A DNA stretch of 55,201 bases from IMG/VR virus record IMGVR_UViG_3300022200_000056, positions 1-55,201 of that record; one strand, written 5' to 3'. Both the position numbers and the translations under genes were made by a program. Below the pieces are notes generated by a model that saw only the letters and a list, made by a program, of their open reading frames with translations, was not told the origin of the DNA and made no database searches. The stretch is from a virus. Lineage: Duplodnaviria; Caudoviricetes. Shown in pieces: positions 1 through 55,201 of the stretch; positions within the stretch are counted from its first letter, which is position 1; each line of letters begins with the position of its first letter.

Positions 1-666
1 ACATTAGGTTATCAGGCGTTTTATTCAAACACCGCTAGTGGATACAATACAGGTTTAGGTGCGCTTGCTGGTTATTCAACCACTAGCGTACAGAATACCT
101 TTATTGGTCAGCAAGCGGGTTACTATGTAACTTCTGGTGAAAAGAACACCATTATCGGACGCTACAACGGCAACCAAAGCGGCCTAGACATCCGCACATC
201 CAACAACAACATCGTGCTGTCGGATGGCGATGGTACTCCTAGAATGTATTATAATGGAAGTAGTTCATATTGGTACGCACAAGCCATTTACGACAGAACA
301 TCTGCGGGGTCTGCCAATGTTCTTGTTGGTGCTGATGGAGGTTTGCAAAGAGCAACGTCTTCATTGCGTTATAAAAACACTATTGCTGACGCTACACACG
401 GCCTGACAGAACTACTTGCACTGCGTCCTGTTACCTACAAGGGCAATAACGATGGAGACAAAATTTTTGGTGGTCTTATTGCTGAAGAGGTGCATGATGC
501 TGGCCTTACAGAGTTTGTAGAATATGGTCAAGATGAAAACGGTAATGATAGGCCAGAAGCATTACATTATGGACATATGGTTTCGCTGTGCATCAAAGCC
601 ATTCAGGAACAGCAAGAAACAATCACAGCACTTGAGGCTCGTATAGCCGCACTTGAGTCCAACTAA
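1..666 (+). CDS. Tail fibre/spike protein, C-terminal part with peptidase S74-like intramolecular chaperone (5' truncated)
   Basis: Frame 1 is open from base 1 (TLGYQAFYSNT..NTGLGALAG..NTFIGQQAG beta-helix-like repeats) and ends in SSLRYKNTI..LRPVTY..GLIAEEV..IKAIQEQQ..LEARIAALE, typical of S74 plus coiled coil. Confidence 0.85.
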   Translation, partial: TLGYQAFYSNTASGYNTGLGALAGYSTTSVQNTFIGQQAGYYVTSGEKNTIIGRYNGNQSGLDIRTSNNNIVLSDGDGTPRMYYNGSSSYWYAQAIYDRTSAGSANVLVGADGGLQRATSSLRYKNTIADATHGLTELLALRPVTYKGNNDGDKIFGGLIAEEVHDAGLTEFVEYGQDENGNDRPEALHYGHMVSLCIKAIQEQQETITALEARIAALESN

Positions 667-682
667 ACTACAGGAGTATAAA

Positions 683-928
683 ATGGACAATGAAATCACA
701 GCAGAAGAAATCGCACAGCACTACACAGCAATGGGTCACAGCGTTGACCTCATCAATGCTATCATTGCTGGCGACCACGATGAAACTATGGATGCGGATG
801 AACGTGTAGATTGCGTTAGCCGTAACGTAGAGCATCTGGAAATTATGGTGGCAAAAGACTTCTGGACATCAGAAGATATGACAGATGTTAATGCCGCTAT
901 TGCCGCAGGTAAGGCTTACAGCGCGTAA
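683..928 (+). CDS. Small acidic protein, possible tail fibre assembly factor
   Basis: AGGAG RBS before ATG at 683; follows the tail fibre gene. Confidence 0.6.
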   Translation: MDNEITAEEIAQHYTAMGHSVDLINAIIAGDHDETMDADERVDCVSRNVEHLEIMVAKDFWTSEDMTDVNAAIAAGKAYSA

Positions 929-1704
929 TGTTTGGTGAATACGCATTAGCAGAACAAGCAATCGCTGACCAAGGAATACTGTTTCTTGGCTCACAGTCTG
1001 TTGATGCCAATTTCACGCAGACATCTACTGCTTTAGGCGTGTTTAGCGGCGAGTCGTATATGGTCGGCACATATTCAAAGCTGTCTGTAGGCGTAGGTAT
1101 ACTAGCTGGCATAAGCGACATGTCGGCACAGTTTGACCAGACATCCACTGCTTTGTATATAACCAATGCAATATCAGAGCAAAGCGCACAGTTTGATCAA
1201 GCCTCTGCTGGTAACATAGTAAAAGAAGATTCGGCTTCACTTGACGCACAGTTTGATCAAGACACTGTAGCCACTCTTATTGCTAGTGCTGTAGCTGAAA
1301 CAGATTTTGTATTCATACAGACATCTGACGGCAATGTCATAGCAGCGGGAACCGCAGACCTAGATATTTCATTCATACAGACCTCTGACGGGAACCTTAT
1401 TGCCTCTGCTTCTTCTGATCAAATAGCTTCCTTTACACAGACAACCAACGGAATAGCTATTAGAATCACCGAAGCAGAAATGGTGTCTGCATTTATACAG
1501 TCTACCGCTGCTAACTTTACTGCATCGGCTGATTCAGATATGATATTCGCGTTTGTGATGACCACAGACGGTAACTTACTGTGGGTTCCGATTGACGCAT
1601 CAACCAACCCAGAAATTTGGGCAGAAATTACGCACAGCGGAGACTCATGGACAGAGATCAACGCTAGTGTTACAATCAAAACATGGAATGAAATGGTGGT
1701 ATAG
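928..1704 (+). CDS. Virion/tail protein with 20-aa tandem repeats
   Basis: Repeats AQFDQTS / FIQTSDGN at a 60-nt period; coupled to neighbours. Confidence 0.65.
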   Translation: MFGEYALAEQAIADQGILFLGSQSVDANFTQTSTALGVFSGESYMVGTYSKLSVGVGILAGISDMSAQFDQTSTALYITNAISEQSAQFDQASAGNIVKEDSASLDAQFDQDTVATLIASAVAETDFVFIQTSDGNVIAAGTADLDISFIQTSDGNLIASASSDQIASFTQTTNGIAIRITEAEMVSAFIQSTAANFTASADSDMIFAFVMTTDGNLLWVPIDASTNPEIWAEITHSGDSWTEINASVTIKTWNEMVV

Positions 1705-2814
1705 ATGGCCTCAACTTACACTTCAAACAATGGTATAGAAAAGCCGTCTACTGGCGAACAGTCCGGTACTTGGGGCGATACCACTAACATTAACTTTGAT
1801 ATTATTGACCGCGCTCTTAATGGCGTTGGTGCTATATCTTTGTCAGGGACAACTCACACCCTGTCAACATCAGACGGCGCCGTGTCTGAAGGGGATTATA
1901 AGGTTCTTGTGTTGGGTGGGTCACCGTCTGGCACAAACACAATTACAATAACTCCAAGCGATCAACAAAAGTCTTACTTGGTTCACAACAACACTTCGCA
2001 GTCTGCTGTGTTTACCCAAGGCTCCGGCGGCAACGCTACAATTGAGGCTGGCGCTTTTAGTTGGATTTTCTCAAATGGCGCTGGCGCTAGTGCGGCTGTA
2101 ACTAAAATGACAATAGACACGGCGTCTATTGAAGACGGCGCCATTACCACTGCGAAACTTGCAAACACTGCTGTTGCCACCGCCAAACTTTCAGATAGCG
2201 CTGTTACATCTGTTAAACTTGCAGACGATGCTGTAACCTCAGTTAAAATTTTAGATGATGCTGTAGCCACTGCCAAAATTGCAGACGATGCAGTTACCAC
2301 TGCTAAAATTGTAGATGGCGCAGTTACTGTCGCTAAACTTGCAAGCAACGCTGTATTTGCTTCTGGCACCAAGATGTTGTTTCAGCAAACAACAGCGCCC
2401 ACAGGCTGGACTAAAGACACAACACATAACAACAAAGCGCTTCGTGTGGTGTCGGGGACAGCAAGCAGTGGTGGTACTGTAGCGTTTACTACTGCTTTTG
2501 ACAGTAAATCTGTCTCTGGTTCTATTAGCAACACAGTCTCAGGGAGCACTGCTGGCCACACTTTAACGCTATCTGAAATTCCAGCGCATACGCATACCAT
2601 TGGCTATAGAACGCATGATACATCCCCCGGCGCTGGCGGCGAGGAATCAGATTTGATTAGAAGCCCCAACACCACAGTCAATAGCGGTTCTGCTGGAGGC
2701 GGTGGGTCTCACTCACACGGCGCTGGCACTCTAGCAGTTTCATCTGCGTTTACTGGTACATCTATTAATATGGATGTCCAGTACGTTGATGTAATTATTG
2801 CAGAGAAAGATTAA
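1705..2814 (+). CDS. Tail fibre-like structural protein
   Basis: N-terminal GEQSGTWGDTTN motif, 10-aa DDAVTTAKI repeats (~2131-2350), collar-like C-terminus (HTLTLSEIPAHTH). Confidence 0.75.
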   Translation: MASTYTSNNGIEKPSTGEQSGTWGDTTNINFDIIDRALNGVGAISLSGTTHTLSTSDGAVSEGDYKVLVLGGSPSGTNTITITPSDQQKSYLVHNNTSQSAVFTQGSGGNATIEAGAFSWIFSNGAGASAAVTKMTIDTASIEDGAITTAKLANTAVATAKLSDSAVTSVKLADDAVTSVKILDDAVATAKIADDAVTTAKIVDGAVTVAKLASNAVFASGTKMLFQQTTAPTGWTKDTTHNNKALRVVSGTASSGGTVAFTTAFDSKSVSGSISNTVSGSTAGHTLTLSEIPAHTHTIGYRTHDTSPGAGGEESDLIRSPNTTVNSGSAGGGGSHSHGAGTLAVSSAFTGTSINMDVQYVDVIIAEKD

Positions 2815-2816
2815 AC

Positions 2817-3119
2817 ATGAAAATTGAGGTAAAGCAAAATTGCCCGCTTAATAATTTTGACCCCTGCCGTCAATTTGACTGTGCATGGTTTATGAAAATT
2901 AGCGGCACAAACCCTAACACTGGCGAGCAGACCGAAGAGTGGGGGTGTGCTATGGCGTGGCTTCCTATGCTACTTATAGAAAACGCACAGCAATCAAGAG
3001 CAACAGGCGCCGCTGTAGAAAGTTTTCGTAACGAGATGGTTGAGGCCAACAAGATTGGACATGAGATCATGGCTTTAAACGTAAAAGAAAATTTGAACAA
3101 AAACTTAATCGGGGGGTAG
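2817..3119 (+). CDS. Cys-rich hypothetical protein
   Basis: 100-aa ORF with CPL..C..C..C in a tightly packed operon. Confidence 0.65.
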   Translation: MKIEVKQNCPLNNFDPCRQFDCAWFMKISGTNPNTGEQTEEWGCAMAWLPMLLIENAQQSRATGAAVESFRNEMVEANKIGHEIMALNVKENLNKNLIGG

Positions 3120-3120
3120 C

Positions 3121-5040
3121 ATGCCACTGACTAAGTTACAATTCCGTCCGGGCATAAACCGCGAAATCACATCGTACAGTAACGAAGGCGGGTGGGTTGA
3201 CTGCGACAAAATTAGATTTCGTTTTGGCTATCCAGAGAAAATTGGTGGCTGGAAGAAGTATAGTTCTTCTTCCTACTTGGGGAGCGCTAGAGCGTTACAC
3301 AACTGGATTGCTCTTGACGGGTCAAATTATTTGGGTGTCGGCACCAACTTAAAATACTACATTGAAGAGGGCGAGGGCTTCAATGACATAACGCCAATCA
3401 GGGAAACAACAGCGGCTGGTGACGTGACGTTTTCTGCGACAAATGGCAGTGCAATAATCACAGTCACTGACACATCTCATGGCGCCATTGAAAATGATTT
3501 TGTTACATTCTCTGGTGCCGTGTCTTTAGGCGGTAATATCACAGCAGACATATTGAACCAAGAGCATCAGGTGGTAACAGTTCCCGATGCTGATACATAC
3601 ACTATTACTGTGTCTGCGACAGCAACTGCATCCGACACGGGTAACGGCGGGTCTAGTGTTGTGGGCGCGTATCAAATTAATGTTGGTCTAGACACAACCG
3701 TTGGCGGCACTGGCTGGGGCGCTGGCACATGGGGTCGTGGAACTTGGGGGTCTGCGTCCGCTACAAACACAACAAAAGAGATTAGACTGTGGGCACATGA
3801 TAACTTTGGCGAAGATCTTTTGTTAAACCCAAGAGACTCTAGCATATACTACTGGGACAAAACTCAAACATTATCAAACCGCGCTGTTGAGTTAAGCGCC
3901 GCCACCACTGGAGCAGCTAGCGGAACAAAAACTAGTGTACCAACAATCGCAAAGCAAGTGCTTGTGTCTGACCAAGATAGACACGTTATTGCTTTTGGTT
4001 GCGATGGTCTTGGCGCCAACAGCAGTGCAACTCAAGGTGATGGGGTGCAAGACCCGCTCCTCATTAGATTTTCTTCGCAAGAAAATCCAGTAGACTGGTG
4101 GCCTACATCGACCAACACCGCTGGTGATTTGCGCTTAGGCTCTGGATCAGAGTTTGTTACCGCTATTGAGACCAAGCGAGAAATACTTGTTTGGACTGAT
4201 ACATCGCTAAACTCAATACGTTATATTGGGCCACCGTATACATTTGGCGCGCAACCATTGTCTTCCGGCATTACTATTATGGGGCCTAACGCCGTTGCGG
4301 CAACAGAAGACTTTGTTGTCTGGATGGGCATAGATAACTTCTATATGTATGCTGGTCAAACAAAGCAACTAGATTGCACAGTAAGGGATAAAGTGTTTCT
4401 TGACTTTAACCTAGCGCAAACTGACAAGGTTGTTGCCGGAGTTAACTCGGAGTTTGGCGAGGTTGTGTGGTTCTATTGTTCTGACACAAACTCAGTAGCA
4501 AACGGTGGTGACGGACAAAACGATAGGTACGTCATATATAATTACAATGATAACCTTTGGTACTATGGCGCTTTGGGCAGAACAGCTTGGCTTGATAGAG
4601 GGACTCGGCCTTACCCAATAGCCGCTGGGATAACAGGATCAGGTAATCTTTTGTACAACCATGAGTTTGGTTATGATGATGACGGCTCTGCCATGTCTTC
4701 TTTTGTTGAATCAGCGCCAATGGATATTGATGACGGTCAGCAGTTTACTTTCCTGCGAAAAATTATTCCAGACATTACATTCAATGGGTCAACTAGTTTG
4801 GCTTCCCCTCAAGCAACCTTTACTGTGCAGGCAAGAAATTTCCCCGGCCAGAATTATTCTTCCACAGATACTGGTGTAGCGTCTAGAACCGCAACGTCTC
4901 CAGTTGAGCAATTTACCAATGAATTAAATGTAAGAATCAGGGGGCGCTCTTACTCTATGAAGGTGTCGTCAGATGCTTTAGGTAGCAAGTGGAAACTTGG
5001 TTCGCCACGAGTTGACATCAGGACTGATGGGAGGCGCTAG
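3121..5040 (+). CDS. Tail nozzle / DNA stabilisation protein (P22 gp10 / tubular protein B-like)
   Basis: 639 aa, beta-propeller-like (IRFSSQE, AGDLRLGSGS, WTDTSL), ends DIRTDGRR; precedes ejection genes. Confidence 0.7.
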   Translation: MPLTKLQFRPGINREITSYSNEGGWVDCDKIRFRFGYPEKIGGWKKYSSSSYLGSARALHNWIALDGSNYLGVGTNLKYYIEEGEGFNDITPIRETTAAGDVTFSATNGSAIITVTDTSHGAIENDFVTFSGAVSLGGNITADILNQEHQVVTVPDADTYTITVSATATASDTGNGGSSVVGAYQINVGLDTTVGGTGWGAGTWGRGTWGSASATNTTKEIRLWAHDNFGEDLLLNPRDSSIYYWDKTQTLSNRAVELSAATTGAASGTKTSVPTIAKQVLVSDQDRHVIAFGCDGLGANSSATQGDGVQDPLLIRFSSQENPVDWWPTSTNTAGDLRLGSGSEFVTAIETKREILVWTDTSLNSIRYIGPPYTFGAQPLSSGITIMGPNAVAATEDFVVWMGIDNFYMYAGQTKQLDCTVRDKVFLDFNLAQTDKVVAGVNSEFGEVVWFYCSDTNSVANGGDGQNDRYVIYNYNDNLWYYGALGRTAWLDRGTRPYPIAAGITGSGNLLYNHEFGYDDDGSAMSSFVESAPMDIDDGQQFTFLRKIIPDITFNGSTSLASPQATFTVQARNFPGQNYSSTDTGVASRTATSPVEQFTNELNVRIRGRSYSMKVSSDALGSKWKLGSPRVDIRTDGRR

Positions 5041-5270
5041 TGTCATCCAATCAAATACCACCACCAAGACTGCCAGAGCCTAGGCCAGAGTATGATTTAA
5101 CTTACATGCAAGATCTAATCAGGGCGCTAGAACTATTTATTGAGCAAGAAAGAAACCCGGGCGAAATGCGCGCGACAAAGATTACATTAACCGATTTGCC
5201 AACATCATCTACAGGTCTGGAAATAGGCGCTCTTTGGAATGATAGTGGCACAGTAAAAATAGTTATATAG
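5040..5270 (+). CDS. Hypothetical structural protein
   Basis: Coupled ORF ending LPTSSTGLEIGALWNDSGTVKIV. Confidence 0.6.
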   Translation: MSSNQIPPPRLPEPRPEYDLTYMQDLIRALELFIEQERNPGEMRATKITLTDLPTSSTGLEIGALWNDSGTVKIVI

Positions 5271-5274
5271 AACA

Positions 5275-5478
5275 ATGTCAGCAGAACAAGTATTAAAATG
5301 GAAACTGCTTCCTAGGTTTATGATGATTGCTATGACAGTTATGAGTTGGCGTGTGGTAGAATGGTTCATGACCTTGCCAGACCCGACACCTAGTCAAGCG
5401 GGCTTAGTATCTGTGGTTACTGGCGCAATGACGGGGGCTTTTGCGATATGGATGAACAACGAGAACAAGAAAACTTAA
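5275..5478 (+). CDS. Small 2-TM membrane protein (holin/antiholin-like)
   Basis: Two hydrophobic segments; next to holin. Confidence 0.55.
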   Translation: MSAEQVLKWKLLPRFMMIAMTVMSWRVVEWFMTLPDPTPSQAGLVSVVTGAMTGAFAIWMNNENKKT

Positions 5479-5550
5479 CTCTAGAGGAAAAGGTGGCGAG
5501 TATTAGGTTAAGAATAATCGCTATGAAAAAGCAAATTCAGGAGAGAGAAA

Positions 5551-5946
5551 ATGCTACAAACATTAATAGGTCCAGTAACAAGTCTTCTAGATAAGTTTAT
5601 TGAAGACAAAGATCAGAGAGCAAAACTCGCACATGAGATTGCCACTATGTCAGAGCGACATATGCAAGAGCAAATCATGGGGCAGTTGGAAATTAATAAA
5701 GCCGAAGCACAGCACCGTTCTATATTTGTTGCGGGATGGAGGCCCTTTCTTGGTTGGTGTCTTTCTTTTGCAATGGCATGGCACTTTGTCATCTGCCCGT
5801 TTATTATTTTTGGGGCGGGCATGGCTGGGGTAGAAATCCCAGACCTGCCTGCGTTTGATATGGACAGCCTTATGACTGTTCTTCTCGGTATGCTGGGACT
5901 TGGTGGCCTTAGGACTGTAGAAAAAATTAAGAAAGTTGCAAAGTAA
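5551..5946 (+). CDS. Holin (3TM holin family)
   Basis: EINKAEA..FVAGWRPFLGW..LLGMLGLGGLRTVEK motif; GGAG RBS. Confidence 0.85.
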   Translation: MLQTLIGPVTSLLDKFIEDKDQRAKLAHEIATMSERHMQEQIMGQLEINKAEAQHRSIFVAGWRPFLGWCLSFAMAWHFVICPFIIFGAGMAGVEIPDLPAFDMDSLMTVLLGMLGLGGLRTVEKIKKVAK

Positions 5947-6054
5947 TAAATTATTCTGGCTTTTTAGATTACATATTAGGCAGGTTTACTAAATAGTTAC
6001 AATATCTATTAAAAAGTGTTATTATTAGCCATCTTTAATTAGGGGAGACGGCTA

Positions 6055-7089
6055 ATGCCAATGCCTAAAATTTCAGACGAAGTGCTCGCCTCCACAGTAA
6101 AGCACTTTGTTGAAGCTAATTACTCTGTAAAAGAAGCCGCTAAACTATCGGGAATAAACTACAACACATATACCTCTAGGTTAAGAGTTGCCAGAGAGCG
6201 CGGCCTTGTCACGGAGGGCGCCATTGTTTCAGCAACAGAGTCAACTCCAGCGCAGGAAGTTAAAGTCGTTGTAAAGCCTACATACAGAATACAACAACGC
6301 AAGTCTAAGCCCGATGAAACAAAGCGAGTGCTCGCAATCGGAGACTGCCATGATGGACCAAGACTGCCAGACAAGAGGCGGTTTTTTGCTATGGGCAGAT
6401 ACGCAAAAGAGCGAGAGATTAATGAGATAATACAGATAGGCGATTTCGCCACATGTGATTCTCTTAATAGGTTCGACAGAAACGACACAGTTAAGGGTCA
6501 AGAAAAGCCTACATTTAAACAGGACATGATTAGCTTCCAGTGTGCTGTTCGGGCTTTCCATAAAGGGCTTGGCGGCGCCGACATAAAGAGGCATGTAACA
6601 CTTGGCAACCACGAAGATAGGATTTGGTCGTTTACTAACAGAAACCCAGAGGTTGTGGAGATGTTGGACCAGTTGCTATTTGCAACTCTTGACGATTACG
6701 GGTGGACGTATTCGCCTTATGGTGAGTTTTACTACATTGGTGATGTCGGGTTTACTCATGCACCAATGAACATGATGGGCAAGCCATACGGCGGCATGCA
6801 TGCCGAGAACCAAATATCGAGAGACGCTCTACATGATATTGTGTTTGGGCATACTCACAAAAGGTTAGATAAAACTTTTCCTAAGATTGGCGGTAAAATA
6901 ACTGTCATGAACTTAGGTTGTAGTCTACCCGAAGGCCACGTTGAGGAGTATGCTAAACATAGTATTACTGGATGGAGTTACGGGGTATACGAAATCGGTA
7001 TTAAAGATGGTATAATAAATGAGCGAACATGGGTTCCTATGAACAAACTGATAGAAGAGTATGGTGGCGAATATGCGGGAGATCAATAA
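6055..7089 (+). CDS. Calcineurin-like metallophosphoesterase with N-terminal HTH-like segment
   Basis: GDCH, GDF, GNHE, FTH and GHTH motifs; N-terminal SVKEAAKLSGINYNTY. Confidence 0.85.
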   Translation: MPMPKISDEVLASTVKHFVEANYSVKEAAKLSGINYNTYTSRLRVARERGLVTEGAIVSATESTPAQEVKVVVKPTYRIQQRKSKPDETKRVLAIGDCHDGPRLPDKRRFFAMGRYAKEREINEIIQIGDFATCDSLNRFDRNDTVKGQEKPTFKQDMISFQCAVRAFHKGLGGADIKRHVTLGNHEDRIWSFTNRNPEVVEMLDQLLFATLDDYGWTYSPYGEFYYIGDVGFTHAPMNMMGKPYGGMHAENQISRDALHDIVFGHTHKRLDKTFPKIGGKITVMNLGCSLPEGHVEEYAKHSITGWSYGVYEIGIKDGIINERTWVPMNKLIEEYGGEYAGDQ

Positions 7090-7483
7090 AGTAATCATTC
7101 ACTGCGCTGATACACCAGAAGGCAGGGATGTGAAAACAGCGGAGATCCGTAGGTGGCACACTGAGGAGCGCGGCTGGAGTGATATTGGTTATCATTGGGT
7201 TATTGAACTGGATGGCTCTGTCCATTCGGGTCGCCCTGAAGATATTAGTGGCGCTCACTGTCGGGGCCACAATGCTGACAGCATCGGCATCTGCTACGTT
7301 GGTGGTGCTGACGCTGACGGAAATCCTAAAGACACACGCACGGAAGCACAAAAGTCTTCCATGGATAAATTAGTAAACGAGTTGTTGGACAGGTACTCTG
7401 ACGCTGTTGTATACGGACACCGAGACTTCTCGGAAAAAGCCTGTCCTTCATTTGATGCCAAAACAGAATATGAAATGGCGTAA
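7073..7483 (+). CDS. N-acetylmuramoyl-L-alanine amidase (T7 lysozyme-like endolysin)
   Basis: IIHC, GWSDIGYH, GAHC.GHN, SIGICYVGG, GHRD, KACPSF. Confidence 0.93.
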   Translation: MREINKVIIHCADTPEGRDVKTAEIRRWHTEERGWSDIGYHWVIELDGSVHSGRPEDISGAHCRGHNADSIGICYVGGADADGNPKDTRTEAQKSSMDKLVNELLDRYSDAVVYGHRDFSEKACPSFDAKTEYEMA

Positions 7484-7493
7484 GGAGTAAAGA

Positions 7494-8627
7494 ATGCCGT
7501 TACCACTATTACTTGGGCTTGGGGGTTCAGCGCTTGCTGGCGCAGGAATGCTGGGATCAATGACCCCTCTTATGGCGGGGGCTTTGGGCTCTGGCTTAGG
7601 GTCTCTTGCACAAGGTGATGATCTTGGCACTGCTATTGGTACAGGCTTTCTTTCCTACATGGGCGGTAAGGCTCTAGGCTCTGTGTTTGGTGGCGCTGAT
7701 GCGGCTGGTATTCAACCCGGCTTAGAATCGATGCAGGTCGCCAACCCAGCAGAAGCGGCAAAGCTAGCGAGCTTAAACCCAAATATTCCTGTTAGCGGTC
7801 CACTAGGGACTGGGGGCGCTATGGTTGATTCAACCGCAGGCTTGCAAGCGGGCATGGGCTTTCCAGATATTATGCCCTCAACGCCCAGCACAGGATTTAT
7901 GAGTAGCATAACCGCCCCAGATCCAACAAGGTCTTTGATCGGGCAGGGCGCTATGAAAGGCGCGATGAACCCATACGCTCTTAGCGCTGCTGGCACAGCC
8001 GCTCTCCCGTCTCTTCTGAAGCCAGTCGGTGTGGATATGCCAGAAGAGGGTGAGGGGCCACCAGAAGCAGAGACGGCAAAGTATCAAAAGTTTACGCCGG
8101 GAGAATCTTATCGCCCCGGGTACGACCCTGAGTTTAGATATTTCAAACCTTTTGCTGGCGGCGGTATAACTGAACTGCGCTATCAAGAAGGCGGCGAGGT
8201 GTCAGAGCCTAACGACAAAGAAATTATTAGTCAGGCTGTAGACGCTATTAAAGGCCGATCAGAGAACGCTGAGATGGTCCTTGGTAGATTCCTAGCAAGA
8301 TACGGTGAAGAGGCCCTGAAGGACCTCGTAGAGCGCGTAAACAGCGGTCAGTTTGACGAAGATCAAATGGTCGGAGAGGGCAAGGTAAATGGCGTAGGTG
8401 ACGGCATGGACGACATGATCCCTGCTACGTTAGAAGGTGAGCAAGATGTTGTTCTTTCTGACGGTGAGTTTATTGTGCCCGCTGATGTAGTAAGCGGTCT
8501 TGGCAATGGCTCAACTGACGCTGGCGCTGACGCCCTTTATGAAATGATGGATCGTGTTCGTCAATTACGCACGGGAAAGACAGAGCAACCTAAGCAAGTC
8601 CCACAAGGAGAGATGCTACCAGTATGA
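7494..8627 (+). CDS. Internal virion / DNA ejection protein
   Basis: Gly/Ala-rich hydrophobic N-terminus; C-terminal GDGMDDMIPA..LSDGEFIVPADVVS motif. Confidence 0.65.
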   Translation: MPLPLLLGLGGSALAGAGMLGSMTPLMAGALGSGLGSLAQGDDLGTAIGTGFLSYMGGKALGSVFGGADAAGIQPGLESMQVANPAEAAKLASLNPNIPVSGPLGTGGAMVDSTAGLQAGMGFPDIMPSTPSTGFMSSITAPDPTRSLIGQGAMKGAMNPYALSAAGTAALPSLLKPVGVDMPEEGEGPPEAETAKYQKFTPGESYRPGYDPEFRYFKPFAGGGITELRYQEGGEVSEPNDKEIISQAVDAIKGRSENAEMVLGRFLARYGEEALKDLVERVNSGQFDEDQMVGEGKVNGVGDGMDDMIPATLEGEQDVVLSDGEFIVPADVVSGLGNGSTDAGADALYEMMDRVRQLRTGKTEQPKQVPQGEMLPV

Positions 8628-9046
8628 TTATTACAGCGGTTCCGAGCGAGGCTCTGGACATCGTTTGGGGAGATGTAAAGAGACTGCTAAAAAAATCTAC
8701 AGACATATCAAAGGGTAAATATGAAGTTGAAGATGTCTATGATTCTATAAAAATAGGAGCGTTTGGGCTTTGGCTTATACTAGACGGCGATAAACCAGTG
8801 AGCGCAATAACGACAAGAATTATCCAGTACCCCGGTGGCTCAAGAGCGCTAGCAATGGACTGGGTAGGGGGCACAAGAATGAAGGAGTGGTTACCTTTAC
8901 TACAGGAAACCATGGAAAAATATGGAAGAGATTGCCAATGCACTCACCTAGAAGGATATGGCAGGAGGGCTTGGGGCAAGTGGCTAGAAAAATATAACTG
9001 GGAAACAGATTATATAGCCTATAGGATGGAGTTAAATAATGAGTAA
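8624..9046 (+). CDS. GNAT-like acetyltransferase-fold protein in the ejection module
   Basis: VGGTRMKEW..CTHLEGYGRRAW pattern; position among internal virion genes. Confidence 0.55.
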   Translation: MIITAVPSEALDIVWGDVKRLLKKSTDISKGKYEVEDVYDSIKIGAFGLWLILDGDKPVSAITTRIIQYPGGSRALAMDWVGGTRMKEWLPLLQETMEKYGRDCQCTHLEGYGRRAWGKWLEKYNWETDYIAYRMELNNE

Positions 9047-10100
9047 ACCAAAGTCGTCTGCGCCTAGCGAACAAACGGTAGTACAAAGTAATTTGCCAAA
9101 GTATGTACAGCCATACTTTGAGCGGTTGCTTGAGCGCACTGAGGCCGAGTCAAAACGAGAGTACGAGCCTTACACTGGTCAGCGTATGGCTGATACTGGG
9201 CAAGATGTAGAGAGTTCTCGACAAATGATCCGCAACATTGCTGGTCAAGGTATCGCTGGCATCCCTGAAGCCACAGCCGCGAATACACAAGCGATGCAAG
9301 CCGCCCTTGCTCAGGCAGGTTTCCAACCATATCAATACCAATCTACAGCAGATCAATTCCAATTTGGTCCAGCAGGAGAGTTCGGCGGCGCCACTGCCGA
9401 GCAGTATATGTCACCATATATGCAACAGGTTGTAGATGTACAAAAAGAGCAAGCAATCCTTGACGCCCAAAGACAAAACGCCGCAAGAGCCGCCCAAGCA
9501 GTCCAAGCCGGAGCGTTTGGCGGTTCGCGCCAAGCGGTACAGCAAGGCTTGGCGGGTGAAGCGCTTACCAGACAACTAGGAGAGATCCAAGCGGCTGGTC
9601 AGCAGAAAGCCTTTGAGCAAGCGCAACAGCAGTTTGAACGAGATCGCACTGCTCGCATGGGTCTTGAACAACAGCAAGCCGCAGAAGCCGCGCGTATCCA
9701 ACAACAGTTGTTGGGTGAACAGGAGATGACAGCGCAAGAGCGCATGCAAGCGGCTAAGTTTGGTCTGGGCGCGGCAGAGTTGGGTGCTGGCCTTGGCATG
9801 AACCTTGCTCAACTTGGCGAGCAGGCTCGCGCTGGCGATGTTGACGCCGCTAGAATGTTGGAGGGCATCGGTAAAGATATCGAGGCAAGAGAACAGGCTG
9901 GCTTGGACGTTGCATACGAAGATTATGTGCGTCAAAGAGACTATCCACGCGAACAACTTCAGTTCTATTCATCCATACTCAGGGGCGTCCCTGTGCAACC
10001 TTCTACAGAAACTTCAAAATTCCAAGCCTACAACCCGATCCAGCAATTGCTTGGCACTGGCATTGCTGGCCTTGGTCTGTACAAAGGCATAACAGGTTAA
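9039..10100 (+). CDS. Internal virion / DNA ejection (pilot-like) protein
   Basis: Gln/Ala-rich helical; YMSPYMQQVVD, GAFGGSRQ; hydrophobic Gly-rich C-terminus. Confidence 0.7.
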   Translation: MSKPKSSAPSEQTVVQSNLPKYVQPYFERLLERTEAESKREYEPYTGQRMADTGQDVESSRQMIRNIAGQGIAGIPEATAANTQAMQAALAQAGFQPYQYQSTADQFQFGPAGEFGGATAEQYMSPYMQQVVDVQKEQAILDAQRQNAARAAQAVQAGAFGGSRQAVQQGLAGEALTRQLGEIQAAGQQKAFEQAQQQFERDRTARMGLEQQQAAEAARIQQQLLGEQEMTAQERMQAAKFGLGAAELGAGLGMNLAQLGEQARAGDVDAARMLEGIGKDIEAREQAGLDVAYEDYVRQRDYPREQLQFYSSILRGVPVQPSTETSKFQAYNPIQQLLGTGIAGLGLYKGITG

Positions 10101-10103
10101 GCC

Positions 10104-12353
10104 ATGAACATTATTGACATCCAAGATCGACTCAAAGATTTTTCGGAAGACCAGCTAGTGAGAGAAATGCAGATGCCATCTGGCACTGCTCCTCAGTTTC
10201 TTGTGCTCAGTGAGATCAACCGCCGTAAGCGTGTGCGTGATGATTACAGCAAGCAAAAAGCTGCTAACGAAATGTCTGTAGCAGAAGAGGCTATCGCCGC
10301 TGGCGGTGTGCCGCAATCTGGTATCGCTGGAATGTCAGAAGCTATGGCTCCACAAAGTTCTATAGCACAAGGTGGCGTTGGCACTGCAATGAACCAAGCA
10401 ATGCGTCCTTCCCCTATGCCGCAACGAGCAATGTCTGAAGAAGAGGCAATGGGCATGCGCTCAGGTGGTCTCATGGCATATGGTCGTGAACTCGCAGACA
10501 GAATGGGTCAGGAAAAAATTGACCCATTCCTTAATGAAGTTGAAAGCATGGCAAGCGAGCGGTTTGGTGTGGGCTCCCAGCCTCAGCCAATGGTCTCACA
10601 ACAGCCATATATAGCTCAACGCCCGGGGTTTATGGGACGCCCACCTTTTGCTGAACGATCAATGTATCAAGTGGCTCAACCAATCAGAGACCCTAGGTTC
10701 CAATATAATACACTCCGCGGCAACATTGGCGCACTGCCTCCACCACAAGGTAAAGGCGGCATTGCTCAAATCATGCCAGCACAATTCTTCCAAGGTGGCG
10801 GTGTCGTAAAAGCACAGAACGGTTTGCCACTTGGCTTGCGTATAAATAACCCGGGGAACATTCGCCCCGGCGCTGGGTTTATTGGAGAGACCGGAGAGCA
10901 AAGCGGATATGCTCAGTTTGAATCCCCACAAACTGGACTTCGTGCGCTGGCTCGCCTTCTAAATACCTATGGCACACAGTATGGCATCAACACACCAAGA
11001 GAACTACTAAGCCGTTACGCCCCCAAGTCTGACAACCCTGAAAGTTTTGAAAACTATCTCAAGTATTTTGAGCAGGAAACTGGCATTGCTCCAGATCAAG
11101 AGTTTGATCTTGTTGGTCAGAGGGAAACTGTTATGCCAGCGATTGTTGGGTTTGAGCAGGGGCAACAGCCTTATAGCGAACAAGATTACTCCATGGCTAT
11201 TGAAGCCGCGAGCATGGAAGACCCAACAGATATCCAAGATTTATTCGGTGTGAACAAACGTCAGGTCTCTACTGTATCTCCAACGACAACAGATGCAGAT
11301 GAAGCTGTAGAAATCCCACCGTTGTGGCAGGATAACTGGGCCACCAAGGAAAGCGACTACAACCAATACGTCAAAGACGCACAAATGGCTGGTCAAGAAA
11401 TTGTTAACCCTTGGGAATATGAAGAACTGCAACGGCGCCGCGCTGGGAGAGAAGATGACTTCTTGGATGTGATCGATGAAGACCTTGTTGGTACAGAGTT
11501 TGAGAAGTACATTGGTAACCAAGATATGATTGGCAACACGGCGGCTGGCTCTGCAAGAGCGGCGGCTGAGGGGACCTCTCCATTTGATATCGCTGACCCA
11601 CGGACAGGAGAGCGCGGTGTTGGCGCCGCCTCAGTTGCAGAGGAAATTGCTGGTAATCTTGGCATTACCAGCCAAGAAGACGCAGAGATTGTAGGTAAGT
11701 CCGTTGTTGAGGCGATGGATGATCTGCCACCAGACGCCTCTACAGAACAGATCCAAGAAAAAACTGAAGCAATCATTGCGGGAGAGGGTGGACTTAAGAG
11801 CGAAGGCGCCATACAAAAAGCACAAGAGCAAGAAAATTCCGCCACCAGTGCGCTTGCAGATGCTCTTGAGTATACAACATCAGAAGAGTATGGCGGTATA
11901 GCCGCTGAGATTAAAGACCTTCAAGATATGCTGAAGAAAGAAAAAGACAGTGACAAATGGCTGGCTCTCGCTCAAGCAGGGATGCAGTTGATGTCATCTA
12001 AAGAGCCAACCCTTATGGGCGCTCTTGGCGAGGCTGGTCTTACTGGTCTTGGTGCTATGCGTGAGGCTCAGTCAAGATACCAAGAAGGTGTCATTGATCT
12101 TATTAATGCCCGCGCAAAACTAAGCAAAGGTATTAGCGAGTCTGATGCCGCCGCTACTTTACAGAAAACACTTGAAGCGCTTGGAGAAGTCGATGACCTC
12201 GGTGAGTTTAAGATTCAAGGCGGTGCACGGACGCAACTTGAGGCTCTAGCTAGGAGACTGTCTGGTCAAATTGGATCTGGTTCATCCGTGGACGTTGCGT
12301 CATTGTTAGCCGCGATGAATCAAAGTAATGCGACATCTTCAAACGCGAGTTAA
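10104..12353 (+). CDS. Internal virion protein with lysozyme-like (NNPGNIR) domain
   Basis: GLRINNPGNIR..YAQFESPQTGLRAL..RYAPKSDN motif within a 749-aa protein. Confidence 0.65.
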   Translation: MNIIDIQDRLKDFSEDQLVREMQMPSGTAPQFLVLSEINRRKRVRDDYSKQKAANEMSVAEEAIAAGGVPQSGIAGMSEAMAPQSSIAQGGVGTAMNQAMRPSPMPQRAMSEEEAMGMRSGGLMAYGRELADRMGQEKIDPFLNEVESMASERFGVGSQPQPMVSQQPYIAQRPGFMGRPPFAERSMYQVAQPIRDPRFQYNTLRGNIGALPPPQGKGGIAQIMPAQFFQGGGVVKAQNGLPLGLRINNPGNIRPGAGFIGETGEQSGYAQFESPQTGLRALARLLNTYGTQYGINTPRELLSRYAPKSDNPESFENYLKYFEQETGIAPDQEFDLVGQRETVMPAIVGFEQGQQPYSEQDYSMAIEAASMEDPTDIQDLFGVNKRQVSTVSPTTTDADEAVEIPPLWQDNWATKESDYNQYVKDAQMAGQEIVNPWEYEELQRRRAGREDDFLDVIDEDLVGTEFEKYIGNQDMIGNTAAGSARAAAEGTSPFDIADPRTGERGVGAASVAEEIAGNLGITSQEDAEIVGKSVVEAMDDLPPDASTEQIQEKTEAIIAGEGGLKSEGAIQKAQEQENSATSALADALEYTTSEEYGGIAAEIKDLQDMLKKEKDSDKWLALAQAGMQLMSSKEPTLMGALGEAGLTGLGAMREAQSRYQEGVIDLINARAKLSKGISESDAAATLQKTLEALGEVDDLGEFKIQGGARTQLEALARRLSGQIGSGSSVDVASLLAAMNQSNATSSNAS

Positions 12354-12355
12354 GA

Positions 12356-15300
12356 ATGGCAGTTGTATCTACCAAGAGTCCATTCACGGGGTTCGAGTAT
12401 AAATTTAAGATTGCTGGTGATCAGCCCACGCAACAAGAGCGTGAGGTAATTGCACAGTATCTTATCGCCACAGAAAAGCCATTACAGCAAGCGCCAGAAG
12501 ATCAGGAACTCATTGAGACAGAATCTCAAGGTTTCTTTTCTGGTGTTGGCTCTGGCGTATTTGGCAGTCTCGCACAGATACCTGCTGGTATCGTTGGCCT
12601 AGGCGAATCTGTTTTAGGTTATAACCCCGGCGAAACAACGGTAGGTCAGATCGCTGGCGGTGCATCAGATTACCTTCAGTCAGGTGTTGACTATGTGTTT
12701 GGCGAGGCTACTGACGATCCATACTCTAAGGCTGGTCAAACTTTAGGTTCCGTTGCCTCTTTCTTCATCCCCGGCTTAGGCGTAGCAAAAGGCGCGTCTC
12801 TTGCTGGCGCAGGTGCAAAGACAGCGACCGCTTTGGCGACAGCAACTGCGGCAACACAAGGTGTCGCTCTTGGATCTAAGGAGCAGATGGATAGAATCCA
12901 ACTTGCCCTTGAGAACGGAGAGCAACTATCTGACGACCAGATGCAATGGGCCACAATACTTGGTGGCGGCGTTGGGTCTACAGAAGCGCTTCCTATAGGT
13001 CGCTTGTTCGGTCAAATAGGAAAGATGTTGAGAAAGGTTCCTAAGGAAGAAAAGCAAACAGCAACATCAATTATTGCAAGACGGTTAAAGAACGCTGGCA
13101 CACAGGGACTTATAGAAGGCGGGCAAGAAGTTGGCGCCGCTATAATGCAAGACCTTGTTGAGCAAAATATATACAACCCAGATCTTGAAATTACAGCAAG
13201 CGCATATCAAGATGATGCTATTTATGGTGGCGGTGCTGGCGCCACATTACAGTTCTTGATTGATACTGTAGGCGGTCGCCGTGTGCGCAAACAGTTTGAC
13301 AAGGATCGTCAACTAGAGAACGACCTCAGAGAAGAGTCAAACGAAAAGCAATTTGATTTTGGCAATGCTCAAGCATCTCTTGGCTTTGAGCAGTACGATG
13401 ACGAGGGCAACCCAGTACAGCAACTGTTGCCACAGCCAGAAAAGGTAGAAAATCTAGAGGTTAATGTTGTTGATGAAACAACAACTGGCCCTACTGAAAA
13501 GCAGTTAGAAGATTCGGCGCGCCTGAAAAGACTGGCGTTAGACCCTACAGCGGAGAGAGAACTTCAAGCGCAAAAGATGCGCGAGATAACCGTTGGTGGT
13601 TTTGCTGGTGTAGATCTAAAGAACTTACCAGATGATGAGCAGTTGGCTGTTCGTCAGTACCGCACGCGCACGGGTATCGCCGATGTTGATTCAGAGATTG
13701 GAATCCAAGAACTTCAAGACATTGTTACTGACGCTTATGGCGCGGAGCGTGGCATTGCCGCGTACAATCGTGAGGCTACCAAACAAAAGCCAGCGTTCTT
13801 TGAGCCTAAGTTAACAGAGGCAGAGCAGGCACAGCAAAAAGAAGCAAGCATTGTTAACCAAAAAGTTATAGAGAACTTTGAGGACATGAAGCAGTCGCTC
13901 AAAGACGGTAGCATATTGGCTAAAGATGGTGTGATTAGCATACCAAAAATTCAGCGCAAGTATAAAATGAAAGTCAACGAAGCGCGCGCGGCAGTTGATG
14001 CCCTTGCTAAGAAGGGTCACGCTACACCTATATCACCTACTCAGCACAAAGCTGTTCTGCCTGAAGGTAAAGAGGAGCCTGTACAGTCTGATAAGCACAT
14101 CAAGTTAAGAGAGTTTGAATCTCAGTTAAATGCTCTGAGAGTGCAGGCCGCAGATGAACGCCGCAAACTGCAAGAACTGAAAGAGCGTGGCGCCACCAAC
14201 ACACAAGAACAAATGGAGATCGAGAACCAACAGCGCGTTGCTGACGAGACCAGCGCTAGAGTTGAGGCCATCTCTGAAAGAGTAAACACATTCCAAGCAT
14301 TGGCTAATCAGTCACAGCCAGACAACGCAGACAGAGTGAACGCTGTTCAGATCACGTCCAATGAAGCGCGTCAGGCCATGATGGAATCACTGAGCGCAAA
14401 GCCTACAGACGAGTACAAGCGCACTATCAACACAGTGGCTAACAACCTCCGCAAGTATTTGTTCAAAGACCTTGGTTTGTCTGATGTTGATCTAGTAACC
14501 CAGAATGTATTAGAGCCAGAGCGCATCAAAAGTGGTCATGTCGTAGAGGCTTATGAAACTTCAGGCGATGCTGGTCGCCGCATGATTACGATTGCCATGG
14601 AGGTCTATAATCCAAACCTGACAGAGGCACAACTTACACAGCGCCTCAAGGGTGTAGTAAACCACGAGGTGATCCACTCGCTTCGGTCGCTGGGTGTTAT
14701 CACTGACGCTGAGTTTAGTATGCTGGTTAAAGCGGCAACCAATCGCAAGTATGTGCGGTCAAAGGCTGGCAAAAACCTAGAGCGAGACTACACGTTCATG
14801 GAACGCGCTTCAATTATGAACCGTGGTCAGAGTCAAGAGTACATAGCAGAAGAAGCGGTGGCTGAAATGTTCCGCGCTTACGCTGATGGTCGCATCAAGG
14901 TCGGCGGAAAGCCGAAGGGTATCTTCCAAAAGATTGTACGCTTCTTTAAGTCTGTGTTCAGAGCCCACAGCGATGCAGGGTTTAACAGCGCCGCAGAATT
15001 GTTTGACGGCATCCTCGCTGGCAAGGTCGGCAAGAGACAGCGCAACCTACAAAAGGCCGCTCAAGCACCTGCTGGCTCTCGCTATTCCACTGCTGGCGTT
15101 CGCGCTGGGTACATGGTGCCACTTAAAGGTGACATTGAGCGCATTGGTCAAAACTTTAAGGATGTAACCAAGCGTGTACCTGAACTTGAAAAAGCGGCTA
15201 ATAGATTGGCTGATGGTGAGATCACATACGAAGAGTATGACAACATCGTCAATGAATTTAAGCCTATCATGCCGTATCAAACTGTCCCCGCTCCAGAAAC

Positions 15301-18300
15301 AATGGAAGACATGAGGCGTGCTTTGTCGGCTACTGCCCCAAAGAAACTGGAAAAGTTAGGCAAGGCATCTAACATTGAGGTTGGCACGCCAATTAGTTTA
15401 AGACTTGATATCCCAGCCTACAGGTATCAGGGAGTTTGGGTGCCCACCATTCATGACTCCAACAACAGAGTAATAGCGCATGAAGCGACAGCAGTAATAC
15501 AAAATGTGTCTTTCTCAGCGAGTGAAAGAACTGGCTTGCGGATTGCACAAGGTGGAGAGAAAGGCCCATACGCCACCATTAAAGGATCGTTCGTTGGGTC
15601 TAATCCTGACGCAGACTTTGCTCTGGCACAGCAACTTTTGCTTGACCCATCTGTTGTTCAGGTTGGATTTGATCCCACACGCCACGCATACTTCTATGAC
15701 AGGGTGACAACTCAGCCAGTTATTGGCGCTGATTTAGTCGTTCAGGTTGGCCCACTTGTCTTGGCAAAGAACCCACAGTTTGGTCGCAAGCCTGACTTCA
15801 AGTATTCAGTTGCTCGACTGCCTAACACGCCATCTAATCTACTTGGCCCGATTGATGTGGTTCATGATGTCAAGGATCGCTACCTTAAATCGGTTGGCAT
15901 GCCGATGCGGAGACAGGCTGAGTATGTACAAGTCAATGAAGATCTTGCGCGGCGTATTGCTGGGGCCTTCCAAGAGGCAGAGGACTCTCCTCTAGATCCA
16001 GATGTGCGCGCCGCATACAAGGCTATGGCTGATGAGACCAAAGCGCAATGGCAGTTTATTAAAGACACTGGTATCAACATTGAGTTTATCAAGCAAGGTC
16101 AGGACAACCCATACCCGAACGGATCGCGTGATGTGTTGCTTGATATCCGTGACAACAATCATATGTGGGTATTCCCAACTGAAGATGGATTTGGTGTAGA
16201 GGAAATCACAGATGAGCAAAGGGTTCTGAATCCATTGCTCGACAAGGTTGGCGAAAGAATTGATGGTCTTGACGTGACGGTCAATGACTTATTCCGTATT
16301 GTCCACGACTACTTTGGGCATGGGCTTGAGGGCGCGACCTTCACTGCCCGTGGCGAAGAGAACGCATGGCAAGCGCACGTTCGCATGTACTCTCCGCTTG
16401 CCGCAAGGGCTATGACAACAGAGACCCGCGGTCAAAACTCTTGGGTTAACTACGGTCCATATGGTGATCAGAACCGTGCCAACCCGGGCGAAACAGTTTA
16501 TGCTGATCAGAAACTTACGCTACTTCCTGACTTCGTTGTGAACGAGGGCGTGGCGCCAGACTTGGAGATTGAAGATGGAAGAATCGTTGAAGAAACAAAT
16601 GGACCAAACGGTGGAAGCCGAGTTGGCAGGTCAGACCTTGGTCGAGTCGGAAGAACTGGAGCAGGACAAGCTGGCGATGCAGGCAAGATACGCGCGCGCT
16701 CAGTCGCTCCTGTCCCGAGCGTCAACGAAGACGGCAAAGTCAGACTAACTCATTACTCAAGCGTAGAAGATATTGATACGGTAGACCCAGAACGTCATGG
16801 GTCTAACGTAATGATGCGTGGTGACGAGCGTGAGCGCCGTGTTGGCTTCTCATCCATATACCCACCTCGCAGTTACTATGGCTTGAATGTCGGGGAAGAT
16901 GGAGGGTACTCCAAGTCCAAAGACTCTTGGAACATTGGGGACTCTATGTACATTACAGAGGTTCCTCTTGAATCTTTGTACAATTGGGACGCTGACCCTG
17001 AGAACTTCAAAGACAAAGCAATAGCAACGATACCAGATCATCTTACTGTGTCGAGAGATCGCTCCAATCATGCGACAACCATGACTGAGAAGTTGATTAA
17101 GGATAGTGGCTATCTTGGCTACTATGCGAACAGTCCTATGGGTCTTGCTGCCGCAGTATTTAATCCGTTAAAAGTTAGACCTAACTTATCTGAGGCGCCG
17201 AAGTATTCTATCGCAAGGCTCACCCCTGAGCAGTACAAACTTACCAGCCTTGGTAATGTTAACACTGAGGTAGGTGACCCAGAGAACAGATACTACATAC
17301 CACAAGCACCATACAACACGGTAATACTTGTTGACGCTGCACAGAATATGCAAAACGATAGGGGCAATGTTGTTCTTGACTGGTCTGATCCAAATAACTG
17401 GGAAGAGATTGCTACTCTGATTGCGGCAGAGGCTGAAGCCGCCTATTCAAGAGACGGAAATGCTATTGGCTGGTATGACAAAACACTTAGCCTTGCCAAA
17501 AGAATTACCAGTGTCCTATTCCCAGATGTTAAGCCGGGGACTGCTGATGAAGCCGCGTATCAATACGCTACCGCTGTAACATCTAACGGTATTGGCGTGA
17601 TACCAAACTGGCAGTACGCCGCAGAGCAATACAGGAACTGGAAAGAAACTGGCAAGTTTATTGAGAAGGGCTTTGGCAATCAGGGCGGCTCAATGGTTAA
17701 TGCCTTTGCCCTGTATAACACCATGAAAGACATGGGCTACACCGACTTAGAGATCAAGGAATTTCTAAGCCAGAAGATGACCGTGCGTGAACTGCGTCAG
17801 AACAATGTTGTACGAGCGCTTGGTATTACAGTGGACGCCAAAGAGTCTGTCGATACTGAAGTGTATGTCTCTTATATCATGGGCCCTAAAATTGGTCAGG
17901 GCTTTTATCAGAACTTAAATGGCAACTTTGAAACACTCACCATGGATCGTTGGTGGATGCGTATGTTTAACCGCATAACTGGCGAGCCATTCAAAAATGT
18001 CACAGAGAGAACCGTTGCGAACAACGAGGCTCGAGTATTAAAAGCCGTAAACAACATGCCACTCAGAGAGGCAGAGGCTGAACTTGTAAAGGCATCTCTT
18101 GATGTTATTAACGCCGACATAGTAACAGATGCAAACGTGCAAGAGTTTGCCATAGAGTTAAACAACCAGTTTCAGAACTACAGAGTACGCAGGATTAAGG
18201 CTGGCTATGGCGAGCCAAAGAAATCAGAGTTACTGTTGGCGGCTGATACTGCGGCTAAAAACTTCACGACTCAAATGCAAGAAGATCCTCGCACGGCAAA

Positions 18301-21300
18301 GCAACGTACAGCAATGCGCGCTATTACCAATCGTGCCAGAGAGATTCTAAAGGAAGATCTTGGTATTGATATCAACAACGCTGACTTCCAAGCGCTGATG
18401 TGGTATCCTGAAAAGAATCTTTTCTATTCATACGGTGTCAGGAAGGGCATTGGTGATGACAACGATTACATTGATGGCGCTATAGCGCTACTACAAAAGG
18501 AAGGCTATGATGTCGAAACAATCGCAGAAGCACTCCCCGAAGCAGACCGAGTCATCGTCCGTGATCGGGCAAATTCCACGTTCTCAACTGAGGAATCTGG
18601 TGATGTCACTCCAATCACAGATGGACAAGAAGAAGGAAGCCCAAGAACTTCTGACCAAGAGCGAAAGCGAAGCATAGCGCTAGTACCAGAGCGCTCATAC
18701 AGTATGAGCAACTCTCGACTTGCCGAGCGAGTAGACCAGCAGACAGCCAAAATATCTTACAACAACGTATCAGGTTTGCTGTCCAAGGTTCTTGGTATAG
18801 CCACCTACAAGATCCCTAAGGCTCTTGGTATAGTCACTGACAAGGACAGAGCAGAGGCTTTGTCTGAAAGGTTCTTTACTAAGTATCAAGATGCACTGTT
18901 GCCAGTGGGTAAACTTTATGACGAGTTGAGCCGTGAGGGCGCCGACATTGTTGACGCCCACGATGCTTACCTACAGGAAGAACTAGCGCAAGGACGTGCT
19001 GGTTATCAGATTGAAAAGAACCAGCAGGAATTGTTTGAGCCTCTTGCTGAAAGCGTGAAGGCTTTGGACGCTACGGATACCAGCCTTTCATCGCTTGCCT
19101 CTGGCTCTAAATTTGTTAGAGATTATTTAGCAGAGGATCAGTCTCCAAAGATTGCACTTGCTGAAGCGTTTTTGTATGCACGGCACGCAAGAGAACGTAA
19201 CGCGTACATCTTAAATAAATACAAGCGCGGCGTTGGCTCTGGTATGTCAGATCAAGAAGCCGATTTTATTATGGATTGGGTGGCAAAGCAAGATCCAACA
19301 CTGCGCTCTCAACTGGACACTGTTGCATCATTTGCAGATGGCATCGTTCAAAGCACTAACAAGATACGCGAAGATGGAGACTTGATCCCAGACCCAGCGA
19401 CTGTACAGGCTGACCCAGAGGGCAAGTGGCAACCAACTAACTTCAGCAACTATGTACCACTGCGTGGAACAATGGAGCCTGACGAAGAGGCGTCTCAAGA
19501 TTACCGCAACTCATCGCGCCGTTCGCCCAACCTGTATGGTTCAAGGGGTAGACTTGAAGCGCGGATGCAAGGACGTGGTGATAGTTATGCCGTAAACATC
19601 TTGGCTAACTTGATGGCTCAGAATCAACAGTCCGTTCAGAAGGCAGAGCGCAACAAGGTTGGTAAGGCTTTCTATGAACTGATCACAAACAGGGACATTG
19701 ACACATCCAACTATGGTGAGGTCATCGACAAATATGATGACTCCATTCGTGACAACATCTTGACTGTTAAAATAAACGGTGAAGAAAAGCATATCGAAAT
19801 CTTTGATGACCGTATCGCACGCGCCCTGAAGGGTGCAATGACGCCAACAAAATCTTCTAGCCTTGTTAGGTTTATGGGAAAAATTAATCGCGTCCTGTCA
19901 AACCTAAACACATCTTGGAACCCAGAGTTTGTTATATCTAACTTTGCCCGTGACCTTGAGACAGCAGCAATTAACATCAATCAGTATGAAGAAAAAGAGA
20001 TAACAAGAGAGATTGTTAAGAACGCATTGCCAGCGGTGAAGGGCATCGCTGGGTTGCTTCGTGGCAATAAGGATAGTGAGTGGGCTAGAATCTACGAAGA
20101 GTTTGTGAAGGCTGGCGGTAAGAACGCGACCAACCAAATGTCAGATCTACAAGATCAGGTTGAGCAACTCAAAGGTATTGTTGATGGCATAGGTAGAGAC
20201 TCTAAGTCTGGCAAACTTGGCTTGGTAAAGAATGGCTTCAGCAAACTTGGCAAATTCCTTGAAGACTACAACACTGCGGTTGAGAACGGCGTTCGCATAG
20301 CAACCTTTGATGCGTTACGCAAGCGAGGATACAGTGAACAAAGAGCAGCACAAGCGGCAAGGAATGTGACTGTTAACTTTGCCAAGGGTGGCGAAGACAA
20401 GGTTCTCATGAACAGCCTGTTCCTATTCTATAACGCATCACTTCAAGGTTCGATGGCACTAGCCAATGCGGCTGTTCGCTCGCCAAAGGTAAGAGCATTA
20501 TGGGGTAGCATGTTTATTTATGGCATGCTTCAAGACCAGTTGATGGGTGCGCTGTCTGACGATGAGGATGGAGACGGTAAGAACGACTATGACGAGTTAA
20601 GTGACTACACTCTTGAGCATAATCTTATTCTACCTAACCCATTTGCAGGAGTTATTGGCGGCAAGTTTATTAAGATCCCACTTGCCTACGGACTTAACAT
20701 GGCGACCAACACAGGGCGCTCAATCAGCCGTGTTATGCGTGGTGAGTACACCGTTGGTCAGGCGAGCGAAACAATTACAGGCACTATGCTTGAACTCCTA
20801 AACCCTCTTGGCTCTGGAATTGAAGACTGGGAAAACATTGCGGCTCCCACTGTAGTAGACCCATTCGTTTCGCTAATGGTAAACAAGGACTACAAGGGCG
20901 ACCCAATCTACAAGTTTAGCTCTCCGTTTGGCTTGCAAAAGCCAGACAGCCAGATGTACTGGAACAACACCAGCCCTGTGGCTCGCACTATCGCACAGCA
21001 AATAAATTCTTTGACCGGAGGAACAGAGGTAACTCCGGGGTATATAGATTTTTCTCCAGATGTTCTTGAGTTTTGGTTTGACTACGTTACTGGCGCCGCT
21101 GGTGCGTTTGTAAGAAGGTCAGTTGAAACTCCGGTCAATGTAACCAAGGCTCTGGCTGGCGACTTTGACGGTGATCTTTCTCGAACACTGCCGATTGTAC
21201 GCAAACTAACAATCTCCCCATCATCATATGAAGATGTGGGAGTTTACATTGAGAACAGGGATAAGATCCTGAGCGCGCGTAAAGAACTTGAGACAGCAAT

Positions 21301-21547
21301 GGCATACAGAGACCCAGCAAACATACGCCGTGTCCGTGCTGAGTATGAAACATTGCTTAGTATATATGGCAATGTCAAGCGTATCGACAACGCTCGGAAC
21401 AGATTGATCAGACAGAAGAACACAATAAGAAACAATCCCATTATGCCAGAGGCAAGGAAGACTGAACTGATTGCTAAGATCAATGAAAGGATTAGTCAGT
21501 TGGTTAAAGAGGCCAACAAGACTATGTATGACGCTGGAATAAGGTAA
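12356..21547 (+). CDS. Large polyvalent (injected, DarB-like) protein with zincin metallopeptidase, ART-like, HhH-like and C-terminal LPD38-like domains
   Basis: 3063 aa; HEVIH..EEAVAEMF; FRIVHDYFGH; VRLTHYS..SYYG; TMDRWWMR..FQALMWY; KIPLAYG..NKDYKGDPIY. Confidence 0.75.
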   Translation: MAVVSTKSPFTGFEYKFKIAGDQPTQQEREVIAQYLIATEKPLQQAPEDQELIETESQGFFSGVGSGVFGSLAQIPAGIVGLGESVLGYNPGETTVGQIAGGASDYLQSGVDYVFGEATDDPYSKAGQTLGSVASFFIPGLGVAKGASLAGAGAKTATALATATAATQGVALGSKEQMDRIQLALENGEQLSDDQMQWATILGGGVGSTEALPIGRLFGQIGKMLRKVPKEEKQTATSIIARRLKNAGTQGLIEGGQEVGAAIMQDLVEQNIYNPDLEITASAYQDDAIYGGGAGATLQFLIDTVGGRRVRKQFDKDRQLENDLREESNEKQFDFGNAQASLGFEQYDDEGNPVQQLLPQPEKVENLEVNVVDETTTGPTEKQLEDSARLKRLALDPTAERELQAQKMREITVGGFAGVDLKNLPDDEQLAVRQYRTRTGIADVDSEIGIQELQDIVTDAYGAERGIAAYNREATKQKPAFFEPKLTEAEQAQQKEASIVNQKVIENFEDMKQSLKDGSILAKDGVISIPKIQRKYKMKVNEARAAVDALAKKGHATPISPTQHKAVLPEGKEEPVQSDKHIKLREFESQLNALRVQAADERRKLQELKERGATNTQEQMEIENQQRVADETSARVEAISERVNTFQALANQSQPDNADRVNAVQITSNEARQAMMESLSAKPTDEYKRTINTVANNLRKYLFKDLGLSDVDLVTQNVLEPERIKSGHVVEAYETSGDAGRRMITIAMEVYNPNLTEAQLTQRLKGVVNHEVIHSLRSLGVITDAEFSMLVKAATNRKYVRSKAGKNLERDYTFMERASIMNRGQSQEYIAEEAVAEMFRAYADGRIKVGGKPKGIFQKIVRFFKSVFRAHSDAGFNSAAELFDGILAGKVGKRQRNLQKAAQAPAGSRYSTAGVRAGYMVPLKGDIERIGQNFKDVTKRVPELEKAANRLADGEITYEEYDNIVNEFKPIMPYQTVPAPETMEDMRRALSATAPKKLEKLGKASNIEVGTPISLRLDIPAYRYQGVWVPTIHDSNNRVIAHEATAVIQNVSFSASERTGLRIAQGGEKGPYATIKGSFVGSNPDADFALAQQLLLDPSVVQVGFDPTRHAYFYDRVTTQPVIGADLVVQVGPLVLAKNPQFGRKPDFKYSVARLPNTPSNLLGPIDVVHDVKDRYLKSVGMPMRRQAEYVQVNEDLARRIAGAFQEAEDSPLDPDVRAAYKAMADETKAQWQFIKDTGINIEFIKQGQDNPYPNGSRDVLLDIRDNNHMWVFPTEDGFGVEEITDEQRVLNPLLDKVGERIDGLDVTVNDLFRIVHDYFGHGLEGATFTARGEENAWQAHVRMYSPLAARAMTTETRGQNSWVNYGPYGDQNRANPGETVYADQKLTLLPDFVVNEGVAPDLEIEDGRIVEETNGPNGGSRVGRSDLGRVGRTGAGQAGDAGKIRARSVAPVPSVNEDGKVRLTHYSSVEDIDTVDPERHGSNVMMRGDERERRVGFSSIYPPRSYYGLNVGEDGGYSKSKDSWNIGDSMYITEVPLESLYNWDADPENFKDKAIATIPDHLTVSRDRSNHATTMTEKLIKDSGYLGYYANSPMGLAAAVFNPLKVRPNLSEAPKYSIARLTPEQYKLTSLGNVNTEVGDPENRYYIPQAPYNTVILVDAAQNMQNDRGNVVLDWSDPNNWEEIATLIAAEAEAAYSRDGNAIGWYDKTLSLAKRITSVLFPDVKPGTADEAAYQYATAVTSNGIGVIPNWQYAAEQYRNWKETGKFIEKGFGNQGGSMVNAFALYNTMKDMGYTDLEIKEFLSQKMTVRELRQNNVVRALGITVDAKESVDTEVYVSYIMGPKIGQGFYQNLNGNFETLTMDRWWMRMFNRITGEPFKNVTERTVANNEARVLKAVNNMPLREAEAELVKASLDVINADIVTDANVQEFAIELNNQFQNYRVRRIKAGYGEPKKSELLLAADTAAKNFTTQMQEDPRTAKQRTAMRAITNRAREILKEDLGIDINNADFQALMWYPEKNLFYSYGVRKGIGDDNDYIDGAIALLQKEGYDVETIAEALPEADRVIVRDRANSTFSTEESGDVTPITDGQEEGSPRTSDQERKRSIALVPERSYSMSNSRLAERVDQQTAKISYNNVSGLLSKVLGIATYKIPKALGIVTDKDRAEALSERFFTKYQDALLPVGKLYDELSREGADIVDAHDAYLQEELAQGRAGYQIEKNQQELFEPLAESVKALDATDTSLSSLASGSKFVRDYLAEDQSPKIALAEAFLYARHARERNAYILNKYKRGVGSGMSDQEADFIMDWVAKQDPTLRSQLDTVASFADGIVQSTNKIREDGDLIPDPATVQADPEGKWQPTNFSNYVPLRGTMEPDEEASQDYRNSSRRSPNLYGSRGRLEARMQGRGDSYAVNILANLMAQNQQSVQKAERNKVGKAFYELITNRDIDTSNYGEVIDKYDDSIRDNILTVKINGEEKHIEIFDDRIARALKGAMTPTKSSSLVRFMGKINRVLSNLNTSWNPEFVISNFARDLETAAININQYEEKEITREIVKNALPAVKGIAGLLRGNKDSEWARIYEEFVKAGGKNATNQMSDLQDQVEQLKGIVDGIGRDSKSGKLGLVKNGFSKLGKFLEDYNTAVENGVRIATFDALRKRGYSEQRAAQAARNVTVNFAKGGEDKVLMNSLFLFYNASLQGSMALANAAVRSPKVRALWGSMFIYGMLQDQLMGALSDDEDGDGKNDYDELSDYTLEHNLILPNPFAGVIGGKFIKIPLAYGLNMATNTGRSISRVMRGEYTVGQASETITGTMLELLNPLGSGIEDWENIAAPTVVDPFVSLMVNKDYKGDPIYKFSSPFGLQKPDSQMYWNNTSPVARTIAQQINSLTGGTEVTPGYIDFSPDVLEFWFDYVTGAAGAFVRRSVETPVNVTKALAGDFDGDLSRTLPIVRKLTISPSSYEDVGVYIENRDKILSARKELETAMAYRDPANIRRVRAEYETLLSIYGNVKRIDNARNRLIRQKNTIRNNPIMPEARKTELIAKINERISQLVKEANKTMYDAGIR

Positions 21548-21574
21548 AAGCGGAGCCGTTTCCGACACCGCTTT
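21547..21574. terminator. Bidirectional intrinsic terminator between convergent operons
   Basis: AAAAGCGG..CCGCTTTT inverted repeat right after the polyvalent gene stop. Confidence 0.7.
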
Positions 21575-21605
21575 TACCAGCCGAACACGTTTCCGTGCTG
21601 TTAAG

Positions 21606-21812
21606 TTATATAGAACTATCCCTTTTCATGTCAAGCCATTTCTTAACCTCTTCAACCTTCCAACATCTGTTGCGAGGGCTGAGGTATATAGCCTTTGGGA
21701 AGTCATCGTTCTGCTTTATTATATACTTGGCCTTCCTTGTATTGTCCACCAACAGCATGTCGGCAAGACCCCTTATGTTTACTAAGCCGTTGCTGACTTG
21801 CCCATTTTCCAT
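21606..21812 (-). CDS. AlpA/excisionase-like HTH protein
   Basis: LVNIRGLADML..DFPKAIYLSPRNRCWKVEEVKKWL. Confidence 0.75.
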   Translation of the reverse strand: MENGQVSNGLVNIRGLADMLLVDNTRKAKYIIKQNDDFPKAIYLSPRNRCWKVEEVKKWLDMKRDSSI

Positions 21813-22252
21813 GACTCAAATCCTTCTTGTAGTTGTTTGAAGCGCTCACGCGCATTTGAATTATTGTGAAGCTCTGATCTACTCTCAATGCCAAGATATG
21901 ATCTGAGGCCATGCACCACTTGCTTCTCCCTCTTCTCATCATCGATACTGTCGTAGTCTTCAATCAGACCTTGACGGTAAATGTAATCAGCAAAGTCAAA
22001 GTTGCGACACAGCATTCCTGCTGATGCAACCATAGCGTCAGTCTCCCTTTTGTGCTGAGGGATCTCAGGTTGATCGTGGTCATCTAACTTTACCAGCGCC
22101 ACCATGTAGCGTGAACCAACCCAGTCAGTGTGTAGACTTGGGGGAACCTCGTTTGGATGGATGGCAAGACGCAGGATAGTCCCTGCTTTACTTTGAGACA
22201 TCGATGTCTTGACTGCCTCAAATGATACGGTAGCATCTCTAACGTCATTCAT
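21782..22252 (-). CDS. Hypothetical protein
   Basis: 156-aa ORF in leftward operon; LRSYLGIESRSEL motif. Confidence 0.7.
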   Translation of the reverse strand: MNDVRDATVSFEAVKTSMSQSKAGTILRLAIHPNEVPPSLHTDWVGSRYMVALVKLDDHDQPEIPQHKRETDAMVASAGMLCRNFDFADYIYRQGLIEDYDSIDDEKREKQVVHGLRSYLGIESRSELHNNSNARERFKQLQEGFESWKMGKSATA

Positions 22253-22433
22253 CTTTTACATTCCCCTCAAGTTCTTTTAGATCTTTTATGACACGCCTTT
22301 TCTTCAGGCCATAGAAATCTCCACGCTTCATGTTGGACCCATACCTTCTGTTGCTTCTTTTGCCAACAGATGTCTCTATCTTTGGCGGCGTCCTAATCAT
22401 TTCGAGTATGGCCTTGGTATCTTCAATGCTCAT
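22245..22433 (-). CDS. Hypothetical basic protein
   Basis: Overlap-coupled small ORF. Confidence 0.55.
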   Translation of the reverse strand: MSIEDTKAILEMIRTPPKIETSVGKRSNRRYGSNMKRGDFYGLKKRRVIKDLKELEGNVKDE

Positions 22434-22672
22434 GGCGCGCTCCCTGCCATCATTATCTCTTGCGTTGTACTGTCATGATGTGTTTTGCCAACAAAGTTCC
22501 TCACGAATGTAGTCTTCTTAATGCCACCAGCAATGCGGTGGTATGTGATGATCTCTTGCTTGAACACATTGTCAATGTCGTCTGGGAAAAACTCATCCCC
22601 AAGTTTGTCACTCAAACTGCAAAGCCTGTTAGTAGGCAAGTAACAAAGGTCTTCTTCAATCGATTGTTTCAT
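22430..22672 (-). CDS. Hypothetical protein
   Basis: GGAGA RBS before ATG at 22672; coupled ORF. Confidence 0.6.
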   Translation of the reverse strand: MKQSIEEDLCYLPTNRLCSLSDKLGDEFFPDDIDNVFKQEIITYHRIAGGIKKTTFVRNFVGKTHHDSTTQEIMMAGSAP

Positions 22673-22934
22673 AGTAGTCTCCATCTCCCATTTCTTTCAA
22701 CACTATCCTGCCAAGCGCCACATCAATCATGGCACACCACATGTCCATTCTGTTGTGATACTTTGGCAGATGCTGTATTACTTCCATCATCTCTGTGCTT
22801 GGATATCTCATTGCACAGATTGCTTGTCTTGCCACCTCTGAATAATCAGAGACCGACATCTCAATACCTTGCTCCTCAAAACGCTTTATGGCTTCGTAAA
22901 TAGCAAGGCCAACTCGTTCATGTAATTTATCCAT
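22656..22934 (-). CDS. Hypothetical protein
   Basis: ARQAICAMRYPSTEM..WCAMIDVAL; start overlaps upstream stop. Confidence 0.6.
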   Translation of the reverse strand: MDKLHERVGLAIYEAIKRFEEQGIEMSVSDYSEVARQAICAMRYPSTEMMEVIQHLPKYHNRMDMWCAMIDVALGRIVLKEMGDGDYYETID

Positions 22935-23202
22935 TGAACTTCTCCCAGTTGTTCTTCGCCCAAGCAAGTGGGTCTACGCCTTTTAGATCCCACCAACTTC
23001 TCTCATCACCGAAAGCATGTAACTTCATGTGGCAAAAGTGGCACAGAGGAACACACCAATTGTCTCCCACCTTCATCCCCAGAGAATTAGGCTCTGCGAA
23101 CATGATGTGGTGTGCCTCTGCGCCATACCCACAGACCAAGCAAGGTTGCCCACGCAGGGTCTGTAGATATTTCTTAGAGCGAACTCTCTTAGAACGGAAC
23201 AT
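22927..23202 (-). CDS. DUF968-like HNH/Zn-finger protein
   Basis: RSKKYLQTLRGQPCLVCG..AHH..VPLCHFCHMKLH. Confidence 0.8.
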   Translation of the reverse strand: MFRSKRVRSKKYLQTLRGQPCLVCGYGAEAHHIMFAEPNSLGMKVGDNWCVPLCHFCHMKLHAFGDERSWWDLKGVDPLAWAKNNWEKFNG

Positions 23203-23482
23203 TGTCATCAAGATTGTTAGACTGCTGTTGCCGAGGTTCGGCGCCATTGCCACGCTCCTCATACACATTCCCGATGATTGATAGGAACTGCTTGCCAGCC
23301 TTACTGACTTTCTTCCAACCAACCAAAGAGATCTGTGGCTTCTCAACGCCACGCTCCATCTGAGACACAAGATCGTTCACGACCTCGTCAGATAATTCCA
23401 ACTTACCTGTGTAGTCTGGACTCTTCTCAGATTTCTTTTTGCTGTTCACAAACAGCGCGCCTGATGGATCATAGTTACTCAT
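23189..23482 (-). CDS. Single-stranded DNA-binding protein (small OB-fold type)
   Basis: GALF..PDYTG..WKK..FLSI and acidic DDNVPF tail; adjacent to Sak. Confidence 0.7.
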   Translation of the reverse strand: MSNYDPSGALFVNSKKKSEKSPDYTGKLELSDEVVNDLVSQMERGVEKPQISLVGWKKVSKAGKQFLSIIGNVYEERGNGAEPRQQQSNNLDDNVPF

Positions 23483-24132
23483 GCCGCTTCTCCTTTTGGC
23501 TCAAGAGTTTCTTTGTGTGATAAAAAGTTCTGTAGAACTTCGTTGTAAAGAGCCTCATCATTCTTCTTCAGAAGATCGATAGCCTCTTTGTTTGAACCCC
23601 AGAATGTTCTAAGGTTATCTACTGTGTCGCACTCAGGAATGAATGTCTTAAATGCAACCGCTACAGTTGACCAATCAGATGCGGTCTCTTTGTTACCGTC
23701 CTTACTGACAACATCTACTTGTAATGGTTTCTCTTCAGCGCCGACAGGAAGATCCTCACCAGCGTAAATGTAATGACCAAGACCGTGCATGGCTATGCAC
23801 TTTGCCAAGGCTCTTTGAAGAGATGAGTTTACAGCGAAAGCATCTGGGTGCTTTACTGCTTTGTTTCTGAAATCAAGAACAGGGAAGACCTCAGTTAACG
23901 TCTTCTCTTCCACAGTCACGCTTACCATAACAAAGGCAAAGCCCTGATCGTCTTTCATGTACGGCACAAGCCGACCATCTGCCTCATGCAGATGCTTTTC
24001 AAATGTAGAGTTTGGATAATGTCCAAGCAGACATCCCCAAGCCCAAGCCCAACTCAGATAAGTCAAGCCATTCTTTTCTTCAGTGTGTTCACTGACATCA
24101 ATTTTAGATAAGGTCTCCCAAACACTGCTCAT
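23479..24132 (-). CDS. Sak-like single-strand annealing protein (DUF1071 type)
   Basis: LSKIDVSEHTEEKNGLTYLSWAWAW..QRALAKCIAMHGLGHYIYAGEDLP. Confidence 0.85.
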   Translation of the reverse strand: MSSVWETLSKIDVSEHTEEKNGLTYLSWAWAWGCLLGHYPNSTFEKHLHEADGRLVPYMKDDQGFAFVMVSVTVEEKTLTEVFPVLDFRNKAVKHPDAFAVNSSLQRALAKCIAMHGLGHYIYAGEDLPVGAEEKPLQVDVVSKDGNKETASDWSTVAVAFKTFIPECDTVDNLRTFWGSNKEAIDLLKKNDEALYNEVLQNFLSHKETLEPKGEAA

Positions 24133-25010
24133 TCCAATTCTCCTTTATACTGTGAGCAAAATTCAGCAACACCGCAGTAGTTGCCCTTACACCGTGTGTG
24201 TTCACCAGCACGGTATTCTATTTCAGTCGGCACAGTTTGTGCCGCTGAGAAATCGTTAGCGTCATTGACATTATCAAAGACACGCATGGCTCTCTTCAAG
24301 CCCTTCTTCTTTACAGCCCACGCATCGGGCTTGCTCCATCGTTCTTCGCTTGTGCATAAAATAAACTTGTCTTCAAGTTCTTCTTCCATGTCGTATGTAA
24401 TCTGCGCCCCCTTGTGGTAGGCGAGGCGCTCATGAACATATCTGATGCGCTCTTGGTCAGACCATAGTGGCACATCCACTGTTACCACTGGGGCTTGTGG
24501 GTAGTCAGGCTTGTTGTCTGCGTCACGCCTGTTCCAATCTCTCAGGATAGCGCAGATCTGCAAGCGGCTAACCTTTATACCTTTAGATTTTTGTACAAGG
24601 AATGCGTATGTGTTGAGTTGGTTTTCCCACTCAGGCTTGCCGTAGATTACAGACCAGACACTAGTTACTTTGTAGTCCGTGATCTCAATTGAGTTCCCAT
24701 TCATACGCTGATGATCGATAGCACCTGAAAGTACCCACTCACCGTCTGAATAAAACAAACGCTCTTCCCTGACAACATCTTCGCCATCGTCCTGTTCGAG
24801 GATGTGATGAACGGCTGTGCCAAACAAAGGCCAGATCATATCAACAACATCCGTTGTCATGTTGCTGGCATAGTGTTCCTTCATAAGCCTCACGCGAGGG
24901 CTGTCAATCAAGGTGGTGACAGAGATATCTGCCGCGCCCTTCGAATAGTTGTCACGCTTTGCGAAATTGACAAAAGCGTCAGGTAGTTTATGGTTATTTG
25001 TATACTGCAT
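24129..25010 (-). CDS. PD-(D/E)XK (Cas4-like) exonuclease
   Basis: GTAVHHILE, LSGAID, ITDYKVT, QLNTY, C-terminal RC..YC....FC. Confidence 0.85.
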   Translation of the reverse strand: MQYTNNHKLPDAFVNFAKRDNYSKGAADISVTTLIDSPRVRLMKEHYASNMTTDVVDMIWPLFGTAVHHILEQDDGEDVVREERLFYSDGEWVLSGAIDHQRMNGNSIEITDYKVTSVWSVIYGKPEWENQLNTYAFLVQKSKGIKVSRLQICAILRDWNRRDADNKPDYPQAPVVTVDVPLWSDQERIRYVHERLAYHKGAQITYDMEEELEDKFILCTSEERWSKPDAWAVKKKGLKRAMRVFDNVNDANDFSAAQTVPTEIEYRAGEHTRCKGNYCGVAEFCSQYKGELE

Positions 25011-25029
25011 GGTTGCCTCCTTTGATCAT

Positions 25030-25058
25030 TAAATGCCATGTATGACCAACAATGTCAA
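25030..25058 (-). promoter_or_regulatory. Putative sigma70 promoter of the recombination operon
   Basis: Perfect TTGACA (25058-25053) with a weak -10 element 17 nt downstream. Confidence 0.4.
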
Positions 25059-25079
25059 TTAAAAAATGAAGGTAAATAA

Positions 25080-25520
25080 ATGGCGAGAAAAATTCATGAA
25101 TTTGTGATAGAAGGAGAGCCAGCGTCAAAGGCTAACAGCCGAAAGATTGTTAAGATAAAAGGGCGCCCTGTGTCAATTAAATCTGACAAGGCTAGAAATT
25201 ATGTGAAGCAGTTTGGGGAGCAATGCCAGAAGATAAAAGATTTATTTACTGGCGATGTCTGTGTTGAGATGTTGATTTATTATTCAACAAGGAGACCTGA
25301 TCTTGATGAGAGTTTAATATTAGATTGCATGCAGGGATACATATACGAGAATGACAGACAGGTCAAAGAGAAGCATATATACTGGGGCTTGGACAAATGC
25401 CGACCAAGAACTGTCATCAGAGTGTCGGCTTTGGAGACAGGTAATGTCCCAAGCGATCTCAGACGCATATCTGGACGACATGAAACCGAAACTGGAAGTG
25501 ATCAGATGGCTGGAGAGTGA
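25080..25520 (+). CDS. rusA: RusA-like Holliday junction resolvase
   Basis: GEPASKANS..RRPDLD..LDCMQG..NDRQV..PRTVIRV. Confidence 0.85.
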   Translation: MARKIHEFVIEGEPASKANSRKIVKIKGRPVSIKSDKARNYVKQFGEQCQKIKDLFTGDVCVEMLIYYSTRRPDLDESLILDCMQGYIYENDRQVKEKHIYWGLDKCRPRTVIRVSALETGNVPSDLRRISGRHETETGSDQMAGE

Positions 25521-25659
25521 GGACTTCGAAACCGTTTGCGACTTTGCCGCGCTCAATGCGGAGCGAATGCGTCAACACTTTGTTGACATCTTGGAATCTA
25601 AACCAGCGATTGCCAGATACAAGGGAAGAAAACTAAAAGATGTAATAGTTAATTATTAA
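25351..25659 (+). CDS. Hypothetical protein overlapping rusA
   Basis: LWRQVMSQAISDA..WLESEDFETVCDFA, a phage-like motif; fills otherwise empty 25520-25659. Confidence 0.55.
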   Translation: MTDRSKRSIYTGAWTNADQELSSECRLWRQVMSQAISDAYLDDMKPKLEVIRWLESEDFETVCDFAALNAERMRQHFVDILESKPAIARYKGRKLKDVIVNY

Positions 25660-25718
25660 TATAATATAACTAGTATATATTTATATATATTTATAACTAG
25701 TAATAACTAGTAACTAAC
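25645..25718. repeat. AT-rich island with TAACTAGT repeats (candidate replication origin)
   Basis: Almost pure A/T with three TAACTAGT copies, directly upstream of the primase-helicase. Confidence 0.55.
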
Positions 25719-25736
25719 AACCATCAAAATTCTGGC

Positions 25737-25765
25737 TTGACAGTTTCTCCGCTTGGCAATATCGT
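25737..25765 (+). promoter_or_regulatory. sigma70-like promoter of primase-helicase operon
   Basis: TTGACA-N17-TATCGT. Confidence 0.65.
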
Positions 25766-25789
25766 TGTATGTGTTCGTGGAGGAACGCT

Positions 25790-27559
25790 ATGAGTATTGA
25801 TGAAAGTTTACGCAGTAATGCGATCCGTCTGGGTGTGGGGCAACACAAAGTCTCATGCCCTTTTTGTTCTCAACAGAGAAAGAAGAAGGGGGAACGAACC
25901 CTCTCGCTCAGAGTTCAGTCAGAAGAAGTTCTGTATCAGTGTTGGCACTGTCAAAATTCTGGCGCCGTTAAATTAAGGGAAGACTATAAACCAGTTAAGA
26001 GGGAAACGATGACACCAGTTGCACCAGCAGTTAAAAAGAATTGGCTTGAGTTAGATCAAGACGCTATCGCATGGCTAATGTCGAGGGGGATTAGCGAGAT
26101 AACAGCAAAGACTGCTGGGGTAAAGAGCGCCAATCACTACATCAGATCTGTCGGAAGTGAGACATCATGTGTCGTGTTCCCTTATTCAAACGATGGGCAA
26201 CAGTATGCCGCAAAGATTAGGGCGATAAAAGATAAAGGGTTCTCTTGCCAGAGCAACCCGCAAACATTTTTTAACATCGAGAATGTGGACATTGGTGACG
26301 ACTTGATAGTTTGCGAGGGCGAGATGGATGTACTTGCCTTCATGGAAGCAGGTTTTAAGAGTGTTGTATCTGTGCCTAACGGAGCGGTCATGAAGGTTAA
26401 TGACAGCCCAGTTGAGCCAGCTAACGACAACAAGTTTCAGTTCCTTTGGAACGCCAAAAAGTTTTTGGATAAAGCGAATAAGATTATCATTGCTACAGAC
26501 TCAGATGAAGCTGGTCAGGCGATGGCAGAAGAGATTGCCAGAAGGGTGGGCAAGAATAGATGTTGGCGAGTGTCATACCCCGATGATTGCAAGGATGCCA
26601 ACGATGTTCTAGTTAAGCATGGGAAAAAAGTTCTAGAGAACTTACCTAACAAAGCAACCCCGTGGCCTGTTGCAGGACTGTATGATGCCGAACATTTTTA
26701 TGATGCAGTTGATGACATCTATAACAATGGCATGGGGAAGGGGGCAAGCACTGGCTACCACAATGTCGATGAGTTCTACACTGTGGTTGAAGGACAGTTG
26801 ACTGTGGTGACAGGACACCCATCGTCAGGTAAGTCCGAGTTCATCGATCAGATTATGATTAACATGGCTCAGAACGATGACTGGAAGTTTGCTATTTGTT
26901 CTTTCGAAAACGAACCCCGTCTTCATATAGCAAAGTTGATATCAAAATATTTACGCAAGCCGTTCTTTGCTGGGGCAACACAGCGTATGTCTCAGCATGA
27001 CTTGGACTACGGTAAGCAGTTCATTCAATCACACTTTACTTTCCTCTATCAGGCTGACGGTTCGCTTGCCACTATCGATGACATCATTGACCGACTAAAG
27101 GCGGCGGTCATGAGACACGGTGTGAAGGGCGCGATCATTGACCCATACAATTACATTCAGAAGAGTAGGGATATCAGCGAGACAGATTGGATCTCAGACA
27201 TGCTGACTAAGTTGCGCGTGTTTGCACAGGCTCACGATATCCACCTTTGGTTTGTGGCACACCCAACAAAGATGTTGCGCGGCGCTGACGGTAAAGTTCC
27301 TGTGCCGAAGGGTTATGATATCTCAGGTTCAGCCGCTTGGTTTGCGAAGGCAGACATTGGATTGACTGTCCACAGACCTGACCCTAAAAGATCTGAGTCA
27401 GAGGTTCACATTTGGAAATGCAGGTTCTCTTGGGTTGGTAAACAGGGCGACACAAAGATTTATTTTGACCCAGTGACATCAACATATTTCCTGCCAACAG
27501 ATGACTTTCCTACGCCAATGCAAGTTCCGCAATATCAGCCAGAGGATGTACCATTCTAA
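25790..27559 (+). CDS. Bifunctional primase-helicase (T7 gp4 / Twinkle-like)
   Basis: Zn finger CPFC..CWHC, TOPRIM EGEMD..DSDEAG..KDAND, Walker A GHPSSGKS, IIDPYN, VAHP; GGAGG RBS. Confidence 0.93.
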   Translation: MSIDESLRSNAIRLGVGQHKVSCPFCSQQRKKKGERTLSLRVQSEEVLYQCWHCQNSGAVKLREDYKPVKRETMTPVAPAVKKNWLELDQDAIAWLMSRGISEITAKTAGVKSANHYIRSVGSETSCVVFPYSNDGQQYAAKIRAIKDKGFSCQSNPQTFFNIENVDIGDDLIVCEGEMDVLAFMEAGFKSVVSVPNGAVMKVNDSPVEPANDNKFQFLWNAKKFLDKANKIIIATDSDEAGQAMAEEIARRVGKNRCWRVSYPDDCKDANDVLVKHGKKVLENLPNKATPWPVAGLYDAEHFYDAVDDIYNNGMGKGASTGYHNVDEFYTVVEGQLTVVTGHPSSGKSEFIDQIMINMAQNDDWKFAICSFENEPRLHIAKLISKYLRKPFFAGATQRMSQHDLDYGKQFIQSHFTFLYQADGSLATIDDIIDRLKAAVMRHGVKGAIIDPYNYIQKSRDISETDWISDMLTKLRVFAQAHDIHLWFVAHPTKMLRGADGKVPVPKGYDISGSAAWFAKADIGLTVHRPDPKRSESEVHIWKCRFSWVGKQGDTKIYFDPVTSTYFLPTDDFPTPMQVPQYQPEDVPF

Positions 27560-28014
27560 TGAGTAATCAATCAGACTACGGCACTAAAGAATTACATCGT
27601 CGTCATCTTGTAAGGCCAGAGTTCATAGGTGGTGGACACTCCATACGAGTGAGGGTAATCGATCAAAAAGTTCTAGATAACTTATTGCTTTCGAAGAAGA
27701 TTAAACTTGATCATTATCAAACGCTGGACTCCATGATGATTGAGCATTATAACTCAACAATAGGATTGCGTGCTCAAACATTTGAGCCAAAAGTAAAGGG
27801 AACATCTTCTGATTACACCGACAAATATGCGATGGCGAGAAGCAAGGTGAGAAAAGTTTTGGAAGAGGTGAGAGAAAATTTGGGGCGGGAAGTTTATAAA
27901 ATACTGAGAAGTATTCTTGAGGATGTGCCTTTGACCAAGGTTCAAATGATGTGGGTTGAGGCTAATGGAAACATGAAAAGATTGATTAATATAGTGGGGA
28001 AGTATTATGGATAG
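27559..28014 (+). CDS. Hypothetical protein, possible transcriptional regulator
   Basis: Coupled to the helicase gene; helical basic protein; function inferred from position only. Confidence 0.6.
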   Translation: MSNQSDYGTKELHRRHLVRPEFIGGGHSIRVRVIDQKVLDNLLLSKKIKLDHYQTLDSMMIEHYNSTIGLRAQTFEPKVKGTSSDYTDKYAMARSKVRKVLEEVRENLGREVYKILRSILEDVPLTKVQMMWVEANGNMKRLINIVGKYYG

Positions 28015-28318
28015 ACTTGGTAAACAAATACTTGGTGAGGCTATGGATGTGATTGATGCTAGAGGGGATCACTATGGATCTCCGTATAAGAATTGGAAAA
28101 CGATAGCGGATTTCTGGACAATTTATCTTAGAGATAAGTTGAAAGATGGGGAAAGTATATCAGCGACAGATCATGGGTTGATGATGGATCTGGTGAAAAC
28201 GGCTCGCGTTATGACTACGAATGGTCACTGGGATAGTATGCTTGATAAGTGTGGGTATGTTGCCGCAGCCGTAGAATGTTTTGAAGAAGAGAGAAAAAGG
28301 TTTGACGAGGCTGAATAA
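28007..28318 (+). CDS. DUF6378-like phage protein
   Basis: RGDHYGSPYKNWKTIADFWTIYL..MDLVKTAR..DSMLDKCGY. Confidence 0.75.
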   Translation: MDRLGKQILGEAMDVIDARGDHYGSPYKNWKTIADFWTIYLRDKLKDGESISATDHGLMMDLVKTARVMTTNGHWDSMLDKCGYVAAAVECFEEERKRFDEAE

Positions 28319-28330
28319 TATCAATAATAT
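28302..28330 (+). promoter_or_regulatory. sigma70-like promoter of candidate sRNA
   Basis: TTGACG-N17-TAATAT. Confidence 0.6.
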
Positions 28331-28336
28331 AAAACC

Positions 28337-28400
28337 TGCATGAAGGTCATGCGTTTCCTCCCAAACTAAAGGGGGCGGCTAATCACCGCCCCCTTCTTTT
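28337..28400 (+). ncRNA. Candidate sRNA with anti-SD loop (CCUCCC)
   Basis: GCAUGA/UCAUGC hairpin, GUUU-CCUCCC-AAAC hairpin, then terminator; no ORF. Confidence 0.55.
28369..28400 (+). terminator. Intrinsic terminator
   Basis: AAGGGGGCGG-ctaatca-CCGCCCCCTT followed by CTTTT. Confidence 0.85.
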
Positions 28401-28431
28401 ATGTGTTAGAATTACACAGATGTGTGTAGTT

Positions 28432-29330
28432 CTAGATGTTAGGCATCATGCTGTTGCTATCAATCGACATGTCTGCACGAGTTGATGCGCGACCGTTGAG
28501 GTAGTTGATCCATGTTCGCGCTAGCAATATTGACATCACATCTGCTGTCACCTTGTTGCGGTTAGCAACGCGGATCTCAGTAATTTTTGTCAGGAAGTAA
28601 CGCACTGGTGAGCGCACACCCTTGCCATGGTTTGACGCGAGATCGTTTAGGAACTCGCATACCTTCTCATCATCGCCGCTCTCTGCAACGATGTGAACAA
28701 CGCCGCAAGAGGCGGCACTGGGATCAATGTGCTTTTCTTAGTGATCTTAGATAGCCTGATTGCTTTCTCAAGAACATTAGTGTCAACCTCATCAACGTAA
28801 AACTTGCGAAGTTCATCGTTCGTAAGGCGAACATTCTTTGTGTTTGCATGACCGCTCTTGTATGCCACGATGTGGCGAAGGACAGAGCCTGTCATCGATG
28901 GGTAAGGAACGCCCATGATGGTGAACACATCCATGTTTGAACGGTTCGCGCCGACATCCATGTGGATAAACGACTCTGGATCAATGCCAAAGATGGCGTG
29001 AGTGATGAACGGTTTGCCAGCGCGAACGCATGCGCTCAAGCGGTTCTGTCCATCCTTCAAGTAACCATCCTTGCCAAAGGCCAAAGTGGCATTAGTCAAA
29101 GACCAATTGCCGCCCAACATGTCCTTGGCGTATGTCTTAATCTTCTCCGTCTTCTTTGTACGGTTTCCGATGTTGAGGTTTTCAAGGATGTGTTCCGCCA
29201 AGAACGGTGTGACCTCAATCACACGAGAGTTCTGTGGTGGGTTCTTGATCAGTGAGTAAAGATTTTCAATCTGATCTGACGGATCGAGCGATGAGTTCAA
29301 GCCGCGCTGTTTTGAGATTACTGAAAGCAT
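28432..29330 (-). pseudogene. ParB-like / DGQHR-type protein split by a 1-nt frameshift near 28694 (pseudogene or sequencing error)
   Basis: EVTP..NR..YAKDM..G.W..DGQNRLSAC; adding one T (TTC [T]AC ATC) joins 29330-28695 to the open frame ending at 28432. Confidence 0.7.
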
Positions 29331-29480
29331 GTTGCTTTCCTTTCTCCCCCATGTCCGTTTGTCGGGGGTCTGTTGCCTTGCCCAAGGGCTTACACATGTC
29401 TCCCAATGGTGGGCAGTCCAAAGGAAACTGAAAAGTTCTATAAAACTAATTAATAAAATTAAAACTATTGGCCGTCATAA

Positions 29481-29610
29481 TATTGGTGTTGGGAAGAGCG
29501 CCACCAATAACGCTCTTCCCTGTGTGCTGGTCAGTGAGGGAAAGGAGAAACCCCGATAGGCAACACTAACCTAAACGCCTACACACATGCGTTAACCAAC
29601 CCTATCGGGG
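29481..29610 (-). ncRNA. Candidate structured RNA with anti-SD loop and downstream 10-bp hairpin
   Basis: Nested stems UGUGUGU/GCACACA and GGUUAGUG/CACUGACC around loop UUUCUCCUUU; GGGAAGAGCG/CGCUCUUCCC hairpin. Confidence 0.4.
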
Positions 29611-29850
29611 TAACTGGTTGTCAAATCTAATGTGCGGCTCATCACAAATCAATGTGATCTTTGGATTATTCTTCCATGAACCGAAGAAATTTTCAACACG
29701 ATAATGCAAGTCAGAGTGGTTTGCATCAAGGTAACTTGAACACTCCGCATGAGTTTTGAATTTAGGATCAGACCACTGAGCCTCTAACTCAGATGTCACC
29801 TCTCCGTTAAACGAAAAGGTGGTGAGAATAATAATAGCGTACTCATTCAT
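29602..29850 (-). CDS. Hypothetical protein
   Basis: ORF in leftward operon; hydrophobic N-terminus. Confidence 0.55.
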   Translation of the reverse strand: MNEYAIIILTTFSFNGEVTSELEAQWSDPKFKTHAECSSYLDANHSDLHYRVENFFGSWKNNPKITLICDEPHIRFDNQLPR

Positions 29851-30022
29851 CTCTAAACCTTCCTGATCTTGACATGGCATATGCAGATGTAATCATCATA
29901 AGCATGCCAATAAGCATAACAAGACAACCCAGCACAAGGCTATAGGTGTCTGGCAATTCAGCGACAGACATCCCTGCTTGTATAACGAGCAGAGAGGATA
30001 CAAAAATTATAGGCCAGATCAT
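29843..30022 (-). CDS. Small 2-TM membrane protein
   Basis: AAGGAG RBS; two hydrophobic helices. Confidence 0.6.
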   Translation of the reverse strand: MIWPIIFVSSLLVIQAGMSVAELPDTYSLVLGCLVMLIGMLMMITSAYAMSRSGRFRDE

Positions 30023-30032
30023 TTCATTCTCC

Positions 30033-30314
30033 TTATGATTTAAGTGATGCGCGACCACAGTGTGGGCATTCATGTAACATCATGTCTACATGGTATTGGA
30101 ATGTGTCCTCATCCATAAACTCATACGGCGAGTGGCTTGCTGAGAACATGGGCGCGATCACACCGTAATCGCCGCTCAGTTTTGTTTCCTCATAGCAGTC
30201 ATGAAATACCTTGCGGTTTTCCAAAGCGCCCTCAGCGTCATAGTAATCATCAACATGTGGCAGATACCTTATGCCACGGTATGAATATTCAGGTGCGTTA
30301 TCCCAACTAATCAT
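30033..30314 (-). CDS. Hypothetical protein with C-terminal CPHCG
   Basis: AAGGAG RBS; 93 aa. Confidence 0.6.
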   Translation of the reverse strand: MISWDNAPEYSYRGIRYLPHVDDYYDAEGALENRKVFHDCYEETKLSGDYGVIAPMFSASHSPYEFMDEDTFQYHVDMMLHECPHCGRASLKS

Positions 30315-30324
30315 GATTATCTCC

Positions 30325-31110
30325 TTATAGATTGTCGAGCAGTGTGCCCAAGACGAACGCCTTGGTTCTGCGGTTTAGTAATTCAATGGCAGACTGAAGG
30401 TTTTTTGAGTATGCATGAACCTTCTGCGTCTCGCCTTTATCTGACAACAAGTCAGTGCTATCATGGTTATGCACCACAAGCCATCCGATTTGGACATCAG
30501 GCACACTCTTTTTCCAAGTGACCGTCTTTACCTTGAAGGCAGTGGCAGTCTCTGGCAGTGCATCGAAAATTATGTCTGCCTTTTTTGCATGCATAACAAA
30601 CCTCTTGCCTGATCCTGACATCAGCATAGCAAGACCTTCTAAGAACACGTTGCGATACCAAGTCAACTTTAGACCCACACGATTAGTACATGTGTAATCG
30701 CTAGTTTTCTCATGCTCAATATATGTGTCCTTTGCATTGGATTCCACCACCCCAAGACCCATGCACCGTATGTAATTATCCGACAGAACACGTTGTGCAA
30801 GTGCGAAGGTTAGGTCTGCATGTTTTTTCATTGGGTTGAAGGTATTCTTTGATGTCTTTGCATTGGCAAATTGGCGATAGTCTCTAACCTGATTGACCAT
30901 ACTCTGCATGTACTTAACCACAGCACTCTCAACACCGAAGCAATGTTCATCAAAGAATTTATCAACATCAACGCTGATGTCAAATTTGCTTCTCCCCCTG
31001 AGGATTAGGCAAACCAAATCGTTTGGCATCTCCCAAGTTTTTGCCATGTCATTGATTGCCTTCTTACACTGCATCGCAGATAGATAATTCTTTTTTAATT
31101 GTTCATTCAT
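30325..31110 (-). CDS. Hypothetical protein
   Basis: Long ORF with GGAGA RBS. Confidence 0.7.
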   Translation of the reverse strand: MNEQLKKNYLSAMQCKKAINDMAKTWEMPNDLVCLILRGRSKFDISVDVDKFFDEHCFGVESAVVKYMQSMVNQVRDYRQFANAKTSKNTFNPMKKHADLTFALAQRVLSDNYIRCMGLGVVESNAKDTYIEHEKTSDYTCTNRVGLKLTWYRNVFLEGLAMLMSGSGKRFVMHAKKADIIFDALPETATAFKVKTVTWKKSVPDVQIGWLVVHNHDSTDLLSDKGETQKVHAYSKNLQSAIELLNRRTKAFVLGTLLDNL

Positions 31111-31146
31111 TGTAGTCTCCAATCATAAGAGGTTAAGATGGCGGCA

Positions 31147-32274
31147 CTATGCCGCCACCTGTATTCTTGTTGTTTCACCGATGGGTGCATCATTGCAATC
31201 CATATCGGTTGATACCCATAGCACTGGGTAATCTGGTGTTTCATTCGGATAGTCGAAGATGCCCATGTCAGTCAGGTAAACCATAGCATCGCATGGTATC
31301 TGATTGTCATAGACATAATCGAATACAGGCATGACGCGAGTGCCGCCTCTACCCTTGGCCTCGACACCGTTGATGTACTCGCCTTGAGCATACTCAGTCA
31401 CAGACTGAACCTCAGCATCGCAGACGATCAATGTGATAGAGCGCGGATTAAAATCCTCAATCAACTGGTTGAAGACACCAAGGAAATATTCCTGCTCACG
31501 CATCGATACACTGCCACTGCTATCCCAGCCCAGCACGATGTCACCGACACCGACACGATCAACTGCTGGCATGTATATGCCTTGGGTGTAGTACACTTTG
31601 CGATTGCACCGCCGCCATGTGTAATCTTCTGGCTGATCACCGCCAACAAATCTGCGGATCACATCCATCCAATCAACTTGAGAACGCCGCATGCGCGACA
31701 CCATCTCTTTAATCTTAGATGGTAGTTTGCCAGCGTTCTCAGCCGCCTGTGCCGCCATGAAGACACGCTGGTCTACATCTGCCGCCATCTGCTCCAGATC
31801 GCCCTGAGAGGGCTGTGAGCCGTCTTCATTGGATGCATCCATGACGATGCCCCATGATGGCTGATCCGCGCCGCCATCAGACTGAGGCAACAGGTCAAAT
31901 ATTTTCTCTGCCGCCATGCCTTTGTACTGCTCACTGAACAGGCCATCTTCTGGCAGGACAAAGCCGCCATCGGTGAGGATGTCATTGATGGCGTAGTCGG
32001 TGGCGATGTTCCATTTTTTATGATCACGATCACCGCGCCGCAGATGATGTTTCATCACGATGTGCATGACCTCATGAGCGATTACGCCCTTGATCTCATC
32101 CTCACTGTGACGGTCAACGAAGGGCTCTGCCCAGATGATCTTCTTGCCATCGGTTGCCATCGTCTCGATGCTATCATCTTGTACAAAATGACATCCAAGT
32201 GCGATGCTACCGAAGAAGGGGTGCTTGACCATTAGACTGGTCTTGCACCGTGCAATTTTTAGATTAGCATCCAT
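31147..32274 (-). CDS. Metallopeptidase-VWA protein (DUF2201-like)
   Basis: TMATDG, HEVMH, WNIATDYAIN, MIDAS DSSGS, GRGGT, YLTD. Confidence 0.9.
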   Translation of the reverse strand: MDANLKIARCKTSLMVKHPFFGSIALGCHFVQDDSIETMATDGKKIIWAEPFVDRHSEDEIKGVIAHEVMHIVMKHHLRRGDRDHKKWNIATDYAINDILTDGGFVLPEDGLFSEQYKGMAAEKIFDLLPQSDGGADQPSWGIVMDASNEDGSQPSQGDLEQMAADVDQRVFMAAQAAENAGKLPSKIKEMVSRMRRSQVDWMDVIRRFVGGDQPEDYTWRRCNRKVYYTQGIYMPAVDRVGVGDIVLGWDSSGSVSMREQEYFLGVFNQLIEDFNPRSITLIVCDAEVQSVTEYAQGEYINGVEAKGRGGTRVMPVFDYVYDNQIPCDAMVYLTDMGIFDYPNETPDYPVLWVSTDMDCNDAPIGETTRIQVAA

Positions 32275-32304
32275 GCTAGTCTCCATAAAAAAGTTCTATA
32301 TAAC

Positions 32305-33321
32305 TTACACAAGGGTAAGCGCGGAACCGTTGGTCAACGCCCACTGGCGAAGAGCCTCAACCTTTTTCAATTCAGGATCACGGCTCACCGCATCCTTGAT
32401 GACGAAGGCAGAAAATTCTTGCTGAGGCAGACGATTGAGGTATGCGATGATCTTGCCAAGGTTGGTTTGATTTGCCTTAAATGCCAGACCAGCACAGATT
32501 GCGTATGTCACCGCAGGATCTTCACTGATCATTGCAATCTCAGGATTAGCAATCAACTCATCGAGATCTGGACAGGTGTCATAGATCTTGAGAAACCCAA
32601 GAAAATCTGCACAGGCAGGACGCCCTACCTGACCAGCGATTGCCTCAGTCTGGCAGACTGCATCCAGCCCCCATCCCATGACAGATGACACCCTATCCCA
32701 TGATCGTGGCGATGGCGATGCATTGGCATCACGATCAAATTTATGTAACCATTCTGGGCGAAAGCGCAGGAACGCACAAATGCGTTGATCGACACCAACC
32801 TTATTGAAGTAGCCGATGGCATCCTCAAGGTCAGCCTCGATCTCCAAGAACATCAGGCGATCTTTAAGATGCGATGGCATGGTGTTTGTACCAGCGCGGT
32901 CACTGGTGCGATTGCCAGCCGCCACGATAGCCCAGCCATCAGGCAGACGGTGCTGACCGACACGCCGCTCATTGACGATTTGTGCGGCGATGTTCTGGTT
33001 GGCGACTGGTGCTTGAGGCAATTCATCCAAGAAGAGGATGCCCTCACCTTCCGAAGGCATCCAGTCTGGGCGAAGGCGTTTCATACCATCACCATCATTG
33101 ACCAGCCATCCTGCAAGTTCGCCAGCATCATACTGAGCAAGCGAAACGACAAGACACTGAACATCACGGCTTTTGGCGATGTCCTGAACAACGGTTGTTT
33201 TACCAAGACCAGCACCGCCGATCAGGTATGGGATTGGACGCATTGCATCGCGGCCTTGGGCGTTGGTGATTTGGCTGTCGATTGAAGCCTCGACAATGGC
33301 TTTTGATTGAGTAAGACGCAT
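32305..33321 (-). CDS. MoxR-like AAA+ ATPase
   Basis: Walker A GGAGLGKT, Walker B LFLDE, AAGNR, SPRSW; paired with VWA gene. Confidence 0.9.
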   Translation of the reverse strand: MRLTQSKAIVEASIDSQITNAQGRDAMRPIPYLIGGAGLGKTTVVQDIAKSRDVQCLVVSLAQYDAGELAGWLVNDGDGMKRLRPDWMPSEGEGILFLDELPQAPVANQNIAAQIVNERRVGQHRLPDGWAIVAAGNRTSDRAGTNTMPSHLKDRLMFLEIEADLEDAIGYFNKVGVDQRICAFLRFRPEWLHKFDRDANASPSPRSWDRVSSVMGWGLDAVCQTEAIAGQVGRPACADFLGFLKIYDTCPDLDELIANPEIAMISEDPAVTYAICAGLAFKANQTNLGKIIAYLNRLPQQEFSAFVIKDAVSRDPELKKVEALRQWALTNGSALTLV

Positions 33322-33353
33322 AACTTTTCTCCTTGTTTGCGTTGGTTATATGG

Positions 33354-33418
33354 CGAGATGCCACGACACCCCCGAAGGGGTGTTTCGACAGTTTCTCATG
33401 CTGTCATCGTCAGGTAGC
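33354..33418 (-). ncRNA. Hammerhead ribozyme, type I
   Basis: GCUAC-CUGACGA-U-GACAG(CAUGAGAAA)CUGUC-GAAA-CACCCC(UUCG)GGGGUG-UC^GUGGC; loop II UGAGA can pair with downstream UCUCG. Confidence 0.9.
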
Positions 33419-33419
33419 G

Positions 33420-34085
33420 TTATGCGGCATCAAGTGCGCCCAGCACCTTGTCCACAACTTCATTTTCAGATGCGGCATCAGCCATAGCCTTTGCCGCCGC
33501 ATCATCTGATGCAAGCCGTGCGGCCTTCAACTCGCGGCACGCATCATCGAACTCAGCCCAATCCATCGCATCGTATTTGGATGGCTTGAATGAACCAGTT
33601 ACGGTTTCTTTGCCGAACAACTTTTCTGCCAGTTTAAACATCTCAGATTTGCCAGCGTCACCATCGACAGCATCCATGAGTTTTTTCTCGCTATCAATTT
33701 CATGATCATCAAACACTGCCCTGACCATTTCGGGCGTTACGTTGTCGCCGCCAATGCCCAACTTGTGGCGAGCCTTGACGCTGTTCTCTTTCAGTTTCTT
33801 GGCGGTGGCTGGCTTGATGTATGCACCCAACTCTTCGCTCAGTTGTTTAGACACTGTGGCAGGAAGGCGTTTGTTCTTGCCATTGCCAACCAACCCGACT
33901 GGCGAGATCGCCACGATCAGGCTGACGTACTGGTTAATCTTATGGGCATTCATCTGCTGGGTGTTCGCGTTGTTCTCCATGGTGCGTGCCTTGTTCTCGC
34001 CGCGCAAATTAGCAATGGATGCCTCAGCATTGGCAATGTCTGCCATGGTGTTGTCGAAATTTTGAGTGTTAAAAATGTCCTGCAT
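33420..34085 (-). CDS. Hypothetical early protein
   Basis: AGGAGA RBS; 221 aa, Ala/Asp-rich helical. Confidence 0.75.
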   Translation of the reverse strand: MQDIFNTQNFDNTMADIANAEASIANLRGENKARTMENNANTQQMNAHKINQYVSLIVAISPVGLVGNGKNKRLPATVSKQLSEELGAYIKPATAKKLKENSVKARHKLGIGGDNVTPEMVRAVFDDHEIDSEKKLMDAVDGDAGKSEMFKLAEKLFGKETVTGSFKPSKYDAMDWAEFDDACRELKAARLASDDAAAKAMADAASENEVVDKVLGALDAA

Positions 34086-34117
34086 AATAGTCTCCTGTGA
34101 ATTGCAGTTGGTTGGTG

Positions 34118-34285
34118 TTATTTCCAGATCACTTCAATTTGTGAAGTTTTCTCATCGGTCTTCCATTCGCCGATAGGCTTGCGTGACATGGTGCAGAACA
34201 CCTTGCCAGCGCGGTCACCTACGACCTTTTCGAAACGATCAATTTCATTAAGAAAATCGTTAAATGTTTTGAAGATCTCTTTCAT
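34118..34285 (-). CDS. Small hypothetical protein (55 aa, not in ORF track)
   Basis: MKEIFKTFNDFLNEIDRFEKVVGDRAGKVFCTMSRKPIGEWKTDEKTSQIEVIWK with GGAGA RBS. Confidence 0.65.
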   Translation of the reverse strand: MKEIFKTFNDFLNEIDRFEKVVGDRAGKVFCTMSRKPIGEWKTDEKTSQIEVIWK

Positions 34286-34287
34286 GG

Positions 34288-34491
34288 TTATTCTCCCTTG
34301 AACTCAAAACGCTGGTCAAAATATGCAGGGTTGTCAGAGCATGCGATAGCATCCTTAACCTGTTGGACATTCATCCATCCGCACATTGCCATCTCGAAGG
34401 CATCATCGAAGTTGATGAAACCAAGATTAGCCAAGGTCTTCAGTGCCTCGCGGCGGATAGGTGTGAGTTTAGCATCTGCAATTTTAGACAT
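34288..34491 (-). CDS. Small hypothetical protein, first gene of leftward operon
   Basis: AGGAGA RBS overlapping hammerhead stem III; 67 aa. Confidence 0.7.
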   Translation of the reverse strand: MSKIADAKLTPIRREALKTLANLGFINFDDAFEMAMCGWMNVQQVKDAIACSDNPAYFDQRFEFKGE

Positions 34492-34499
34492 CGTTGTCT

Positions 34500-34549
34500 C
34501 CTGTTTCGTGGTTACTCTTCAGCATGGCGTACCAATCGCCATGGACAGG
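34500..34549 (-). ncRNA. Hammerhead ribozyme, type III
   Basis: CCUG-UC^CAUGGCG(AUUGGUA)CGCCAUG-CUGAAGA-GU(AACC)AC-GAAA-CAGG; complete core and complementary loops. Confidence 0.88.
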
Positions 34550-34550
34550 G

Positions 34551-34783
34551 GGGCAAGTTACCCTGCCCCGAACCCAGCCGCAGGAACTCACGCCCCTGCC
34601 AGATTTACCGCCCCACAAGCGCGAGCGCATCACTGCGGTCACACCCGATCTGTATCTCGAACTGCCCCATCGCAAGCGCGACAGGTGGGCTGGGTGACAT
34701 CGCCTCACCACTCCGTGAGGTAGAAGATCTGGGGCTGGTTACCAGAATGCCGAAGGTTGCCAAATCAGGGGCTGTGAACCCCT
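34551..34783 (-). ncRNA. Large unclassified structured RNA (multi-junction, GNRA loops)
   Basis: About nine nested or adjacent helices, GUGA x2 and GUAA tetraloops, G-U pairs favour the minus strand, no credible ORF. Confidence 0.65.
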
Positions 34784-35103
34784 TTGTCATATAGCCGCAG
34801 ATGGTTGTCAACCCCCCCTAATGGCTTTTTTTGGTCATTAATGGATATGTGTGACATATATGCAACAGTTAAAGGTCGAAATCGTCACTGGCGGCTTCTG
34901 GAAGATAGCCGTGTGTGATTATAAGCCAGAATACCTAAAGGCGCTCAGTGAGGCTTAAAACGCCAGTAATCGGCATTATTGGTTATTCTTTGCCAGTGTT
35001 GTTTCGGGGACGTAAATGGTAAAGTTATATAGAACAATTGAACGGCGAGACCAAAACCACGCCCAAGCGCAAGCGCATACTGGCGGCACACAGGGAATAC
35101 ATA

Positions 35104-35574
35104 ATGGGTAGAGATAAAGACAAAGATAAGATCATTAAACTAGTACCAGCATCGGATGGCCTCACTAGCAAACAGGAAACCTTCGCCAAGTTGGTAAGTG
35201 AGGGGCAGACACTCACTGATGCCTATCGATCAGCGTACAGCGCAGAAAAGATGAAGGATAGTTCAGTATGGGTTGAAGCATGCAAGTTGAGGCAACACCC
35301 CAAGGTGTCCCAAAGGATAGAGGCGTTATCAGGTGAGATCACCGCACGTCAGGCATCTGAAGACGAACGGCTCAGGATATTTGTGACTGAACAGTTGAAG
35401 CATGAGGCTTTGGGTGCAGGATCAGACAGCGCAAGGGTTCAGGCACTGGTGGCATTGGGCAGATCGGTGGCAATGTTCAGTGACAAGGTTATCGAAGAGG
35501 ACAGCACACACCGCACAGCGTCTGAGATTGAGGCTGAGATCCAAGATCGCCTGTCGCGACTGCTTGGTTCCTGA
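35104..35574 (+). CDS. terS: Terminase small subunit
   Basis: LTSKQETFAKLV..TDAYRSAY..ACKLRQHPKVSQRI..ARVQALVALGR. Confidence 0.8.
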   Translation: MGRDKDKDKIIKLVPASDGLTSKQETFAKLVSEGQTLTDAYRSAYSAEKMKDSSVWVEACKLRQHPKVSQRIEALSGEITARQASEDERLRIFVTEQLKHEALGAGSDSARVQALVALGRSVAMFSDKVIEEDSTHRTASEIEAEIQDRLSRLLGS

Positions 35575-35688
35575 TCTGTCTGGGGGTGGACACAGCGCAT
35601 TCCGCACTGGCTTGACCCCCACCCCACCCCATCCCCCCTGTATGGCGCGGCGCATACAACACACTATACACTGTGAAATGCACAACCA

Positions 35689-35898
35689 ATGAGTATCCTA
35701 GAAAATCTAGACATCTGCCAAGGTAATTGCATCTTAGATGATGAGAAATGTATAATTTGCTGTAGGTCCTTTCATGAAATAGCCGTGTGGGACGATTTAA
35801 CGCCCTCTGAGAGGGATTGGATGACTACTATGGTGCAGGGTAGGCAGGATAGACTCTGGACGCTCTGGTGGGGCTCTGAGAGCGTTTTAAAGAATTAG
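35689..35898 (+). CDS. DUF1289-like Cys-rich protein
   Basis: CQGNCILDDEKCIICCRSFHEIAVW..SER. Confidence 0.7.
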   Translation: MSILENLDICQGNCILDDEKCIICCRSFHEIAVWDDLTPSERDWMTTMVQGRQDRLWTLWWGSESVLKN

Positions 35899-35998
35899 CA
35901 TAATTTAATAGTTCTCTAGAACTTTTACCCCCCCCTATTCTTAAAAATTATTTTGCTAGTTATAATTTTAGGGAAGGGGTTCTTTCTAGGAAAGTACC

Positions 35999-36232
35999 CT
36001 AGGAATCCTGTGCCCCCACGTTGGCACCGTACATCTGTAAGGTTTCCCAGCCATCTTCTAGCTCTTCTTCAGGGGGCGGCTTTAGGTTTTCCTTGGCATA
36101 TTCCACGCCAGCCTTTATTGCGTGGTAAATTCCGGAAGATATCATGGCGGATTTTACCTTATCGCACATATCTATCGTGACCGTGGCGCTACCGTCTTCG
36201 TGCTCAACAACATCAACAACTTCTATTTTCAT
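35999..36232 (-). CDS. Small hypothetical protein
   Basis: MKIEVVDVVEHEDGSATV motif; GGGAG RBS. Confidence 0.6.
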   Translation of the reverse strand: MKIEVVDVVEHEDGSATVTIDMCDKVKSAMISSGIYHAIKAGVEYAKENLKPPPEEELEDGWETLQMYGANVGAQDS

Positions 36233-36250
36233 TAAAATCTCCCTCGTCCC

Positions 36251-36333
36251 TTACTAGTTATAATAACATATAACTAGTTATAATTATATATATACATAAC
36301 TAGTTATAAGTAGTAAATAGTTATATACTAGTT
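36251..36333. repeat. AT-rich island of ACTAGTTATA repeats
   Basis: Four ACTAGTT copies, including palindromic TATAACTAGTTATA. Confidence 0.7.
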
Positions 36334-36335
36334 GG

Positions 36336-36399
36336 GCGGGCTGATGTCTCCCCTGCCCGCAGGGGGAGTTGAGCGTGGTCCTCCCGACGCTCCTCCCCC
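36336..36399 (+). promoter_or_regulatory. Two GC-rich hairpins with CUCCC loops (late-operon leader or sRNA)
   Basis: GCGGGC/GCCCGC with loop UGAUGUCUCCCCU; GGGGGAG..GAGCGU/ACGCUC-CUCCCCC with loop GGUCCUCCCG. Confidence 0.45.
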
Positions 36400-36415
36400 A
36401 CCTTAAGGAGAACGA

Positions 36416-36661
36416 ATGAGCAACAAAGTTATAAACTTCCCCGGCGTTAATTTTAAAAACGATGGAATGGGGGATATAGACCCAGACGATATGCTGAAGG
36501 CTATTGCTGAGGAGTCTGTGCTAGACAGCGTTGTTGTGCTAGGCTGGACAAAGGAAAACAATTTATTTGTTGCCACCAGTGGGGAAAGCGGCCCCGAGAT
36601 TATTTTTCTAATGGAGATTGCGAAGTCGGTTATTGTTAACAGATGTTTGCAGATTGAATAA
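36416..36661 (+). CDS. Hypothetical protein
   Basis: AAGGAG RBS; NKVINFPG..VVVLGW motif. Confidence 0.7.
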   Translation: MSNKVINFPGVNFKNDGMGDIDPDDMLKAIAEESVLDSVVVLGWTKENNLFVATSGESGPEIIFLMEIAKSVIVNRCLQIE

Positions 36662-36909
36662 TGTTTACTGCCATGGTTTATGCTTGTTTGACTTTAAGTT
36701 CAGAGTCATGTCTTATCTTTAAAGATAAATGGGGACCAAGCAAAACCATCGAAGAATGCCTAAAGCGAACAAATGAAATGGCGGCGGTAGTAGCAAGTTT
36801 GGGTTATAAGCCACTGGCGTATAAGTGTGAGAGATCGGGAGTTAATACACACATCGATGAATCAGTTACAATCCGTACAAGACAAAATAAAAAACCTTCC
36901 GCTATCTGA
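36661..36909 (+). CDS. Hypothetical Cys-containing protein
   Basis: MFTAMVYAC..C..GP..EEC..R; coupled ORF. Confidence 0.55.
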   Translation: MFTAMVYACLTLSSESCLIFKDKWGPSKTIEECLKRTNEMAAVVASLGYKPLAYKCERSGVNTHIDESVTIRTRQNKKPSAI

Positions 36910-38365
36910 GCAGGAAAAGTTTCTTGATCTCCTTGAGCAATACGAGGAAGCAAAGAACAAAGAAAAGGCTCGTGTAAATTTTTTAGATTTTGTAGAGATG
37001 ATGTGGCCTGCGTTTATTGCTGGTCGGCACCATGAGATTATGGCTGATGCCTTTGAGCGTGTGGCGCGGGGTGAGTTAAAGCGCCTAATCATTAACATGC
37101 CGCCACGACATACCAAGTCAGAGTTTGCATCGTTCCTTTTCCCAGCTTGGTTTCTTGGGCAATACCCAGAGAAAAAGATTATTCAAACCGCACACACTGC
37201 TGAACTGGCAGTGGGCTTTGGCCGTAAGGTGCGTAACCTAATTAATCAGGATGATTTCCAATCAGTGTTTCCCGGCATTGAACTGTCTTCAGATTCAAAA
37301 GCGGCTGGGCGCTGGAATACAAACAAGAAGGGTGATTACTTTGCTATTGGTGTTGGCGGTGCTGTCACAGGTAAAGGCGCTGACGTTCTTATTATTGATG
37401 ACCCGCACTCAGAGCAAGAGGCGGCAATAGGGGCTTACAACCCAGAAGTATACGACAAAGTTTACGAGTGGTACACATCAGGACCGCGACAGCGTTTACA
37501 GCCGGGTGGAGCGATCATTGTAGTTATGACGCGGTGGTCTGTTAGAGATTTGACAGGGCAAATCATTAAGTCAGCCACGCAAAGACATGGCGCTGATGAT
37601 TGGGAAGTAATTGAGTTGCCCGCTATCATGCCGTCAGGAGATCCACTATGGCCCGAGTTCTGGCCTATAGATCAGTTGGAGGCACTCAAAGCAGAACTGC
37701 CTATATCCAAATGGTCTGCACAGTACCAGCAGGATCCAACATCTGAAGAAGGCGCGCTCATTAAGCGAGAATGGTGGCGTGAATGGGAATCTGAAAGCCC
37801 GCCACCGTGTGAAGCGATAATTCAAAGTTGGGATACAGCGTTTCTTAAAACGCAACGAGCGGACTATTCTGCTTGCACAACATGGGGTATCTTTAATTAT
37901 CCAAATGAACAAGGTGTAAGTGTTCCAAACTTAATACTCTTGGACGCCTACAAGGAGAAACTAGAGTTCCCAGAACTTAAACGAGCCGCATACGATAAGT
38001 ATTGGGAGTTTGAACCTGATCAAATGATCGTTGAAGCGAAAGCCGCAGGTACACCACTGATCTTTGAACTGAGGGCGATGGGCATACCTGTGACTGAATT
38101 TACCCCTTCGCGTGGACAGGATAAGATTGCTAGGGTAAATGCTGTTACTGATTTGTTTGCATCCGGTGTAGTGTGGGCCCCGCCAACGCGTTGGGCGGAA
38201 GAAGTTATTGAGGAGTGTGCGGCATTCCCGGCTGGAGAACATGATGACTTGGTTGACTCAACTACTCAAGCGATGCTGAGGTTTCGTCAAGGTGGATGGA
38301 TTAGAAGCGCGATGGATGAATGGGATGATGAGCCAGTCTATCGAAGACCTGTGGAATACTACTAA
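36857..38365 (+). CDS. terL: Terminase large subunit
   Basis: INMPPRHTKS, LIIDDP, MTRW, YQQDP, QSWDTA, HDDLVDS. Confidence 0.95.
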   Translation: MNQLQSVQDKIKNLPLSEQEKFLDLLEQYEEAKNKEKARVNFLDFVEMMWPAFIAGRHHEIMADAFERVARGELKRLIINMPPRHTKSEFASFLFPAWFLGQYPEKKIIQTAHTAELAVGFGRKVRNLINQDDFQSVFPGIELSSDSKAAGRWNTNKKGDYFAIGVGGAVTGKGADVLIIDDPHSEQEAAIGAYNPEVYDKVYEWYTSGPRQRLQPGGAIIVVMTRWSVRDLTGQIIKSATQRHGADDWEVIELPAIMPSGDPLWPEFWPIDQLEALKAELPISKWSAQYQQDPTSEEGALIKREWWREWESESPPPCEAIIQSWDTAFLKTQRADYSACTTWGIFNYPNEQGVSVPNLILLDAYKEKLEFPELKRAAYDKYWEFEPDQMIVEAKAAGTPLIFELRAMGIPVTEFTPSRGQDKIARVNAVTDLFASGVVWAPPTRWAEEVIEECAAFPAGEHDDLVDSTTQAMLRFRQGGWIRSAMDEWDDEPVYRRPVEYY

Positions 38366-38423
38366 TTAAAACCAATATATGTTATATTGCAGATATAAAA
38401 CTTTCTTTTAGGAATTATGAGAC

Positions 38424-40853
38424 ATGCCTGTAGAAAAACCAATGATCCCATCTGACTTAGACATTGAGGACACTGATGAGGTTCAAGTTGAAGTTGTTAA
38501 CCCTGAAGCAGTCGCGATTGCTACAGATGACGAGGCCATGATCTTTGACTTTAGCGGTGAGGTAACTGATGATCTTATTGGACCTGAGCATGATGCTAAC
38601 CTTGCCGAGTATATGGAAGAGGCTGACTTACAGGCGCTTGCCTCAGAACTGGTAGAAGACTTTGTCGCTGACCGCATGTCTCGCAAAGATTGGGCGCGAG
38701 CGTATGTTAAAGGCTTAGATCTACTTGGAATGAAAATTGAAGAGCGTACACAGCCTTGGCAGGGAGCGTCAGGTGTGTTTCACCCAGTTCTAACAGAAGC
38801 GATTGTAAGGTTCCAAGCACAGGCTATGGGTGAGATGTTCCCAGCATCTGGCCCTGTACGCACCAAGATTATTGGTCGCGTTAACCAAGAAAAGGTTGAG
38901 CAGGGACAGCGCGTAGAGCAGGAGATGAATTACCTGCTAACTGAAGAGATGTCTGAGTACCGTGACGAAACGGAAACGATGTTATTTAGATTGCCTTTGG
39001 CTGGGTCTGCTTTCAAGAAGGTTTACTATGACCCAATCATGGAGCGCCCATGTTCTATGTTTGTTCCTGCTGAAGATTTTGTTGTTTCTTATGGCGCCAG
39101 TGATCTTCCTACAGCGCCACGCTACACCCATGTTATGAAAAAGACAGCAAATGAGATTGTCGAACTTCAAGTTAATGGGTTTTATTTGGATGTCGATCTT
39201 CCTGATCCTGAGCCAGACTACTCAGACATCCAAGAGAAGTATGATGAAATTGATGGTGAGATGGCGGTGCTTGAAGAAGACGACCGCTTTACACTTTTAG
39301 AGATGCATGTTGACTTGAACATGCCTGAGCCTTTCGATGATCCCGACGGCATTGCTCGCCCGTATATTGTGACCATCGACAAGTCTTCACAAACTGTATT
39401 GTCTGTCAGGAGGAACTGGTATGAGGACGACCCGAAGAAAAGAAAGAGACTTCACTTTGTTCATTACAAATATTTGCCGGGCCTTGGCTTTTATGGCACG
39501 GGCCTTATTCATCTCATTGGCGGCCTTGCCAAAAGCGCTACCTCGATTCTTCGCCAACTTATTGATGCGGGTACGCTATCTAATCTCCCGGCTGGTCTCA
39601 AGGCTCGCGGTCTTCGTATTAAAGGCGATGATTCGCCTCTCATGCCGGGTGAGTTCCGTGACGTGGACGTACCGGGTGGTGCGATCCGCGATAGCATTGC
39701 ATTTATTCCTTACAAGGAGCCGTCATCGGTACTATACCAACTTCTCGGAAATATCGTGGAAGAGGGGAGAAGGATTGGCTCCGTTGCGGATGTTCAAGTT
39801 GGAAACCTTAATCCACAAGCGCCAGTAGGTACAACCCTAGCCTTGATGGAACGTAGCATGAAAGTTATGTCTGGTGTTCAGGCGCGCCTTCATGCCTCAC
39901 TAAAACGTGAGCTAAAAATCTTAGCAACCATCATCCGTGATTACATGCCATCAGAATATTCGTATGAACTTGATGGACAGTTTGATCGCCGCGCTGACTT
40001 TGATGCTCGGGTTGATGTTATACCTGTATCTGATCCAAATGCGTCAACAATGTCACAGCGTGTTGTTCAGTATCAGGCCGCTATTCAGTTAGCACAGCAG
40101 GCCCCACAACTTTACGATATGGGTAAGTTGCACCGTCAAATGCTAGAGGTACTGGGCATTAAGGACGCTGACAAAATTATTAAACTTCCTGATGATATTA
40201 AACCAGCAGACCCTGTGTCTGAAAATATGTCTATCTTGAAACAAGAGCCAGTCAAAGCCTTCAAGTATCAAGATCATGAGGCGCATATTCAAGTTCATAT
40301 TGCCGCCGCTCAAGATCCTAAACTTCAAGAGATTGTCGGTCAAAGCCCATTTGCCGGAGCCATTCAAGCATCAATGGCGGCTCATATTACTGAGCATGTA
40401 GCGTACCAGTATCGCAAAGAAATTGAAAAGAATCTTGGCGTTGGACTGCCAGATGAAGATGCTAAGTTGCCAGAAGATATTGAACTTGAACTAAGCAGAC
40501 TTTCAGCAGAAGCGGCTGGTAAACTTCTTCGCAAAGATCAGGCAGAGGCCGCGCAAGAAGAAGCAATGCGACAGCAACAAGACCCGCTTACTCAAATCCA
40601 ACAACGCGAGCTTGCAATCAAAGAACAAGAACTTCAGCACAAAATTCAAATGGACATGGCTAAGTTGCAAGCCGATATGCAGAAGTCAGCGGCTAACATT
40701 GCTATTCAGAAGGAGCGCATTGACTCCGAAGAACAGCGAGATGGCGCTCGTATTGGTGCCAAGGTTGCCATGGAGCAAGATAAAGCAAGACGGGAAGAAA
40801 TTAAAGACGGAATGCAGATTGGTATTGAAATCGCTAAAAACATTGGAGACTAA
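38424..40853 (+). CDS. Portal protein
   Basis: 809 aa directly after TerL; GSAFKKVYYD, GFYGTGLIH, C-terminal coiled-coil barrel. Confidence 0.88.
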   Translation: MPVEKPMIPSDLDIEDTDEVQVEVVNPEAVAIATDDEAMIFDFSGEVTDDLIGPEHDANLAEYMEEADLQALASELVEDFVADRMSRKDWARAYVKGLDLLGMKIEERTQPWQGASGVFHPVLTEAIVRFQAQAMGEMFPASGPVRTKIIGRVNQEKVEQGQRVEQEMNYLLTEEMSEYRDETETMLFRLPLAGSAFKKVYYDPIMERPCSMFVPAEDFVVSYGASDLPTAPRYTHVMKKTANEIVELQVNGFYLDVDLPDPEPDYSDIQEKYDEIDGEMAVLEEDDRFTLLEMHVDLNMPEPFDDPDGIARPYIVTIDKSSQTVLSVRRNWYEDDPKKRKRLHFVHYKYLPGLGFYGTGLIHLIGGLAKSATSILRQLIDAGTLSNLPAGLKARGLRIKGDDSPLMPGEFRDVDVPGGAIRDSIAFIPYKEPSSVLYQLLGNIVEEGRRIGSVADVQVGNLNPQAPVGTTLALMERSMKVMSGVQARLHASLKRELKILATIIRDYMPSEYSYELDGQFDRRADFDARVDVIPVSDPNASTMSQRVVQYQAAIQLAQQAPQLYDMGKLHRQMLEVLGIKDADKIIKLPDDIKPADPVSENMSILKQEPVKAFKYQDHEAHIQVHIAAAQDPKLQEIVGQSPFAGAIQASMAAHITEHVAYQYRKEIEKNLGVGLPDEDAKLPEDIELELSRLSAEAAGKLLRKDQAEAAQEEAMRQQQDPLTQIQQRELAIKEQELQHKIQMDMAKLQADMQKSAANIAIQKERIDSEEQRDGARIGAKVAMEQDKARREEIKDGMQIGIEIAKNIGD

Positions 40854-40855
40854 AT

Positions 40856-41050
40856 ATGGCGGAACCACTTACTGGGTATACACCGTTAAAGATTAAATTA
40901 CGGGAGTACATGAACGCGGCGGCTGACCACATGGCTTCTGGCGGTTGCACGAACTTTGATGAGTACCAAAGAATGGTTGGCAAGGTTGAGGCTTTAGCTT
41001 TAGTTGAGCGCGACATTTTGGACTTAGAGGAAAAGTATATCGAAAGTTGA
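40856..41050 (+). CDS. Small hypothetical head-module protein
   Basis: FDEYQRMVGKVEAL motif; follows portal. Confidence 0.65.
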   Translation: MAEPLTGYTPLKIKLREYMNAAADHMASGGCTNFDEYQRMVGKVEALALVERDILDLEEKYIES

Positions 41051-41157
41051 CTGGGGTCTTCTAACAGTGTCAACTGTGGTGTATATTATAAAATGTGGAG
41101 ACTTACAGGCGATAGCCTGCTAGGTACTGTGAACCTCAATCACTGCAAGGATGACGG

Positions 41158-41526
41158 ATGTATTCTGCTACTAAAGAAGTCGATCAAAAGATCGCAATTA
41201 AAATACCAGATCCTTCTGGATACAAACTCTTAATTAAACCTTTAGAAGTCCAAGAAAAAACTGAAAGCGGTATTTATATGCCTGACGCCCTTAAGAGCGC
41301 AGAGCAAACCGCATCGGTAATTGGATTCGTGGTCAAGATGGGCCCTGATGCTTACAAAGACGCAAGTAAGTTTCCGAACGGACCGTATTGTAAAGAAGGC
41401 GACTTTGTAATTTTTCGTTCTTATTCCGGCACACGGTTTAAGATTGAAAAGCAAGAGTTTCGCCTTATTAACGATGACACTGTCGAAGCAGTTGTCGATG
41501 ACCCAAGGGGATATACAAGAGCATGA
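41158..41526 (+). CDS. groES: Co-chaperonin GroES-like protein
   Basis: PSGYKLLIKP..EKTESGIYMP..VVKMGP..GDFV..GTRFKI..LINDD. Confidence 0.88.
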   Translation: MYSATKEVDQKIAIKIPDPSGYKLLIKPLEVQEKTESGIYMPDALKSAEQTASVIGFVVKMGPDAYKDASKFPNGPYCKEGDFVIFRSYSGTRFKIEKQEFRLINDDTVEAVVDDPRGYTRA

Positions 41527-42458
41527 ATGATCCAGTAGAAAAATACGAAGACGACACCGAGATTAAATCTGGTGCTGATGAAAGTTCTATAGAACTTGAA
41601 ATTGTAGACGATACTCCTGAAGAGGATCGTAACAAGCCGCGCCGTTCAGACGATGCGGAGCCTGATATTCCAGAGGACGATGAGATTGCCAACTATGGCG
41701 AGAACGTCCAAAAGCGTATCAAGCAACTTAAGTATGAGTTCCACGAGGAGCGACGCCGCAAAGAGGAAGCGTCTCGGCTACAGGATGAAGCCGTATCATA
41801 CGCGCAAAAAATTTATGAAGAGAACCAGCGTCTCAAGAAAGCCCTTGAGGACGGCGAAGGCGTTCTGATTAATCAGGCAAAAGGCCGGGTTGAAGCAGAA
41901 CTAGATAAAGCAAAGTCAGCCTACAAAGCCGCCTACGAAAGCGGTGACCCAGATGCTTTGGTTGAAGCGCAAGAAAAACTTTCTGAACTTCAAGCAGAAA
42001 AACTTCGGGTTAATTCTTTCAGACCTCAAAAGCAAGCAGAGACTCCAGCGCCAGAATTAAAAAAAGCGCCACAGCCTCAAAAGCCAGACGAACACGCAAT
42101 GCGTTGGGCAGAAAAGAATGACTGGTTCAATAAAGATAAAATGATGACGGCGTTTGCCTATGGTGTGCATGAGGATTTAGTCAGCACTCATGGCATTGAT
42201 CCGCGTCGATCACCAGAAATTTATTATGAACGCATCGATAAAGAGATGCGGAAAAGATTTCCAGACAAGTTCGGTGAGCAAAGTTTTGAGGACGCACCTG
42301 CTCGCCAAACTGGTTCCGTGGTTGCCCCCGCTAATCGGAGTGCAAAAAAACCACGCAGGGTGCAACTTACCTCAACGCAAGTCTCTCTCGCCAAGAGGCT
42401 TGGCCTGACTAACGAACAGTATGCGGCGCAACTCTTGAAGGAGTCATCTAATGTCTGA
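41523..42458 (+). CDS. Capsid scaffolding protein
   Basis: Acidic N-terminus, coiled coil, C-terminal LTSTQVSLAKRLGLTNEQYA. Confidence 0.75.
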   Translation: MNDPVEKYEDDTEIKSGADESSIELEIVDDTPEEDRNKPRRSDDAEPDIPEDDEIANYGENVQKRIKQLKYEFHEERRRKEEASRLQDEAVSYAQKIYEENQRLKKALEDGEGVLINQAKGRVEAELDKAKSAYKAAYESGDPDALVEAQEKLSELQAEKLRVNSFRPQKQAETPAPELKKAPQPQKPDEHAMRWAEKNDWFNKDKMMTAFAYGVHEDLVSTHGIDPRRSPEIYYERIDKEMRKRFPDKFGEQSFEDAPARQTGSVVAPANRSAKKPRRVQLTSTQVSLAKRLGLTNEQYAAQLLKESSNV

Positions 42459-42894
42459 TAGAACCCCACGCTCCAATACTTCCCGTGAAACAGAGGGAAG
42501 AAAAAAAACTTGGCAAAGACCGACTATGTTGCCCACCCCCGAACCCCGCGAAGGCGTAGAGTATCGCTGGATTCGCACCACAATGATGGGTGATAGCGAC
42601 AATAAGAATGTGTCTTCAAAATTTCGTGAGGGTTGGACGCCAGTAAAGGCAGAAGATCACCCAGAGCTCCAAGTGTTGCCGGATATCGATTCTCGATTTG
42701 AAGGTAATGTTGAGGTTGGAGGATTGCTACTTTGCGAGAACTCAACCGATTATGTGGAAAGCCGTAGGGAAGCGCACGATGAAATGGCGCATTCGCAGAT
42801 TCAATCTGTCGATAACAATTACCTACGTCAATCCGATCCTCGTATGCCTGTTCTGAACCCAGAGCGGTCTACGAAAACTTCGTTTGGTAAGTGA
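42451..42894 (+). CDS. Hypothetical head-module protein
   Basis: YRWIR..REGWTPV..VGGLLLC; lies between scaffold and capsid genes. Confidence 0.7.
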   Translation: MSDRTPRSNTSRETEGRKKTWQRPTMLPTPEPREGVEYRWIRTTMMGDSDNKNVSSKFREGWTPVKAEDHPELQVLPDIDSRFEGNVEVGGLLLCENSTDYVESRREAHDEMAHSQIQSVDNNYLRQSDPRMPVLNPERSTKTSFGK

Positions 42895-42951
42895 CCTTAG
42901 TTAGGACGCTTACTGTAATTTAATGGCTAGATAGAGAAGAGGGACTTTGAA

Positions 42952-43554
42952 ATGTCTTCAACTGCCGCTCCTTTCGGTCTGCGTCCGATTAATCGTTTAG
43001 GTTCTGGTTCTCAGGAAGTTTTCCGCCAGTATCCTATTGCGTCTGCTTATGGCACTAACATTGCTATGGGCGACATCGTTCAACTTGTGGACGGTGGCAC
43101 TGCAACGACAATCGAAAAGCAGTCCGCTACTGGCGATGATACGACAGAAATCGACATCGTTGGTATTTTCATGGGTTGTTCTTATACAGACCCAAATACC
43201 GGTCAACTGACCTTCAGCCAAATGTGGCCAGCAAGCACTGTTGCTTCTGACGCAATGGCATTTGTTGTTGATAACCCAAATGTAGAGTTTGTTATCCAAG
43301 CGGATGGCGCACCTACAAACACTGGTGACATCTACGGCAAAAACACCCTGCTCGTTCAAACTGCACCGAACACAACCTTTAAGGTTAGCCGTGTGGCTTT
43401 GGATATCTCCGAAATCAGCACTGATGCACAGAACCCAATCCGGATTCTGGACTACCTCGGTGGTGATAAAGGCGATGAAAAGGGTACGTCTTATCCGTTG
43501 TTGGTATGTAAATTTAACTACCACCAGCACACTTCAACAACTGGTTCTGCATAA
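42952..43554 (+). CDS. Capsid decoration/cement-like protein
   Basis: APFGLRP N-terminus, beta-rich, directly before MCP. Confidence 0.65.
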   Translation: MSSTAAPFGLRPINRLGSGSQEVFRQYPIASAYGTNIAMGDIVQLVDGGTATTIEKQSATGDDTTEIDIVGIFMGCSYTDPNTGQLTFSQMWPASTVASDAMAFVVDNPNVEFVIQADGAPTNTGDIYGKNTLLVQTAPNTTFKVSRVALDISEISTDAQNPIRILDYLGGDKGDEKGTSYPLLVCKFNYHQHTSTTGSA

Positions 43555-43564
43555 GGAGTGAATA

Positions 43565-44470
43565 ATGACGATTTCACGCGCACAACTCCTGAAGGAACTG
43601 TTGCCCGGTCTTAATGCACTGTTCGGCATGGAATACGATAAGTACGAAAACGAACATGCTGAAATCTACGAAACCGAAACATCCGAACGCTCCTTCGAAG
43701 AAGAAGTGAAATTATCGGGCTTCGGCGCCGCTCCGGTTAAGCCGGAAGGTTCAGCGATTTCCTATGACAATGCACAGGAATCCTTCACTGCTCGTTACAA
43801 CCACGAAACGGTTGCAATGGGCTTCTCAGTGACCGAAGAAGCTATGGAGGATAACCTCTATGACGCGCTCTCCGCTCGCTACACAAAAGCCTTGGCTCGC
43901 GCCATGGCTTATACCAAGCAGGTCAAGGCGGCTTCACTGCTGAACACTGGCTTCACCACTTTCCAATCTGGCGATGGTGTGACCCTGTTCAACGCCTCTC
44001 ACCCAACTGTTGCTGGCGGTAACAACGCTAACCGTCCTTCTGTTGCGGCTGACCTGAACGAAACTTCTTTGGAAGATGCTGTTATCAACATCGCCGCATT
44101 CACTGATGAACGCGGTCTGTTGATTGCCGCTCGCCCACGGAAGTTGATCGTTCCACCTGCACTGATGTTTGTAGCAACTCGCTTGCTTCAGACAGACCTG
44201 CGGACTGGTACTGCTGATAACGACATCAACGCTCTGCGTAGCAATGGCTCGATCCCTGAAGGGTTCCGTGTCAACCACTACCTGACAGACACCGATGCGT
44301 TCTTCATCACTACCGATGTTCCAAATGGCATGAAGCACTTTGTCCGTACCGCAATGTCAACCTCAATGGATGGTGACTTCGATACTGGCAACGTTCGCTA
44401 CAAAGCCCGTGAGCGCTATAGTTTCGGCGTATCCGATCCTCTTGGGATCTACGGTTCACCCGGCGCCTAA
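43565..44470 (+). CDS. Major capsid protein
   Basis: ISRAQLLKELLPGLNALFG..GDGVTLF..HP..RYKARERYSFG; strong codon bias; followed by terminator. Confidence 0.9.
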   Translation: MTISRAQLLKELLPGLNALFGMEYDKYENEHAEIYETETSERSFEEEVKLSGFGAAPVKPEGSAISYDNAQESFTARYNHETVAMGFSVTEEAMEDNLYDALSARYTKALARAMAYTKQVKAASLLNTGFTTFQSGDGVTLFNASHPTVAGGNNANRPSVAADLNETSLEDAVINIAAFTDERGLLIAARPRKLIVPPALMFVATRLLQTDLRTGTADNDINALRSNGSIPEGFRVNHYLTDTDAFFITTDVPNGMKHFVRTAMSTSMDGDFDTGNVRYKARERYSFGVSDPLGIYGSPGA

Positions 44471-44494
44471 GTTAATTAGGCTAGAAACTTTTTG

Positions 44495-44524
44495 GAAGGG
44501 CGTCTTTCGGGGCGCCCTTTCTTT
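44495..44524 (+). terminator. Intrinsic terminator after MCP
   Basis: AAGGGCGTC-TTTCG-GGGCGCCCTT followed by T-rich tail. Confidence 0.8.
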
Positions 44525-44593
44525 GTGTATAATGTATAAGAACCTTGACAGCCGCATGGTGTGGCTGACATTAGCCAAGACAAGGAGTTCCTC

Positions 44594-45022
44594 ATGGCTA
44601 CCACAACTTTTTCCGGTCCTATTAAAGCAGGATCGATCCGCGAAGGCGCATCTGCGAATGTCGGCTTCGTAAAAATGGCTCAAACTGCATCTTGGACTCA
44701 GTCTACAACCGCAGCTGATACAGGTATTACAATCCCTGCTAATAGCCAAATCACTGAAATTTCAATCTACATCACAACGGCTCCCGCTACTTCCAACATT
44801 AGTATGGGTACAAGCTCAACTTCTACTGAGCTGTTTACTGCTCTTGCCTCTGGCACAGCTGCAAATGTAATCCTGCATGGCTCTGACGGCACTATTACAG
44901 ATGCAGATACTTGGGCTGATATTGGTTCCTCGGATGTTAGTATCTTTATTGACTTTTCCGCTGGTTCAACGGGTGCTGGCTATGTGACTGTAGAATACAT
45001 TCAAAACATTAATAACGCCTAA
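44594..45022 (+). CDS. Virion structural protein
   Basis: AAGGAG RBS; MATTTFSGPIKAG start; Thr/Ser-rich. Confidence 0.7.
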   Translation: MATTTFSGPIKAGSIREGASANVGFVKMAQTASWTQSTTAADTGITIPANSQITEISIYITTAPATSNISMGTSSTSTELFTALASGTAANVILHGSDGTITDADTWADIGSSDVSIFIDFSAGSTGAGYVTVEYIQNINNA

Positions 45023-45034
45023 TAGGAGGCTGTT

Positions 45035-45313
45035 ATGGCCATATCTGACATTTTCGCAGTGACGAAAACAGCGGATGCTACGGTATATGCTGGTCGCGCT
45101 CGTGTGCGTCAGATTCAGGTAAAGACAGCAACCTCAGGATCCCCGAAGATTATCTTGAAGGATGGAGGCGCAAGCGGCACAGCGCTGCTTGATCTTTCAT
45201 TTGGCACAACTGATACATTTTCGGTTAACATTCCAGATAATGGGATCCTCTTTGGCACAGATGTTTATCTAGATCTGACAGATTGTTTAAGTGTGACAGT
45301 ATTCCTGTCATAA
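45035..45313 (+). CDS. Small structural protein
   Basis: AGGAGG RBS; IPDNGILF motif. Confidence 0.65.
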   Translation: MAISDIFAVTKTADATVYAGRARVRQIQVKTATSGSPKIILKDGGASGTALLDLSFGTTDTFSVNIPDNGILFGTDVYLDLTDCLSVTVFLS

Positions 45314-45325
45314 AGGAGTTATCGA

Positions 45326-46111
45326 ATGGCTGAGAAAAGTTCCATATCCCGCGTAGGGACTAGTGAGCCATTCGAGCTTCAAGTTGCTCGTGGGCAAATC
45401 ACCTTCCATAAAACTGTTTTTAAGTTTGGCTACAACGCTGCTGTTGGATCCACCAAGGAAACTATTTGGGAACAAGGCGGTTTATACGCTTATCCCGCAT
45501 CAGCAACAGTAATGACTATATCAAGCAGCTCAACTGACGACACTGCCGCAGGAACTGGTGCAAGAACAGTAGAAGTTTTTGGCCTAGACGCCGATTACAA
45601 CGAAATAAACGAAATTGTCACATTGAATGGGCAAACAGCAGTTAATACCACAAAGTCTTACCTCCGTATAAATCGTGGCATTGTCCGCAGTGCAGGTAGT
45701 GGAGGTGCAAACGCTGGAACACTTTACGCAGGAACAGGCACAGTGACCGCTGGAGTTCCAGCTAATATTTACCTGACCATAAATGGTGATGGCGACAACC
45801 AAACATTGATGGCTCTTTGGACGGTTCCCGCAGGATACACAGCATTCCTTACAAAGATGGCTTTATCCACAGGGACATCTACCAACACCAAAGCCGTTTT
45901 GAATGCTAGTCTTGTAGCTAGACCATACGAAGAAGTCTTCCAGATAAAAGAAAGATTTACTCTTACAGATGGCGCACACGAACAGTTTTATACTTTTCCA
46001 TTAAGGTTCACAGAAAAAACAGACTTAGAGATGAGAGCGTTTTCTTCTTCAGGCTCAGTTGACTTCAATGTGTCCGCCTCAATGGAGTTTGTTTACATTC
46101 AAAATGGTTGA
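45326..46111 (+). CDS. Structural protein
   Basis: KFGYN..GTGARTV..GLDADY..WTVPAGYTAF. Confidence 0.65.
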   Translation: MAEKSSISRVGTSEPFELQVARGQITFHKTVFKFGYNAAVGSTKETIWEQGGLYAYPASATVMTISSSSTDDTAAGTGARTVEVFGLDADYNEINEIVTLNGQTAVNTTKSYLRINRGIVRSAGSGGANAGTLYAGTGTVTAGVPANIYLTINGDGDNQTLMALWTVPAGYTAFLTKMALSTGTSTNTKAVLNASLVARPYEEVFQIKERFTLTDGAHEQFYTFPLRFTEKTDLEMRAFSSSGSVDFNVSASMEFVYIQNG

Positions 46112-46119
46112 GAGAAATC

Positions 46120-46473
46120 ATGACTAGTAAATACCCCGGCATAAAGAGACTACCTTCTGGAGGCATTGAGTACAGAGGAAAAAAGTTTTCTGGTTTCAAT
46201 AAGCCGCGCAAGTCTGACCGCGCTGGTAAAAAAGGAATGGTTCTTGCTAAAGAAGGTGATAAGGTTAAACTAATTCATTTTGGCGATTCGTCAATGGGTC
46301 ATAACTATTCACCCGCCGCAAGGAAGTCTTTTAAAGCGCGCCACGCCAAAAACATTGCTAAGGGCAAAATGAGCGCCGCTTATTGGGCTGACAAGAAATT
46401 ATGGGCTGGCCCAAGCGGATCTAAAAAATCTCCACCTAAATCACAAAAACACAAGAAGTATGGGAAGTCGTGA
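46120..46473 (+). CDS. Lys-rich basic protein
   Basis: KLIHFGD..ARKSFKARH..SAAYWA. Confidence 0.65.
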   Translation: MTSKYPGIKRLPSGGIEYRGKKFSGFNKPRKSDRAGKKGMVLAKEGDKVKLIHFGDSSMGHNYSPAARKSFKARHAKNIAKGKMSAAYWADKKLWAGPSGSKKSPPKSQKHKKYGKS

Positions 46474-46670
46474 TGGAAAAGGTAGAGGTAACCCTAGCAA
46501 GATTAGAAGAGCGCATAGCGCAACTTCAGGACGAGGTTCGGCATGTGCACAAAGAAGTCTCTGACTTAAAGGCACAAGCAAATAGGTGGAAGGGCGCATT
46601 CTGGGTAATGATTGCCATTGGTGGCGCTATAGGAACTTTAAGCCATATATTCTTTAGTTGGATAAAATGA
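46470..46670 (+). CDS. Coiled-coil plus TM small protein
   Basis: LARLEERI..RWKGAFWVMIAIGG. Confidence 0.6.
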   Translation: MMEKVEVTLARLEERIAQLQDEVRHVHKEVSDLKAQANRWKGAFWVMIAIGGAIGTLSHIFFSWIK

Positions 46671-47101
46671 CCATATCTAGATCAAATATGTCAAAGCAAT
46701 TAACAGGAAATAAAAAAGCCCCGAAAGGCTATCATTATATGCCAGACGGAAAACTTATGAAAAATAGTGCTCACAAGAAAGGTGCAAACATGAAAAAGAA
46801 ACCAGTTGTTAAAGCCAATGTTGGCAAGATGCTAGAAACATTTAGCCCTGCTTATAGCATTATGAAAGGCAAGGGGCCTGTTGCTGACTTTGCATCAACG
46901 CTGACAGACGCAGGTGTAGGCGGAATTGCTGGCGCTATCGTAAATGAAAAGCGTAAGAAAATGGGCGCTACACCAGAAACTGGAATGGAAGCCAACAAGA
47001 TGCAAGGTGCTACGCCATTGGCTGGTGGTGGGTATGTAAAGCGCTCAAAGCCTATTGATGGCGCCGCTGTCAAAGGCAAAACAAAAGGCCGCATGTGCTA
47101 G
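46667..47101 (+). CDS. Basic low-complexity protein
   Basis: APKGYHYMPDGKLMK; C-terminal DGAAVKGKTKGRMC. Confidence 0.6.
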   Translation: MTISRSNMSKQLTGNKKAPKGYHYMPDGKLMKNSAHKKGANMKKKPVVKANVGKMLETFSPAYSIMKGKGPVADFASTLTDAGVGGIAGAIVNEKRKKMGATPETGMEANKMQGATPLAGGGYVKRSKPIDGAAVKGKTKGRMC

Positions 47102-47111
47102 GAGATGTATT

Positions 47112-47477
47112 ATGAGAGCCGCAAAGATGAGGTGTGCCGCTAAGAAGCCAGTAGCATTAAAAGGTGGCGGCTCCACAAAACGCAACCCAATGGCAAAGAC
47201 ACTGCAACAAAAGCAGTTCGGGCCAAAATTAGTAACGCCCAAGAAGGGCAAAGGATCTTACACAAGAAAGGGCAAGCCCCTTTCTTTCTCGTCTGGGGGT
47301 AAAACAAAATCTCGTGTCAATGAGTCTGGTAATTATACGAAGCCTTCTCTTCGAAAGCAATTATTTGAGAAGATCAAGTCCGGCGGCAAAGGAGGAAAGC
47401 CCGGACAGTGGTCTGCTCGCAAGGCGCAGATGCTTGCTAAAGAATACAAATCAGCAGGCGGAGGTTATAAAAACTAA
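47112..47477 (+). CDS. Basic protein with ArfA-like motif
   Basis: GGAG RBS; RNPMAKTL..F..K....KKGKGSYTRKGK, then GQWSARKAQMLAKEYK. Confidence 0.6.
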   Translation: MRAAKMRCAAKKPVALKGGGSTKRNPMAKTLQQKQFGPKLVTPKKGKGSYTRKGKPLSFSSGGKTKSRVNESGNYTKPSLRKQLFEKIKSGGKGGKPGQWSARKAQMLAKEYKSAGGGYKN

Positions 47478-47483
47478 GCGCTA

Positions 47484-47711
47484 ATGATACATGTATTTTT
47501 ATTAATGGTTTACATCGGAGTGGGAGATGAAAGAAGACTAATAAGTAATGACATGTATTTTGCTGATATAGTTAGATGTAACTTTTTTGCGAAAGAAGTT
47601 TCTAGGAGGTACGGGAACTATCAAGACATTCAAAGTATGGACGCTAGGGATAAAGTGACGGCGTATTGCGTTCCAAAGTTAATTAAAAAGGGGAGCGTAA
47701 TGGTGTATTAA
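47484..47711 (+). CDS. Hypothetical protein
   Basis: Hydrophobic start; YF....C..FA..YCVP. Confidence 0.6.
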   Translation: MIHVFLLMVYIGVGDERRLISNDMYFADIVRCNFFAKEVSRRYGNYQDIQSMDARDKVTAYCVPKLIKKGSVMVY

Positions 47712-48160
47712 TGGACCCAATCAGCGCAATTAGTATAGCAAGCACAGCTTACTCTGCCATAGTCAAAGGCTTTCAAGTGGGCCGCGATGTGGAATCTATG
47801 GCGGGAGATTTGGGAAGGTGGATGGGCGCCATACAAGATGTAAAAAATAGCCATGAAAAAGCAAGGGGCAGGAAGTTTGGGAGTATAGAAGAGGAAGCGC
47901 TTGAGACATTTGCCGCTAAGAAAAAAGCGGAAAGAATGGAAGAAGAGTTAAGAAATTTTATAAAAATGAATTATGGTCATAATGCTTGGGACCAAGTAAT
48001 AAGGATACAAGGTGAGATAAGAAAAGCAAGGCAGGAAGAGCAAGAGCGGCGCAAAAAGGAGTTTGAAGAACTTATAACAATTACAGCCATCATCTTGGGA
48101 TTACTCATATTTGCTGTTATAATAACTGTGTTAATTTGGAAATTTAAATATGCCGCTTAA
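47711..48160 (+). CDS. Membrane-anchored coiled-coil protein
   Basis: MDPISA start; C-terminal TM helix. Confidence 0.65.
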   Translation: MDPISAISIASTAYSAIVKGFQVGRDVESMAGDLGRWMGAIQDVKNSHEKARGRKFGSIEEEALETFAAKKKAERMEEELRNFIKMNYGHNAWDQVIRIQGEIRKARQEEQERRKKEFEELITITAIILGLLIFAVIITVLIWKFKYAA

Positions 48161-48407
48161 GAAACCTCAAAAGAGTCTGAAGGCTTGGACAAAACAAAAG
48201 TGGAGAACTAAGAGCGGTAAGCCATCGACTCAAGGTTCAAAGGCTACTGGTGAGCGCTACCTGCCTGAGAAGGCAATCAAGGCTTTATCTTCTAAAGAGT
48301 ACGCGGCCACAACAAAAGCAAAGCGCAAGGGGACAAAGGCTGGCAAGCAGTTTGTTGCACAACCTAAGAAGGTAAAGGCAAAAGTTAAAAAGTATAGGAA
48401 GGTTTGA
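48150..48407 (+). CDS. Basic protein (DUF5872-like)
   Basis: QKSLKAWTKQKWRTKSGK..GERYLPEKA..GKQFVAQP. Confidence 0.65.
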   Translation: MPLKKPQKSLKAWTKQKWRTKSGKPSTQGSKATGERYLPEKAIKALSSKEYAATTKAKRKGTKAGKQFVAQPKKVKAKVKKYRKV

Positions 48408-48409
48408 TA

Positions 48410-49087
48410 ATGGCTGTTGTTACACCAGATCTACCAGAAATTTTTGAAGAAGCATTTGAGCGGGCTGGCTTGGACATGAAAACTGGGTACGACCTAAGGA
48501 CAGCGCGGCGTAGTTTGAACCTGCTAACATTGGAGTGGCAAAACCGTGGACTTAATCTCTGGACTATTGATGCTGGCACACAGGCTCTTACAGCGGGCAC
48601 AGCAACTTATACAATGCCTACAGACACTATTGACCTCATTGAACACCAGATTCGTACAGGCAGTGGAACAAGCCAACTTGATACTAACGCACAGCGTATC
48701 AGCGTTTCTACATACGCTCAAAACGGCTCTAAGAATGTACAAGGAAAGCCTTCACAAATTTATGTTGACCGTCAAGCAACAAATGTTTCGGTTACTCTCT
48801 GGCCTGTACCGGACAGCAATGACTACACTCTCGCGTATTATAGACTTCGTGGGATCTCTGGGGTCTCGTCTGGGATAGGCACAACAGCAGATGTTCCGCC
48901 AAGATTTGTCCCCTGTCTGGTTTCGGGGTTGGCGTATTACATAGCCATGAAGAAGCCAGAAGTTGCGGGCCGTGTAGGGCCGCTTAAGCAAGAGTATGAG
49001 TTTCAGTTTGAGTTAGCCGCTAATGAAGACCAAGACTCGTCATCTATTAAGTTCGTGCCTTACGATACATTCTACTTAGGAGCATAA
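48410..49087 (+). CDS. Head-to-tail adaptor protein
   Basis: [37 protein letters not shown]. Confidence 0.75.
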
Positions 49088-49088
49088 C

Positions 49089-50063
49089 ATGGCATCATCA
49101 GTAAAAGTTAAATCCGGGGATACACTGTCTCAGATTGCAAAATCAAAAGGTGTCACCCTTCAAGCATTGCTTGCGGCGAACCCTGACATTAAGAACGCAA
49201 ATATGATTCGAGTTGGCCAAACTATTAAAATGCCAAAGGCTAATAGCGTACCGGGCAACACTAAGGGCAGTCCATACGGTCGCATGTCTCAAACCCAGAT
49301 GAACATGCTCAAGGGGACCAAAGATCAACAAAGGGCGGTAACATCTGCTCTTCGTAGCGAAGTATCTCGTTCAGGCGCGCAGACTACGCCTACACCTAAA
49401 AAGGAAAAAGAAATTCTTAATGCACCTTTTAATAAGTTACGTGAACGTGTACTAAAAAATAAACCTACAAAGAAACCATCTTCAAACTCTGGTAGCATGA
49501 GTGGGTTGCGGGATGATGATGTGGCGGCGAAGAAGGGCGGCATTATGAGGGGCGATCACAGCGGTAAAGAGCTTAAAGCAAAACAAAATAGAACTAAAAC
49601 TTTGCTTGGGTCAATAGATGAAGTAATGAACCCGGGCGGTAGAGAAAATCAAAAAAAGCGATTTGGCGGTGCTAGAAATGTACCTGCTTTAAGTGAGATT
49701 GCGCAAGGCACATACAATTACGCAAAGAAAAAACTTGCGAATCCCTCTAAGAAAGTTTCAGGTAGCATGAGTGGGCTTAAGGAAGGTGATGTGGCGGCAA
49801 AAAAAGGCGGTTACATGAAAAAGTATAAGTCAGGCGGAAAGACTTCATCAGAAGAAAACCGTTTGACTAAGTTGGGCCGCGCTAAGAAACCTCGGAGCCA
49901 ACAGGGTAACAGCATGGCTAATGATGTTACCACCAGCCTCGGTCGCACACGCGCTGACATGGAGGCTGTAGCTCGCGGTGGCGTAAAAGCAAAAAACAAG
50001 GGCGGCATTATGCGTGGCGCTGGCGCCGCTACACGCGGTAAGAAGTTTGGACGGTGTAGTTAA
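49089..50063 (+). CDS. LysM-domain basic protein with internal repeats
   Basis: [34 protein letters not shown]; [14 protein letters not shown] twice. Confidence 0.75.
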
Positions 50064-50066
50064 TAA

Positions 50067-50585
50067 ATGGCTAATGCTAGGGGAAAATATGCCTACGGCA
50101 TCTGCGATAGGACAGGGTTTAGATACAAACTAAACGAACTTGTTTACGAGGTTGTCAATGGCGTTAAGACTGGTCTAAGGGTTGGGCGCGATGTGTTTGA
50201 CCCAGACCAACCCCAGAACTTTGTAGGGCGAGTTAGGACTAACGATCCTCAGTCATTGAGCAATCCTAGGCCAGACAGAACTGAGCCAGCCACAGCAAAC
50301 CAATTAGGCAACAACCCATTTAAGACCGGGACCCCCGGTGCAACAACAGACATTACGGTAACGGAAACAAATCATGGCAGGGATAGCGGGGACACTGTTA
50401 GGTTTAGAAACGTGGATGCGTTTGCTGGTATCTCGAAAAGTGCGATAGAACTTTCTTCTGGGTATGAGATTACAAAGGTAGATGCAAACACATATACTGT
50501 AACTGTATCTGCCACAGCAAGTGGCGCTGATATATATGGCGGTGGGACACTGGCAAGCGCTGGGCCTGTAACATTTAGCGCATAG
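50067..50585 (+). CDS. Structural protein
   Basis: ICDRTGFRY..PRPD followed by a small beta-domain. Confidence 0.65.
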   Translation: MANARGKYAYGICDRTGFRYKLNELVYEVVNGVKTGLRVGRDVFDPDQPQNFVGRVRTNDPQSLSNPRPDRTEPATANQLGNNPFKTGTPGATTDITVTETNHGRDSGDTVRFRNVDAFAGISKSAIELSSGYEITKVDANTYTVTVSATASGADIYGGGTLASAGPVTFSA

Positions 50586-50593
50586 AGGTAAAG

Positions 50594-51271
50594 ATGTCTT
50601 TTACATATGGCGAACTTAAAACGGCTATACAAGATTTCACAGAAAATGATGAGACATCCTTTGTTTCAAACATACCAGTGTTTATCCGTGCGGCTGAAGA
50701 GCGTATTTTAAAAAGTGTAGACCTAGAAAACTTTAGAAAAAATGCTACGTCTAATCTTACTTCAGGTGACGAGTATCTTTCTTTGCCTTCAGATTTTATG
50801 GCTCCGTTTTCTTTGTTTATTTCTCAAAGCGGTTCTGAGGCTTTCCTTTTGGAAAAAGATGTAAACTTTATGAGAGAGGCATACCCAGACAGAACATCAA
50901 CTGGGACGCCAAAGTATTACGCAATATTTGATACATCAGCAACAGCGGTAGGCGGCAATGTGGCGGGTAACTTTATCCTTGGTCCAACGCCCGATTCTAA
51001 CTACGCAGTAGAACTGCATTACTTTTATAGACCAGCCAGCCTTACTGCTGGCGCTGATACAGAATATACATGGCTCAGTACCAACGCGCCTAACGCCCTG
51101 CTTTATGCTTCACTAGTAGAAGGTTATATCTACATGAAGGGTGAGCAAGACATTATTGCCATGTATGAGGGACGCCTCAGCGAAAGCATGAGTCGCCTTA
51201 AAGACTTGGCAGAGGCGCGCGAAAATGATGACGCTTACAGAGAAGGTCTACCTCGTAGACCTCGCACATAA
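50594..51271 (+). CDS. Head-tail connector / tail tubular protein A-like
   Basis: TYGELKTAIQDF..FIRAAEERI..GTPKYY..GPTPD..LLYASLVE. Confidence 0.75.
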   Translation: MSFTYGELKTAIQDFTENDETSFVSNIPVFIRAAEERILKSVDLENFRKNATSNLTSGDEYLSLPSDFMAPFSLFISQSGSEAFLLEKDVNFMREAYPDRTSTGTPKYYAIFDTSATAVGGNVAGNFILGPTPDSNYAVELHYFYRPASLTAGADTEYTWLSTNAPNALLYASLVEGYIYMKGEQDIIAMYEGRLSESMSRLKDLAEARENDDAYREGLPRRPRT

Positions 51272-51281
51272 GGAGTAAACT

Positions 51282-51725
51282 ATGGCAACAAGTAACGCCG
51301 CAACCACATATCTTGAACACGCTGTTCTAGATTTTATTTTCAAGAACAACTCGGAAAGTTTTACCACTCCGGGCAACAGCATTTACATTGGATTGGCTAC
51401 GGCTGTTTCTAATCCAGAAGCTGGCACAGTTACCGAGGTAAACACAACTACAGAAGATGCTAACTATGCTCGTCAGCAGGTGACGGCAGCTAACTGGACA
51501 CTGGCTTCTGTCGCAACAGATGCTCAGACAGTAACCAATGCGGCAAACATTGAGTACAGTGCATCGAGCGGTATTTCTTCATATACTGTGACGCATGTGT
51601 TTATTGCAGATGCTTCCACAAGCGGCAACATCTTGTTTATCGGTGCACTTGACGCCAACAAGACCATTGCTTCTGGTGACATCTTCCGCATCAATGCTGG
51701 TAACCTAACCGTTGAGTTGAAGTAA
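51282..51725 (+). CDS. Tail structural protein
   Basis: YLEHAVLD..YARQ..IADASTSGNILF..GDIFRINAG. Confidence 0.7.
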   Translation: MATSNAATTYLEHAVLDFIFKNNSESFTTPGNSIYIGLATAVSNPEAGTVTEVNTTTEDANYARQQVTAANWTLASVATDAQTVTNAANIEYSASSGISSYTVTHVFIADASTSGNILFIGALDANKTIASGDIFRINAGNLTVELK

Positions 51726-51726
51726 C

Positions 51727-52110
51727 ATGGCGCTAGTTCTCGCTGACCGAGTTAAGGAGACGACAACCACCACTGGCACTGGCACTTATACGCTTGCTGG
51801 TGCGGTAAATGGTTTTGAGTCTTTTAACAGCGTTGGCGATGGCAACACAACATTTTACTGTTGTTCAGATGGCACCGACTTTGAGGTTGGTATAGGTACA
51901 TACACTGCATCTGGTACGACCTTGGCCCGTACTACGATTTTGCAGTCAAGCAACTCTGACGCGGCGGTGAACTGGGGGGCTGGCACCCGTACGGTATTCT
52001 GTACGCTTCCAGCCGAAAAGATAGTGCATGACGATAACTTACAGTCTGAGGGTCTTGTTTACTTTGACCCAGCAGGTGAAGCCGTAGCACTGGCGATAGC
52101 ATTAGGATAG
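51727..52110 (+). CDS. Tail structural protein
   Basis: MALVLADRVKETTTTTGTG..EVGIGTY..VFCTLPA. Confidence 0.7.
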   Translation: MALVLADRVKETTTTTGTGTYTLAGAVNGFESFNSVGDGNTTFYCCSDGTDFEVGIGTYTASGTTLARTTILQSSNSDAAVNWGAGTRTVFCTLPAEKIVHDDNLQSEGLVYFDPAGEAVALAIALG

Positions 52111-52114
52111 AGAA

Positions 52115-52459
52115 ATGGCAAATGCATTCAAATCAGAAACGGATACAGCAATCGGCACATCTCCTGCCACTGTCTATACTTGTCCATCTTCTACTCAGGT
52201 AACAATTATTGGCTTGACTGTTGCTAACATTGTCACGAGTCAAATAGAGGTTGATGTACAGTTGGATGCAAGCACTCGCACTAGTGGCGCGGAAGACAGC
52301 GTGTATGTCATTAAGGATGCCCCTGTTCCAGTAGGGTCTTCTTTAGTTGTCATTGGTGGAGAACAGAAGGTTGTAATGGAGCCGGGGGATACCTTAAAGG
52401 TTACCTCTAACACAGCTTCATCAGCAGACGTGGTGGTGTCTTTACTGGAGATCAGCTAA
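52115..52459 (+). CDS. Tail structural protein
   Basis: MANAFK..YTCP..KVVMEPGDTLKV..SLLEIS. Confidence 0.7.
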   Translation: MANAFKSETDTAIGTSPATVYTCPSSTQVTIIGLTVANIVTSQIEVDVQLDASTRTSGAEDSVYVIKDAPVPVGSSLVVIGGEQKVVMEPGDTLKVTSNTASSADVVVSLLEIS

Positions 52460-54726
52460 TGGGTTACCTTGGTGCAGGTGTTACACGCTTTAACACGGCA
52501 GATGGACTGACCGTAACAGGTGATGCTGATATCACAGGCGCTATCACGACTGATGGCCTGACCACTACTGCCAATGTTAACTTCGGCGACAACGACAAGG
52601 CTATCTTCGGTGCTGGCTCTGACCTTCAGATTTATCATGATGTAAGTCATAGTTACATCGTTGATAACGGCACTGGAAACTTGCGAATAAAGGCGCAAAA
52701 CTTTCAGGTTTTGGGCAATGCAGACAGCGAAGCGCAGATTGAAGCGTATCAAAACGATGGCGTTTATTTGTATTTTGACGGCAATCAGAAACTCGCCACC
52801 ACCTCTGGCGGCATTGATGTCACTGGCACTGTGACGGCTGATGGGCTGACGGTTGGTGACGGTCATCAGATTGGCGATGAAACTACTTACGACAATCTTG
52901 TTATTAAAAGTAGCACTGATGAGAATATGGTTTTGTCTGCTGGTGGTACAGGGCAGTTTATTTACAAAACTGGTTCAACCACACTGGACAACGGCAGTGA
53001 GAAGATGCGCCTCACTAATGATGGAAAATTAGGGCTGGGGACGAGTAGTATTAGCGGAAACGATGGAACACTTATTGTTGAGGGAAGTGATGGCAAGCAT
53101 CCAATAATAAAAGGAAATGATGGCAGCGGAAATGGATTTACGCTTCTTGCTGACAATTACCTATCAACCGAAAGTCAGCTTAATTTGGGGTTGAGTCACT
53201 CTGGCTCCAACGTAGTCCTTTCAAGAAATTGCAAAGTTAGTGATGTGGCTGATGACACTTATTTATCGTCACAAGACGTTTATACAACAAAACCAGCCGC
53301 TTTTACTTTAGACGAAGATGGTTCATTCCGATTTTACAATACAAATACTAGTGCAACTCGCTCTGTAGATAGCACTGTTACTTTAGATGAACGTATGCGT
53401 ATCGACAGTTCTGGCAACGTGGGCATTGGTACGAGTTCGCCGCAAGCAAGGGCTGAAATATCTGGTGGGCTGGATAACCGTTTAAGAATTAATTCAACAG
53501 ACGGCACAACATCAAATAACTACGGTATTGACTTTTCAACTGCTGGGACTGTTCGTGCAGGTATAAGATATAATGCAGGAAACAACTATCTAGCTTTTTA
53601 TGGTTATGACAACACAGAACGTATGCGCATCGATAGCAGTGGCAACGTGGGCATTGGGACGAACAGCGCGACCGCTAAATTGGATATGTCAGATGTCTCA
53701 CGCTATACTTTTAATGTTGGTAATGCCTATACGCTTCAGACATCTGTAAATGCCGCAGTGTCAGCCTTTGTTGACGATTATAAAAACGCTGCACAACATA
53801 TTTGGCAAACCAGCGGCACAGAACGTATGCGTATCGACAGTTCTGGCAACGTGGGCATTGGGACGAGTTTGCCAGATACGTCACCATCGACCAAACTACA
53901 TATCCGTGAAGATGATGCTGTTGATTACAAGGCAAGGGCTGTTGTTCAAGCTACAGACCAGCGTCTAGTTGCTGGCTCACATTGGCAGTCTGGGGTTACG
54001 GCTTATTCATATCTTCAAGCAACCAACGATGCTGAAACTATACCAAACAATCTTTTGTTAAACCCAGATGGCGGCAACGTGGGCATTGGAACGGATTCGC
54101 CAGCGGCTAAACTTGAGGTTTTGGGTTCAGACGATGCTAATAATTTAATCGTTGGTCATAACGATACTGATTTTGCCGTTTATACAGATAGCACAGTCGG
54201 TGAAGTTAGGTTAAAAGCTGAAGATGGAAGCGGCAGTAACTTTTCTAAGTTTATGTCATTTTACACACAGCCCTCTGGTTCTTCCGCCGCAGAACGTATG
54301 CGTATCACACCAGACGGCAAAGTGGGCATTGGAACGAGTTCGCCTAGCACTGCCCTAGATGTTAACGGTACAGTAACAGCCACAGCATTTGTTGGTGATG
54401 GCTCTGGGCTGACTGGGGTATCTTCTGGTGCAACATTACACGCTTGGGCAAACTTTAACCAAATTGGCACACAAACAATAAATGACAGCGTAGGCATATC
54501 CAGCCTTACAGATAATGGTGGTGGAACAACCACGCTAAATTTCTCAAGTGCTATGGCTAACACAACTTTTACAGCAACATCAGGACATATGAATGGTGGC
54601 ACAAAATTCCAATACCACGACTCAGATTCCGCATCCAATGTTAAAGTAGTTAATAGAGATGTTGATGGTGGTGGCGGTGAAGACGGAGATGAAATAGCCA
54701 CTCAAGTGGCAGGGGATGCGGCATAA
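52459..54726 (+). CDS. Tail fibre protein with ERMRIDSSGNVGIGT repeats
   Basis: FGDNDKAIFGAGSDLQIYHD and several RMRI..G.VGIGT units. Confidence 0.85.
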   Translation: MGYLGAGVTRFNTADGLTVTGDADITGAITTDGLTTTANVNFGDNDKAIFGAGSDLQIYHDVSHSYIVDNGTGNLRIKAQNFQVLGNADSEAQIEAYQNDGVYLYFDGNQKLATTSGGIDVTGTVTADGLTVGDGHQIGDETTYDNLVIKSSTDENMVLSAGGTGQFIYKTGSTTLDNGSEKMRLTNDGKLGLGTSSISGNDGTLIVEGSDGKHPIIKGNDGSGNGFTLLADNYLSTESQLNLGLSHSGSNVVLSRNCKVSDVADDTYLSSQDVYTTKPAAFTLDEDGSFRFYNTNTSATRSVDSTVTLDERMRIDSSGNVGIGTSSPQARAEISGGLDNRLRINSTDGTTSNNYGIDFSTAGTVRAGIRYNAGNNYLAFYGYDNTERMRIDSSGNVGIGTNSATAKLDMSDVSRYTFNVGNAYTLQTSVNAAVSAFVDDYKNAAQHIWQTSGTERMRIDSSGNVGIGTSLPDTSPSTKLHIREDDAVDYKARAVVQATDQRLVAGSHWQSGVTAYSYLQATNDAETIPNNLLLNPDGGNVGIGTDSPAAKLEVLGSDDANNLIVGHNDTDFAVYTDSTVGEVRLKAEDGSGSNFSKFMSFYTQPSGSSAAERMRITPDGKVGIGTSSPSTALDVNGTVTATAFVGDGSGLTGVSSGATLHAWANFNQIGTQTINDSVGISSLTDNGGGTTTLNFSSAMANTTFTATSGHMNGGTKFQYHDSDSASNVKVVNRDVDGGGGEDGDEIATQVAGDAA
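53389..53861 (+). repeat. 41-bp direct repeats within the tail fibre gene
   Basis: Identical copies at 53389-53429 and 53821-53861; diverged copies at 53617 and 54292. Confidence 0.85.
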
Positions 54727-55148
54727 TGCGTTTGATTGAAAGATTAACAAAAGCAAAGCAAACTCTGACGCCATTTCAAACAGAATACGCTGTCGTTTAT
54801 GAGGATGTTGATATGGAAACCTGCTTTATTATGCACCCTGACCCAAATGCTATGGCGGCTTTAATGGCTGGCGGTATATTCCCACCAGTGTGGGTGCATT
54901 GGGAACTAGCAAAGGATGAGGCAAAACCAGACTTCAAAAAACATACTCGTGGTTACTTGCTTCACGACACACCAAGAGAGCCAGCTAAAACCGAACAGGA
55001 AGCAATATTGTATTTAATAATGAAGGATTTGCCACAACATATCTGGCGTAATTGGAATAGCGGCAATAAACCAAAGATGGCTATTTGCAAGCGTGAGCAG
55101 TTACCAGTAGATAGAACATTTAGAAACACTTGGAGACTAGCGGCATGA
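54726..55148 (+). CDS. Tail fibre-associated hypothetical protein
   Basis: Coupled to fibre gene; IMKDLP..LPVDRTFRNTW. Confidence 0.7.
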   Translation: MRLIERLTKAKQTLTPFQTEYAVVYEDVDMETCFIMHPDPNAMAALMAGGIFPPVWVHWELAKDEAKPDFKKHTRGYLLHDTPREPAKTEQEAILYLIMKDLPQHIWRNWNSGNKPKMAICKREQLPVDRTFRNTWRLAA

Positions 55149-55201
55149 CCGATGTATTCATTATTGATAAAGATGGCAACGAAGCTAATGCGGCTGATGT
55201 C
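55145..55201 (+). CDS. Hypothetical protein (3' truncated)
   Basis: ATGA overlap start, MTDVFIIDKDGNEANAADV; runs off the window. Confidence 0.5.
   Translation, partial: MTDVFIIDKDGNEANAADV

Follow-up and report, generated by a model that had tools for sequence, protein, structure and literature searches.

A hammerhead ribozyme in a freshwater phage probably divides a long message between two early genes into separately protected parts

The window analysed here (the whole stretch of 55,201 nucleotides from IMG/VR record IMGVR_UViG_3300022200_000056) belongs to a freshwater phage and carries, in the gap between two of its early genes, a short interval that raises the question of whether its RNA cuts itself and, if so, what the cut would do for the genes on either side. 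The upstream ORF of 221 amino acids (orf221; 34085-33420) ends in a TAA codon at 33422-33420, and the downstream gene (33321-32305) encodes a MoxR-like AAA+ ATPase of 338 amino acids, whose ATG is located at 33321-33319 behind a Shine-Dalgarno sequence, AAGGAG, at 33334-33329; these features and those described below are all on the minus strand. Our main reading, to which we assign a probability of about 0.8 on sequence grounds, is that the interval encodes a type I hammerhead, active in self-cleavage, within a leftward polycistronic phage transcript. In this position, it probably divides a long message so that each resulting piece is protected on its own.

A complete type I hammerhead can be read on the minus strand from 33418 to 33360, and the ribozyme string proposed in the initial annotation is identical to the minus-strand sequence, exact to the base. 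One base after the stop codon, the 5′ strand of stem I (GCUAC, 33418-33414), read from the sequence and marked by covariation in helix 1, pairs with GUGGC at 33364-33360; the stem is short, having five base pairs including one U·G pair. Between stems I and II lies CUGACGA (33413-33407), likewise read from the sequence, which supplies C3, U4, G5, A6, N7, G8, and A9 of the hammerhead core. Stem II (GACAG/CUGUC, 33405-33401/33391-33387), apparent from sequence, fold, and covariation, is closed by a loop of 9 nt at 33400-33392 and is followed by GAAA (33386-33383), of which 33386-33384 represent G12, A13, and A14. The last of these bases, A33383, pairs with U33366 as A15.1-U16.1, a position that is A-U in 57/57 copies, and this pair belongs to the 7 bp of stem III (33383-33377/33372-33366), whose assignment draws on sequence, fold, covariation, and energies and whose closing loop is UUCG (33376-33373). 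Stem I is open, and stems II and III are loop-closed. Directly before the 3′ strand of stem I, the non-G base required at position 17 is C33365, within the triplet GUC; among 56 copy contexts, the cut-site triplet is GUC in 55 and UUC in 1. The hammerhead consensus applied to this sequence thus identifies C33365 as C17 and G33364 as the predicted new 5′-OH end, and the predicted stem III hairpin would form the 3′ terminus of the upstream fragment. One base departs from the consensus: G33405 pairs with C33387 as G10.1-C11.1, yet U33406 sits between A9 and G10.1. Core registers in which U33406 serves as 10.1 paired to G12, or in which the N7 insert is longer, were rejected since they either lose G12 or place unpaired bases ahead of GAAA. 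A topology in which the downstream hairpin closes stem I was ruled out as well, as no CUGANGA follows that hairpin.

The element has relatives in which its helices can be compared. A blastn search against 50,697 phage records returned only one match, the same 67-nt element in Caulobacter phage S2B, where the element but not its flanks is conserved; S2B shares the core exactly, and compensatory changes affect stem II (A-U to C-G) as well as two stem III pairs. In a close relative (L033; 91.8% identity over 3279 nt), the ribozyme differs at 1 of 74 positions, a stem I change of U to C by which the U·G pair becomes C-G. Other copies were gathered by a pattern scan and by covariance models, both derived from the window element, and the core and its neighbouring pairs are therefore fixed by ascertainment in these copies. 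The pattern scan of genome contigs gave 39 matching stretches, among which 12 loci reached at least 45 bits with covariance model R1 and were the only ones kept; nine others, at 16.8-24.5 bits, look like chance matches in coding DNA, and 18 have no R1 match at E ≤ 0.01. Eleven of the 12 entered set A5 and the hairpin counts given below; L044 was omitted from A5, and L070, a duplicate of L020/L035, was omitted from A5 and from the hairpin count of 43/55 and was kept in that of 21/29. Over 24 copies, 95.3% of the alignment cells are paired, compared to 34-44% when the partners are slid, and both sides change in 10 of 17 pairs; over 57 copies from other phages and prophages, the values are 94.5%, 29-42%, and 12 of 17 pairs. 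All three stems thus covary across copies, in agreement with the type I assignment made initially. Model R2, built from these 57 copies with the window, L027, L033, and S2B left out, matches the window with 55.3 bits (E 1.4e-13). With filters off, R1 gives one match in the window at 71.2 bits, and the runner-up among the 27 matches listed scores 10.4 bits. By these sequence models, the hammerhead match is far beyond chance.

A second interaction connects the loop of stem II to the RNA beyond stem I. It had been proposed that UGAGA in loop II (33398-33394) pairs with UCUCG (33358-33354), which is separated from stem I by the single base A33359, and this pseudoknot, of the kind expected in a type I hammerhead, covaries across 26 distinct tail types: the summed complementarity is 100, compared to 74.3 ± 4.1 with permuted tails, and none of 5000 permutations reaches the observed value. 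The permutation used one representative per tail, and a plain cross-control is inflated by the many GGC/GCC pseudoknots. Pseudoknots between stems I and II are reported for each of the three topologies and for about 40% of hammerheads, and phage hammerheads, which flank single genes, are described as needing such pseudoknots for speed (PMC3088659).

The 3′ strand of stem I has another potential partner, since GUGGC can also pair with GCCAU at 33354-33350 and thereby fold the 5′ terminus of the cut product into an alternative hairpin. This pairing, noticed initially in the window alone, proves to be a family-wide feature that changes together with stem I: the alternative pairings across the family are GCGG/CCGC, GUGG/CCAC, GUGGC/GCCAU, GGCA/UGCC, and GGCG/CGCC, and the arm that partners the stem I 3′ strand recurrently consists of the bases just after the pseudoknot. 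A hairpin that starts from base 1 and has 4 bp or more is present in 43 of 55 distinct predicted cut products, a total reached by 0 of 2000 tail shuffles, and in 21 of 29 pattern-only copies, whose tails are unconstrained (shuffles: mean 8.8, maximum 16). In 38 of 44 distinct cut products, the pairing probability of bases 1-4 is above 0.5; the mean is 0.86, compared to 0.60 in shuffles. The permutation of tails among heads is weakly significant (77/5000), because 46 of the 55 products have identical first four bases. No description of the 5′ hairpin was found in a literature search, which is not proof of absence.

Nearest-neighbour energies calculated for the window are -22.6 kcal/mol for the hammerhead fold, -24.2 kcal/mol for the alternative fold, and about -4.6 kcal/mol for the pseudoknot duplex, and in these calculations the hammerhead and alternative states are close in energy before cleavage. 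The inactive fold may compete before cleavage, because the minimum free energy fold calculated without pseudoknot terms prefers the alternative hairpin over stem I. The single-sequence fold as such is unexceptional (z -1.82; 12 of 200 shuffles fold equally well).

The placement of the element relative to genes is also recurrent. The stop codon of the upstream ORF is found at most 10 nt from the ribozyme, or inside it, in 47 of 54 contexts, in 19 of which it is the UGA of the core itself, and gp060c of phage S2B is annotated as ending there. A Shine-Dalgarno sequence and a start codon follow the predicted cut in 51 of 56 copies, at a median of 37 nt downstream; in the window, the predicted cut leaves a leader of 43 nt ahead of the ATPase AUG (33321), the length given in the initial annotation. 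The identity of the downstream gene varies. A MoxR-specific association was rejected, since the nearest MoxR gene of a cultured phage lacks an R1 match and other copies precede varied ORFs: when searched against phages by tblastn, the ATPase matched 834 records, every one below 60% identity, and the best match, in Roseobacter phage CRP-7 (41.2%), has an upstream gap of 24 nt with no R1 match. The ORFs downstream of the other copies comprise 49 distinct sequences, mostly of 60-130 aa, of which at most five matched Pfam, in four families and with no common function.

Stop codons that abut or lie inside the ribozyme are what the earlier idea of folding modulated by terminating ribosomes requires, and they bring in an explanation that we regard as unlikely, namely, that the ribozyme is real but regulated. 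The GUGGC-GCCAU hairpin would then be an OFF state, ribosomes terminating on orf221, one base away, would unwind the stem I 5′ strand, and both cutting and ATPase expression would depend on the level of orf221 translation. Such a switch would fit the positions of the stops, including that of gp060c in S2B, but the tight spacing may merely be phage genome economy. It would also fit the lower energy of the alternative fold relative to a hammerhead without the pseudoknot, and the competing strand emerges just some 5 nt later in transcription than the pseudoknot strand; the pseudoknot and tertiary contacts, however, favour the active fold, and no sequence feature separates a switch from a post-cleavage latch.

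The reading as an active ribozyme also has to accommodate U33406. CUGACGA is invariant in the A2 copies, where the scan pattern fixes the core; in 27 copies found only by the models and outside the scan pattern, the core CUGAYGA or CUGAAGA also occurs, and the column of U33406 contains U in 14, G in 9, A in 1, and no base in 3. The inserted U is present in diverse phages and prophages, and the core bases are kept throughout. A U at that position reportedly speeds the ribozyme of CChMVd, according to De la Pena and Flores in 2001. An extra base at exactly the same core position is described for the self-cleaving CChMVd (+) hammerhead (PMC1636495) and, as a conserved feature, for the hammerheads of Penelope-like elements (PMC4209133). 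Like the element of the window, these have one base inserted at the same place and kept by selection; they come, however, from viroids or eukaryotic retroelements and either are minimal or make loop-loop contacts, whereas in the window the insert is a U and lies in a pseudoknotted type I hammerhead of a phage. A literature search found no account of the extra U in phage hammerheads, which again is not proof of absence.

The comparison with Rfam that had been recommended at the outset came out negative. With Rfam 15 in gathering mode, no hammerhead family was reached in the window; in E-value mode on 33250-33520 (271 bases), only a partial Hammerhead_II match was obtained at 12.4 bits (E 8.3; gathering score 37), and RF00163 (Hammerhead_1) alone gave no match at E ≤ 10. 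Among 14 of the 34 related loci, no copy reaches any hammerhead gathering score. All that Rfam found at those 14 loci were four twister-sister ribozymes in L029. Since the copies missed include ones with a canonical core in L016, the failure of RF00163 and clan CL00010 reflects the reach of the models and is not evidence against the fold.

It is very unlikely, in our judgement, that the element is a decayed or dead hammerhead look-alike inactivated by the extra U, with hairpins that persist as passive structure, for example by blocking 3′ exonucleases or by offering an RNase a point of entry. One inserted base does take the core off the consensus, and some natural core insertions (A6a) are reported to lower activity, with some variants inactive (Perreault et al., PMC3088659); the inserted U nevertheless recurs in 14 of the 27 non-pattern copies, and an extra base occupies the same position in the CChMVd (+) and Penelope-like-element hammerheads cited above. 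The lack of a significant Rfam score is shared by the canonical-core copies in L016. The covariation of three stems and the pseudoknot argues for selection on the whole catalytic fold rather than on isolated hairpins. A reading of the UUCG hairpin as an intrinsic terminator or chance structure, with a merely coincidental hammerhead likeness, has a close to negligible probability, because, strong and GC-rich as the 7-bp stem III is, no U-run follows it, none of the nine sites listed by a terminator scan of 32300-36900 (nor any promoter-like site) falls within 33345-33420, the independent model R2 matches far beyond chance, and the element is kept in S2B while its flanks are not.

If the element is an active hammerhead, the following course is proposed, in which cleavage, its timing, and any effects on stability and translation are inferred. 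The stop codon of orf221 would be transcribed first, after which stems II and III would fold. With the emergence of the stem I 3′ strand and six further bases, stem I would form together with the 5-bp pseudoknot, stems I and II would thereby be locked side by side, and the RNA would cut itself after C33365. The upstream mRNA would retain its stop codon and end in the hairpins of stem II and stem III (UUCG) with a 2′,3′-cyclic phosphate, and the mRNA of the MoxR-like ATPase would begin at G33364 with a 5′-OH. Its first five bases would then swap partner to GCCAU, giving a 5′-terminal hairpin 43 nt before the AUG; this strand swap would free the upstream piece, oppose religation, and cap the new end. 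As for transcripts of the region, 3 of 24 sequencing runs are RNA, and the contigs of these 3 and of one DNA run were aligned to 32800-34100; the RNA contigs from the three metatranscriptome runs cover 33147-33329 and parts of 33651-34100, and none extends to or across 33365/33364. Contigs do not reveal RNA ends, and this coverage weighs neither for nor against cleavage.

More tentatively, the subtype is possibly a two-state "cut-and-latch" cassette, a natural counterpart of the synthetic RiboJ insulator. Such a cassette would be placed on or against the upstream stop codon, and cleavage would become irreversible once the 3′ strand of stem I re-pairs with a copy of its 5′ partner located farther downstream. 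The upstream mRNA would be released with a stable hairpin end and the downstream 5′-OH mRNA would be capped about 37 nt before the start, so that a phage could set the stability and translation of every early gene separately from those of adjoining genes. Since the stop codon lies against the core, translation of the upstream gene may also gate the cut. RiboJ is described as the sTRSV hammerhead with a 23-nt hairpin, and by cutting itself it sheds the upstream RNA, so that the remaining transcript starts with a defined and structured 5′ end (PMC8794103). As in the window, a hairpin comes directly after the hammerhead and ahead of the ribosome-binding site, but RiboJ is engineered, its hammerhead is a type III satellite-RNA form, and its hairpin is a separate add-on. 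The hairpin of the window, unlike that of RiboJ, reuses the stem I 3′ strand, and its full formation requires displacing stem I. The likeness is one of functional analogy only, not membership.

The closest known systems are the phage and prophage hammerheads of Perreault et al. (2011), reported to cut in vitro and in E. coli, which share with the window the catalytic core, the three-way junction, and the stem I-II pseudoknot (PMC3088659). They are also described there as intergenic in phage operons, single or clustered, and flanking varied genes, and they are proposed to divide long phage transcripts into mRNAs of gene length. In the parts of that paper drawn on here, the U after A9 is not among the insertions named (A6a, U13a, and G2a/C2b), and a conserved 5′-terminal hairpin and stop-codon adjacency are not mentioned; the subtype may already be in its alignments or supplementary figures. 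Rfam Hammerhead_1 (RF00163) and clan CL00010 have the same type I topology and conserved core bases as the element of the window. The pistol-like hammerhead of PDB 8YDC (Zhan et al. 2024, PMC11300833) is described as having the same core and catalytic strategy, and it too has a pseudoknot; its pseudoknot helix replaces helix II, whereas the element of the window keeps a regular helix II hairpin, with a loop that pairs to the tail beyond stem I.

Phages are already well known to carry this class of ribozyme; the ribozyme itself is no surprise to the specialist, and the definition of the hammerhead is unchanged. What the locus points to is a widespread subtype left unannotated by current Rfam models, marked by a stem I of 5 bp, one additional base following A9, and a pseudoknot between loop II and the tail. 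Its fixed family layout of stop codon, ribozyme, strand-swap hairpin, Shine-Dalgarno sequence, and start turns the general notion of "mRNA processing" into specific mutational tests, and the cassette could act as a compact natural insulator part. The same subtype, unannotated, is found in Caulobacter phage S2B, a cultured phage of a genetically tractable host. Phage hammerheads have been known since 2011, and their job is still described as open (in the accounts of PMC6155905 and PMC6765202). If the cut-and-latch reading is true, their long-open purpose would gain a concrete, testable answer, for which S2B would provide a culturable test system.

The minus-strand sequence immediately after the TAA stop codon (33422-33420) of a 221-aa ORF (34085-33420, minus strand) matches exactly the hammerhead string proposed in the initial annotation. 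Stem I starts one base past this stop and is formed by GCUAC (33418-33414) and GUGGC (33364-33360), between which lie the core CUGACGA (33413-33407), an extra U (33406), stem II (GACAG paired with CUGUC and closed by a 9-nt loop), GAAA (33386-33383), and a 7-bp stem III with a UUCG loop, followed by UC, in which the C is C17 (33365), all on the minus strand. The predicted cut after C17 would make G33364 the new 5′ end and leave a leader of 43 nt up to the ATG at 33321, in agreement with the initial annotation; AAGGAG, a Shine-Dalgarno sequence, lies 7 nt ahead of this ATG on the same strand. The gene starting there encodes a 338-aa AAA+ ATPase (PHROG 1297, E = 5.7e-73; weak Pfam AAA matches), whose nearest relative in a cultured phage, from Roseobacter phage CRP-7 at 41% identity, carries the annotation MoxR family ATPase. 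By Pfam, the gene after it encodes a DUF2201 metallopeptidase/VWA-like protein, the usual partner of MoxR. In this gene pair (31147-33321, minus strand), the DUF2201_N metallopeptidase and DUF2201 VWA-like domains match at E = 1.7e-41 and 4.2e-18, respectively, and are at odds with the label of the protein family in PHROG 1314, 'HNH endonuclease'. The upstream 221-aa ORF belongs to no known family, as Pfam and PHROG searches gave no match. A promoter/terminator scan found no promoter-like or terminator-like site on the element, and contigs from three metatranscriptome runs do not reach the position of the predicted cut. The record, 55,201 bases from one IMG/VR virus, has an estimated completeness of 93%.

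When the 1 kb surrounding the element was compared with 50,697 phage records by sensitive blastn, the search gave one match, in Caulobacter phage S2B (67 nt, 81% identity), which spans exactly the ribozyme. S2B shares the core, the extra U, and the pseudoknot strands of the window; compensatory changes substitute C-G for A-U in its stem II and alter two stem III pairs, and one stem I pair is C-G where the window has U·G. A pattern taken from the core common to the two matched 33 stretches in IMG/VR, representing 29 distinct sequences. In 24 of these, 95.3% of the cells in the three stems are paired, compared to 34-44% when the partners are slid by 1-3 columns, and both-sided changes occur in 10 of the 17 pairs. 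R1, a covariance model built from this 24-sequence set, finds a single ribozyme copy in the window at 71.2 bits (next best site with filters off, 10.4 bits), and on 34 loci it finds 64 sites (54 distinct), many of which do not match the pattern. Because the pattern fixed the core and adjoining pairs, the evidential weight rests on the free positions and on the 27 copies found only by the model. A second model, R2, rests on 57 copies chosen to exclude the window, two related loci (the near-identical L027 and the 92%-identical L033), and S2B; in these copies 94.5% of cells pair, compared to 29-42% when slid, with both-sided changes in 12 of 17 pairs. R2 nevertheless gives the window a score of 55.3 bits (E = 1.4e-13). 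Over 3.3 kb, L033 and the window disagree at 8% of positions, but within the ribozyme at only one of 74, and this change improves a pair. The type I reading of the initial annotation is thus borne out by the covariation of all three stems across the family and by a model independent of the window clade, and at the level of sequence comparison the evidence that the element exceeds chance is decisive.

Recognition by Rfam, to which the initial annotation had looked for verification, failed. Searched at the gathering level over the whole window, Rfam 15 gave no hammerhead and a sole match elsewhere, a Mu-gpT-DE RNA (RF03012; 44543-44596, plus strand; 67.8 bits, E = 1.1e-13), which directly precedes an ATG of the late (head) region. 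In E-value mode on 271 bases, the sole hammerhead match was a partial Hammerhead_II (12.4 bits, E = 8.3), and RF00163 searched alone on the element gave no match at E ≤ 10. The single-sequence fold is also unremarkable (−24.6 kcal/mol, z = −1.82), being equalled by 12 of 200 shuffles. At 14 related loci the Rfam 15 hammerhead models likewise found no hammerhead at the gathering score, even for fully canonical-core copies at locus L016; therefore, the extra U alone does not explain the miss, and Rfam 15 leaves an annotation gap for this phage hammerhead subtype.

The extra U33406, between A9 and G10.1, is a departure from the hammerhead consensus. A register pairing it with the next G was rejected since it would remove G12, as were longer N7 inserts, which leave the bases before GAAA unpaired. 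In the 27 copies outside the pattern, this column is U in 14, G in nine, A in one, and empty in three; the counts are skewed to U, since U-bearing copies went into the model, and some of the nine G cases can also be read as a normal G10.1 with a bulged A. De la Pena and Flores reportedly found in 2001 that a U at that position speeds the CChMVd ribozyme. The CChMVd (+) hammerhead retains self-cleavage with an extra A10, at the same spot where the window has U (PMC1636495), and hammerheads of Penelope-like elements conserve an additional base there (PMC4209133). In the window, the extra U makes the core (33413-33404, minus strand) read UGA-CGA-UGA in one frame, with two in-frame stops; the upstream ORF is in a different frame from these UGAs and ends at its TAA. 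Apart from the Rfam score and the direct adjacency of A9 and G10.1, all testable defining features of hammerheads in sequence and structure are present. By its features, the element is a hammerhead, and we put the probability that it is a functional, self-cleaving one at about 0.8.

The proposed pseudoknot pairs UGAGA of loop II (33398-33394) with UCUCG (33358-33354), one spacer base past stem I on the minus strand. Four or five such pairs could arise by chance in any one sequence, but the two strands covary across the family (GGC/GCC, UGGUU/AACCA, UUGAC/GUCAA, UAGUU/AACUA, UGGGA/UCCC, UUAGC/GCUAA, and GACGA/UCGUC). When each of the 26 distinct tails is represented once, Watson-Crick complementarity sums to 100, compared to 74.3 ± 4.1 after permutation of the tails, and none of 5000 permutations reaches 100, which upholds the pairing. 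It is of the same kind as the stem I/stem II pseudoknots described for about 40% of hammerheads in all three topologies, which mutation and rescue showed to be required for fast cutting (Perreault et al. 2011, PMC3088659).

GCCAU (33354-33350) is an alternative partner for GUGGC, and the minimum-free-energy fold forms this hairpin. Throughout the family, the predicted 3′ product begins with 4-5 bases complementary to those directly 3′ of the pseudoknot strand, and both co-change: the arms are GCGG/CCGC in most copies, GUGGC/GCCAU in the window clade, and GUGG/CCAC, GUGGG/CCCAC, and GGCA/UGCC with GGCG/CGCC at loci L023, L042, and L021, respectively. Bases 1-4 are paired at P > 0.5 in 38 of 44 distinct products, with a mean pairing of 0.86, compared to 0.60 in controls whose remaining tail bases are shuffled (Wilcoxon p = 5e-8). 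A helix of at least 4 bp anchored at base 1, as the initial annotation had suggested for the window, recurs in 43 of 55 distinct products, a total reached by none of 2000 tail shuffles; in pattern-only copies, whose tails are unconstrained, it is found in 21 of 29 (shuffles: mean 8.8, maximum 16). Swapping tails among heads is weakly significant (77/5000) because 46 of the 55 products share their first four bases. In a minority (L005, L011, L020, L013, and relatives), the hairpin begins at base 3 instead. Nearest-neighbour energies for the window are −22.6 kcal/mol for the hammerhead fold without the pseudoknot, −24.2 kcal/mol for the alternative fold, and about −4.6 kcal/mol for the pseudoknot duplex, so the two states are close before cleavage. 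A rival sub-model, with which the data are also compatible, would make the hairpin an OFF state, with terminating ribosomes gating the cut. Under the strand-swap reading, the hairpin should win after predicted cleavage, stem I then being intermolecular.

Among 56 distinct contexts, judged by crude ORF calls, 54 have a same-strand ORF of at least 50 codons ending near the ribozyme; in 47 of the 54 its stop falls inside the ribozyme or no more than 10 nt from stem I, and it is the UGA of the core CUGA in 19, the core itself always giving a stop in one frame. A Shine-Dalgarno-like motif and start codon follow in 51 of 56, at a median of 37 nt past the predicted cut. In the type I topology the predicted cut falls about 50 nt past the stop, so the upstream message would keep its stop codon and gain two 3′ hairpins. 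Since most ORFs that follow the ribozyme are short and of unassigned family (Pfam match in at most 5 of 49), the ATPase gene is an unusual passenger of the ribozyme and no rule; the CRP-7 MoxR gene has no ribozyme. Genes beside phage hammerheads have been described as small and non-conserved, which these ORFs fit (PMC6155905). The 46-kb viral contig behind L016 carries 16 subtype hammerheads in about 8 kb (16715-24786, plus strand), roughly one per small gene, and copies that have the extra base after A9 lie beside copies that lack it. S2B (MN857473.1) has two, at 42475-42550 and 43054-43137 on the minus strand (R2: 54 and 28 bits), where the record annotates hypothetical CDSs only, the annotated end of gp060c being the UGA of a ribozyme core. 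Prophage-like regions of Bacteroidota, Bacillota, and Alpha- and Betaproteobacteria carry the subtype as well; of 39 pattern matches in genome contigs, R1 confirms 12, the other 27 not being hammerheads by this model. In one viral contig (L029), a single strand holds four twister-sister ribozymes (80-85 bits) and two subtype hammerheads in a stretch of about 4 kb (6955-8692 and 4599-4977, minus), an example of different self-cleaving classes in one operon.

Hammerheads in phages are established, as are the pseudoknots they contain and their occurrence in clusters (Perreault et al. 2011, PMC3088659), and their biological role is still called open in reviews (PMC6155905, PMC6765202). The strand-swap hairpin seen across the family may be new, as may the fixed order of stop, ribozyme, hairpin, and Shine-Dalgarno sequence; no description of either was found in the article passages searched. 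The proposed cassette would act like RiboJ, a synthetic hammerhead and hairpin ahead of a ribosome-binding site (PMC8794103), with the difference that the window hairpin reuses a stem I strand.

The observed sequence, fold, pseudoknot, hairpin recurrence, and layout support the interpretation of the initial annotation, and from them we infer cleavage, its timing, and its effects on decay. The RNA would fold co-transcriptionally, the pseudoknot bringing stems I and II into alignment, and would cut itself after C33365, so that the upstream fragment would end in the UUCG hairpin and a cyclic phosphate and the ATPase message would start with a 5′-OH. The first five bases of the downstream message would then swap to GCCAU and form a terminal hairpin, a step that would free the upstream fragment, counter religation, and cap the new end. 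In general, 5′-OH ends with a terminal hairpin resist 5′-end-dependent RNases. The result would be a 'punctuation' of the polycistronic early transcript, by which the stability and translation of neighbouring genes would be uncoupled.

What the first reader, a model, noticed from the sequence alone, without database searches (positions are those of the whole stretch)
33354..34810. Candidate RNA-processing system: large structured RNA plus two hammerhead ribozymes partition the leftward early operon
Seen on the minus strand, in order: a TTGACA hexamer (34811-34806), a ~230-nt folded RNA, a type III hammerhead, three small or unknown genes, a type I hammerhead, then the MoxR AAA+ and VWA-peptidase genes. 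Known: hammerheads self-cleave at NUH sites and leave 2',3'-cyclic phosphate and 5'-OH ends. Inference: one early transcript cuts itself into a free structured ncRNA, an mRNA for the three small genes, and an mRNA for the AAA+/VWA module. This would be protein-independent transcript maturation, analogous to RNase III processing of T7 early RNA. I do not know of this architecture being described.
Basis: partly seen in the sequence, partly recalled or inferred. Interest (0 to 1): 0.92.

Follow-up and report, generated by a model that had tools for sequence, protein, structure and literature searches.

The report
Two hammerhead ribozymes in phage operon
A freshwater phage carries two self-cutting RNA motifs (hammerhead ribozymes) that probably cut one long message into separate pieces; this arrangement was already described for phages in 2011, so it is a good new example and not a new kind of system.

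Summary
One is type III (34549-34500, cut 34544/34543). The other is type I (33418-33360, cut 33365/33364). A descriptor scan finds only these two in 55 kb; 0 of 200 shuffles gave two or more. Rfam finds neither, but its models also miss proven relatives. The type I motif belongs to a large phage class with an extra U after A9 and a loop II-tail pseudoknot: 92 of 125 pattern matches are complete hammerheads, against 0 of 2440 flank-shuffled controls. The type III motif has a 2-bp stem II and a loop-loop pseudoknot, with 12 distinct relatives, always just upstream of a start codon. Only 3 of those 12 keep a canonical C3. The upstream "structured RNA" is partly supported. A 95-nt 5' element is conserved in five lineages, each followed by a type III or type III-like hammerhead. 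The global fold is not significant (z -1.41). The TTGACA has no proper -10. Cleavage and transcription remain inferred. Hammerhead-punctuated phage operons were published by Perreault et al. 2011, so the novelty claim fails. Verdict: new member of a known kind, with a possibly new leader element.

The parts
34806..34811 (-). TTGACA hexamer proposed as -35; not supported as a sigma-70 promoter
   Evidence: Present. No -10 lies at 16-18 nt. The transcription start is unknown.
34699..34793 (-). Conserved 5' leader element. It includes an invariant 18-nt block (34774-34757) and hairpin B (34746-34728).
   Evidence: nhmmer profile hits with E 1e-17 to 1e-25 in five lineages: window/L004, L077, L259, L204, L206. 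Hairpin B has 5 pairs; 3 of them change on both sides and none is broken. No Rfam family matches.
34545..34698 (-). Variable, GC-rich 3' part of the leader. It ends in a hairpin (34569-34550) directly before the hammerhead.
   Evidence: 64.9% GC against 46.5% for the window. Indels relative to L004 break every reading frame. A 6-nt segment (34604-34599) is complementary to 34732-34727, with compensatory change in the L077 group.
34500..34549 (-). Type III hammerhead (HH-A); predicted cut between 34544 and 34543. Stem I 34543-34537/34529-34523, core 34522-34516, stem II 34515-34514/34509-34508, GAA 34507-34505, stem III 34549-34545/34504-34500.
   Evidence: There are 12 distinct relatives with covarying stem I, stem III and loop-loop pseudoknot. 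The 3' strand of stem III overlaps the Shine-Dalgarno of the next gene.
34288..34491 (-). 67-aa ORF, first gene after HH-A; no family match
   Evidence: Homologues follow the hammerhead in L077, L055 and L079. The ORF is absent from L004.
34118..34285 (-). 55-aa ORF; no family match
33420..34085 (-). 221-aa ORF; a phage-only family of unknown function
   Evidence: the nearest Atlas clusters are all viral 'hypothetical protein'. Homologues occur in L055, L061, L074, L095, L204 and L259.
33354..33418 (-). Type I hammerhead (HH-B) with an extra U after A9 and a pseudoknot between loop II (33398-33394) and the 3' tail (33358-33354); predicted cut between 33365 and 33364.
   Evidence: 81% identical copy in Caulobacter phage S2B, with compensatory changes.
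32305..33321 (-). AAA+ ATPase gene, 43 nt downstream of the HH-B cut site
   Evidence: phrog_1297 E 5.7e-73; Pfam AAA 21.5 bits.
31147..32286 (-). DUF2201 metallopeptidase-like plus VWA-like protein gene
   Evidence: PF13203 E 1.7e-41, PF09967 E 4.2e-18, phrog_1314.

Best explanation
The minus-strand operon that diverges from the terminase genes of this ~55-kb freshwater tailed phage carries two genuine self-cleaving hammerhead ribozymes. The inferred mechanism is as follows. The operon RNA cuts itself after C34544 and after C33365, leaving 2',3'-cyclic phosphate and 5'-OH ends. This gives three products: (1) a ~250-nt or longer non-coding leader; (2) an mRNA for the 67-, 55- and 221-aa genes; (3) an mRNA that starts 43 nt before the AAA+ ATPase gene. 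The type III ribozyme stays on the 5' end of product 2, which then begins with the 7-bp stem I hairpin. Cleavage removes the strand that pairs with the first bases of the Shine-Dalgarno, so it should both cap the mRNA with a 5'-OH hairpin and unmask translation of the first gene. The type I ribozyme stays on the 3' end of product 2 as a folded 3' structure. Product 3 can refold its first 15 nt into a small 5' hairpin. The leader carries a conserved 95-nt 5' element that, in five lineages, lies 200-340 nt upstream of a type III or type III-like hammerhead. I take it to be a cis-acting or released regulatory RNA of unknown role. What is shown: the motifs, their covariation, their conserved positions and the synteny. 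What is inferred: transcription, cleavage, differential stability or translation, and any role of the leader.
For: - Specificity: there are exactly 2 descriptor hits in the window, both at the predicted sites. 0 of 200 shuffles had two or more. A relaxed scan adds only one spurious hit inside the portal gene.
- HH-B, closest copy: the only blastn hit of the 1.7-kb region in 50,697 phage records is the HH-B motif itself. It lies in Caulobacter phage S2B, at 81% identity, with compensatory changes in stems II and III and in the pseudoknot.
- HH-B, class: the class pattern gave 125 matches in IMG/VR loci, and 92 of them are complete hammerheads. The flank-shuffled control gave 0 of 2440.
- HH-B, covariation: on 55 aligned members, 94.4% of cells pair against 73.1% when shuffled. 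The covariation score is 0.577 against 0.170, and 0 of 500 shuffles reach it. The three central pseudoknot pairs were not used for selection; each is paired in 53 of 55 sequences, with 3, 9 and 31 double changes.
- HH-A: there are 12 distinct family members. Stem I shows 2-5 standard pair types at each of the five positions counted, and no unpaired cell. Stem III shows U-A to C-G covariation. The loop-loop pairing switches between GGU/ACC and CGU/ACG.
- Synteny: the order TerL, TerS, divergent leader/hammerhead, p221, ATPase, DUF2201 is kept in relatives.
- Array in a relative: L261 has the leader, then a type III hammerhead, then five type I hammerheads between genes on one strand.
- Literature: clustered phage hammerheads cleave in vitro and in E. 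coli; stem II of 1-2 bp and pseudoknots are normal (Perreault 2011). Masking the SD in a ribozyme stem and freeing it by cleavage raises expression in E. coli (Felletti 2016).
Against: - Rfam 15 gives no hammerhead hit in the region, even at E<=10. It also misses all 6 U-insert type I examples in four other loci at E<=1.
- No cleavage or transcription data exist. The metatranscriptome runs gave only read-length contigs.
- Only 3 of the 12 HH-A family members have a canonical C3 next to stem I. The other 9 carry 2 or more linker nucleotides, so fast cleavage may not be what is conserved in that family.
- HH-A has a stem II of only 2 bp.
- HH-B has a non-consensus extra U in the core.
- Most ATPase relatives show no hammerhead. 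18 of 18 scanned had no Rfam hit at gathering, and my strict scan of the 69 ATPase loci found hammerheads only in L005 and L061. The processing is therefore dispensable for this operon type.
- The promoter is not identified.
- The leader's global fold is not significant and differs between lineages.
Confidence: 0.8

Rival explanations
1. HH-A is mainly a structured 5'-UTR element that controls ribosome access or mRNA stability. Self-cleavage is slow, conditional or dispensable, and the hammerhead fold is kept for its shape.
For: 9 of 12 distinct family members lack a canonical C3 directly after stem I. They have linkers CA, CU, UU, UA or UAU, and two also have an extra 18-nt hairpin. They still keep stems I and III, the pseudoknot and the position 5-12 nt before an ATG. 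Perreault 2011 found that insertions near C3 impair cleavage under standard conditions.
Against: The window's own copy, and those of L077 and L075, have a fully canonical core. L206 has an ordinary type III hammerhead at the same position after the same leader (Rfam Hammerhead_3, 43.5 bits, E 3.3e-6). This argues that cleavage is the shared function.
Confidence: 0.12
2. The conserved 5' leader element works at the DNA level, as a promoter, operator, packaging or replication signal in the terminase-proximal divergent region. It is not a functional RNA released by the ribozyme.
For: Conservation is mostly of primary sequence: an 18-nt block is invariant in all five lineages. The element sits in the divergent region next to TerS. 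The global RNA fold is not significant or consistent. No transcription start is known.
Against: Hairpin B keeps pairing through changes on both sides at 3 of its 5 pairs, across three lineages. The element's orientation and its pairing with a downstream type III hammerhead are constant, while its distance to TerS varies from about 70 to about 310 nt.
Confidence: 0.25
3. The two ribozymes mark a mobile or exchangeable gene cassette, or make a circular or ligated RNA. Ordinary mRNA maturation is not their role.
For: Homology between the window and its 95%-identical relative L004 breaks exactly at the HH-A cut site and resumes at the next gene. This swaps the ribozyme body and removes the 67-aa gene. 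HH-B is 81% identical to a copy in an unrelated Caulobacter podophage. The genes that flank hammerheads differ between relatives.
Against: No repeats or integrase flank the block. Perreault 2011 looked for spliced or circular products and found none. Conserved ribozyme sequence can by itself act as a recombination point.
Confidence: 0.05
4. The motifs are chance matches to the hammerhead consensus.
For: No Rfam hit.
Against: 0 of 200 shuffles give two sites. Both motifs have families with covariation.
Confidence: 0.01

Closest known systems
Clustered hammerhead ribozymes flanking genes in prophages and phages (Perreault et al. 2011, PLoS Comput Biol, PMC3088659)
   Same: Several hammerheads lie on one strand and bracket single genes or short gene blocks of unknown or variable identity in phage DNA. 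The proposed role is cutting long phage transcripts into gene- or operon-length mRNAs. Pseudoknots link stems I and II, and stem II can be 1-2 bp.
   Different: This case has a conserved non-coding leader element upstream of the first (type III) ribozyme. The type I copy has an extra U after A9. Nothing has been assayed here.
Caulobacter phage S2B (MN857473) early region
   Same: It holds an 81%-identical copy of HH-B plus two more hammerheads on the same strand: type III first, then two type I. They lie between small genes upstream of the T7-type RNA polymerase gene.
   Different: It is an unrelated podophage (Autographiviridae) with a different host. It has no AAA+/DUF2201 pair, and the leader element was not found there by nhmmer. 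The record annotates none of the ribozymes.
RNase III processing of T7 early transcripts (recalled textbook knowledge, not checked in a paper here)
   Same: A long early phage RNA is cut at intergenic structured sites into separate mRNAs whose end structures affect stability and translation.
   Different: The T7 cuts need a host protein enzyme and leave 5'-phosphate and 3'-OH ends. A hammerhead cuts itself and leaves 5'-OH and 2',3'-cyclic phosphate ends.
Synthetic ribozyme expression platforms with the Shine-Dalgarno masked in a ribozyme stem (Felletti et al. 2016, PMC5052635, passages read)
   Same: The SD is paired in a stem of a self-cleaving ribozyme in the 5' UTR, and cleavage frees it and raises expression in E. 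coli. HH-A has the same geometry: the 3' strand of stem III overlaps the SD.
   Different: Those constructs are engineered. In HH-A only 2 bases of the GGAG are inside the 5-bp stem III, so the masking may be weak.
Cis-acting phage leader RNAs such as lambda nut and HK022 put (recalled, not tested)
   Same: They are short conserved structured elements close to the start of early phage transcripts.
   Different: No sequence or structure match was tested or found. This comparison is only a lead for the leader's role.

Membership tests
Hammerhead ribozyme (HH-A, type III, 34549-34500) | Conserved core C3 U4 G5 A6 N7 G8 A9 / G12 A13 A14 / A15.1-U16.1 / H17 not G | tested here: met
   All positions are canonical in the window. 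Only 3 of 12 distinct family members are canonical at C3.
Hammerhead ribozyme (HH-A, type III, 34549-34500) | Three helices around the core, supported by covariation | tested here: met
   Stem I shows 2-5 standard pair types at each of the five positions counted, with no unpaired cell in 12 sequences. Stem III position 3 is U-A in 9 and C-G in 2. Stem II is only 1-2 bp, and its second pair forms in some members only.
Hammerhead ribozyme (HH-A, type III, 34549-34500) | [quoted passage not shown] | tested here: met
   Complementarity between loop I and loop II is kept in two covarying forms, GGU(A)/(U)ACC and CGU(A)/(U)ACG, in all 12 members. I read this by eye from the table.
Hammerhead ribozyme (HH-B, type I, 33418-33360) | Conserved core | tested here: inconclusive
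   All core bases are present, but one extra U lies between A9 and G10.1. The same insertion is in all 92 complete hammerheads recovered by the class pattern; the pattern required it. An extra base at this place in active viroid hammerheads is something I recall, not something I checked.
Hammerhead ribozyme (HH-B, type I, 33418-33360) | Three helices and a stem I/II tertiary contact with covariation | tested here: met
   helices are 99-100% paired (partly by selection). The pseudoknot was not selected; its three central pairs are each paired in 53 of 55 sequences, with 3, 9 and 31 double changes; 92 of 125 against 0 of 2440.
Hammerhead ribozyme (both) | Score at or above the Rfam gathering threshold (RF00163, RF00008, RF02276 and relatives) | tested here: not met
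   No hammerhead hit at gathering or at E<=10. The same models score the S2B type I at 19 bits against a threshold of 34, and miss 6 of 6 U-insert type I copies at E<=1. This therefore reflects model coverage.
Hammerhead ribozyme (both) | Site-specific self-cleavage giving 2',3'-cyclic phosphate and 5'-OH | not testable with these tools
The RNA-run contigs were uninformative.
Clustered phage hammerhead arrangement (Perreault 2011) | Two or more hammerheads on one strand, in intergenic positions, bracketing genes in phage DNA | tested here: met
   Both are on the minus strand. HH-A ends 8 nt before the ATG at 34491. HH-B starts 1 nt after the stop at 33420 and lies before the ATG at 33321. Arrays of 2-9 occur on 35 locus-strands.
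Any described RNA family (leader, 34545-34810) | Match to an Rfam covariance model | tested here: not met
   Only a chance-level hit: TtnuCD16, 15.1 bits, E 5.6.
Sigma-70 promoter (TTGACA 34811-34806) | A -35 and a -10 hexamer separated by 16-18 nt | tested here: not met
   The scan reports no site there. The nearest TATA-like hexamer is 12 nt away.
MoxR-type AAA+ ATPase (32305-33321) | Match to MoxR-type AAA models and pairing with a VWA protein | tested here: inconclusive
   Generic AAA scores 21.5 bits against a cut-off of 21.2, and AAA_5 is below its cut-off. There is no NCBIfam hit. The adjacent DUF2201 VWA-like protein is present.

The most novel reading that the evidence does not exclude
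The conserved 95-nt element at the 5' end of the leader defines a new phage RNA class. It is made as the first part of the operon transcript and is then set free, or cut off from the coding RNA, by a dedicated type III hammerhead. That hammerhead at the same time unmasks the first ribosome-binding site. The leader may toggle between hairpin B and a long-range helix that closes the whole domain. It may act as an antitermination-like or decoy RNA. In that case the ribozyme would be a timing device, not only a cutter.
Probability: 0.18. Interest if true: 0.65.

Novelty: new member of a known kind. Interest (0 to 1): 0.38.

Why it matters
The biological role of the hundreds of bacterial and phage hammerheads is still called elusive (review PMC6765202, passages read). 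This phage group offers a compact natural test set:
- the same operon with and without ribozymes;
- a type III copy placed so that cleavage should free a Shine-Dalgarno;
- natural core-linker variants next to canonical copies;
- a conserved leader that always precedes the first ribozyme.

It also shows that an abundant phage type I class with an extra U after A9 is not found by current Rfam models, so phage ribozyme counts based on Rfam are too low.

Tried and rejected
- Rfam cmscan of the whole window at gathering, and of 33250-34900 at E<=10, gave no hammerhead. I do not count this against the motifs, because the same models miss or under-score related phage hammerheads.
- Metatranscriptome runs X16, X21 and X22 were laid on 30000-36500. 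They gave 4, 6 and 6 read-length contigs. None lies on the leader or on either ribozyme, and none bridges or ends at a cut site. This is no evidence either way; DNA carry-over is also possible.
- The sigma-70 scan gave no promoter at the TTGACA.
- The global fold of the leader has z -1.41. Single-sequence MFE folds of five lineages share no common architecture.
- The 16-base leader motif scan of IMG/VR gave 62 stretches. 56 of them were unrelated sequences, mostly inside other contexts; only L077, L081, L082, L204, L206 and L247 were true relatives. The stricter scan of metagenome contigs gave 5 loci, adding one new lineage, L259. An nhmmer profile found no further members among the loci held.
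- blastn of the leader against the loci held found only near-identical copies and weak pieces.
- Function of the three small proteins: there were no hits in Pfam, PHROGs or NCBIfam. The Atlas gave only viral hypothetical clusters for the 221-aa protein.
- I looked for other ribozyme classes at the same place in 18 ATPase relatives and found none at gathering.
- I looked for a second copy or a complement of the invariant leader block in the window and found none.
- The idea that type III always comes first in mixed arrays holds in 4 of 5 distinct arrays. Two of those four are one lineage, so this is only a weak trend.
- I could not see the supplements of Perreault 2011 (Figures S1-S8, alignments). 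They may already contain the U-insert type I class, the linker variants or relatives of this phage.
Full report
**What the window is.** The window is a whole IMG/VR virus record of 55,201 bases, about 93% complete by CheckV, with 46.5% G+C. It encodes a small and a large terminase, an SU10-type portal, head and tail proteins, a primase-helicase and a 3063-aa protein. Near-identical DNA is held by freshwater, aquatic and estuary metagenome runs. The finding lies in the region where a minus-strand operon diverges from the plus-strand terminase genes.

**The observation.** Read on the minus strand, the region has the following, in order:
- TTGACA at 34811-34806.
- About 260 nt without a usable ORF.
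- A type III hammerhead at 34549-34500.
- ORFs of 67, 55 and 221 aa.
- A type I hammerhead at 33418-33360.
- An AAA+ ATPase (phrog_1297, E 5.7e-73).
- A DUF2201 metallopeptidase/VWA-like protein.

I scanned both strands of the window with a hammerhead descriptor: CUGANGA, an optional single base, stem II, GAAA, stems I and III of 4 bp or more, and UH. It found only these two sites. Dinucleotide shuffles gave a mean of 0.055 sites; 11 of 200 had one or more and 0 of 200 had two or more. A looser descriptor added one spurious site inside the portal gene.

**Why Rfam is silent.** Rfam 15 reports no hammerhead in the window at gathering, nor in 33250-34900 at E<=10. This reflects model coverage.
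- In Caulobacter phage S2B, Rfam scores a textbook type I copy at 19 bits against a threshold of 34, and does not report the HH-B homologue at all.
- In four other loci it misses 6 of 6 type I copies of the same class at E<=1, and it also misses 4 HH-A-like elements.
- In those six loci it reports only the canonical type III of L206, at 43.5 bits against a threshold of 48.5.

**HH-B (type I).** A sensitive blastn of the 1.7-kb region against 50,697 phage records gave one hit. It is the ribozyme itself, 81% identical over 67-69 nt, in the otherwise unrelated podophage S2B. Relative to the window, S2B has compensatory changes in stems II and III and an extended loop II-tail pairing.

The class signature is the core with an extra U after A9, a fixed-length stem II region, and GAAAC.
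- Of the 125 matches in those loci, 92 are complete hammerheads (75 distinct sequences). After shuffling the flanks, 0 of 2440 were complete.
- I aligned 55 of the 79 distinct members, those with a stem III hairpin of 14-20 nt, together with the window and S2B.
- On that alignment 94.4% of cells pair, against 73.1% in column shuffles and 28-44% when the partners are slid. The covariation score is 0.577 against 0.170, and 0 of 500 shuffles reach it.
- Stems I-III were part of the selection, so their pairing is partly built in. The pseudoknot between loop II and the bases just 3' of stem I was not selected. Its three central pairs are each paired in 53 of 55 sequences, with 3, 9 and 31 double changes.
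- A pseudoknot of 4 bp or more occurs in 75% of 80 distinct members. When loops are matched with the tails of other members, the figure is 45%.

HH-B is therefore a member of a large, phage-borne, pseudoknotted type I class.

**HH-A (type III).** The window's copy has a 7-bp stem I, a canonical core, a stem II of only 2 bp with a 4-nt loop, and a 5-bp stem III. Pattern and regex scans of the loci held gave 12 distinct relatives.
- In all 12, stem I is a perfect hairpin, and each of the five positions counted shows 2-5 standard pair types.
- Stem III position 3 covaries: U-A in 9, C-G in 2. One row was mis-parsed by my script.
- Loop I can pair with loop II in two covarying forms, GGU(A)/(U)ACC and CGU(A)/(U)ACG.
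- Every member ends 5-12 nt before an ATG, and the 3' strand of stem III runs into the Shine-Dalgarno.
- Perreault et al. 2011 report that stem II is commonly 2 bp and in one case 1 bp, that about 40% of hammerheads use a pseudoknot between stems I and II, and that such pseudoknots are needed for fast cleavage. HH-A fits known variation.

A result against a simple reading: only 3 of the 12 (window, L077, L075) have C3 directly after stem I. The other 9 have two or more linker bases (CA, CA, CU, UU, UA, UA, UAU), and two of them also have an 18-nt extra hairpin. Perreault et al. found that insertions near C3 cripple cleavage under standard conditions. So part of this family may cut slowly, conditionally or not at all. 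The window's copy is canonical.

**The leader.** The 266 nt from TTGACA to the cut site are 60% G+C. They have no credible ORF. Relative to the 95%-identical relative L004 they differ by three indels of -1, -1 and +2 nt, which would break any reading frame.
- The MFE is not unusual (z -1.41), and single-sequence folds of five lineages do not agree.
- The 5' 95 nt (34793-34699) are conserved in five lineages: window/L004, L077, L259, L204 and L206 with four near-identical copies. Profile E-values run from 1e-17 to 1e-25.
- An 18-nt block is invariant.
- Hairpin B (34746-34728) keeps 5 pairs; 3 of them change on both sides and none is broken.
- In every lineage a type III or type III-like hammerhead follows 200-340 nt downstream, and then the first gene. 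In L206 it is an ordinary type III with a 5-bp stem II; in L204 and L259 it carries a linker insertion.
- The 3' strand of hairpin B also has a complement 46-64 nt before the cut site in the window, L082, L077, L259 and L204, with two compensatory changes between the window type and the L077 type. It competes with hairpin B. With so few lineages and so G+C-rich a sequence, I cannot decide between the two.
- The leader matches no Rfam family.
- The TTGACA has no -10 at a proper distance, so the transcription start is unknown.

**Context in relatives.** tblastn shows the order TerL, TerS, divergent region, (p67), p221, ATPase, DUF2201 in many of the loci.
- Ribozyme positions move. The type I copy lies after the p221 gene in the window and L095, but before it in L061 and L074.
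- Most ATPase relatives have none. My strict scan of the 69 ATPase loci found hammerheads only in L005 and L061. Variant type III-like copies occur in L055/L056 and L061. 18 of 18 further relatives have no Rfam hit at gathering.
- Elsewhere, arrays are common. 35 locus-strands carry two or more hammerheads, up to 9 in 3.4 kb (L147) and 7 (L152).
- The leader-bearing relative L261 has the leader, a type III copy, and then five type I copies between successive genes.
- S2B has three, type III first, between small genes upstream of its RNA polymerase gene.

**How it most likely works.** The motifs, their covariation and their placement are shown. The rest is inferred from hammerhead chemistry and from published work on such arrays.
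- The operon RNA cuts itself twice.
- A type III motif has its cut near its 5' edge, so the ribozyme body stays on the downstream mRNA. That mRNA then begins with a 5'-OH and the stem I hairpin. The released strand is the one that paired with the start of the Shine-Dalgarno.
- A type I motif has its cut near its 3' edge, so the body stays as a folded 3' end on the upstream mRNA. The ATPase mRNA starts 43 nt before its ATG and can form a small 5' hairpin.
- This placement suggests that the ribozymes give each product protective end structures, uncouple the stability and translation of neighbouring genes, and detach the leader.
- Engineered ribozymes with a masked SD behave this way in E. coli (Felletti 2016).

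**Comparison with what is known, and novelty.** Perreault et al. 2011 (passages read; supplements not available) describe these points:
- multiple hammerheads flanking genes or short gene blocks in prophages;
- the proposal that long phage transcripts are processed into operon- or gene-length mRNAs;
- cleavage of ~2-kb polycistronic constructs in vitro and in E. coli;
- short stems II, pseudoknots and insertions near C3.

A 2019 review repeats the processing idea and says the role is still undefined. The architecture is therefore already in print. This is a new member of a known kind. Three things may be new: the conserved leader element tied to a type III hammerhead; the abundance of the U-insert type I class that Rfam does not find; and the set of natural linker variants. 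I searched the literature only with the terms, and I found no paper on this leader or on this phage group.

**Verdict.** I put 0.8 on two functional self-cleaving hammerheads that process the operon RNA. I put about 0.18 on the leader being a new functional RNA class coupled to the ribozyme.

Noticed in passing
window 44543-44596 (+): Rfam Mu-gpT-DE RNA, 67.8 bits (threshold 49), E 1.1e-13. It ends on the ATG at 44594-44596, inside ORF 44561-45022, just after the head-protein gene 43565-44470.
   Followed up: no
window, 14 sites including 35023-35036, 32292-32305, 35910-35923 and 41583-41596: A dispersed 14-bp palindrome (perfect copy at 41583) has 14 matches at 2 or fewer mismatches, against 0.15 expected. 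One copy lies between the leader and TerS, and one lies between the ATPase and DUF2201 genes. It is a candidate phage promoter or regulator site (first noted in e1-6303670).
   Followed up: partly
window 34544/34543 to 34298; L004 802-885: Homology to the 95%-identical relative L004 stops exactly at the HH-A cut site and resumes at the 55-aa gene. L004 lacks the 67-aa gene and carries a different HH-A variant, with an extra hairpin and U in place of C3. That variant resembles the one in L074.
   Followed up: partly
L147 2992-6428 (+); L152 1853-5188 (+); L261 minus strand: Hammerhead arrays of 9, 7 and 6 copies on one strand, placed between almost every small gene.
   Followed up: partly
Rfam 15 does not report them at E<=1 in the 6 copies tested.
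   Followed up: partly
L055 1158-1222, L204 1045-1109, L259 2932-2996, L061 1390-1454, L095 1636-1701, L079 9205-9269, L084 5787-5852: HH-A relatives have one or two extra bases between stem I and U4, and some have no C at position 3. All stems, the pseudoknot and the position before an ATG are kept. They may be slow or conditional ribozymes.
   Followed up: partly
L001 (Caulobacter phage S2B MN857473) 6562-6505, 4655-4589, 4069-4009, minus strand: Three hammerheads (type III, type I, type I with extra U) lie between small hypothetical genes upstream of the T7-type RNA polymerase gene. None is annotated in the record. The last one overlaps the annotated 3' end of gp060c.
   Followed up: partly
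L055/L056 about 2376-2450: A second, canonical-core type III hammerhead, with a 4-bp stem II but only a 3-bp stem III, lies directly upstream of the p221 homologue and is preceded by a GC hairpin.
   Followed up: no

What the first reader, a model, noticed from the sequence alone, without database searches (positions are those of the whole stretch)
34484..34549. Type III hammerhead whose stem III sequesters the Shine-Dalgarno of the next gene
Seen: CCUG-UC^CAUGGCG(AUUGGUA)CGCCAUG-CUGAAGA-GU(AACC)AC-GAAA-CAGG-AGA-caacg-AUG. The catalytic core is complete, and loop I (GGU) can pair with loop II (ACC), as in natural fast hammerheads. The 3' strand of stem III (CAGG) is the start of the RBS CAGGAGA of ORF 34491-34288. 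Cleavage puts the blocking CCUG strand on the other product. Inference: translation of the first early gene is switched on by self-cleavage, a natural counterpart of engineered ribozyme-RBS switches.
Basis: partly seen in the sequence, partly recalled or inferred. Interest (0 to 1): 0.85.

Follow-up and report, generated by a model that had tools for sequence, protein, structure and literature searches.

The report
Phage hammerhead ribozyme abutting a ribosome site
A very probably genuine self-cutting hammerhead RNA sits just before the first gene of a leftward operon in an uncultured freshwater phage and uses half of that gene's ribosome-binding site as one strand of its closing helix; the ribozyme kind is known, and the overlap looks like a side effect of transcript trimming more than a true switch.

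Summary
The motif is in the sequence exactly as described (minus strand 34549-34500, cut predicted between 34544 and 34543). It belongs to a conserved phage subfamily: 7-bp stem I, 7-nt loop I, 2-bp stem II, 4-nt loop II. Pattern scans gave 83 distinct members. All stems and a 3-bp loop I-loop II pseudoknot covary. Rfam's hammerhead models miss it.

Short stem II and such pseudoknots are already described for phage hammerheads (Perreault 2011, PMC3088659, passages read).

A second, type I hammerhead lies 1.18 kb downstream (33419-33354). It is conserved in two syntenic relatives. The pair brackets a three-gene block, the published "clustered hammerhead" layout.

The stem III/Shine-Dalgarno overlap is real but partial, 3 of 6 SD bases. 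It is kept in 4 of 4 syntenic relatives, yet in only 14 of 64 scorable family members. Folding models give a small gain in SD access after cleavage, 0.10 to 0.26.

My reading is constitutive 5'-end processing, with brief SD masking as a by-product. Cleavage itself is untested.

This scan has noted the same layout on other DNA: 90 notes in at least 79 genomes.

The parts
34500..34549 (-). Type III hammerhead ribozyme: stem III open, stems I and II capped by loops. Predicted cut between 34544 and 34543.
   Evidence: Sequence. Single descriptor hit in the window. 0 comparable hits in 400 shuffles. Own covariance model R1 scores 69.2 bits and gives the only hit in the window. Covariation across 24 relatives.
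34523..34543 (-). Stem I (7 bp) plus 7-nt loop I. After cleavage it becomes a flush 5'-terminal hairpin on the 3' product.
   Evidence: All 7 pairs show compensatory changes and 100% of cells are paired in A2. Members were pre-filtered for >=6 of 7 stem I pairs.
34516..34522 (-). Core CUGAAGA (C3-A9).
   Evidence: Invariance in my alignments is imposed by the search patterns. In the core-independent scan, 4 of 5 distinct elements carry CUGANGA and GAAA.
34508..34515 (-). Stem II (G10.1-C11.1 and U10.2-A11.2) with 4-nt loop II. Loop II bases 34512-34510 pair with loop I bases 34531-34533 to form a pseudoknot.
   Evidence: Pseudoknot helix is 97.2% paired in A2, and 2 of its 3 pairs covary. All 3 pairs form in 80 of 83 members. 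Second stem II pair: UA 74, AU 2, mismatch 7 of 83.
34504..34507 (-). Core GAAA (G12, A13, A14, A15.1).
34497..34502 (-). Shine-Dalgarno AGGAGA of the 67-aa ORF. Its first 3 bases are in the 3' strand of stem III.
   Evidence: 5 of 6 match to AGGAGG and a 3-nt overlap. There are 5 nt between AGGAGA and the AUG.
34288..34491 (-). Downstream ORF of 67 aa with no known family.
   Evidence: Only a near-identical copy was found in viral contigs (L001).
34550..34800 (-). GC-rich leader that cleavage would remove. Its 5' end is not mapped.
   Evidence: GC is 0.62-0.63 against about 0.45 in the flanks. Fold z-score is -1.73. It is poorly conserved in relatives, while the hammerhead block is conserved.
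33354..33419 (-). Second hammerhead, type I, with one extra U after A9 and a pseudoknot between loop II and the 3' tail. Predicted cut between 33365 and 33364, which is 43 nt before the AUG of the MoxR-like ATPase gene.
   Evidence: Stem II and the pseudoknot change compensatorily in L019 and L052. Rfam gives only a weak Hammerhead_II hit (12.4 bits, E 7.6).

Best explanation
This is a genuine self-cleaving type III hammerhead of a compact, phage-borne subfamily.

As the leftward transcript is made, the ribozyme folds once its last strand (CAGG, the start of the SD) emerges. It then cuts between 34544 and 34543. This removes the roughly 250-nt GC-rich leader. The mRNA that remains starts with a 5'-OH and a flush 7-bp hairpin (stem I), 52 nt before the AUG of a 67-aa ORF.

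A second hammerhead (type I, 33419-33354) cuts 1,179 nt further on. The first three genes are thereby separated from the MoxR-ATPase/VWA genes.

The main role is constitutive transcript processing: it defines mRNA ends and so uncouples stability and translation from the upstream RNA. Because the ribozyme abuts the ribosome-binding site, half of the SD is paired in the uncut fold and is freed when the 6-nt 5' strand leaves. That makes translation follow cleavage, but as a by-product, not a regulated switch.

Shown: the motif, the conserved fold, the position before start codons, and the second ribozyme.

Inferred: cleavage itself, the fate of the products, and any effect on stability or translation.
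For: 1. Complete canonical core and correct topology.

2. Conserved fold. In 24 distinct relatives 97.1% of cells are paired against 68.5% in shuffles. 14 of 17 pairs have compensatory changes. 0 of 500 shuffles reach the observed score, and slid controls give 32-52% paired.

3. The population is bimodal. In the metagenome scan 73 of 84 matches have 7 of 7 stem I pairs and 8 have <=5. In 185,579 genome representatives 1 of 6 matches is a member and 5 look like chance.

4. The pseudoknot was not used for selection, yet all 3 pairs form in 80 of 83 members.

5. Among four syntenic relatives the hammerhead is the conserved block between a diverged leader and a diverged ORF.

6. Position. A start codon with an ORF lies within +4 to +60 nt of GAAA in 75 of 83 members. 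The median is 19 nt (IQR 15-24) and the ORF median is 78 aa.

7. Clustering. There is a second hammerhead in the window and in L019 and L052. Same-strand tandem copies about 300 nt apart occur in L017, L035, L044, L059 and L157. [quoted passage not shown]

8. A 2-bp stem II plus a pseudoknot is a documented active design.

9. A flush 5' hairpin and a 5'-OH are expected to slow 5'-end-dependent decay. This rests on recalled knowledge of RNase E, not on any call.
Against: - No cleavage data exist. The two RNA runs that hold parts of this phage have no contig over 34271-35007, so nothing can be said either way.
- Rfam hammerhead models give no hit at gathering score or at E<=10. They also miss 19 of 19 member loci searched.
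- Core invariance in my alignments is imposed by the patterns. Among pattern-independent copies several keep the scaffold but not the core. L363/L374 has AUGAUUA and GGCG in place of CUGANGA and GAAA. Extra copies in L017, L157 and L035 have altered or displaced cores. The scaffold may therefore also work without cutting.
[quoted passage not shown] Here the difference is 5 bp.
- No promoter was found, so the transcript's 5' end is unknown.
- The nearest cultured relatives by large terminase (HTVC027P and 023Pt_psg01) lack this ribozyme.
Confidence: 0.6

Rival explanations
1. Cleavage-gated translation. Stem III blocks the SD in the uncut RNA. Self-cleavage releases the CCUG strand and switches on translation of the 67-aa ORF. 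SD unmasking is the selected function.
For: - SD bases 34502-34500 are in stem III.
- The overlap is kept in 4 of 4 syntenic relatives. In L019 the helix extends over the whole SD (8 bp).
- The overlap recurs in other lineages (L049, L183, L208, L213, L221, L222, L254 and others): 14 of 64 scorable members.
- Lower-scoring tandem copies in L035 and L044 also place the SD in the 3' strand.
- Modelled pre-cleavage SD accessibility is lower in overlap members (0.25) than in the others (0.51).
- Engineered ribozyme switches that release an RBS work in E. coli (review PMC12192606, passage read).
Against: - 47 of 64 scorable members have the SD entirely outside stem III, so this cannot be the family's general function.
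- The modelled gain on cleavage is small and inconsistent: window 0.10 to 0.26, L052 0.25 to 0.30, L183 0.34 to 0.34, L174 0.27 to 0.04.
- Only 3 of 6 SD bases are paired, in a 5-bp helix.
- A fast ribozyme with no sensor gives a delay, not a switch.
- The overlap follows from geometry whenever the ribozyme ends <=16 nt from the start codon.
Confidence: 0.25
2. The ribozyme serves the upstream RNA. It makes a precise 3' end (2',3'-cyclic phosphate) on the roughly 230-250-nt GC-rich structured leader, which is itself the functional product.
For: - The leader is a GC-rich island (0.62-0.63) with many predicted hairpins.
- Every syntenic relative has a leader between the AT-rich divergent gap and the ribozyme.
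Against: - Fold z-score is only -1.73, and 9 of 200 shuffles fold as well.
- Leader sequence and length are poorly conserved among relatives, and L019 is about 110 nt shorter.
- No Rfam family matches beyond chance-level hits.
- Across the family the ribozyme tracks the downstream start codon (median 19 nt), not a common upstream element.
Confidence: 0.08
3. The element is a structural scaffold that acts without cutting, for example as a translational operator, a coupling element or a protective hairpin. The canonical core in this copy would be inherited and not used.
For: - L363/L374 keep stem I, loop I, stem II and loop II and sit before an SD, but lack CUGANGA and GAAA.
- Extra copies in L017 and L157 keep CUGAUGA but have an SD-bearing insert where GAAA should follow stem II.
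- The same genome carries Mu-gpT-DE, a non-ribozyme helix whose 3' strand runs into an SD.
Against: - In the window every core position is canonical.
- 4 of 5 distinct elements found without reference to the core have it intact.
- N7 is the only core position that the hammerhead consensus leaves free. It is also the one that varies among the four syntenic relatives: A, C, C, U.
Confidence: 0.05
4. It is a chance motif, or part of a protein-coding region (the 75-aa GTG ORF 34711-34484 that spans it).
For: - One reading frame is open across the motif.
- Per-window chance is not negligible over a very large scan: 3 loose hits in 400 shuffles.
Against: - Covariation is of the RNA type and the member population is bimodal.
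- Only 8 of 24 members have any spanning ORF >=30 aa, with differing lengths and offsets.
- The leader has indels that are not multiples of three among relatives.
Confidence: 0.02

Closest known systems
Clustered hammerhead ribozymes flanking genes in phages and prophages (Perreault et al. 2011, PMC3088659; passages read)
   Same: - Canonical core.
- Stem II of only 2 bp.
- Base-paired tertiary contact (pseudoknot) between the stem I and stem II regions.
- Several ribozymes on one strand bracket single genes or short gene blocks.
- Proposed role in cutting long phage transcripts into gene-length mRNAs, with the function unproven.
   Different: - Neither the term 'Shine-Dalgarno' nor the terms 'translation' and 'ribosome binding' occur in that paper's main text (0 hits each).
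[quoted passage not shown] Here the difference is 5 bp (7 against 2).
- I could not see their Dataset S1 because supplements are closed. I therefore cannot say whether this subfamily is already in their alignments.
Rfam hammerhead families (clan CL00010, e.g. Hammerhead_II RF02276, named; Hammerhead_3 RF00008, number recalled)
   Same: Same core and same three-way junction.
   Different: - No Rfam hammerhead model reaches its gathering score on the window or on 19 member loci.
- None appears at E<=10 on 34300-34800.
Engineered hammerhead devices in bacterial 5' UTRs that free an RBS on cleavage (review PMC12192606, one passage read; the original aptazyme papers and the RiboJ insulator are recalled, not read)
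   Same: - A ribozyme sits in the 5' UTR and the RBS is paired in the uncut fold.
- Cleavage detaches the masking strand.
- As in RiboJ (recalled), cleavage also removes the upstream RNA context and leaves a hairpin at the new 5' end.
   Different: - It is natural and has no aptamer or other visible input.
- Only half of the SD is masked.
- The masking helix is stem III. In the designs I recall it is an extended stem I.
Mu-gpT-DE RNA (Rfam RF03012), present in this same genome at 44543-44596 (+)
   Same: An outer helix runs into the SD of the next gene, and an inner hairpin lies within it, in a Mu-like head module. It is also present in relative L052.
   Different: It has no hammerhead core, so no cleavage is expected. 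It lies in the late (head) region and is a different family.

Membership tests
Hammerhead ribozyme, type III | Core C3-U4-G5-A6-N7-G8-A9 between stems I and II, and G12-A13-A14 between stems II and III. | tested here: met
   CUGAAGA at 34522-34516 and GAAA at 34507-34504. Descriptor hit.
Hammerhead ribozyme, type III | A15.1-U16.1 pair and a non-G nucleotide (H17) 5' of the scissile bond. | tested here: met
   A34504 pairs with U34545, and C34544 is H17. The pair is UA in 24 of 24 members (U16.1 was required by my filter). H17 is C in 71 and U in 12 of 83 members.
Hammerhead ribozyme, type III | Three helices with type III connectivity: stems I and II capped, stem III open. Support from covariation. 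| tested here: met
   Stem I has 7 of 7 pairs with compensatory change, and stem III has 4 of 5. Overall 97.1% of cells are paired against 68.5% in shuffles. Caveat: members were pre-filtered for stem I >=6 of 7 pairs and stem III >=3 bp.
Hammerhead ribozyme, type III | G10.1-C11.1 closing pair of stem II. | tested here: met
   GC in 24 of 24 members. This includes 9 members from a scan that left stem II free.
Hammerhead ribozyme, type III | Tertiary contact between the stem I and stem II regions, needed for fast cleavage at physiological Mg2+. | tested here: met
   A 3-bp loop I-loop II pseudoknot. All 3 pairs form in 80 of 83 members, and two of the pairs covary. It was not part of the selection filter.
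Hammerhead ribozyme, type III | Match to a curated Rfam hammerhead covariance model. | tested here: not met
   No hit at gathering score or at E<=10. I take this as a limit of the models for the 2-bp stem II design, not as evidence against the fold.
Hammerhead ribozyme, type III | Site-specific self-cleavage. | not testable with these tools
   RNA contigs of runs X15 and X20 do not cover the site.
Cleavage-gated translation device (RBS-masking ribozyme) | The SD is base-paired within a ribozyme helix before cleavage, and the masking strand ends up on the other product. | tested here: met
   3 of 6 SD bases are in the 5-bp stem III. The type III topology puts CCUGUC on the 5' product.
Cleavage-gated translation device (RBS-masking ribozyme) | The masking is conserved in homologues. 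| tested here: inconclusive
   Kept in 4 of 4 syntenic relatives, but with no covariation because the bases are identical. Present in 14 of 64 scorable family members and absent in 47.
Cleavage-gated translation device (RBS-masking ribozyme) | Cleavage raises ribosome access or translation. | tested here: inconclusive
   Thermodynamic model only: window 0.10 to 0.26, and overlap group mean 0.25 to 0.36 with two members not improving.
Clustered phage hammerheads (Perreault 2011) | Two or more hammerheads on one strand bracket a gene or a short block of genes. | tested here: met
   Type III at 34549-34500 and type I at 33419-33354 bracket three ORFs (67, 55 and 221 aa). The same pairing occurs in L019 and L052.

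The most novel reading that the evidence does not exclude
Ribozyme folding and ribosome binding compete for the same bases. Stem III can form only if the SD is not yet held by a 30S subunit, and the SD is fully free only after the cut. The hammerhead would then be a natural kinetic gate that ties translation of the first leftward gene to removal of the leader.

Together with the type I hammerhead 1.18 kb downstream, it would release a three-gene RNA with 5'-OH and 2',3'-cyclic phosphate ends. Those ends have the chemistry that RtcB-type ligases join, so the RNA could be religated or circularised.

The core-less relatives that still pair the SD would be the non-cleaving version of the same translational gate.
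Probability: 0.12. Interest if true: 0.8.

Novelty: new member of a known kind. Interest (0 to 1): 0.42.

Why it matters
What phage and bacterial hammerheads do is still open. The 2019 review PMC6765202 states this (passage read).

This subfamily is compact and numerous in aquatic phage contigs, and Rfam does not detect it. It sits a median of 19 nt before the start codons of small genes. That gives a concrete, testable job: defining mRNA 5' ends at the ribosome-binding site.

About a fifth of members go further and pair the SD itself. The natural spread of full overlap, no overlap and core-less copies is a ready-made set for testing whether cleavage, masking or the leftover hairpin matters.

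In practical terms, the model R1 or the simple descriptor would recover ribozymes that current annotation misses.

Tried and rejected
RNA evidence. Run search and laying of X15, X20 (RNA) and X13, X16 (DNA). All are contigs at low depth. The RNA contigs do not cover 34271-35007, so this says nothing about transcription or cleavage. The DNA contigs over the ribozyme carry no differences, so they add no covariation.

Phage collection. Blastn of 33400-35600 found no match. Blastn of the 62-nt element gave only chance-level partial hits at E 2-5.

Downstream protein. There are no Pfam or PHROG families for the 67-, 55- or 221-aa ORFs. The search for related loci found only a near-identical fragment (L001), which is uninformative.

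Promoter. The scan found no sigma-70-like site upstream on the minus strand. A TTGACA near 34810 has too short a spacer to any -10-like hexamer (my reading).

Core-independent scan 1. Only 3 of 87 distinct matches had the scaffold, so it was underpowered. It was replaced by the more specific scan.

Coding rival. Rejected.

Similarity of outline to Mu-gpT-DE. Considered and rejected as membership, because that family has no hammerhead core and R1 does not hit 44543-44596.

Not used: structure prediction, complex prediction and the large protein searches, because the question concerns an RNA.

Literature. Searches found no paper describing a natural hammerhead whose helix contains the SD. The library is partial, and supplements (for example Perreault Dataset S1) are closed.

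Full report
WHAT IS THERE

The window is a 55,201-base IMG/VR virus record, estimated 93% complete. By its large terminase it is nearest to Pelagibacter phages HTVC027P (56% aa identity) and HTVC023P (52%). Near-identical DNA occurs in freshwater, aquatic and estuary metagenome runs.

On the minus strand, 34549-34500 reads as a complete type III hammerhead:
- Stem III is 5 bp, counting A15.1-U16.1.
- U16.1 and C17 are at 34545 and 34544.
- Stem I is 7 bp with a 7-nt loop.
- The core CUGAAGA is followed by a 2-bp stem II (G-C, U-A) with a 4-nt loop, then GAAA.
- The 3' strand of stem III is CAGG, which runs into AGGAGA. After 5 nt comes the AUG of a 67-aa ORF (34491-34288).

IS IT MORE THAN CHANCE?

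- A descriptor for this topology finds one hit in the window.
- In 400 dinucleotide-preserving shuffles it finds 3 loose hits, and none with stems as long as observed.
- That alone would not survive a scan of a quarter of a million windows.
- Rfam does not help. There is no hammerhead hit at gathering score or at E<=10 on 34300-34800.

RELATIVES

Pattern scans:
- A scan fixing only the core, stem II and C15.2 returned 62 viral loci. About a third of them had the identical architecture with different stem sequences.
- A second scan left stem II and loop II free.
- The 24 distinct sequences align without gaps (A2).

Pair counts on A2:
- 97.1% of cells are paired, against 68.5% in shuffles (0 of 500 shuffles reach the observed value).
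- 14 of 17 pairs have changes on both sides.
- Slid controls give 32-52% paired.

The loop I/loop II pairing was not part of any filter. It forms in full in 80 of 83 members of the final set, and two of its three pairs covary.

The members form a separate population:
- In the metagenome scan 73 of 84 matches have a perfect stem I and 8 have five pairs or fewer.
- In 185,579 genome representatives only 1 of 6 matches is a member, from an Aliivibrio MAG. The rest look like chance.
- None of 19 member loci is recognised by Rfam.

Caveat: the invariance of CUGANGA and GAAA in these sets is imposed by the patterns.
- A scan that ignores the core found 5 distinct elements. Four have the canonical core. 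One (L363/L374) has the same scaffold but no core.
- Extra copies found by my model R1 include altered cores.

CONTEXT IN THE WINDOW

The ribozyme lies in the gap between the rightward packaging and head genes and a leftward operon.
- Rightward: a small terminase-like ORF at 35038-35574.
- Leftward: small ORFs of 67, 55 and 221 aa, then a MoxR-like AAA ATPase and a DUF2201 metallopeptidase/VWA protein.
- Upstream of the ribozyme is a GC-rich stretch of about 250 nt (GC 0.62-0.63) with no supported ORF.

Three contigs are syntenic relatives (L019/L060, L052, L174). In their alignment the hammerhead is the conserved block between a diverged leader and diverged ORFs.

At 33419-33354 there is a type I hammerhead with these features:
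- CUGACGA followed by one extra U.
- A 5-bp stem II.
- GAAA.
- A 7-bp stem III capped by UUCG.
- UC, then the predicted cut at 33365/33364.
- A pseudoknot between loop II and the 3' tail.

L019 and L052 carry it at the matching place, with compensatory changes in stem II and in the pseudoknot. Rfam gives only a weak Hammerhead_II hit there (12.4 bits, E 7.6).

The two ribozymes bracket a 1,179-nt, three-gene segment. Other members occur in same-strand arrays about 300 nt apart (L017, L035, L044, L059, L157).

THE SHINE-DALGARNO QUESTION

In the window 3 of the 6 SD bases are in stem III. The overlap is kept in all four syntenic relatives, and in L019 the helix covers the whole SD. The bases are identical among them, so there is no covariation to prove selection.

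Over the pooled family of 83 distinct elements:
- 75 have a start codon with an ORF within +4 to +60 nt of GAAA. The median distance is 19 nt (IQR 15-24) and the ORF median is 78 aa.
- Of the 64 with an SD matching at least 4 of 6, the SD overlaps stem III by >=3 nt in 14, by 1-2 nt in 3, and not at all in 47.

The conserved feature is therefore position just ahead of the ribosome-binding site, not SD pairing.

Partition-function folding of 21 members gives these mean SD unpaired probabilities:

| Group | Before cleavage | After cleavage |
|---|---|---|
| Window | 0.10 | 0.26 |
| Six overlap members (mean) | 0.25 | 0.36 |
| Fifteen non-overlap members (mean) | 0.51 | 0.54 |

Two of the overlap members do not improve. 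A small hairpin over the AUG (AGACA/UGUCU) is predicted both before and after cleavage. These models ignore tertiary structure and kinetics and are weak evidence.

MECHANISM

I rate the element a real self-cleaving ribozyme at about 0.9.

The most economical function is the one suggested for clustered phage hammerheads: co-transcriptional processing of a long transcript into defined mRNAs (Perreault 2011, passages; review PMC6765202, passage).

For a type III hammerhead the 3' product begins with stem I. The new mRNA therefore has a 5'-OH and a fully paired 5' end, followed closely by the ribosome-binding site. From recalled knowledge of 5'-end-dependent decay in bacteria, this should stabilise it and insulate it from the leader.

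The SD overlap means the uncut, folded RNA is partly masked and the cut RNA is not. With no sensor and a probably fast ribozyme, that gives a short obligatory order of events, not a switch.

I give 0.08 to 3'-end formation of a functional leader RNA, 0.05 to a cleavage-independent scaffold role, and 0.02 to chance or coding.

WHAT IS KNOWN AND WHAT IS NEW

Already in Perreault 2011:
- 2-bp (even 1-bp) stem II.
- Pseudoknots in all three hammerhead types.
- Clusters that flank phage genes.

That paper's main text has no occurrence of 'Shine-Dalgarno', 'translation' or 'ribosome binding'. It associates type III pseudoknots with a 2-bp stem length difference, where this subfamily has 5.

My five literature searches found RBS-masking hammerheads only as engineered devices (for example the passage in PMC12192606). 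Supplements were closed, so I cannot tell whether this subfamily is in the published alignments.

Within this scan the same layout has been noted before on other DNA: 90 notes in at least 79 genomes. I did not count those notes as evidence.

I file it as a new member of a known kind, with moderate interest.

Noticed in passing
window 33354-33419 (-): Type I hammerhead just after the stop of ORF 34085-33420 and 43 nt before the MoxR-like ATPase AUG. It has one extra U after A9 and a pseudoknot between loop II and the 3' tail. It is conserved with compensatory changes in L019 and L052. After the cut, the new 5' end could form a small GUGGC/GCCAU hairpin.
   Followed up: partly
window 44543-44596 (+); also L052 285-337 (-): Mu-gpT-DE RNA (Rfam RF03012; 67.8 and 56.5 bits) after the Mu gpT-like capsid gene. 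Its outer helix also runs into the SD of the next ORF, so the same phage uses an SD-in-helix design without a ribozyme core.
   Followed up: no
window 34550-34800 (-): GC-rich leader (0.62-0.63 against about 0.45 around it) with several predicted hairpins. Fold z-score is only -1.73, and it is poorly conserved in syntenic relatives.
   Followed up: partly
L035 4801-4862 (+): A tandem family copy (57.7 bits) whose core reads U at position 3 and A at position 8 in place of C3 and G8. From recall, C3 and G8 pair in the active hammerhead structure, so this could be a natural compensatory core variant. Its stem III 3' strand is CGGAGGA, which is the SD.
   Followed up: no
L363 52-90 (+) and L374 1523-1561 (-): The same stem I/loop I/stem II/loop II scaffold as the family, in front of an SD, but with AUGAUUA and GGCG where CUGANGA and GAAA should be. 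This is a core-less relative that probably cannot cut.
   Followed up: no
L017 3185-3246 and 3519-3582 (-); L157 1041-1102 and 1328-1384 (-): Lower-scoring tandem copies (34-45 bits) that keep CUGAUGA and the pseudoknot loops. They have an SD-bearing insert (GGGAG or CGGAG) directly after stem II where GAAA is expected.
   Followed up: no
window 34484-34503 (-): A small hairpin, AGACA/UGUCU, encloses the last SD bases and the UG of the AUG. It is predicted both before and after cleavage.
   Followed up: partly
window 12356-21547 (+): A single 3,063-aa ORF in the rightward gene block. It was not examined.
   Followed up: no
W01 (MN698241.1) and W02 (MW574966.1): The closest cultured or complete relatives by large terminase are Pelagibacter phage HTVC027P and phage 023Pt_psg01. 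Neither has a match to the hammerhead model R1 at E<=0.01, so the ribozyme is not a fixed feature of this phage group.
   Followed up: yes

What the first reader, a model, noticed from the sequence alone, without database searches (positions are those of the whole stretch)
34551..34783. Unclassified ~230-nt multi-helix RNA at the start of the early transcript
Seen by manual folding of the minus strand: CCAGCC(34738-33)/GGCUGG(34579-74); CCAGAU(34732-27)/AUCUGG(34604-599); CAGGGGC-GUGA-GUUCCUG completing a tight three-way junction; CCUCAC/GUGAGG; GUCAC/GUGAC; CCUGUCGC-GCUU-GCGAUGGG; CGCA-GUGA-UGCG; CUCGC-GCUU-GUGGG; GGGGCAGG-GUAA-CUUGCCCC; and a 5' AGGGGU/GCCCCU hairpin. It has three GNRA tetraloops, two near-identical UCGC-GCUU-G(C/U)G hairpins, and many G-U pairs that work only on this strand. 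I cannot match it to tRNA, tmRNA, SRP, RNase P or an intron. Inference: a novel ncRNA released with a defined 3' end by the hammerhead. Possible roles are anti-defence decoy, protein sponge, put-like antiterminator or new ribozyme.
Basis: partly seen in the sequence, partly recalled or inferred. Interest (0 to 1): 0.85.

Follow-up and report, generated by a model that had tools for sequence, protein, structure and literature searches.

The report
Conserved phage leader RNA before hammerhead
This stretch is a real folded non-coding RNA at the head of a marine phage's early genes; a few related phages share it, a self-cutting ribozyme follows it, it matches no catalogued RNA family, and its function is unknown.

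Summary
The window is a 55-kb uncultured marine phage contig. The target lies on the minus strand between the divergent small-terminase gene and the first early gene.

- **No known family:** Rfam 15 and ARAGORN find nothing here.
- **Family size:** a covariance model built here finds the core (34734-34564) in 13 contigs, with 6 distinct sequences in 3 lineages.
- **Helices supported:** four helices survive with compensatory changes. These are P1, a long-range P2 (34695-88 with 34579-72), a variable-length P3, and P5 with a variable tip. 147 of 150 pair cells are canonical, and 10 of 25 pairs changed on both sides.
the two outer long-range helices and GUCAC/GUGAC are not supported. None of the GNRA loops is conserved outside the window's lineage.
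- **Not coding:** the segments between conserved blocks differ by lengths that break reading frame.
- **3' end:** the RNA is always followed by an end-defining element. There are three different hammerhead variants, or in one lineage an A-tract, GC hairpin and U-rich tail. The downstream genes differ.

Related phages carry other structured leaders in the same slot. Earlier notes of this scan describe hammerhead-ended early leaders in other phages. Expression, ends and function were not shown.

The parts
34788..34811 (-). Promoter-like element: TTGACA (34811-34806), a 12-nt spacer, then TATATG (34793-34788). It implies a transcript start near 34785.
   Evidence: Read. L043 and L049 carry a similar GGTTGnnn-N14-TATATA element at the same place before the shared 5' motif. 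The sigma-70 scan did not flag it and the spacer is short. This is an inference.
34756..34783 (-). 5' module M1. It holds a lineage-specific hairpin AGGGG/CCCCU (34783-79 with 34771-67) and the conserved string CAGCCCCUGAUUUGGCAAC (34774-34756).
   Evidence: The motif CAG(G/C)CCCUG-N2-5-G(G/C)CA(A/C) occurs at the start of the leader in window-type, L043-type, L117-type, L046, L049 and L010/L011/L013/L014/L015. There were only 2 unrelated hits in 2.1 Mb of loci.
34728..34746 (-). P0 local hairpin: UCUGG (34746-42) pairs with CCAGA (34732-28).
   Evidence: The positional equivalents in L117 and L134 are GUCGG/CCGGC, and in L049 GGUUGG/CCAGCC (read by eye). Two positions changed on both sides. 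Support is moderate.
34703..34720 (-). P1 hairpin: CCUCAC (34720-15), loop GGAGUG, GUGAGG (34708-03).
   Evidence: Lineages 2 and 3 have CCCCAC/GCGGGG, with one A.C mismatch. L044 has an unrelated but paired CUGGGU/ACCCGG.
34696..34702 (-). J1/2, a conserved single-stranded stretch: CGAUGUC (CGGUGUC in the other lineages).
34688..34695 (-). P2 5' strand, ACCCAGCC. It pairs with 34579-34572.
   Evidence: All 8 pairs are canonical in 6 of 6 sequences. Positions 4-6 are C-G, A-U, G-C in the window and U-A, C-G, U-A in lineages 2 and 3. RNAalifold recovers the helix independently.
34666..34685 (-). P3 hairpin: CCUGUCGC-GCUU-GCGAUGGG.
   Evidence: The domain is 20, 19, 39, 39, 70 and 38 nt long in the six variants, and the outer 6 pairs are always canonical. 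Three of those six pairs changed on both sides.
34609..34665 (-). J3/4 (GCAG) and the variable middle. It holds the conserved UGAUGCG and lineage-specific hairpins (CGCA-GUGA-UGCG and CUCGC-GCUU-GUGGG in the window).
   Evidence: The middle is 57, 57, 58, 58, 58 and 45 nt long. I found no helix common to all three lineages.
34599..34608 (-). J4/5, a conserved single-stranded stretch: GUAAAUCUGG (GUAAGUCUGG elsewhere).
   Evidence: Nine of its 10 positions are invariant in all six variants; the fifth is A or G.
34581..34598 (-). P5 hairpin: CAGGGGC-GUGA-GUUCCUG.
   Evidence: The base CAGGG/UUCCUG is invariant. The tip makes the hairpin 18, 20, 27, 27, 27 and 24 nt long and stays self-complementary.
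34572..34579 (-). P2 3' strand, GGCUGGGU.
   Evidence: See the P2 5' strand.
34550..34569 (-). Optional 3' hairpin: GGGGCAGG-GUAA-CUUGCCCC.
   Evidence: It is present in the window and L005 and absent in L117, where the hammerhead follows GGUU directly. Lineage 2 has A8-9 followed by a longer GC hairpin at this place.
34500..34549 (-). Type III hammerhead. The predicted cut lies after C34544.
   Evidence: The core reads CCUGUC | stem I | CUGAAGA | GUAACCAC | GAAACAGG. The same variant occurs in 13 of 15 loci, with stems I and III covarying. It falls below Rfam thresholds.
34288..34491 (-). First early ORF, 67 aa, with no family match.
   Evidence: It is absent from L005, where the same leader precedes the window's second gene.

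Best explanation
The stretch is the core of a modular, non-coding 5' leader RNA of the phage's leftward early and replication operon.

**Layout.** A short 5' module is shared with other leader types in related phages. It is followed by a core of about 165 nt (34734-34564), which forms hairpin P1 and then a junction closed by the long-range helix P2. That junction carries P3, a variable middle and P5. The junction strands are strictly conserved: CG(A/G)UGUC, GCAG, UGAUGCG, GUAA(A/G)UCUGG.

**Inferred processing.** The hammerhead that follows cuts after C34544. This would free a leader RNA of about 240 nt ending in a 2',3'-cyclic phosphate. It would also leave an mRNA with a 5'-OH and only about 50 nt before the start codon.

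**Inferred role.** The RNA keeps a defined 3' end by three different hammerheads or by a terminator-like hairpin, while the gene behind it changes. I therefore read it as working at the level of the operon or the cell, not on one particular gene. My preferred mechanism is a leader-derived stable RNA whose conserved junction binds a protein or small molecule. I hold this at roughly 40% among the functional options.

**Shown versus inferred.** The structure and its conservation are shown. Cleavage, release and the binding role are inferred.
For: **No known family or coding signal**
- No Rfam family, tRNA or tmRNA is found.
- PHROGs finds nothing for the two overlapping minus-strand ORFs.

**Family**
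- Model R1 scores 124-217 bits on 13 contigs in 3 lineages.
- It found no other full-length hit at E <= 10 in the 131 sources, nor at the tighter cut-offs used for the 165 sources.

**Covariation**
- On the model-fitted alignment, 95.6% of cells are paired, against 44-56% when partners are slid. Seven pairs changed on both sides, against 0-2 when slid. The covariation score was reached by 0 of 500 shuffles.
- On my anchor-based alignment, 147 of 150 cells are canonical and 10 of 25 pairs changed on both sides.
- RNAalifold recovers P1, P2, P3 and P5 on its own, with a structure conservation index of 0.60.

**Non-coding pattern of change**
- P3, P5 and the middle differ by lengths that are not multiples of 3, including 1- and 2-nt indels between the window and the 96%-identical L005.

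**Defined 3' end, variable cargo**
- Hammerheads follow the core in the window, L005 and L117. A hairpin follows in L043, L134 and L044. The first genes differ.

**Published context**
- Hammerheads that flank genes in phage transcripts, and pseudoknots between their loops I and II, are described in PMC3088659 (passages read).
Against: - **Small sample:** there are only 6 distinct sequences and about 3 independent lineages. The compensatory changes trace to few events, and the structure was derived from the same sequences. The tool warns that both inflate its controls.
- **Weak folding energy:** z-scores are -1.5 to -2.0.
- **Start not shown:** no promoter was flagged at the inferred start.
- **Hammerhead below threshold:** the window's hammerhead is below every Rfam hammerhead threshold. 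L117's reaches 17.8 bits against a cut-off of 37.
- **Terminator not flagged:** the lineage-2 hairpin was not flagged by the terminator scan.
- **No partner gene:** no protein cluster in the fetched flanks is specific to phages with this RNA.
- **No direct evidence:** nothing here shows expression, cleavage or binding.
Confidence: 0.7

Rival explanations
1. The RNA is a cis-acting sensor or attenuator, either riboswitch-like or protein-binding. Its junction would bind a ligand during transcription and decide whether RNA polymerase reads on into the early genes, or whether the hammerhead or ribosome-binding site becomes active. The leader would then simply be discarded.
For: - It always lies between the promoter region and the first gene.
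- Its junction strands are strictly conserved.
- In lineage 2 the core is followed by A8-9, an 11-bp GC hairpin and a U-rich tail, with only about 45 nt and no promoter-like site before the ATG. Read-through seems to be required there.
- In L117, P2 ends 1 nt before hammerhead stem III.
Against: - I found no alternative pairing, such as an antiterminator or anti-hammerhead, conserved across lineages.
- The hairpin is separated from P2 by 12-14 nt and was not flagged as a terminator.
- The downstream genes differ and suggest no ligand.
- The RNA matches no known riboswitch in Rfam.
Confidence: 0.2
2. The RNA is a put-like processive antiterminator. It would bind the transcribing RNA polymerase and make it resistant to terminators throughout the early operon.
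For: - Its position right after the early promoter, and ahead of a terminator-like hairpin in lineage 2, matches the HK022 put arrangement. That arrangement is recalled from memory, not from any call.
- 13 terminator-like sites were found in 28000-35100, against 6.1 +/- 2.9 in shuffles. Most lie inside genes or on the other strand.
Against: - In three variants a hammerhead would cut the tether between the RNA and the polymerase.
- The RNA is far larger than put and has no sequence relation to it.
- No intergenic terminators are evident in the window's early operon.
Confidence: 0.07
3. The stretch is an ordinary GC-rich 5' UTR with no specific function. On this view the conservation reflects recent common descent, and the hairpins only stabilise the RNA or are incidental.
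For: - Folding z-scores are weak.
- The family is small.
- Half of the window's hairpins are lineage-specific.
Against: - P2 and P3 keep pairing through changes on both sides between lineages whose terminases are only 48% identical.
- Junction strands are invariant while hairpin tips turn over freely.
- L044 replaced P1 with an unrelated hairpin at the same place.
Confidence: 0.08
4. The stretch is a small protein-coding gene, or a DNA-level site such as a pac site, origin or operator.
For: - ORFs of 68 and 75 aa on the minus strand, and of 141 and 143 aa on the plus strand, overlap it.
- It lies beside the small-terminase gene, where pac sites often lie. That point is recalled, not from a call.
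Against: - No PHROG matches the two minus-strand ORFs.
- Open frames are expected by chance at this GC content, and the open frame changes between the window and L005.
- Lengths between conserved blocks are not multiples of 3.
- The G-U pairs would be A.C on the other strand, and the compensatory pattern fits a single-stranded fold.
Confidence: 0.04

Closest known systems
Hammerhead ribozymes flanking genes in phage and prophage transcripts (Perreault et al. 2011, PMC3088659; passages read)
   Same: A hammerhead with a loop I / loop II pseudoknot sits in a polycistronic phage transcript just before a gene. A second hammerhead-core match lies further down the operon, at about 33382-33413.
   Different: That work concerns the ribozymes and the cutting of mRNA into pieces. 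In the passages I read it does not describe a conserved structured RNA domain upstream of the first ribozyme.
Leader-derived phage regulatory RNAs: P4 CI RNA and the P1/P7 C4 antisense RNA (recalled from memory; no paper read)
   Same: A small stable RNA is carved out of the leader of an early or immunity operon and acts at the level of the operon.
   Different: Those RNAs are about 70-80 nt, are processed by host RNase P, act by antisense pairing and belong to temperate elements. This RNA has a core of about 165 nt and a ribozyme or hairpin sets its end. I found no antisense target. No integrase or repressor turned up among the 19 window proteins scanned. Rfam's library, which I recall includes a C4 family, gives no match.
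HK022 putL/putR antiterminator RNAs (recalled from memory)
   Same: A structured RNA sits immediately downstream of an early promoter and upstream of a terminator-like hairpin (lineage 2).
   Different: put consists of two stem-loops of about 70 nt and must stay on the polymerase. This RNA is a multi-helix junction that a hammerhead cuts off in three variants. No homology was tested, because no put model was available.
Orphan structured RNA motifs of phages and metagenomes, such as Mu-gpT-DE (RF03012, also present in this window) and the motif lists of Weinberg et al. 2010 and 2017 (search listing only)
   Same: It is a conserved, covarying RNA motif found only in uncultured phage sequence, with no known function.
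   Different: It is a different sequence and fold, and it reaches no Rfam family's threshold.

Membership tests
Any Rfam 15 family | A covariance-model score at or above the family's gathering threshold | tested here: not met
   On the whole window at gathering thresholds, the only hit is Mu-gpT-DE at 44543-44596. On 34200-35200 at E <= 10 there are three chance-level hits of 13-15 bits. The homologs L117 and L043 share no hit with each other or with the window.
tRNA / tmRNA | Cloverleaf or tmRNA architecture detectable by ARAGORN | tested here: not met
   ARAGORN finds 0 genes in the window.
Hammerhead ribozyme, type III (the element 3' of the target, 34549-34500) | Conserved core (CUGANGA, GAAA, cleavage after a UH triplet) and three stems that covary | tested here: met
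   The core is read directly. Of the 15 loci with the same variant, 13 (9 distinct sequences) show stems I and III that differ but stay paired. Self-cleavage was not tested.
Hammerhead ribozyme, type III (the element 3' of the target) | A score above the Rfam hammerhead gathering threshold | tested here: not met
   No hammerhead family scores at E <= 10 in the window. L117's hammerhead reaches 17.8 bits against a cut-off of 37 for Hammerhead_II. Stem II is only 2 bp long.
Riboswitch | A ligand-binding aptamer coupled to an expression platform with mutually exclusive folds | tested here: inconclusive
   Conserved junctions are compatible with an aptamer. I found no conserved alternative pairing, and ligand binding cannot be tested with these tools.
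put-like processive antiterminator | The RNA acts in cis on RNA polymerase to suppress downstream terminators | not testable with these tools
   There is only positional resemblance.
Protein-coding gene | A reading frame conserved among homologs | tested here: not met
   There are frame-breaking indels between the window and L005. Segment lengths are not multiples of 3. The open frame shifts between variants.

The most novel reading that the evidence does not exclude
This is one cassette of a previously undescribed system. In this reading, marine phages related to the HTVC023P-type pelagiphages begin their early transcript with interchangeable structured RNA cassettes of 200-400 nt. At least four unrelated cores were seen, with a common 5' motif seen on three of them. 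A built-in hammerhead frees each cassette as a stand-alone RNA. The conserved four-way-junction core found here would then act in trans in the first minutes of infection. It could be a decoy or sponge for a host defence or RNA-binding protein, or a sensor of a host metabolite. That would be analogous to protein anti-defence islands, but made of RNA.
Probability: 0.2. Interest if true: 0.8.

Novelty: new variant of a known kind. Interest (0 to 1): 0.55.

Why it matters
- **A recurring design:** structured RNAs at the very start of phage early transcripts are poorly catalogued. If this leader is freed by its hammerhead, it suggests the ribozyme does more than chop an operon into pieces: it would manufacture a defined non-coding RNA.
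- **A testable object:** the family gives a compact core of about 165 nt with clear helices and invariant junctions. It is suited to self-cleavage assays, probing and pull-downs.
- **A variable slot:** several unrelated leader cores occupy the same slot in sister phages. Rapid turnover of this kind is typical of host-interaction functions.
- **Limit:** the family is small and uncultured, so the finding is a lead, not a demonstrated mechanism.

Tried and rejected
**Searches that found no homolog**
- BLAST of the region and of the L117 homolog against 50,697 GenBank phage records gave no match.
- Model R1 finds nothing in the nearest cultured relatives by large terminase (about 56% aa identity), Pelagibacter phage HTVC027P and phage 023Pt_psg01. 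The tool notes that an empty answer shows nothing.

**Collection scans that were chance or wasted**
- The pattern scan of genome contigs returned 120 loci, about what chance predicts by my own rough estimate. R1 confirmed none.
- L190, with two pattern matches, is a repeated coding segment.
- L255 is a chance match inside a gene.
- The pattern was mis-specified by me (five N where three were needed). Its 18 hits are chance, which wasted a scan. The corrected pattern found only known members plus chance hits.
- The metagenome scan with the terminase alignment added only L043 and L044 as members.

**Transcriptome data**
- Three aquatic metatranscriptome runs hold 8-19% of the sampled words of 33000-36000.
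- Their contigs lie on neighbouring coding sequence only. None lies on 34313-35019.

**Relation to the other leader types**
- Group B leaders are not detected by R1. Beyond a short 'UUCUACC + hairpin' resemblance (nhmmer E about 1), I could not show homology.

**Structure details left open**
- I tried to define a common helix in the middle region (P4) and a GNRA hairpin at GUAA in J4/5. Neither is consistent across lineages.
- A long-range pairing of J4/5 UCUGG with 5' CAGGC or CCAGAU is possible in each lineage. The partners are not at homologous positions, and by my estimate a 6-bp match in about 90 nt is expected by chance roughly once in four. I left it open.

**Protein partner**
- I looked for a protein gene specific to phages with this RNA and found none in the fetched flanks.

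**Literature**
- Two full-text searches found no description of such a leader RNA.
- These searches cover only the held library, and supplements were not opened.

**Correction**
- The correct count is 20 of 43.
Full report
**Context.** The window is a single IMG/VR virus contig of 55,201 nt, estimated 93% complete. The target lies on the minus strand in a 546-nt gap. On one side is a plus-strand small-terminase gene (35038-35574, phrog_51). On the other is the first minus-strand ORF (34491-34288, 67 aa, no family). Further downstream on that strand are a 221-aa protein, a MoxR-type ATPase and a protein labelled HNH endonuclease. Elsewhere the contig encodes a primase-helicase, an exonuclease, a Sak-like annealing protein and structural genes. 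No integrase or repressor was found among the 19 proteins scanned. The closest cultured phages by large terminase are Pelagibacter phages HTVC027P and HTVC023P and two uncultured marine phages, at about 52-57% aa identity.

**Checking the observation.**
- Folding energy alone is unimpressive. The z-score is -1.89 for 34551-34783, with 10 of 200 shuffles folding as well. It is -2.02 with the hammerhead included.
- Rfam 15 gives nothing for the region at gathering thresholds.
- A permissive search of 34200-35200 gives only chance-level snoRNA and miRNA hits.
- ARAGORN finds no tRNA or tmRNA.

**The element just 3' of the target.** It reads as a type III hammerhead: CCUGUC | CAUGGCG-AUUGGUA-CGCCAUG | CUGAAGA | GUAACCAC | GAAACAGG.
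- Stem II has only 2 bp, and a 4-bp UGGU/ACCA pairing is possible between loops I and II.
- A pattern for this variant found 15 viral loci. Thirteen of them (9 distinct sequences) carry the same loop motifs, with stems I and III that differ but stay paired. Each lies 10-25 nt before an ATG with a purine-rich ribosome-binding site.
- The other two, L026 and L028, lack stem I and look like chance matches.
- Hammerheads that flank genes in phage transcripts, and loop I / loop II pseudoknots, are described by Perreault et al. 2011 (PMC3088659; passages read).

**Finding homologs.**
- Close copies: the same RNA at 99.5% identity lies on one other contig (L002, L003 and L027 are the same contig). 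A 96% copy lies on another (L005 = L130).
- First distant homolog: the terminase alignment run against metagenome contigs gave 80 loci. nhmmer then picked out L043, at the equivalent position upstream of a terminase only 48% identical.
- Further homologs: a pattern built from the two conserved strings around P5 fetched more viral contigs. nhmmer linked L117/L118/L119, L120/L121/L122 (scores identical to L043), L134 and L044/L125.
- Model search: R1, built on five sequences, scores these at 124-217 bits and the window at 165 bits (34734-34564).
- Model search, misses: it found no other full-length hit in the remaining sources. These were 131 sources at E <= 10, 138 at E <= 0.01 and 27 at E <= 1.
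- Family as found: 13 contigs (11 viral including the window, 2 metagenomic), 6 distinct core sequences, 3 lineages.
  - Lineage 1: window, L027, L005.
  - Lineage 2: L043, L134, L044.
  - Lineage 3: L117.

**The fold that the homologs support.**
- **P1:** the hairpin CCUCAC/GUGAGG becomes CCCCAC/GCGGGG in lineages 2 and 3, with one A.C mismatch. In L044 an unrelated hairpin, CUGGGU/ACCCGG, takes its place.
- **J1/2:** a conserved strand, CG(A/G)UGUC, follows.
- **P2:** the long-range helix ACCCAGCC (34695-88) with GGCUGGGU (34579-72) becomes ACCUCUCC/GGAGAGGU elsewhere. Three adjacent pairs changed on both sides, and all 48 cells are canonical.
- **P3:** the domain ranges from 19 to 70 nt. 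Its six outer pairs are always canonical, and three changed on both sides.
- **J3/4 and middle:** after an invariant GCAG comes a variable middle of 45-58 nt. Only UGAUGCG is shared there.
- **J4/5:** a near-invariant GUAA(A/G)UCUGG follows.
- **P5:** the base CAGGG/UUCCUG is invariant. The tip differs in every lineage, giving 18-27 nt, but stays paired. This includes a reshaped tip in the 96%-identical L005.
- **Totals:** 147 of 150 cells are canonical. Of 25 pairs, 10 changed on both sides, 3 on one side and 12 are invariant.
- **Tool count on the model-fitted alignment:** 95.6% of cells are paired, against 44-56% with slid partners. Seven pairs changed on both sides, against 0-2 when slid, and 3 of 500 shuffles reached that number. 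None of 500 reached the covariation score.
- **Independent prediction:** RNAalifold on my anchor-based alignment recovers P1, P2, P3 and P5, with a structure conservation index of 0.60.
- **Caveats:** there are few lineages, the structure was derived from these same sequences, and one alignment was fitted to the model.

- Three of the ten helices are confirmed: P1, P3 and P5.
- Four are real in the window but optional in the family.
- Three are not supported.
  - The outer CCAGCC (34738-33)/GGCUGG has no counterpart elsewhere, whereas the P2 partner at 34695-88 covaries.
  - CCAGAU/AUCUGG (34604-599) is better explained by a local hairpin, UCUGG (34746-42) with CCAGA (34732-28). Its equivalents are GUCGG/CCGGC in L117 and L134 and GGUUGG/CCAGCC in L049.
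  - GUCAC/GUGAC finds only 4-nt partners in lineages 2 and 3.
- None of the three GNRA loops is conserved outside the window's lineage.

**Coding and DNA-level alternatives.**
- Long open frames occur on several frames of every GC-rich homolog, and the frame that stays open changes between the window and L005.
- Lengths between conserved blocks differ by amounts that are not multiples of three, including 1- and 2-nt indels at 96% identity.
- The two overlapping minus-strand ORFs match no PHROG.
- G-U pairs in P3 and P5 would be A.C on the other strand.
- I therefore reject both a protein-coding reading and a duplex-DNA site.

**The 3' end and the cargo.**
- In the window the core is followed by an extra hairpin and then the hammerhead.
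- In L005 the identical leader runs to the same CCUGUC. A different hammerhead variant follows, and then the window's second gene. The 67-aa gene is missing, so the mosaic joint lies at the cleavage site.
- In L117 a third hammerhead variant follows GGUU directly.
- In lineage 2 there is no hammerhead. Instead there are A8-9, an 11-bp GC hairpin and UAUUCAUUU, then about 45 nt to the ATG. This looks like a terminator to me, but the scan did not flag it.
- The first genes differ among lineages.
- No protein cluster in the fetched flanks is specific to phages with this RNA.
- An end-defining element is thus the constant companion of the core, and no particular gene is.

**The slot is modular.**
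- Terminase relatives at 53-62% identity (L004, L007, L008, L009, L035-L037, L039, L040, L042) carry a different conserved leader of about 230 nt at the same place, also ending in a hammerhead. RNAalifold predicts 26 pairs for it, 8 with compensatory change.
- L046 and L049 carry a third core, and L010/L011/L013-L015 a fourth. Both begin with the same 5' motif as the window, CAG(G/C)CCCUG-N-G(G/C)CA.
- In the window, L043 and L049 that motif follows a promoter-like GGTTGnnn-N12-14-TATAT(G/A). This is my only basis for placing the transcript start near 34785, and the promoter scan did not flag it.
- A crude hammerhead-core expression matches the early strand within 1.6 kb of the terminase gene in 20 of 43 related loci. 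This is a regular expression only, not validated.

**Mechanism.**
- Shown: a conserved, non-coding, strand-specific fold with invariant junction strands, placed at the head of the early operon and followed by a hammerhead or hairpin.
- Inferred: the hammerhead cuts after C34544 and frees a leader RNA of about 240 nt. The released RNA, or the nascent leader, binds something through its junction.
- I favour a leader-derived stable RNA acting beyond a single gene. The reasons are that selection keeps a defined 3' end by different means while the cargo changes, and that the slot turns over between unrelated cores as host-interaction loci do.
- A cis attenuator or sensor is the main rival and fits lineage 2 best.
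- A put-like antiterminator fits the position, but a ribozyme that severs the tether fits it poorly.

**What is known, and novelty.**
- No Rfam family matches in the window or in two homologs.
- Two full-text searches found no description of such a leader.
- Comparisons with P4 CI RNA, P1 C4 and HK022 put rest on my memory of those systems.
- Earlier AI notes of this scan report 'early-operon leader RNA ending in a hammerhead' in other phages. A look-up by sequence found no look-alike in other windows. The architecture therefore recurs, while this family is new to the scan.

**Verdict.** This is a real, small, undescribed RNA family.

Noticed in passing
L004 2165-2425, L007 800-1050, L008 2267-2517, L009 2219-2436 and six more loci (minus strand of each locus): A second, unrelated conserved leader RNA ('group B', about 230 nt) occupies the same slot in sister phages and also ends in a hammerhead. 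RNAalifold predicts 26 pairs, 8 with compensatory change. An invariant CGCUAC at its 5' end can pair across the hammerhead cleavage site GUCGC.
   Followed up: partly
window 34756-34774 (-); L046, L049, L010, L011, L013, L014, L015, L043, L117: The 5' motif CAG(G/C)CCCUG-N2-5-G(G/C)CA(A/C) begins leaders whose cores are otherwise unrelated. In the window, L043 and L049 it follows a promoter-like GGTTGnnn-N12-14-TATAT(G/A). It could be a conserved transcript start or a factor-binding site.
   Followed up: partly
window 34500-34549 (-); L019-L033: A hammerhead variant with loop I AUUGGUA and a 2-bp stem II (GUAACCA) recurs in 13 of 15 fetched viral loci, just before ribosome-binding sites. It scores below every Rfam hammerhead threshold, so standard annotation would miss it.
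   Followed up: partly
window about 33382-33413 (-): A second hammerhead-core pattern lies between the 221-aa gene and the MoxR-type ATPase gene (L001 403-434). Related loci show up to four such matches along the early operon.
   Followed up: no
L005 2432-2510 (-): The 96%-identical leader is joined, exactly at the hammerhead cleavage site, to a different hammerhead variant. That variant's core reads UUGAAGAG, with U where C3 is usual, and it carries an inserted hairpin. The window's second gene follows, and the 67-aa first gene is absent.
   Followed up: partly
window 44543-44596 (+): There is a full-length Mu-gpT-DE RNA (RF03012) at 67.8 bits. It is the only Rfam hit at gathering threshold in the window.
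   Followed up: no
L004 about 2690-2960, L007 about 1240-1265, L008 about 2715-2740 (intergenic, beside the terminase gene): The perfect palindrome TTGTTTGTACACAAACAA, and variants of it, are repeated in the divergent promoter region of group B phages. The window has ATATGTCACACATAT at about 34844-34858 instead. These are probably operator sites.
   Followed up: no
L190 2514-2548 and 3240-3274 (-): The two matches to the P5 pattern in an Acidiferrobacteraceae MAG are a repeated coding segment, not RNA homologs.
   Followed up: yes
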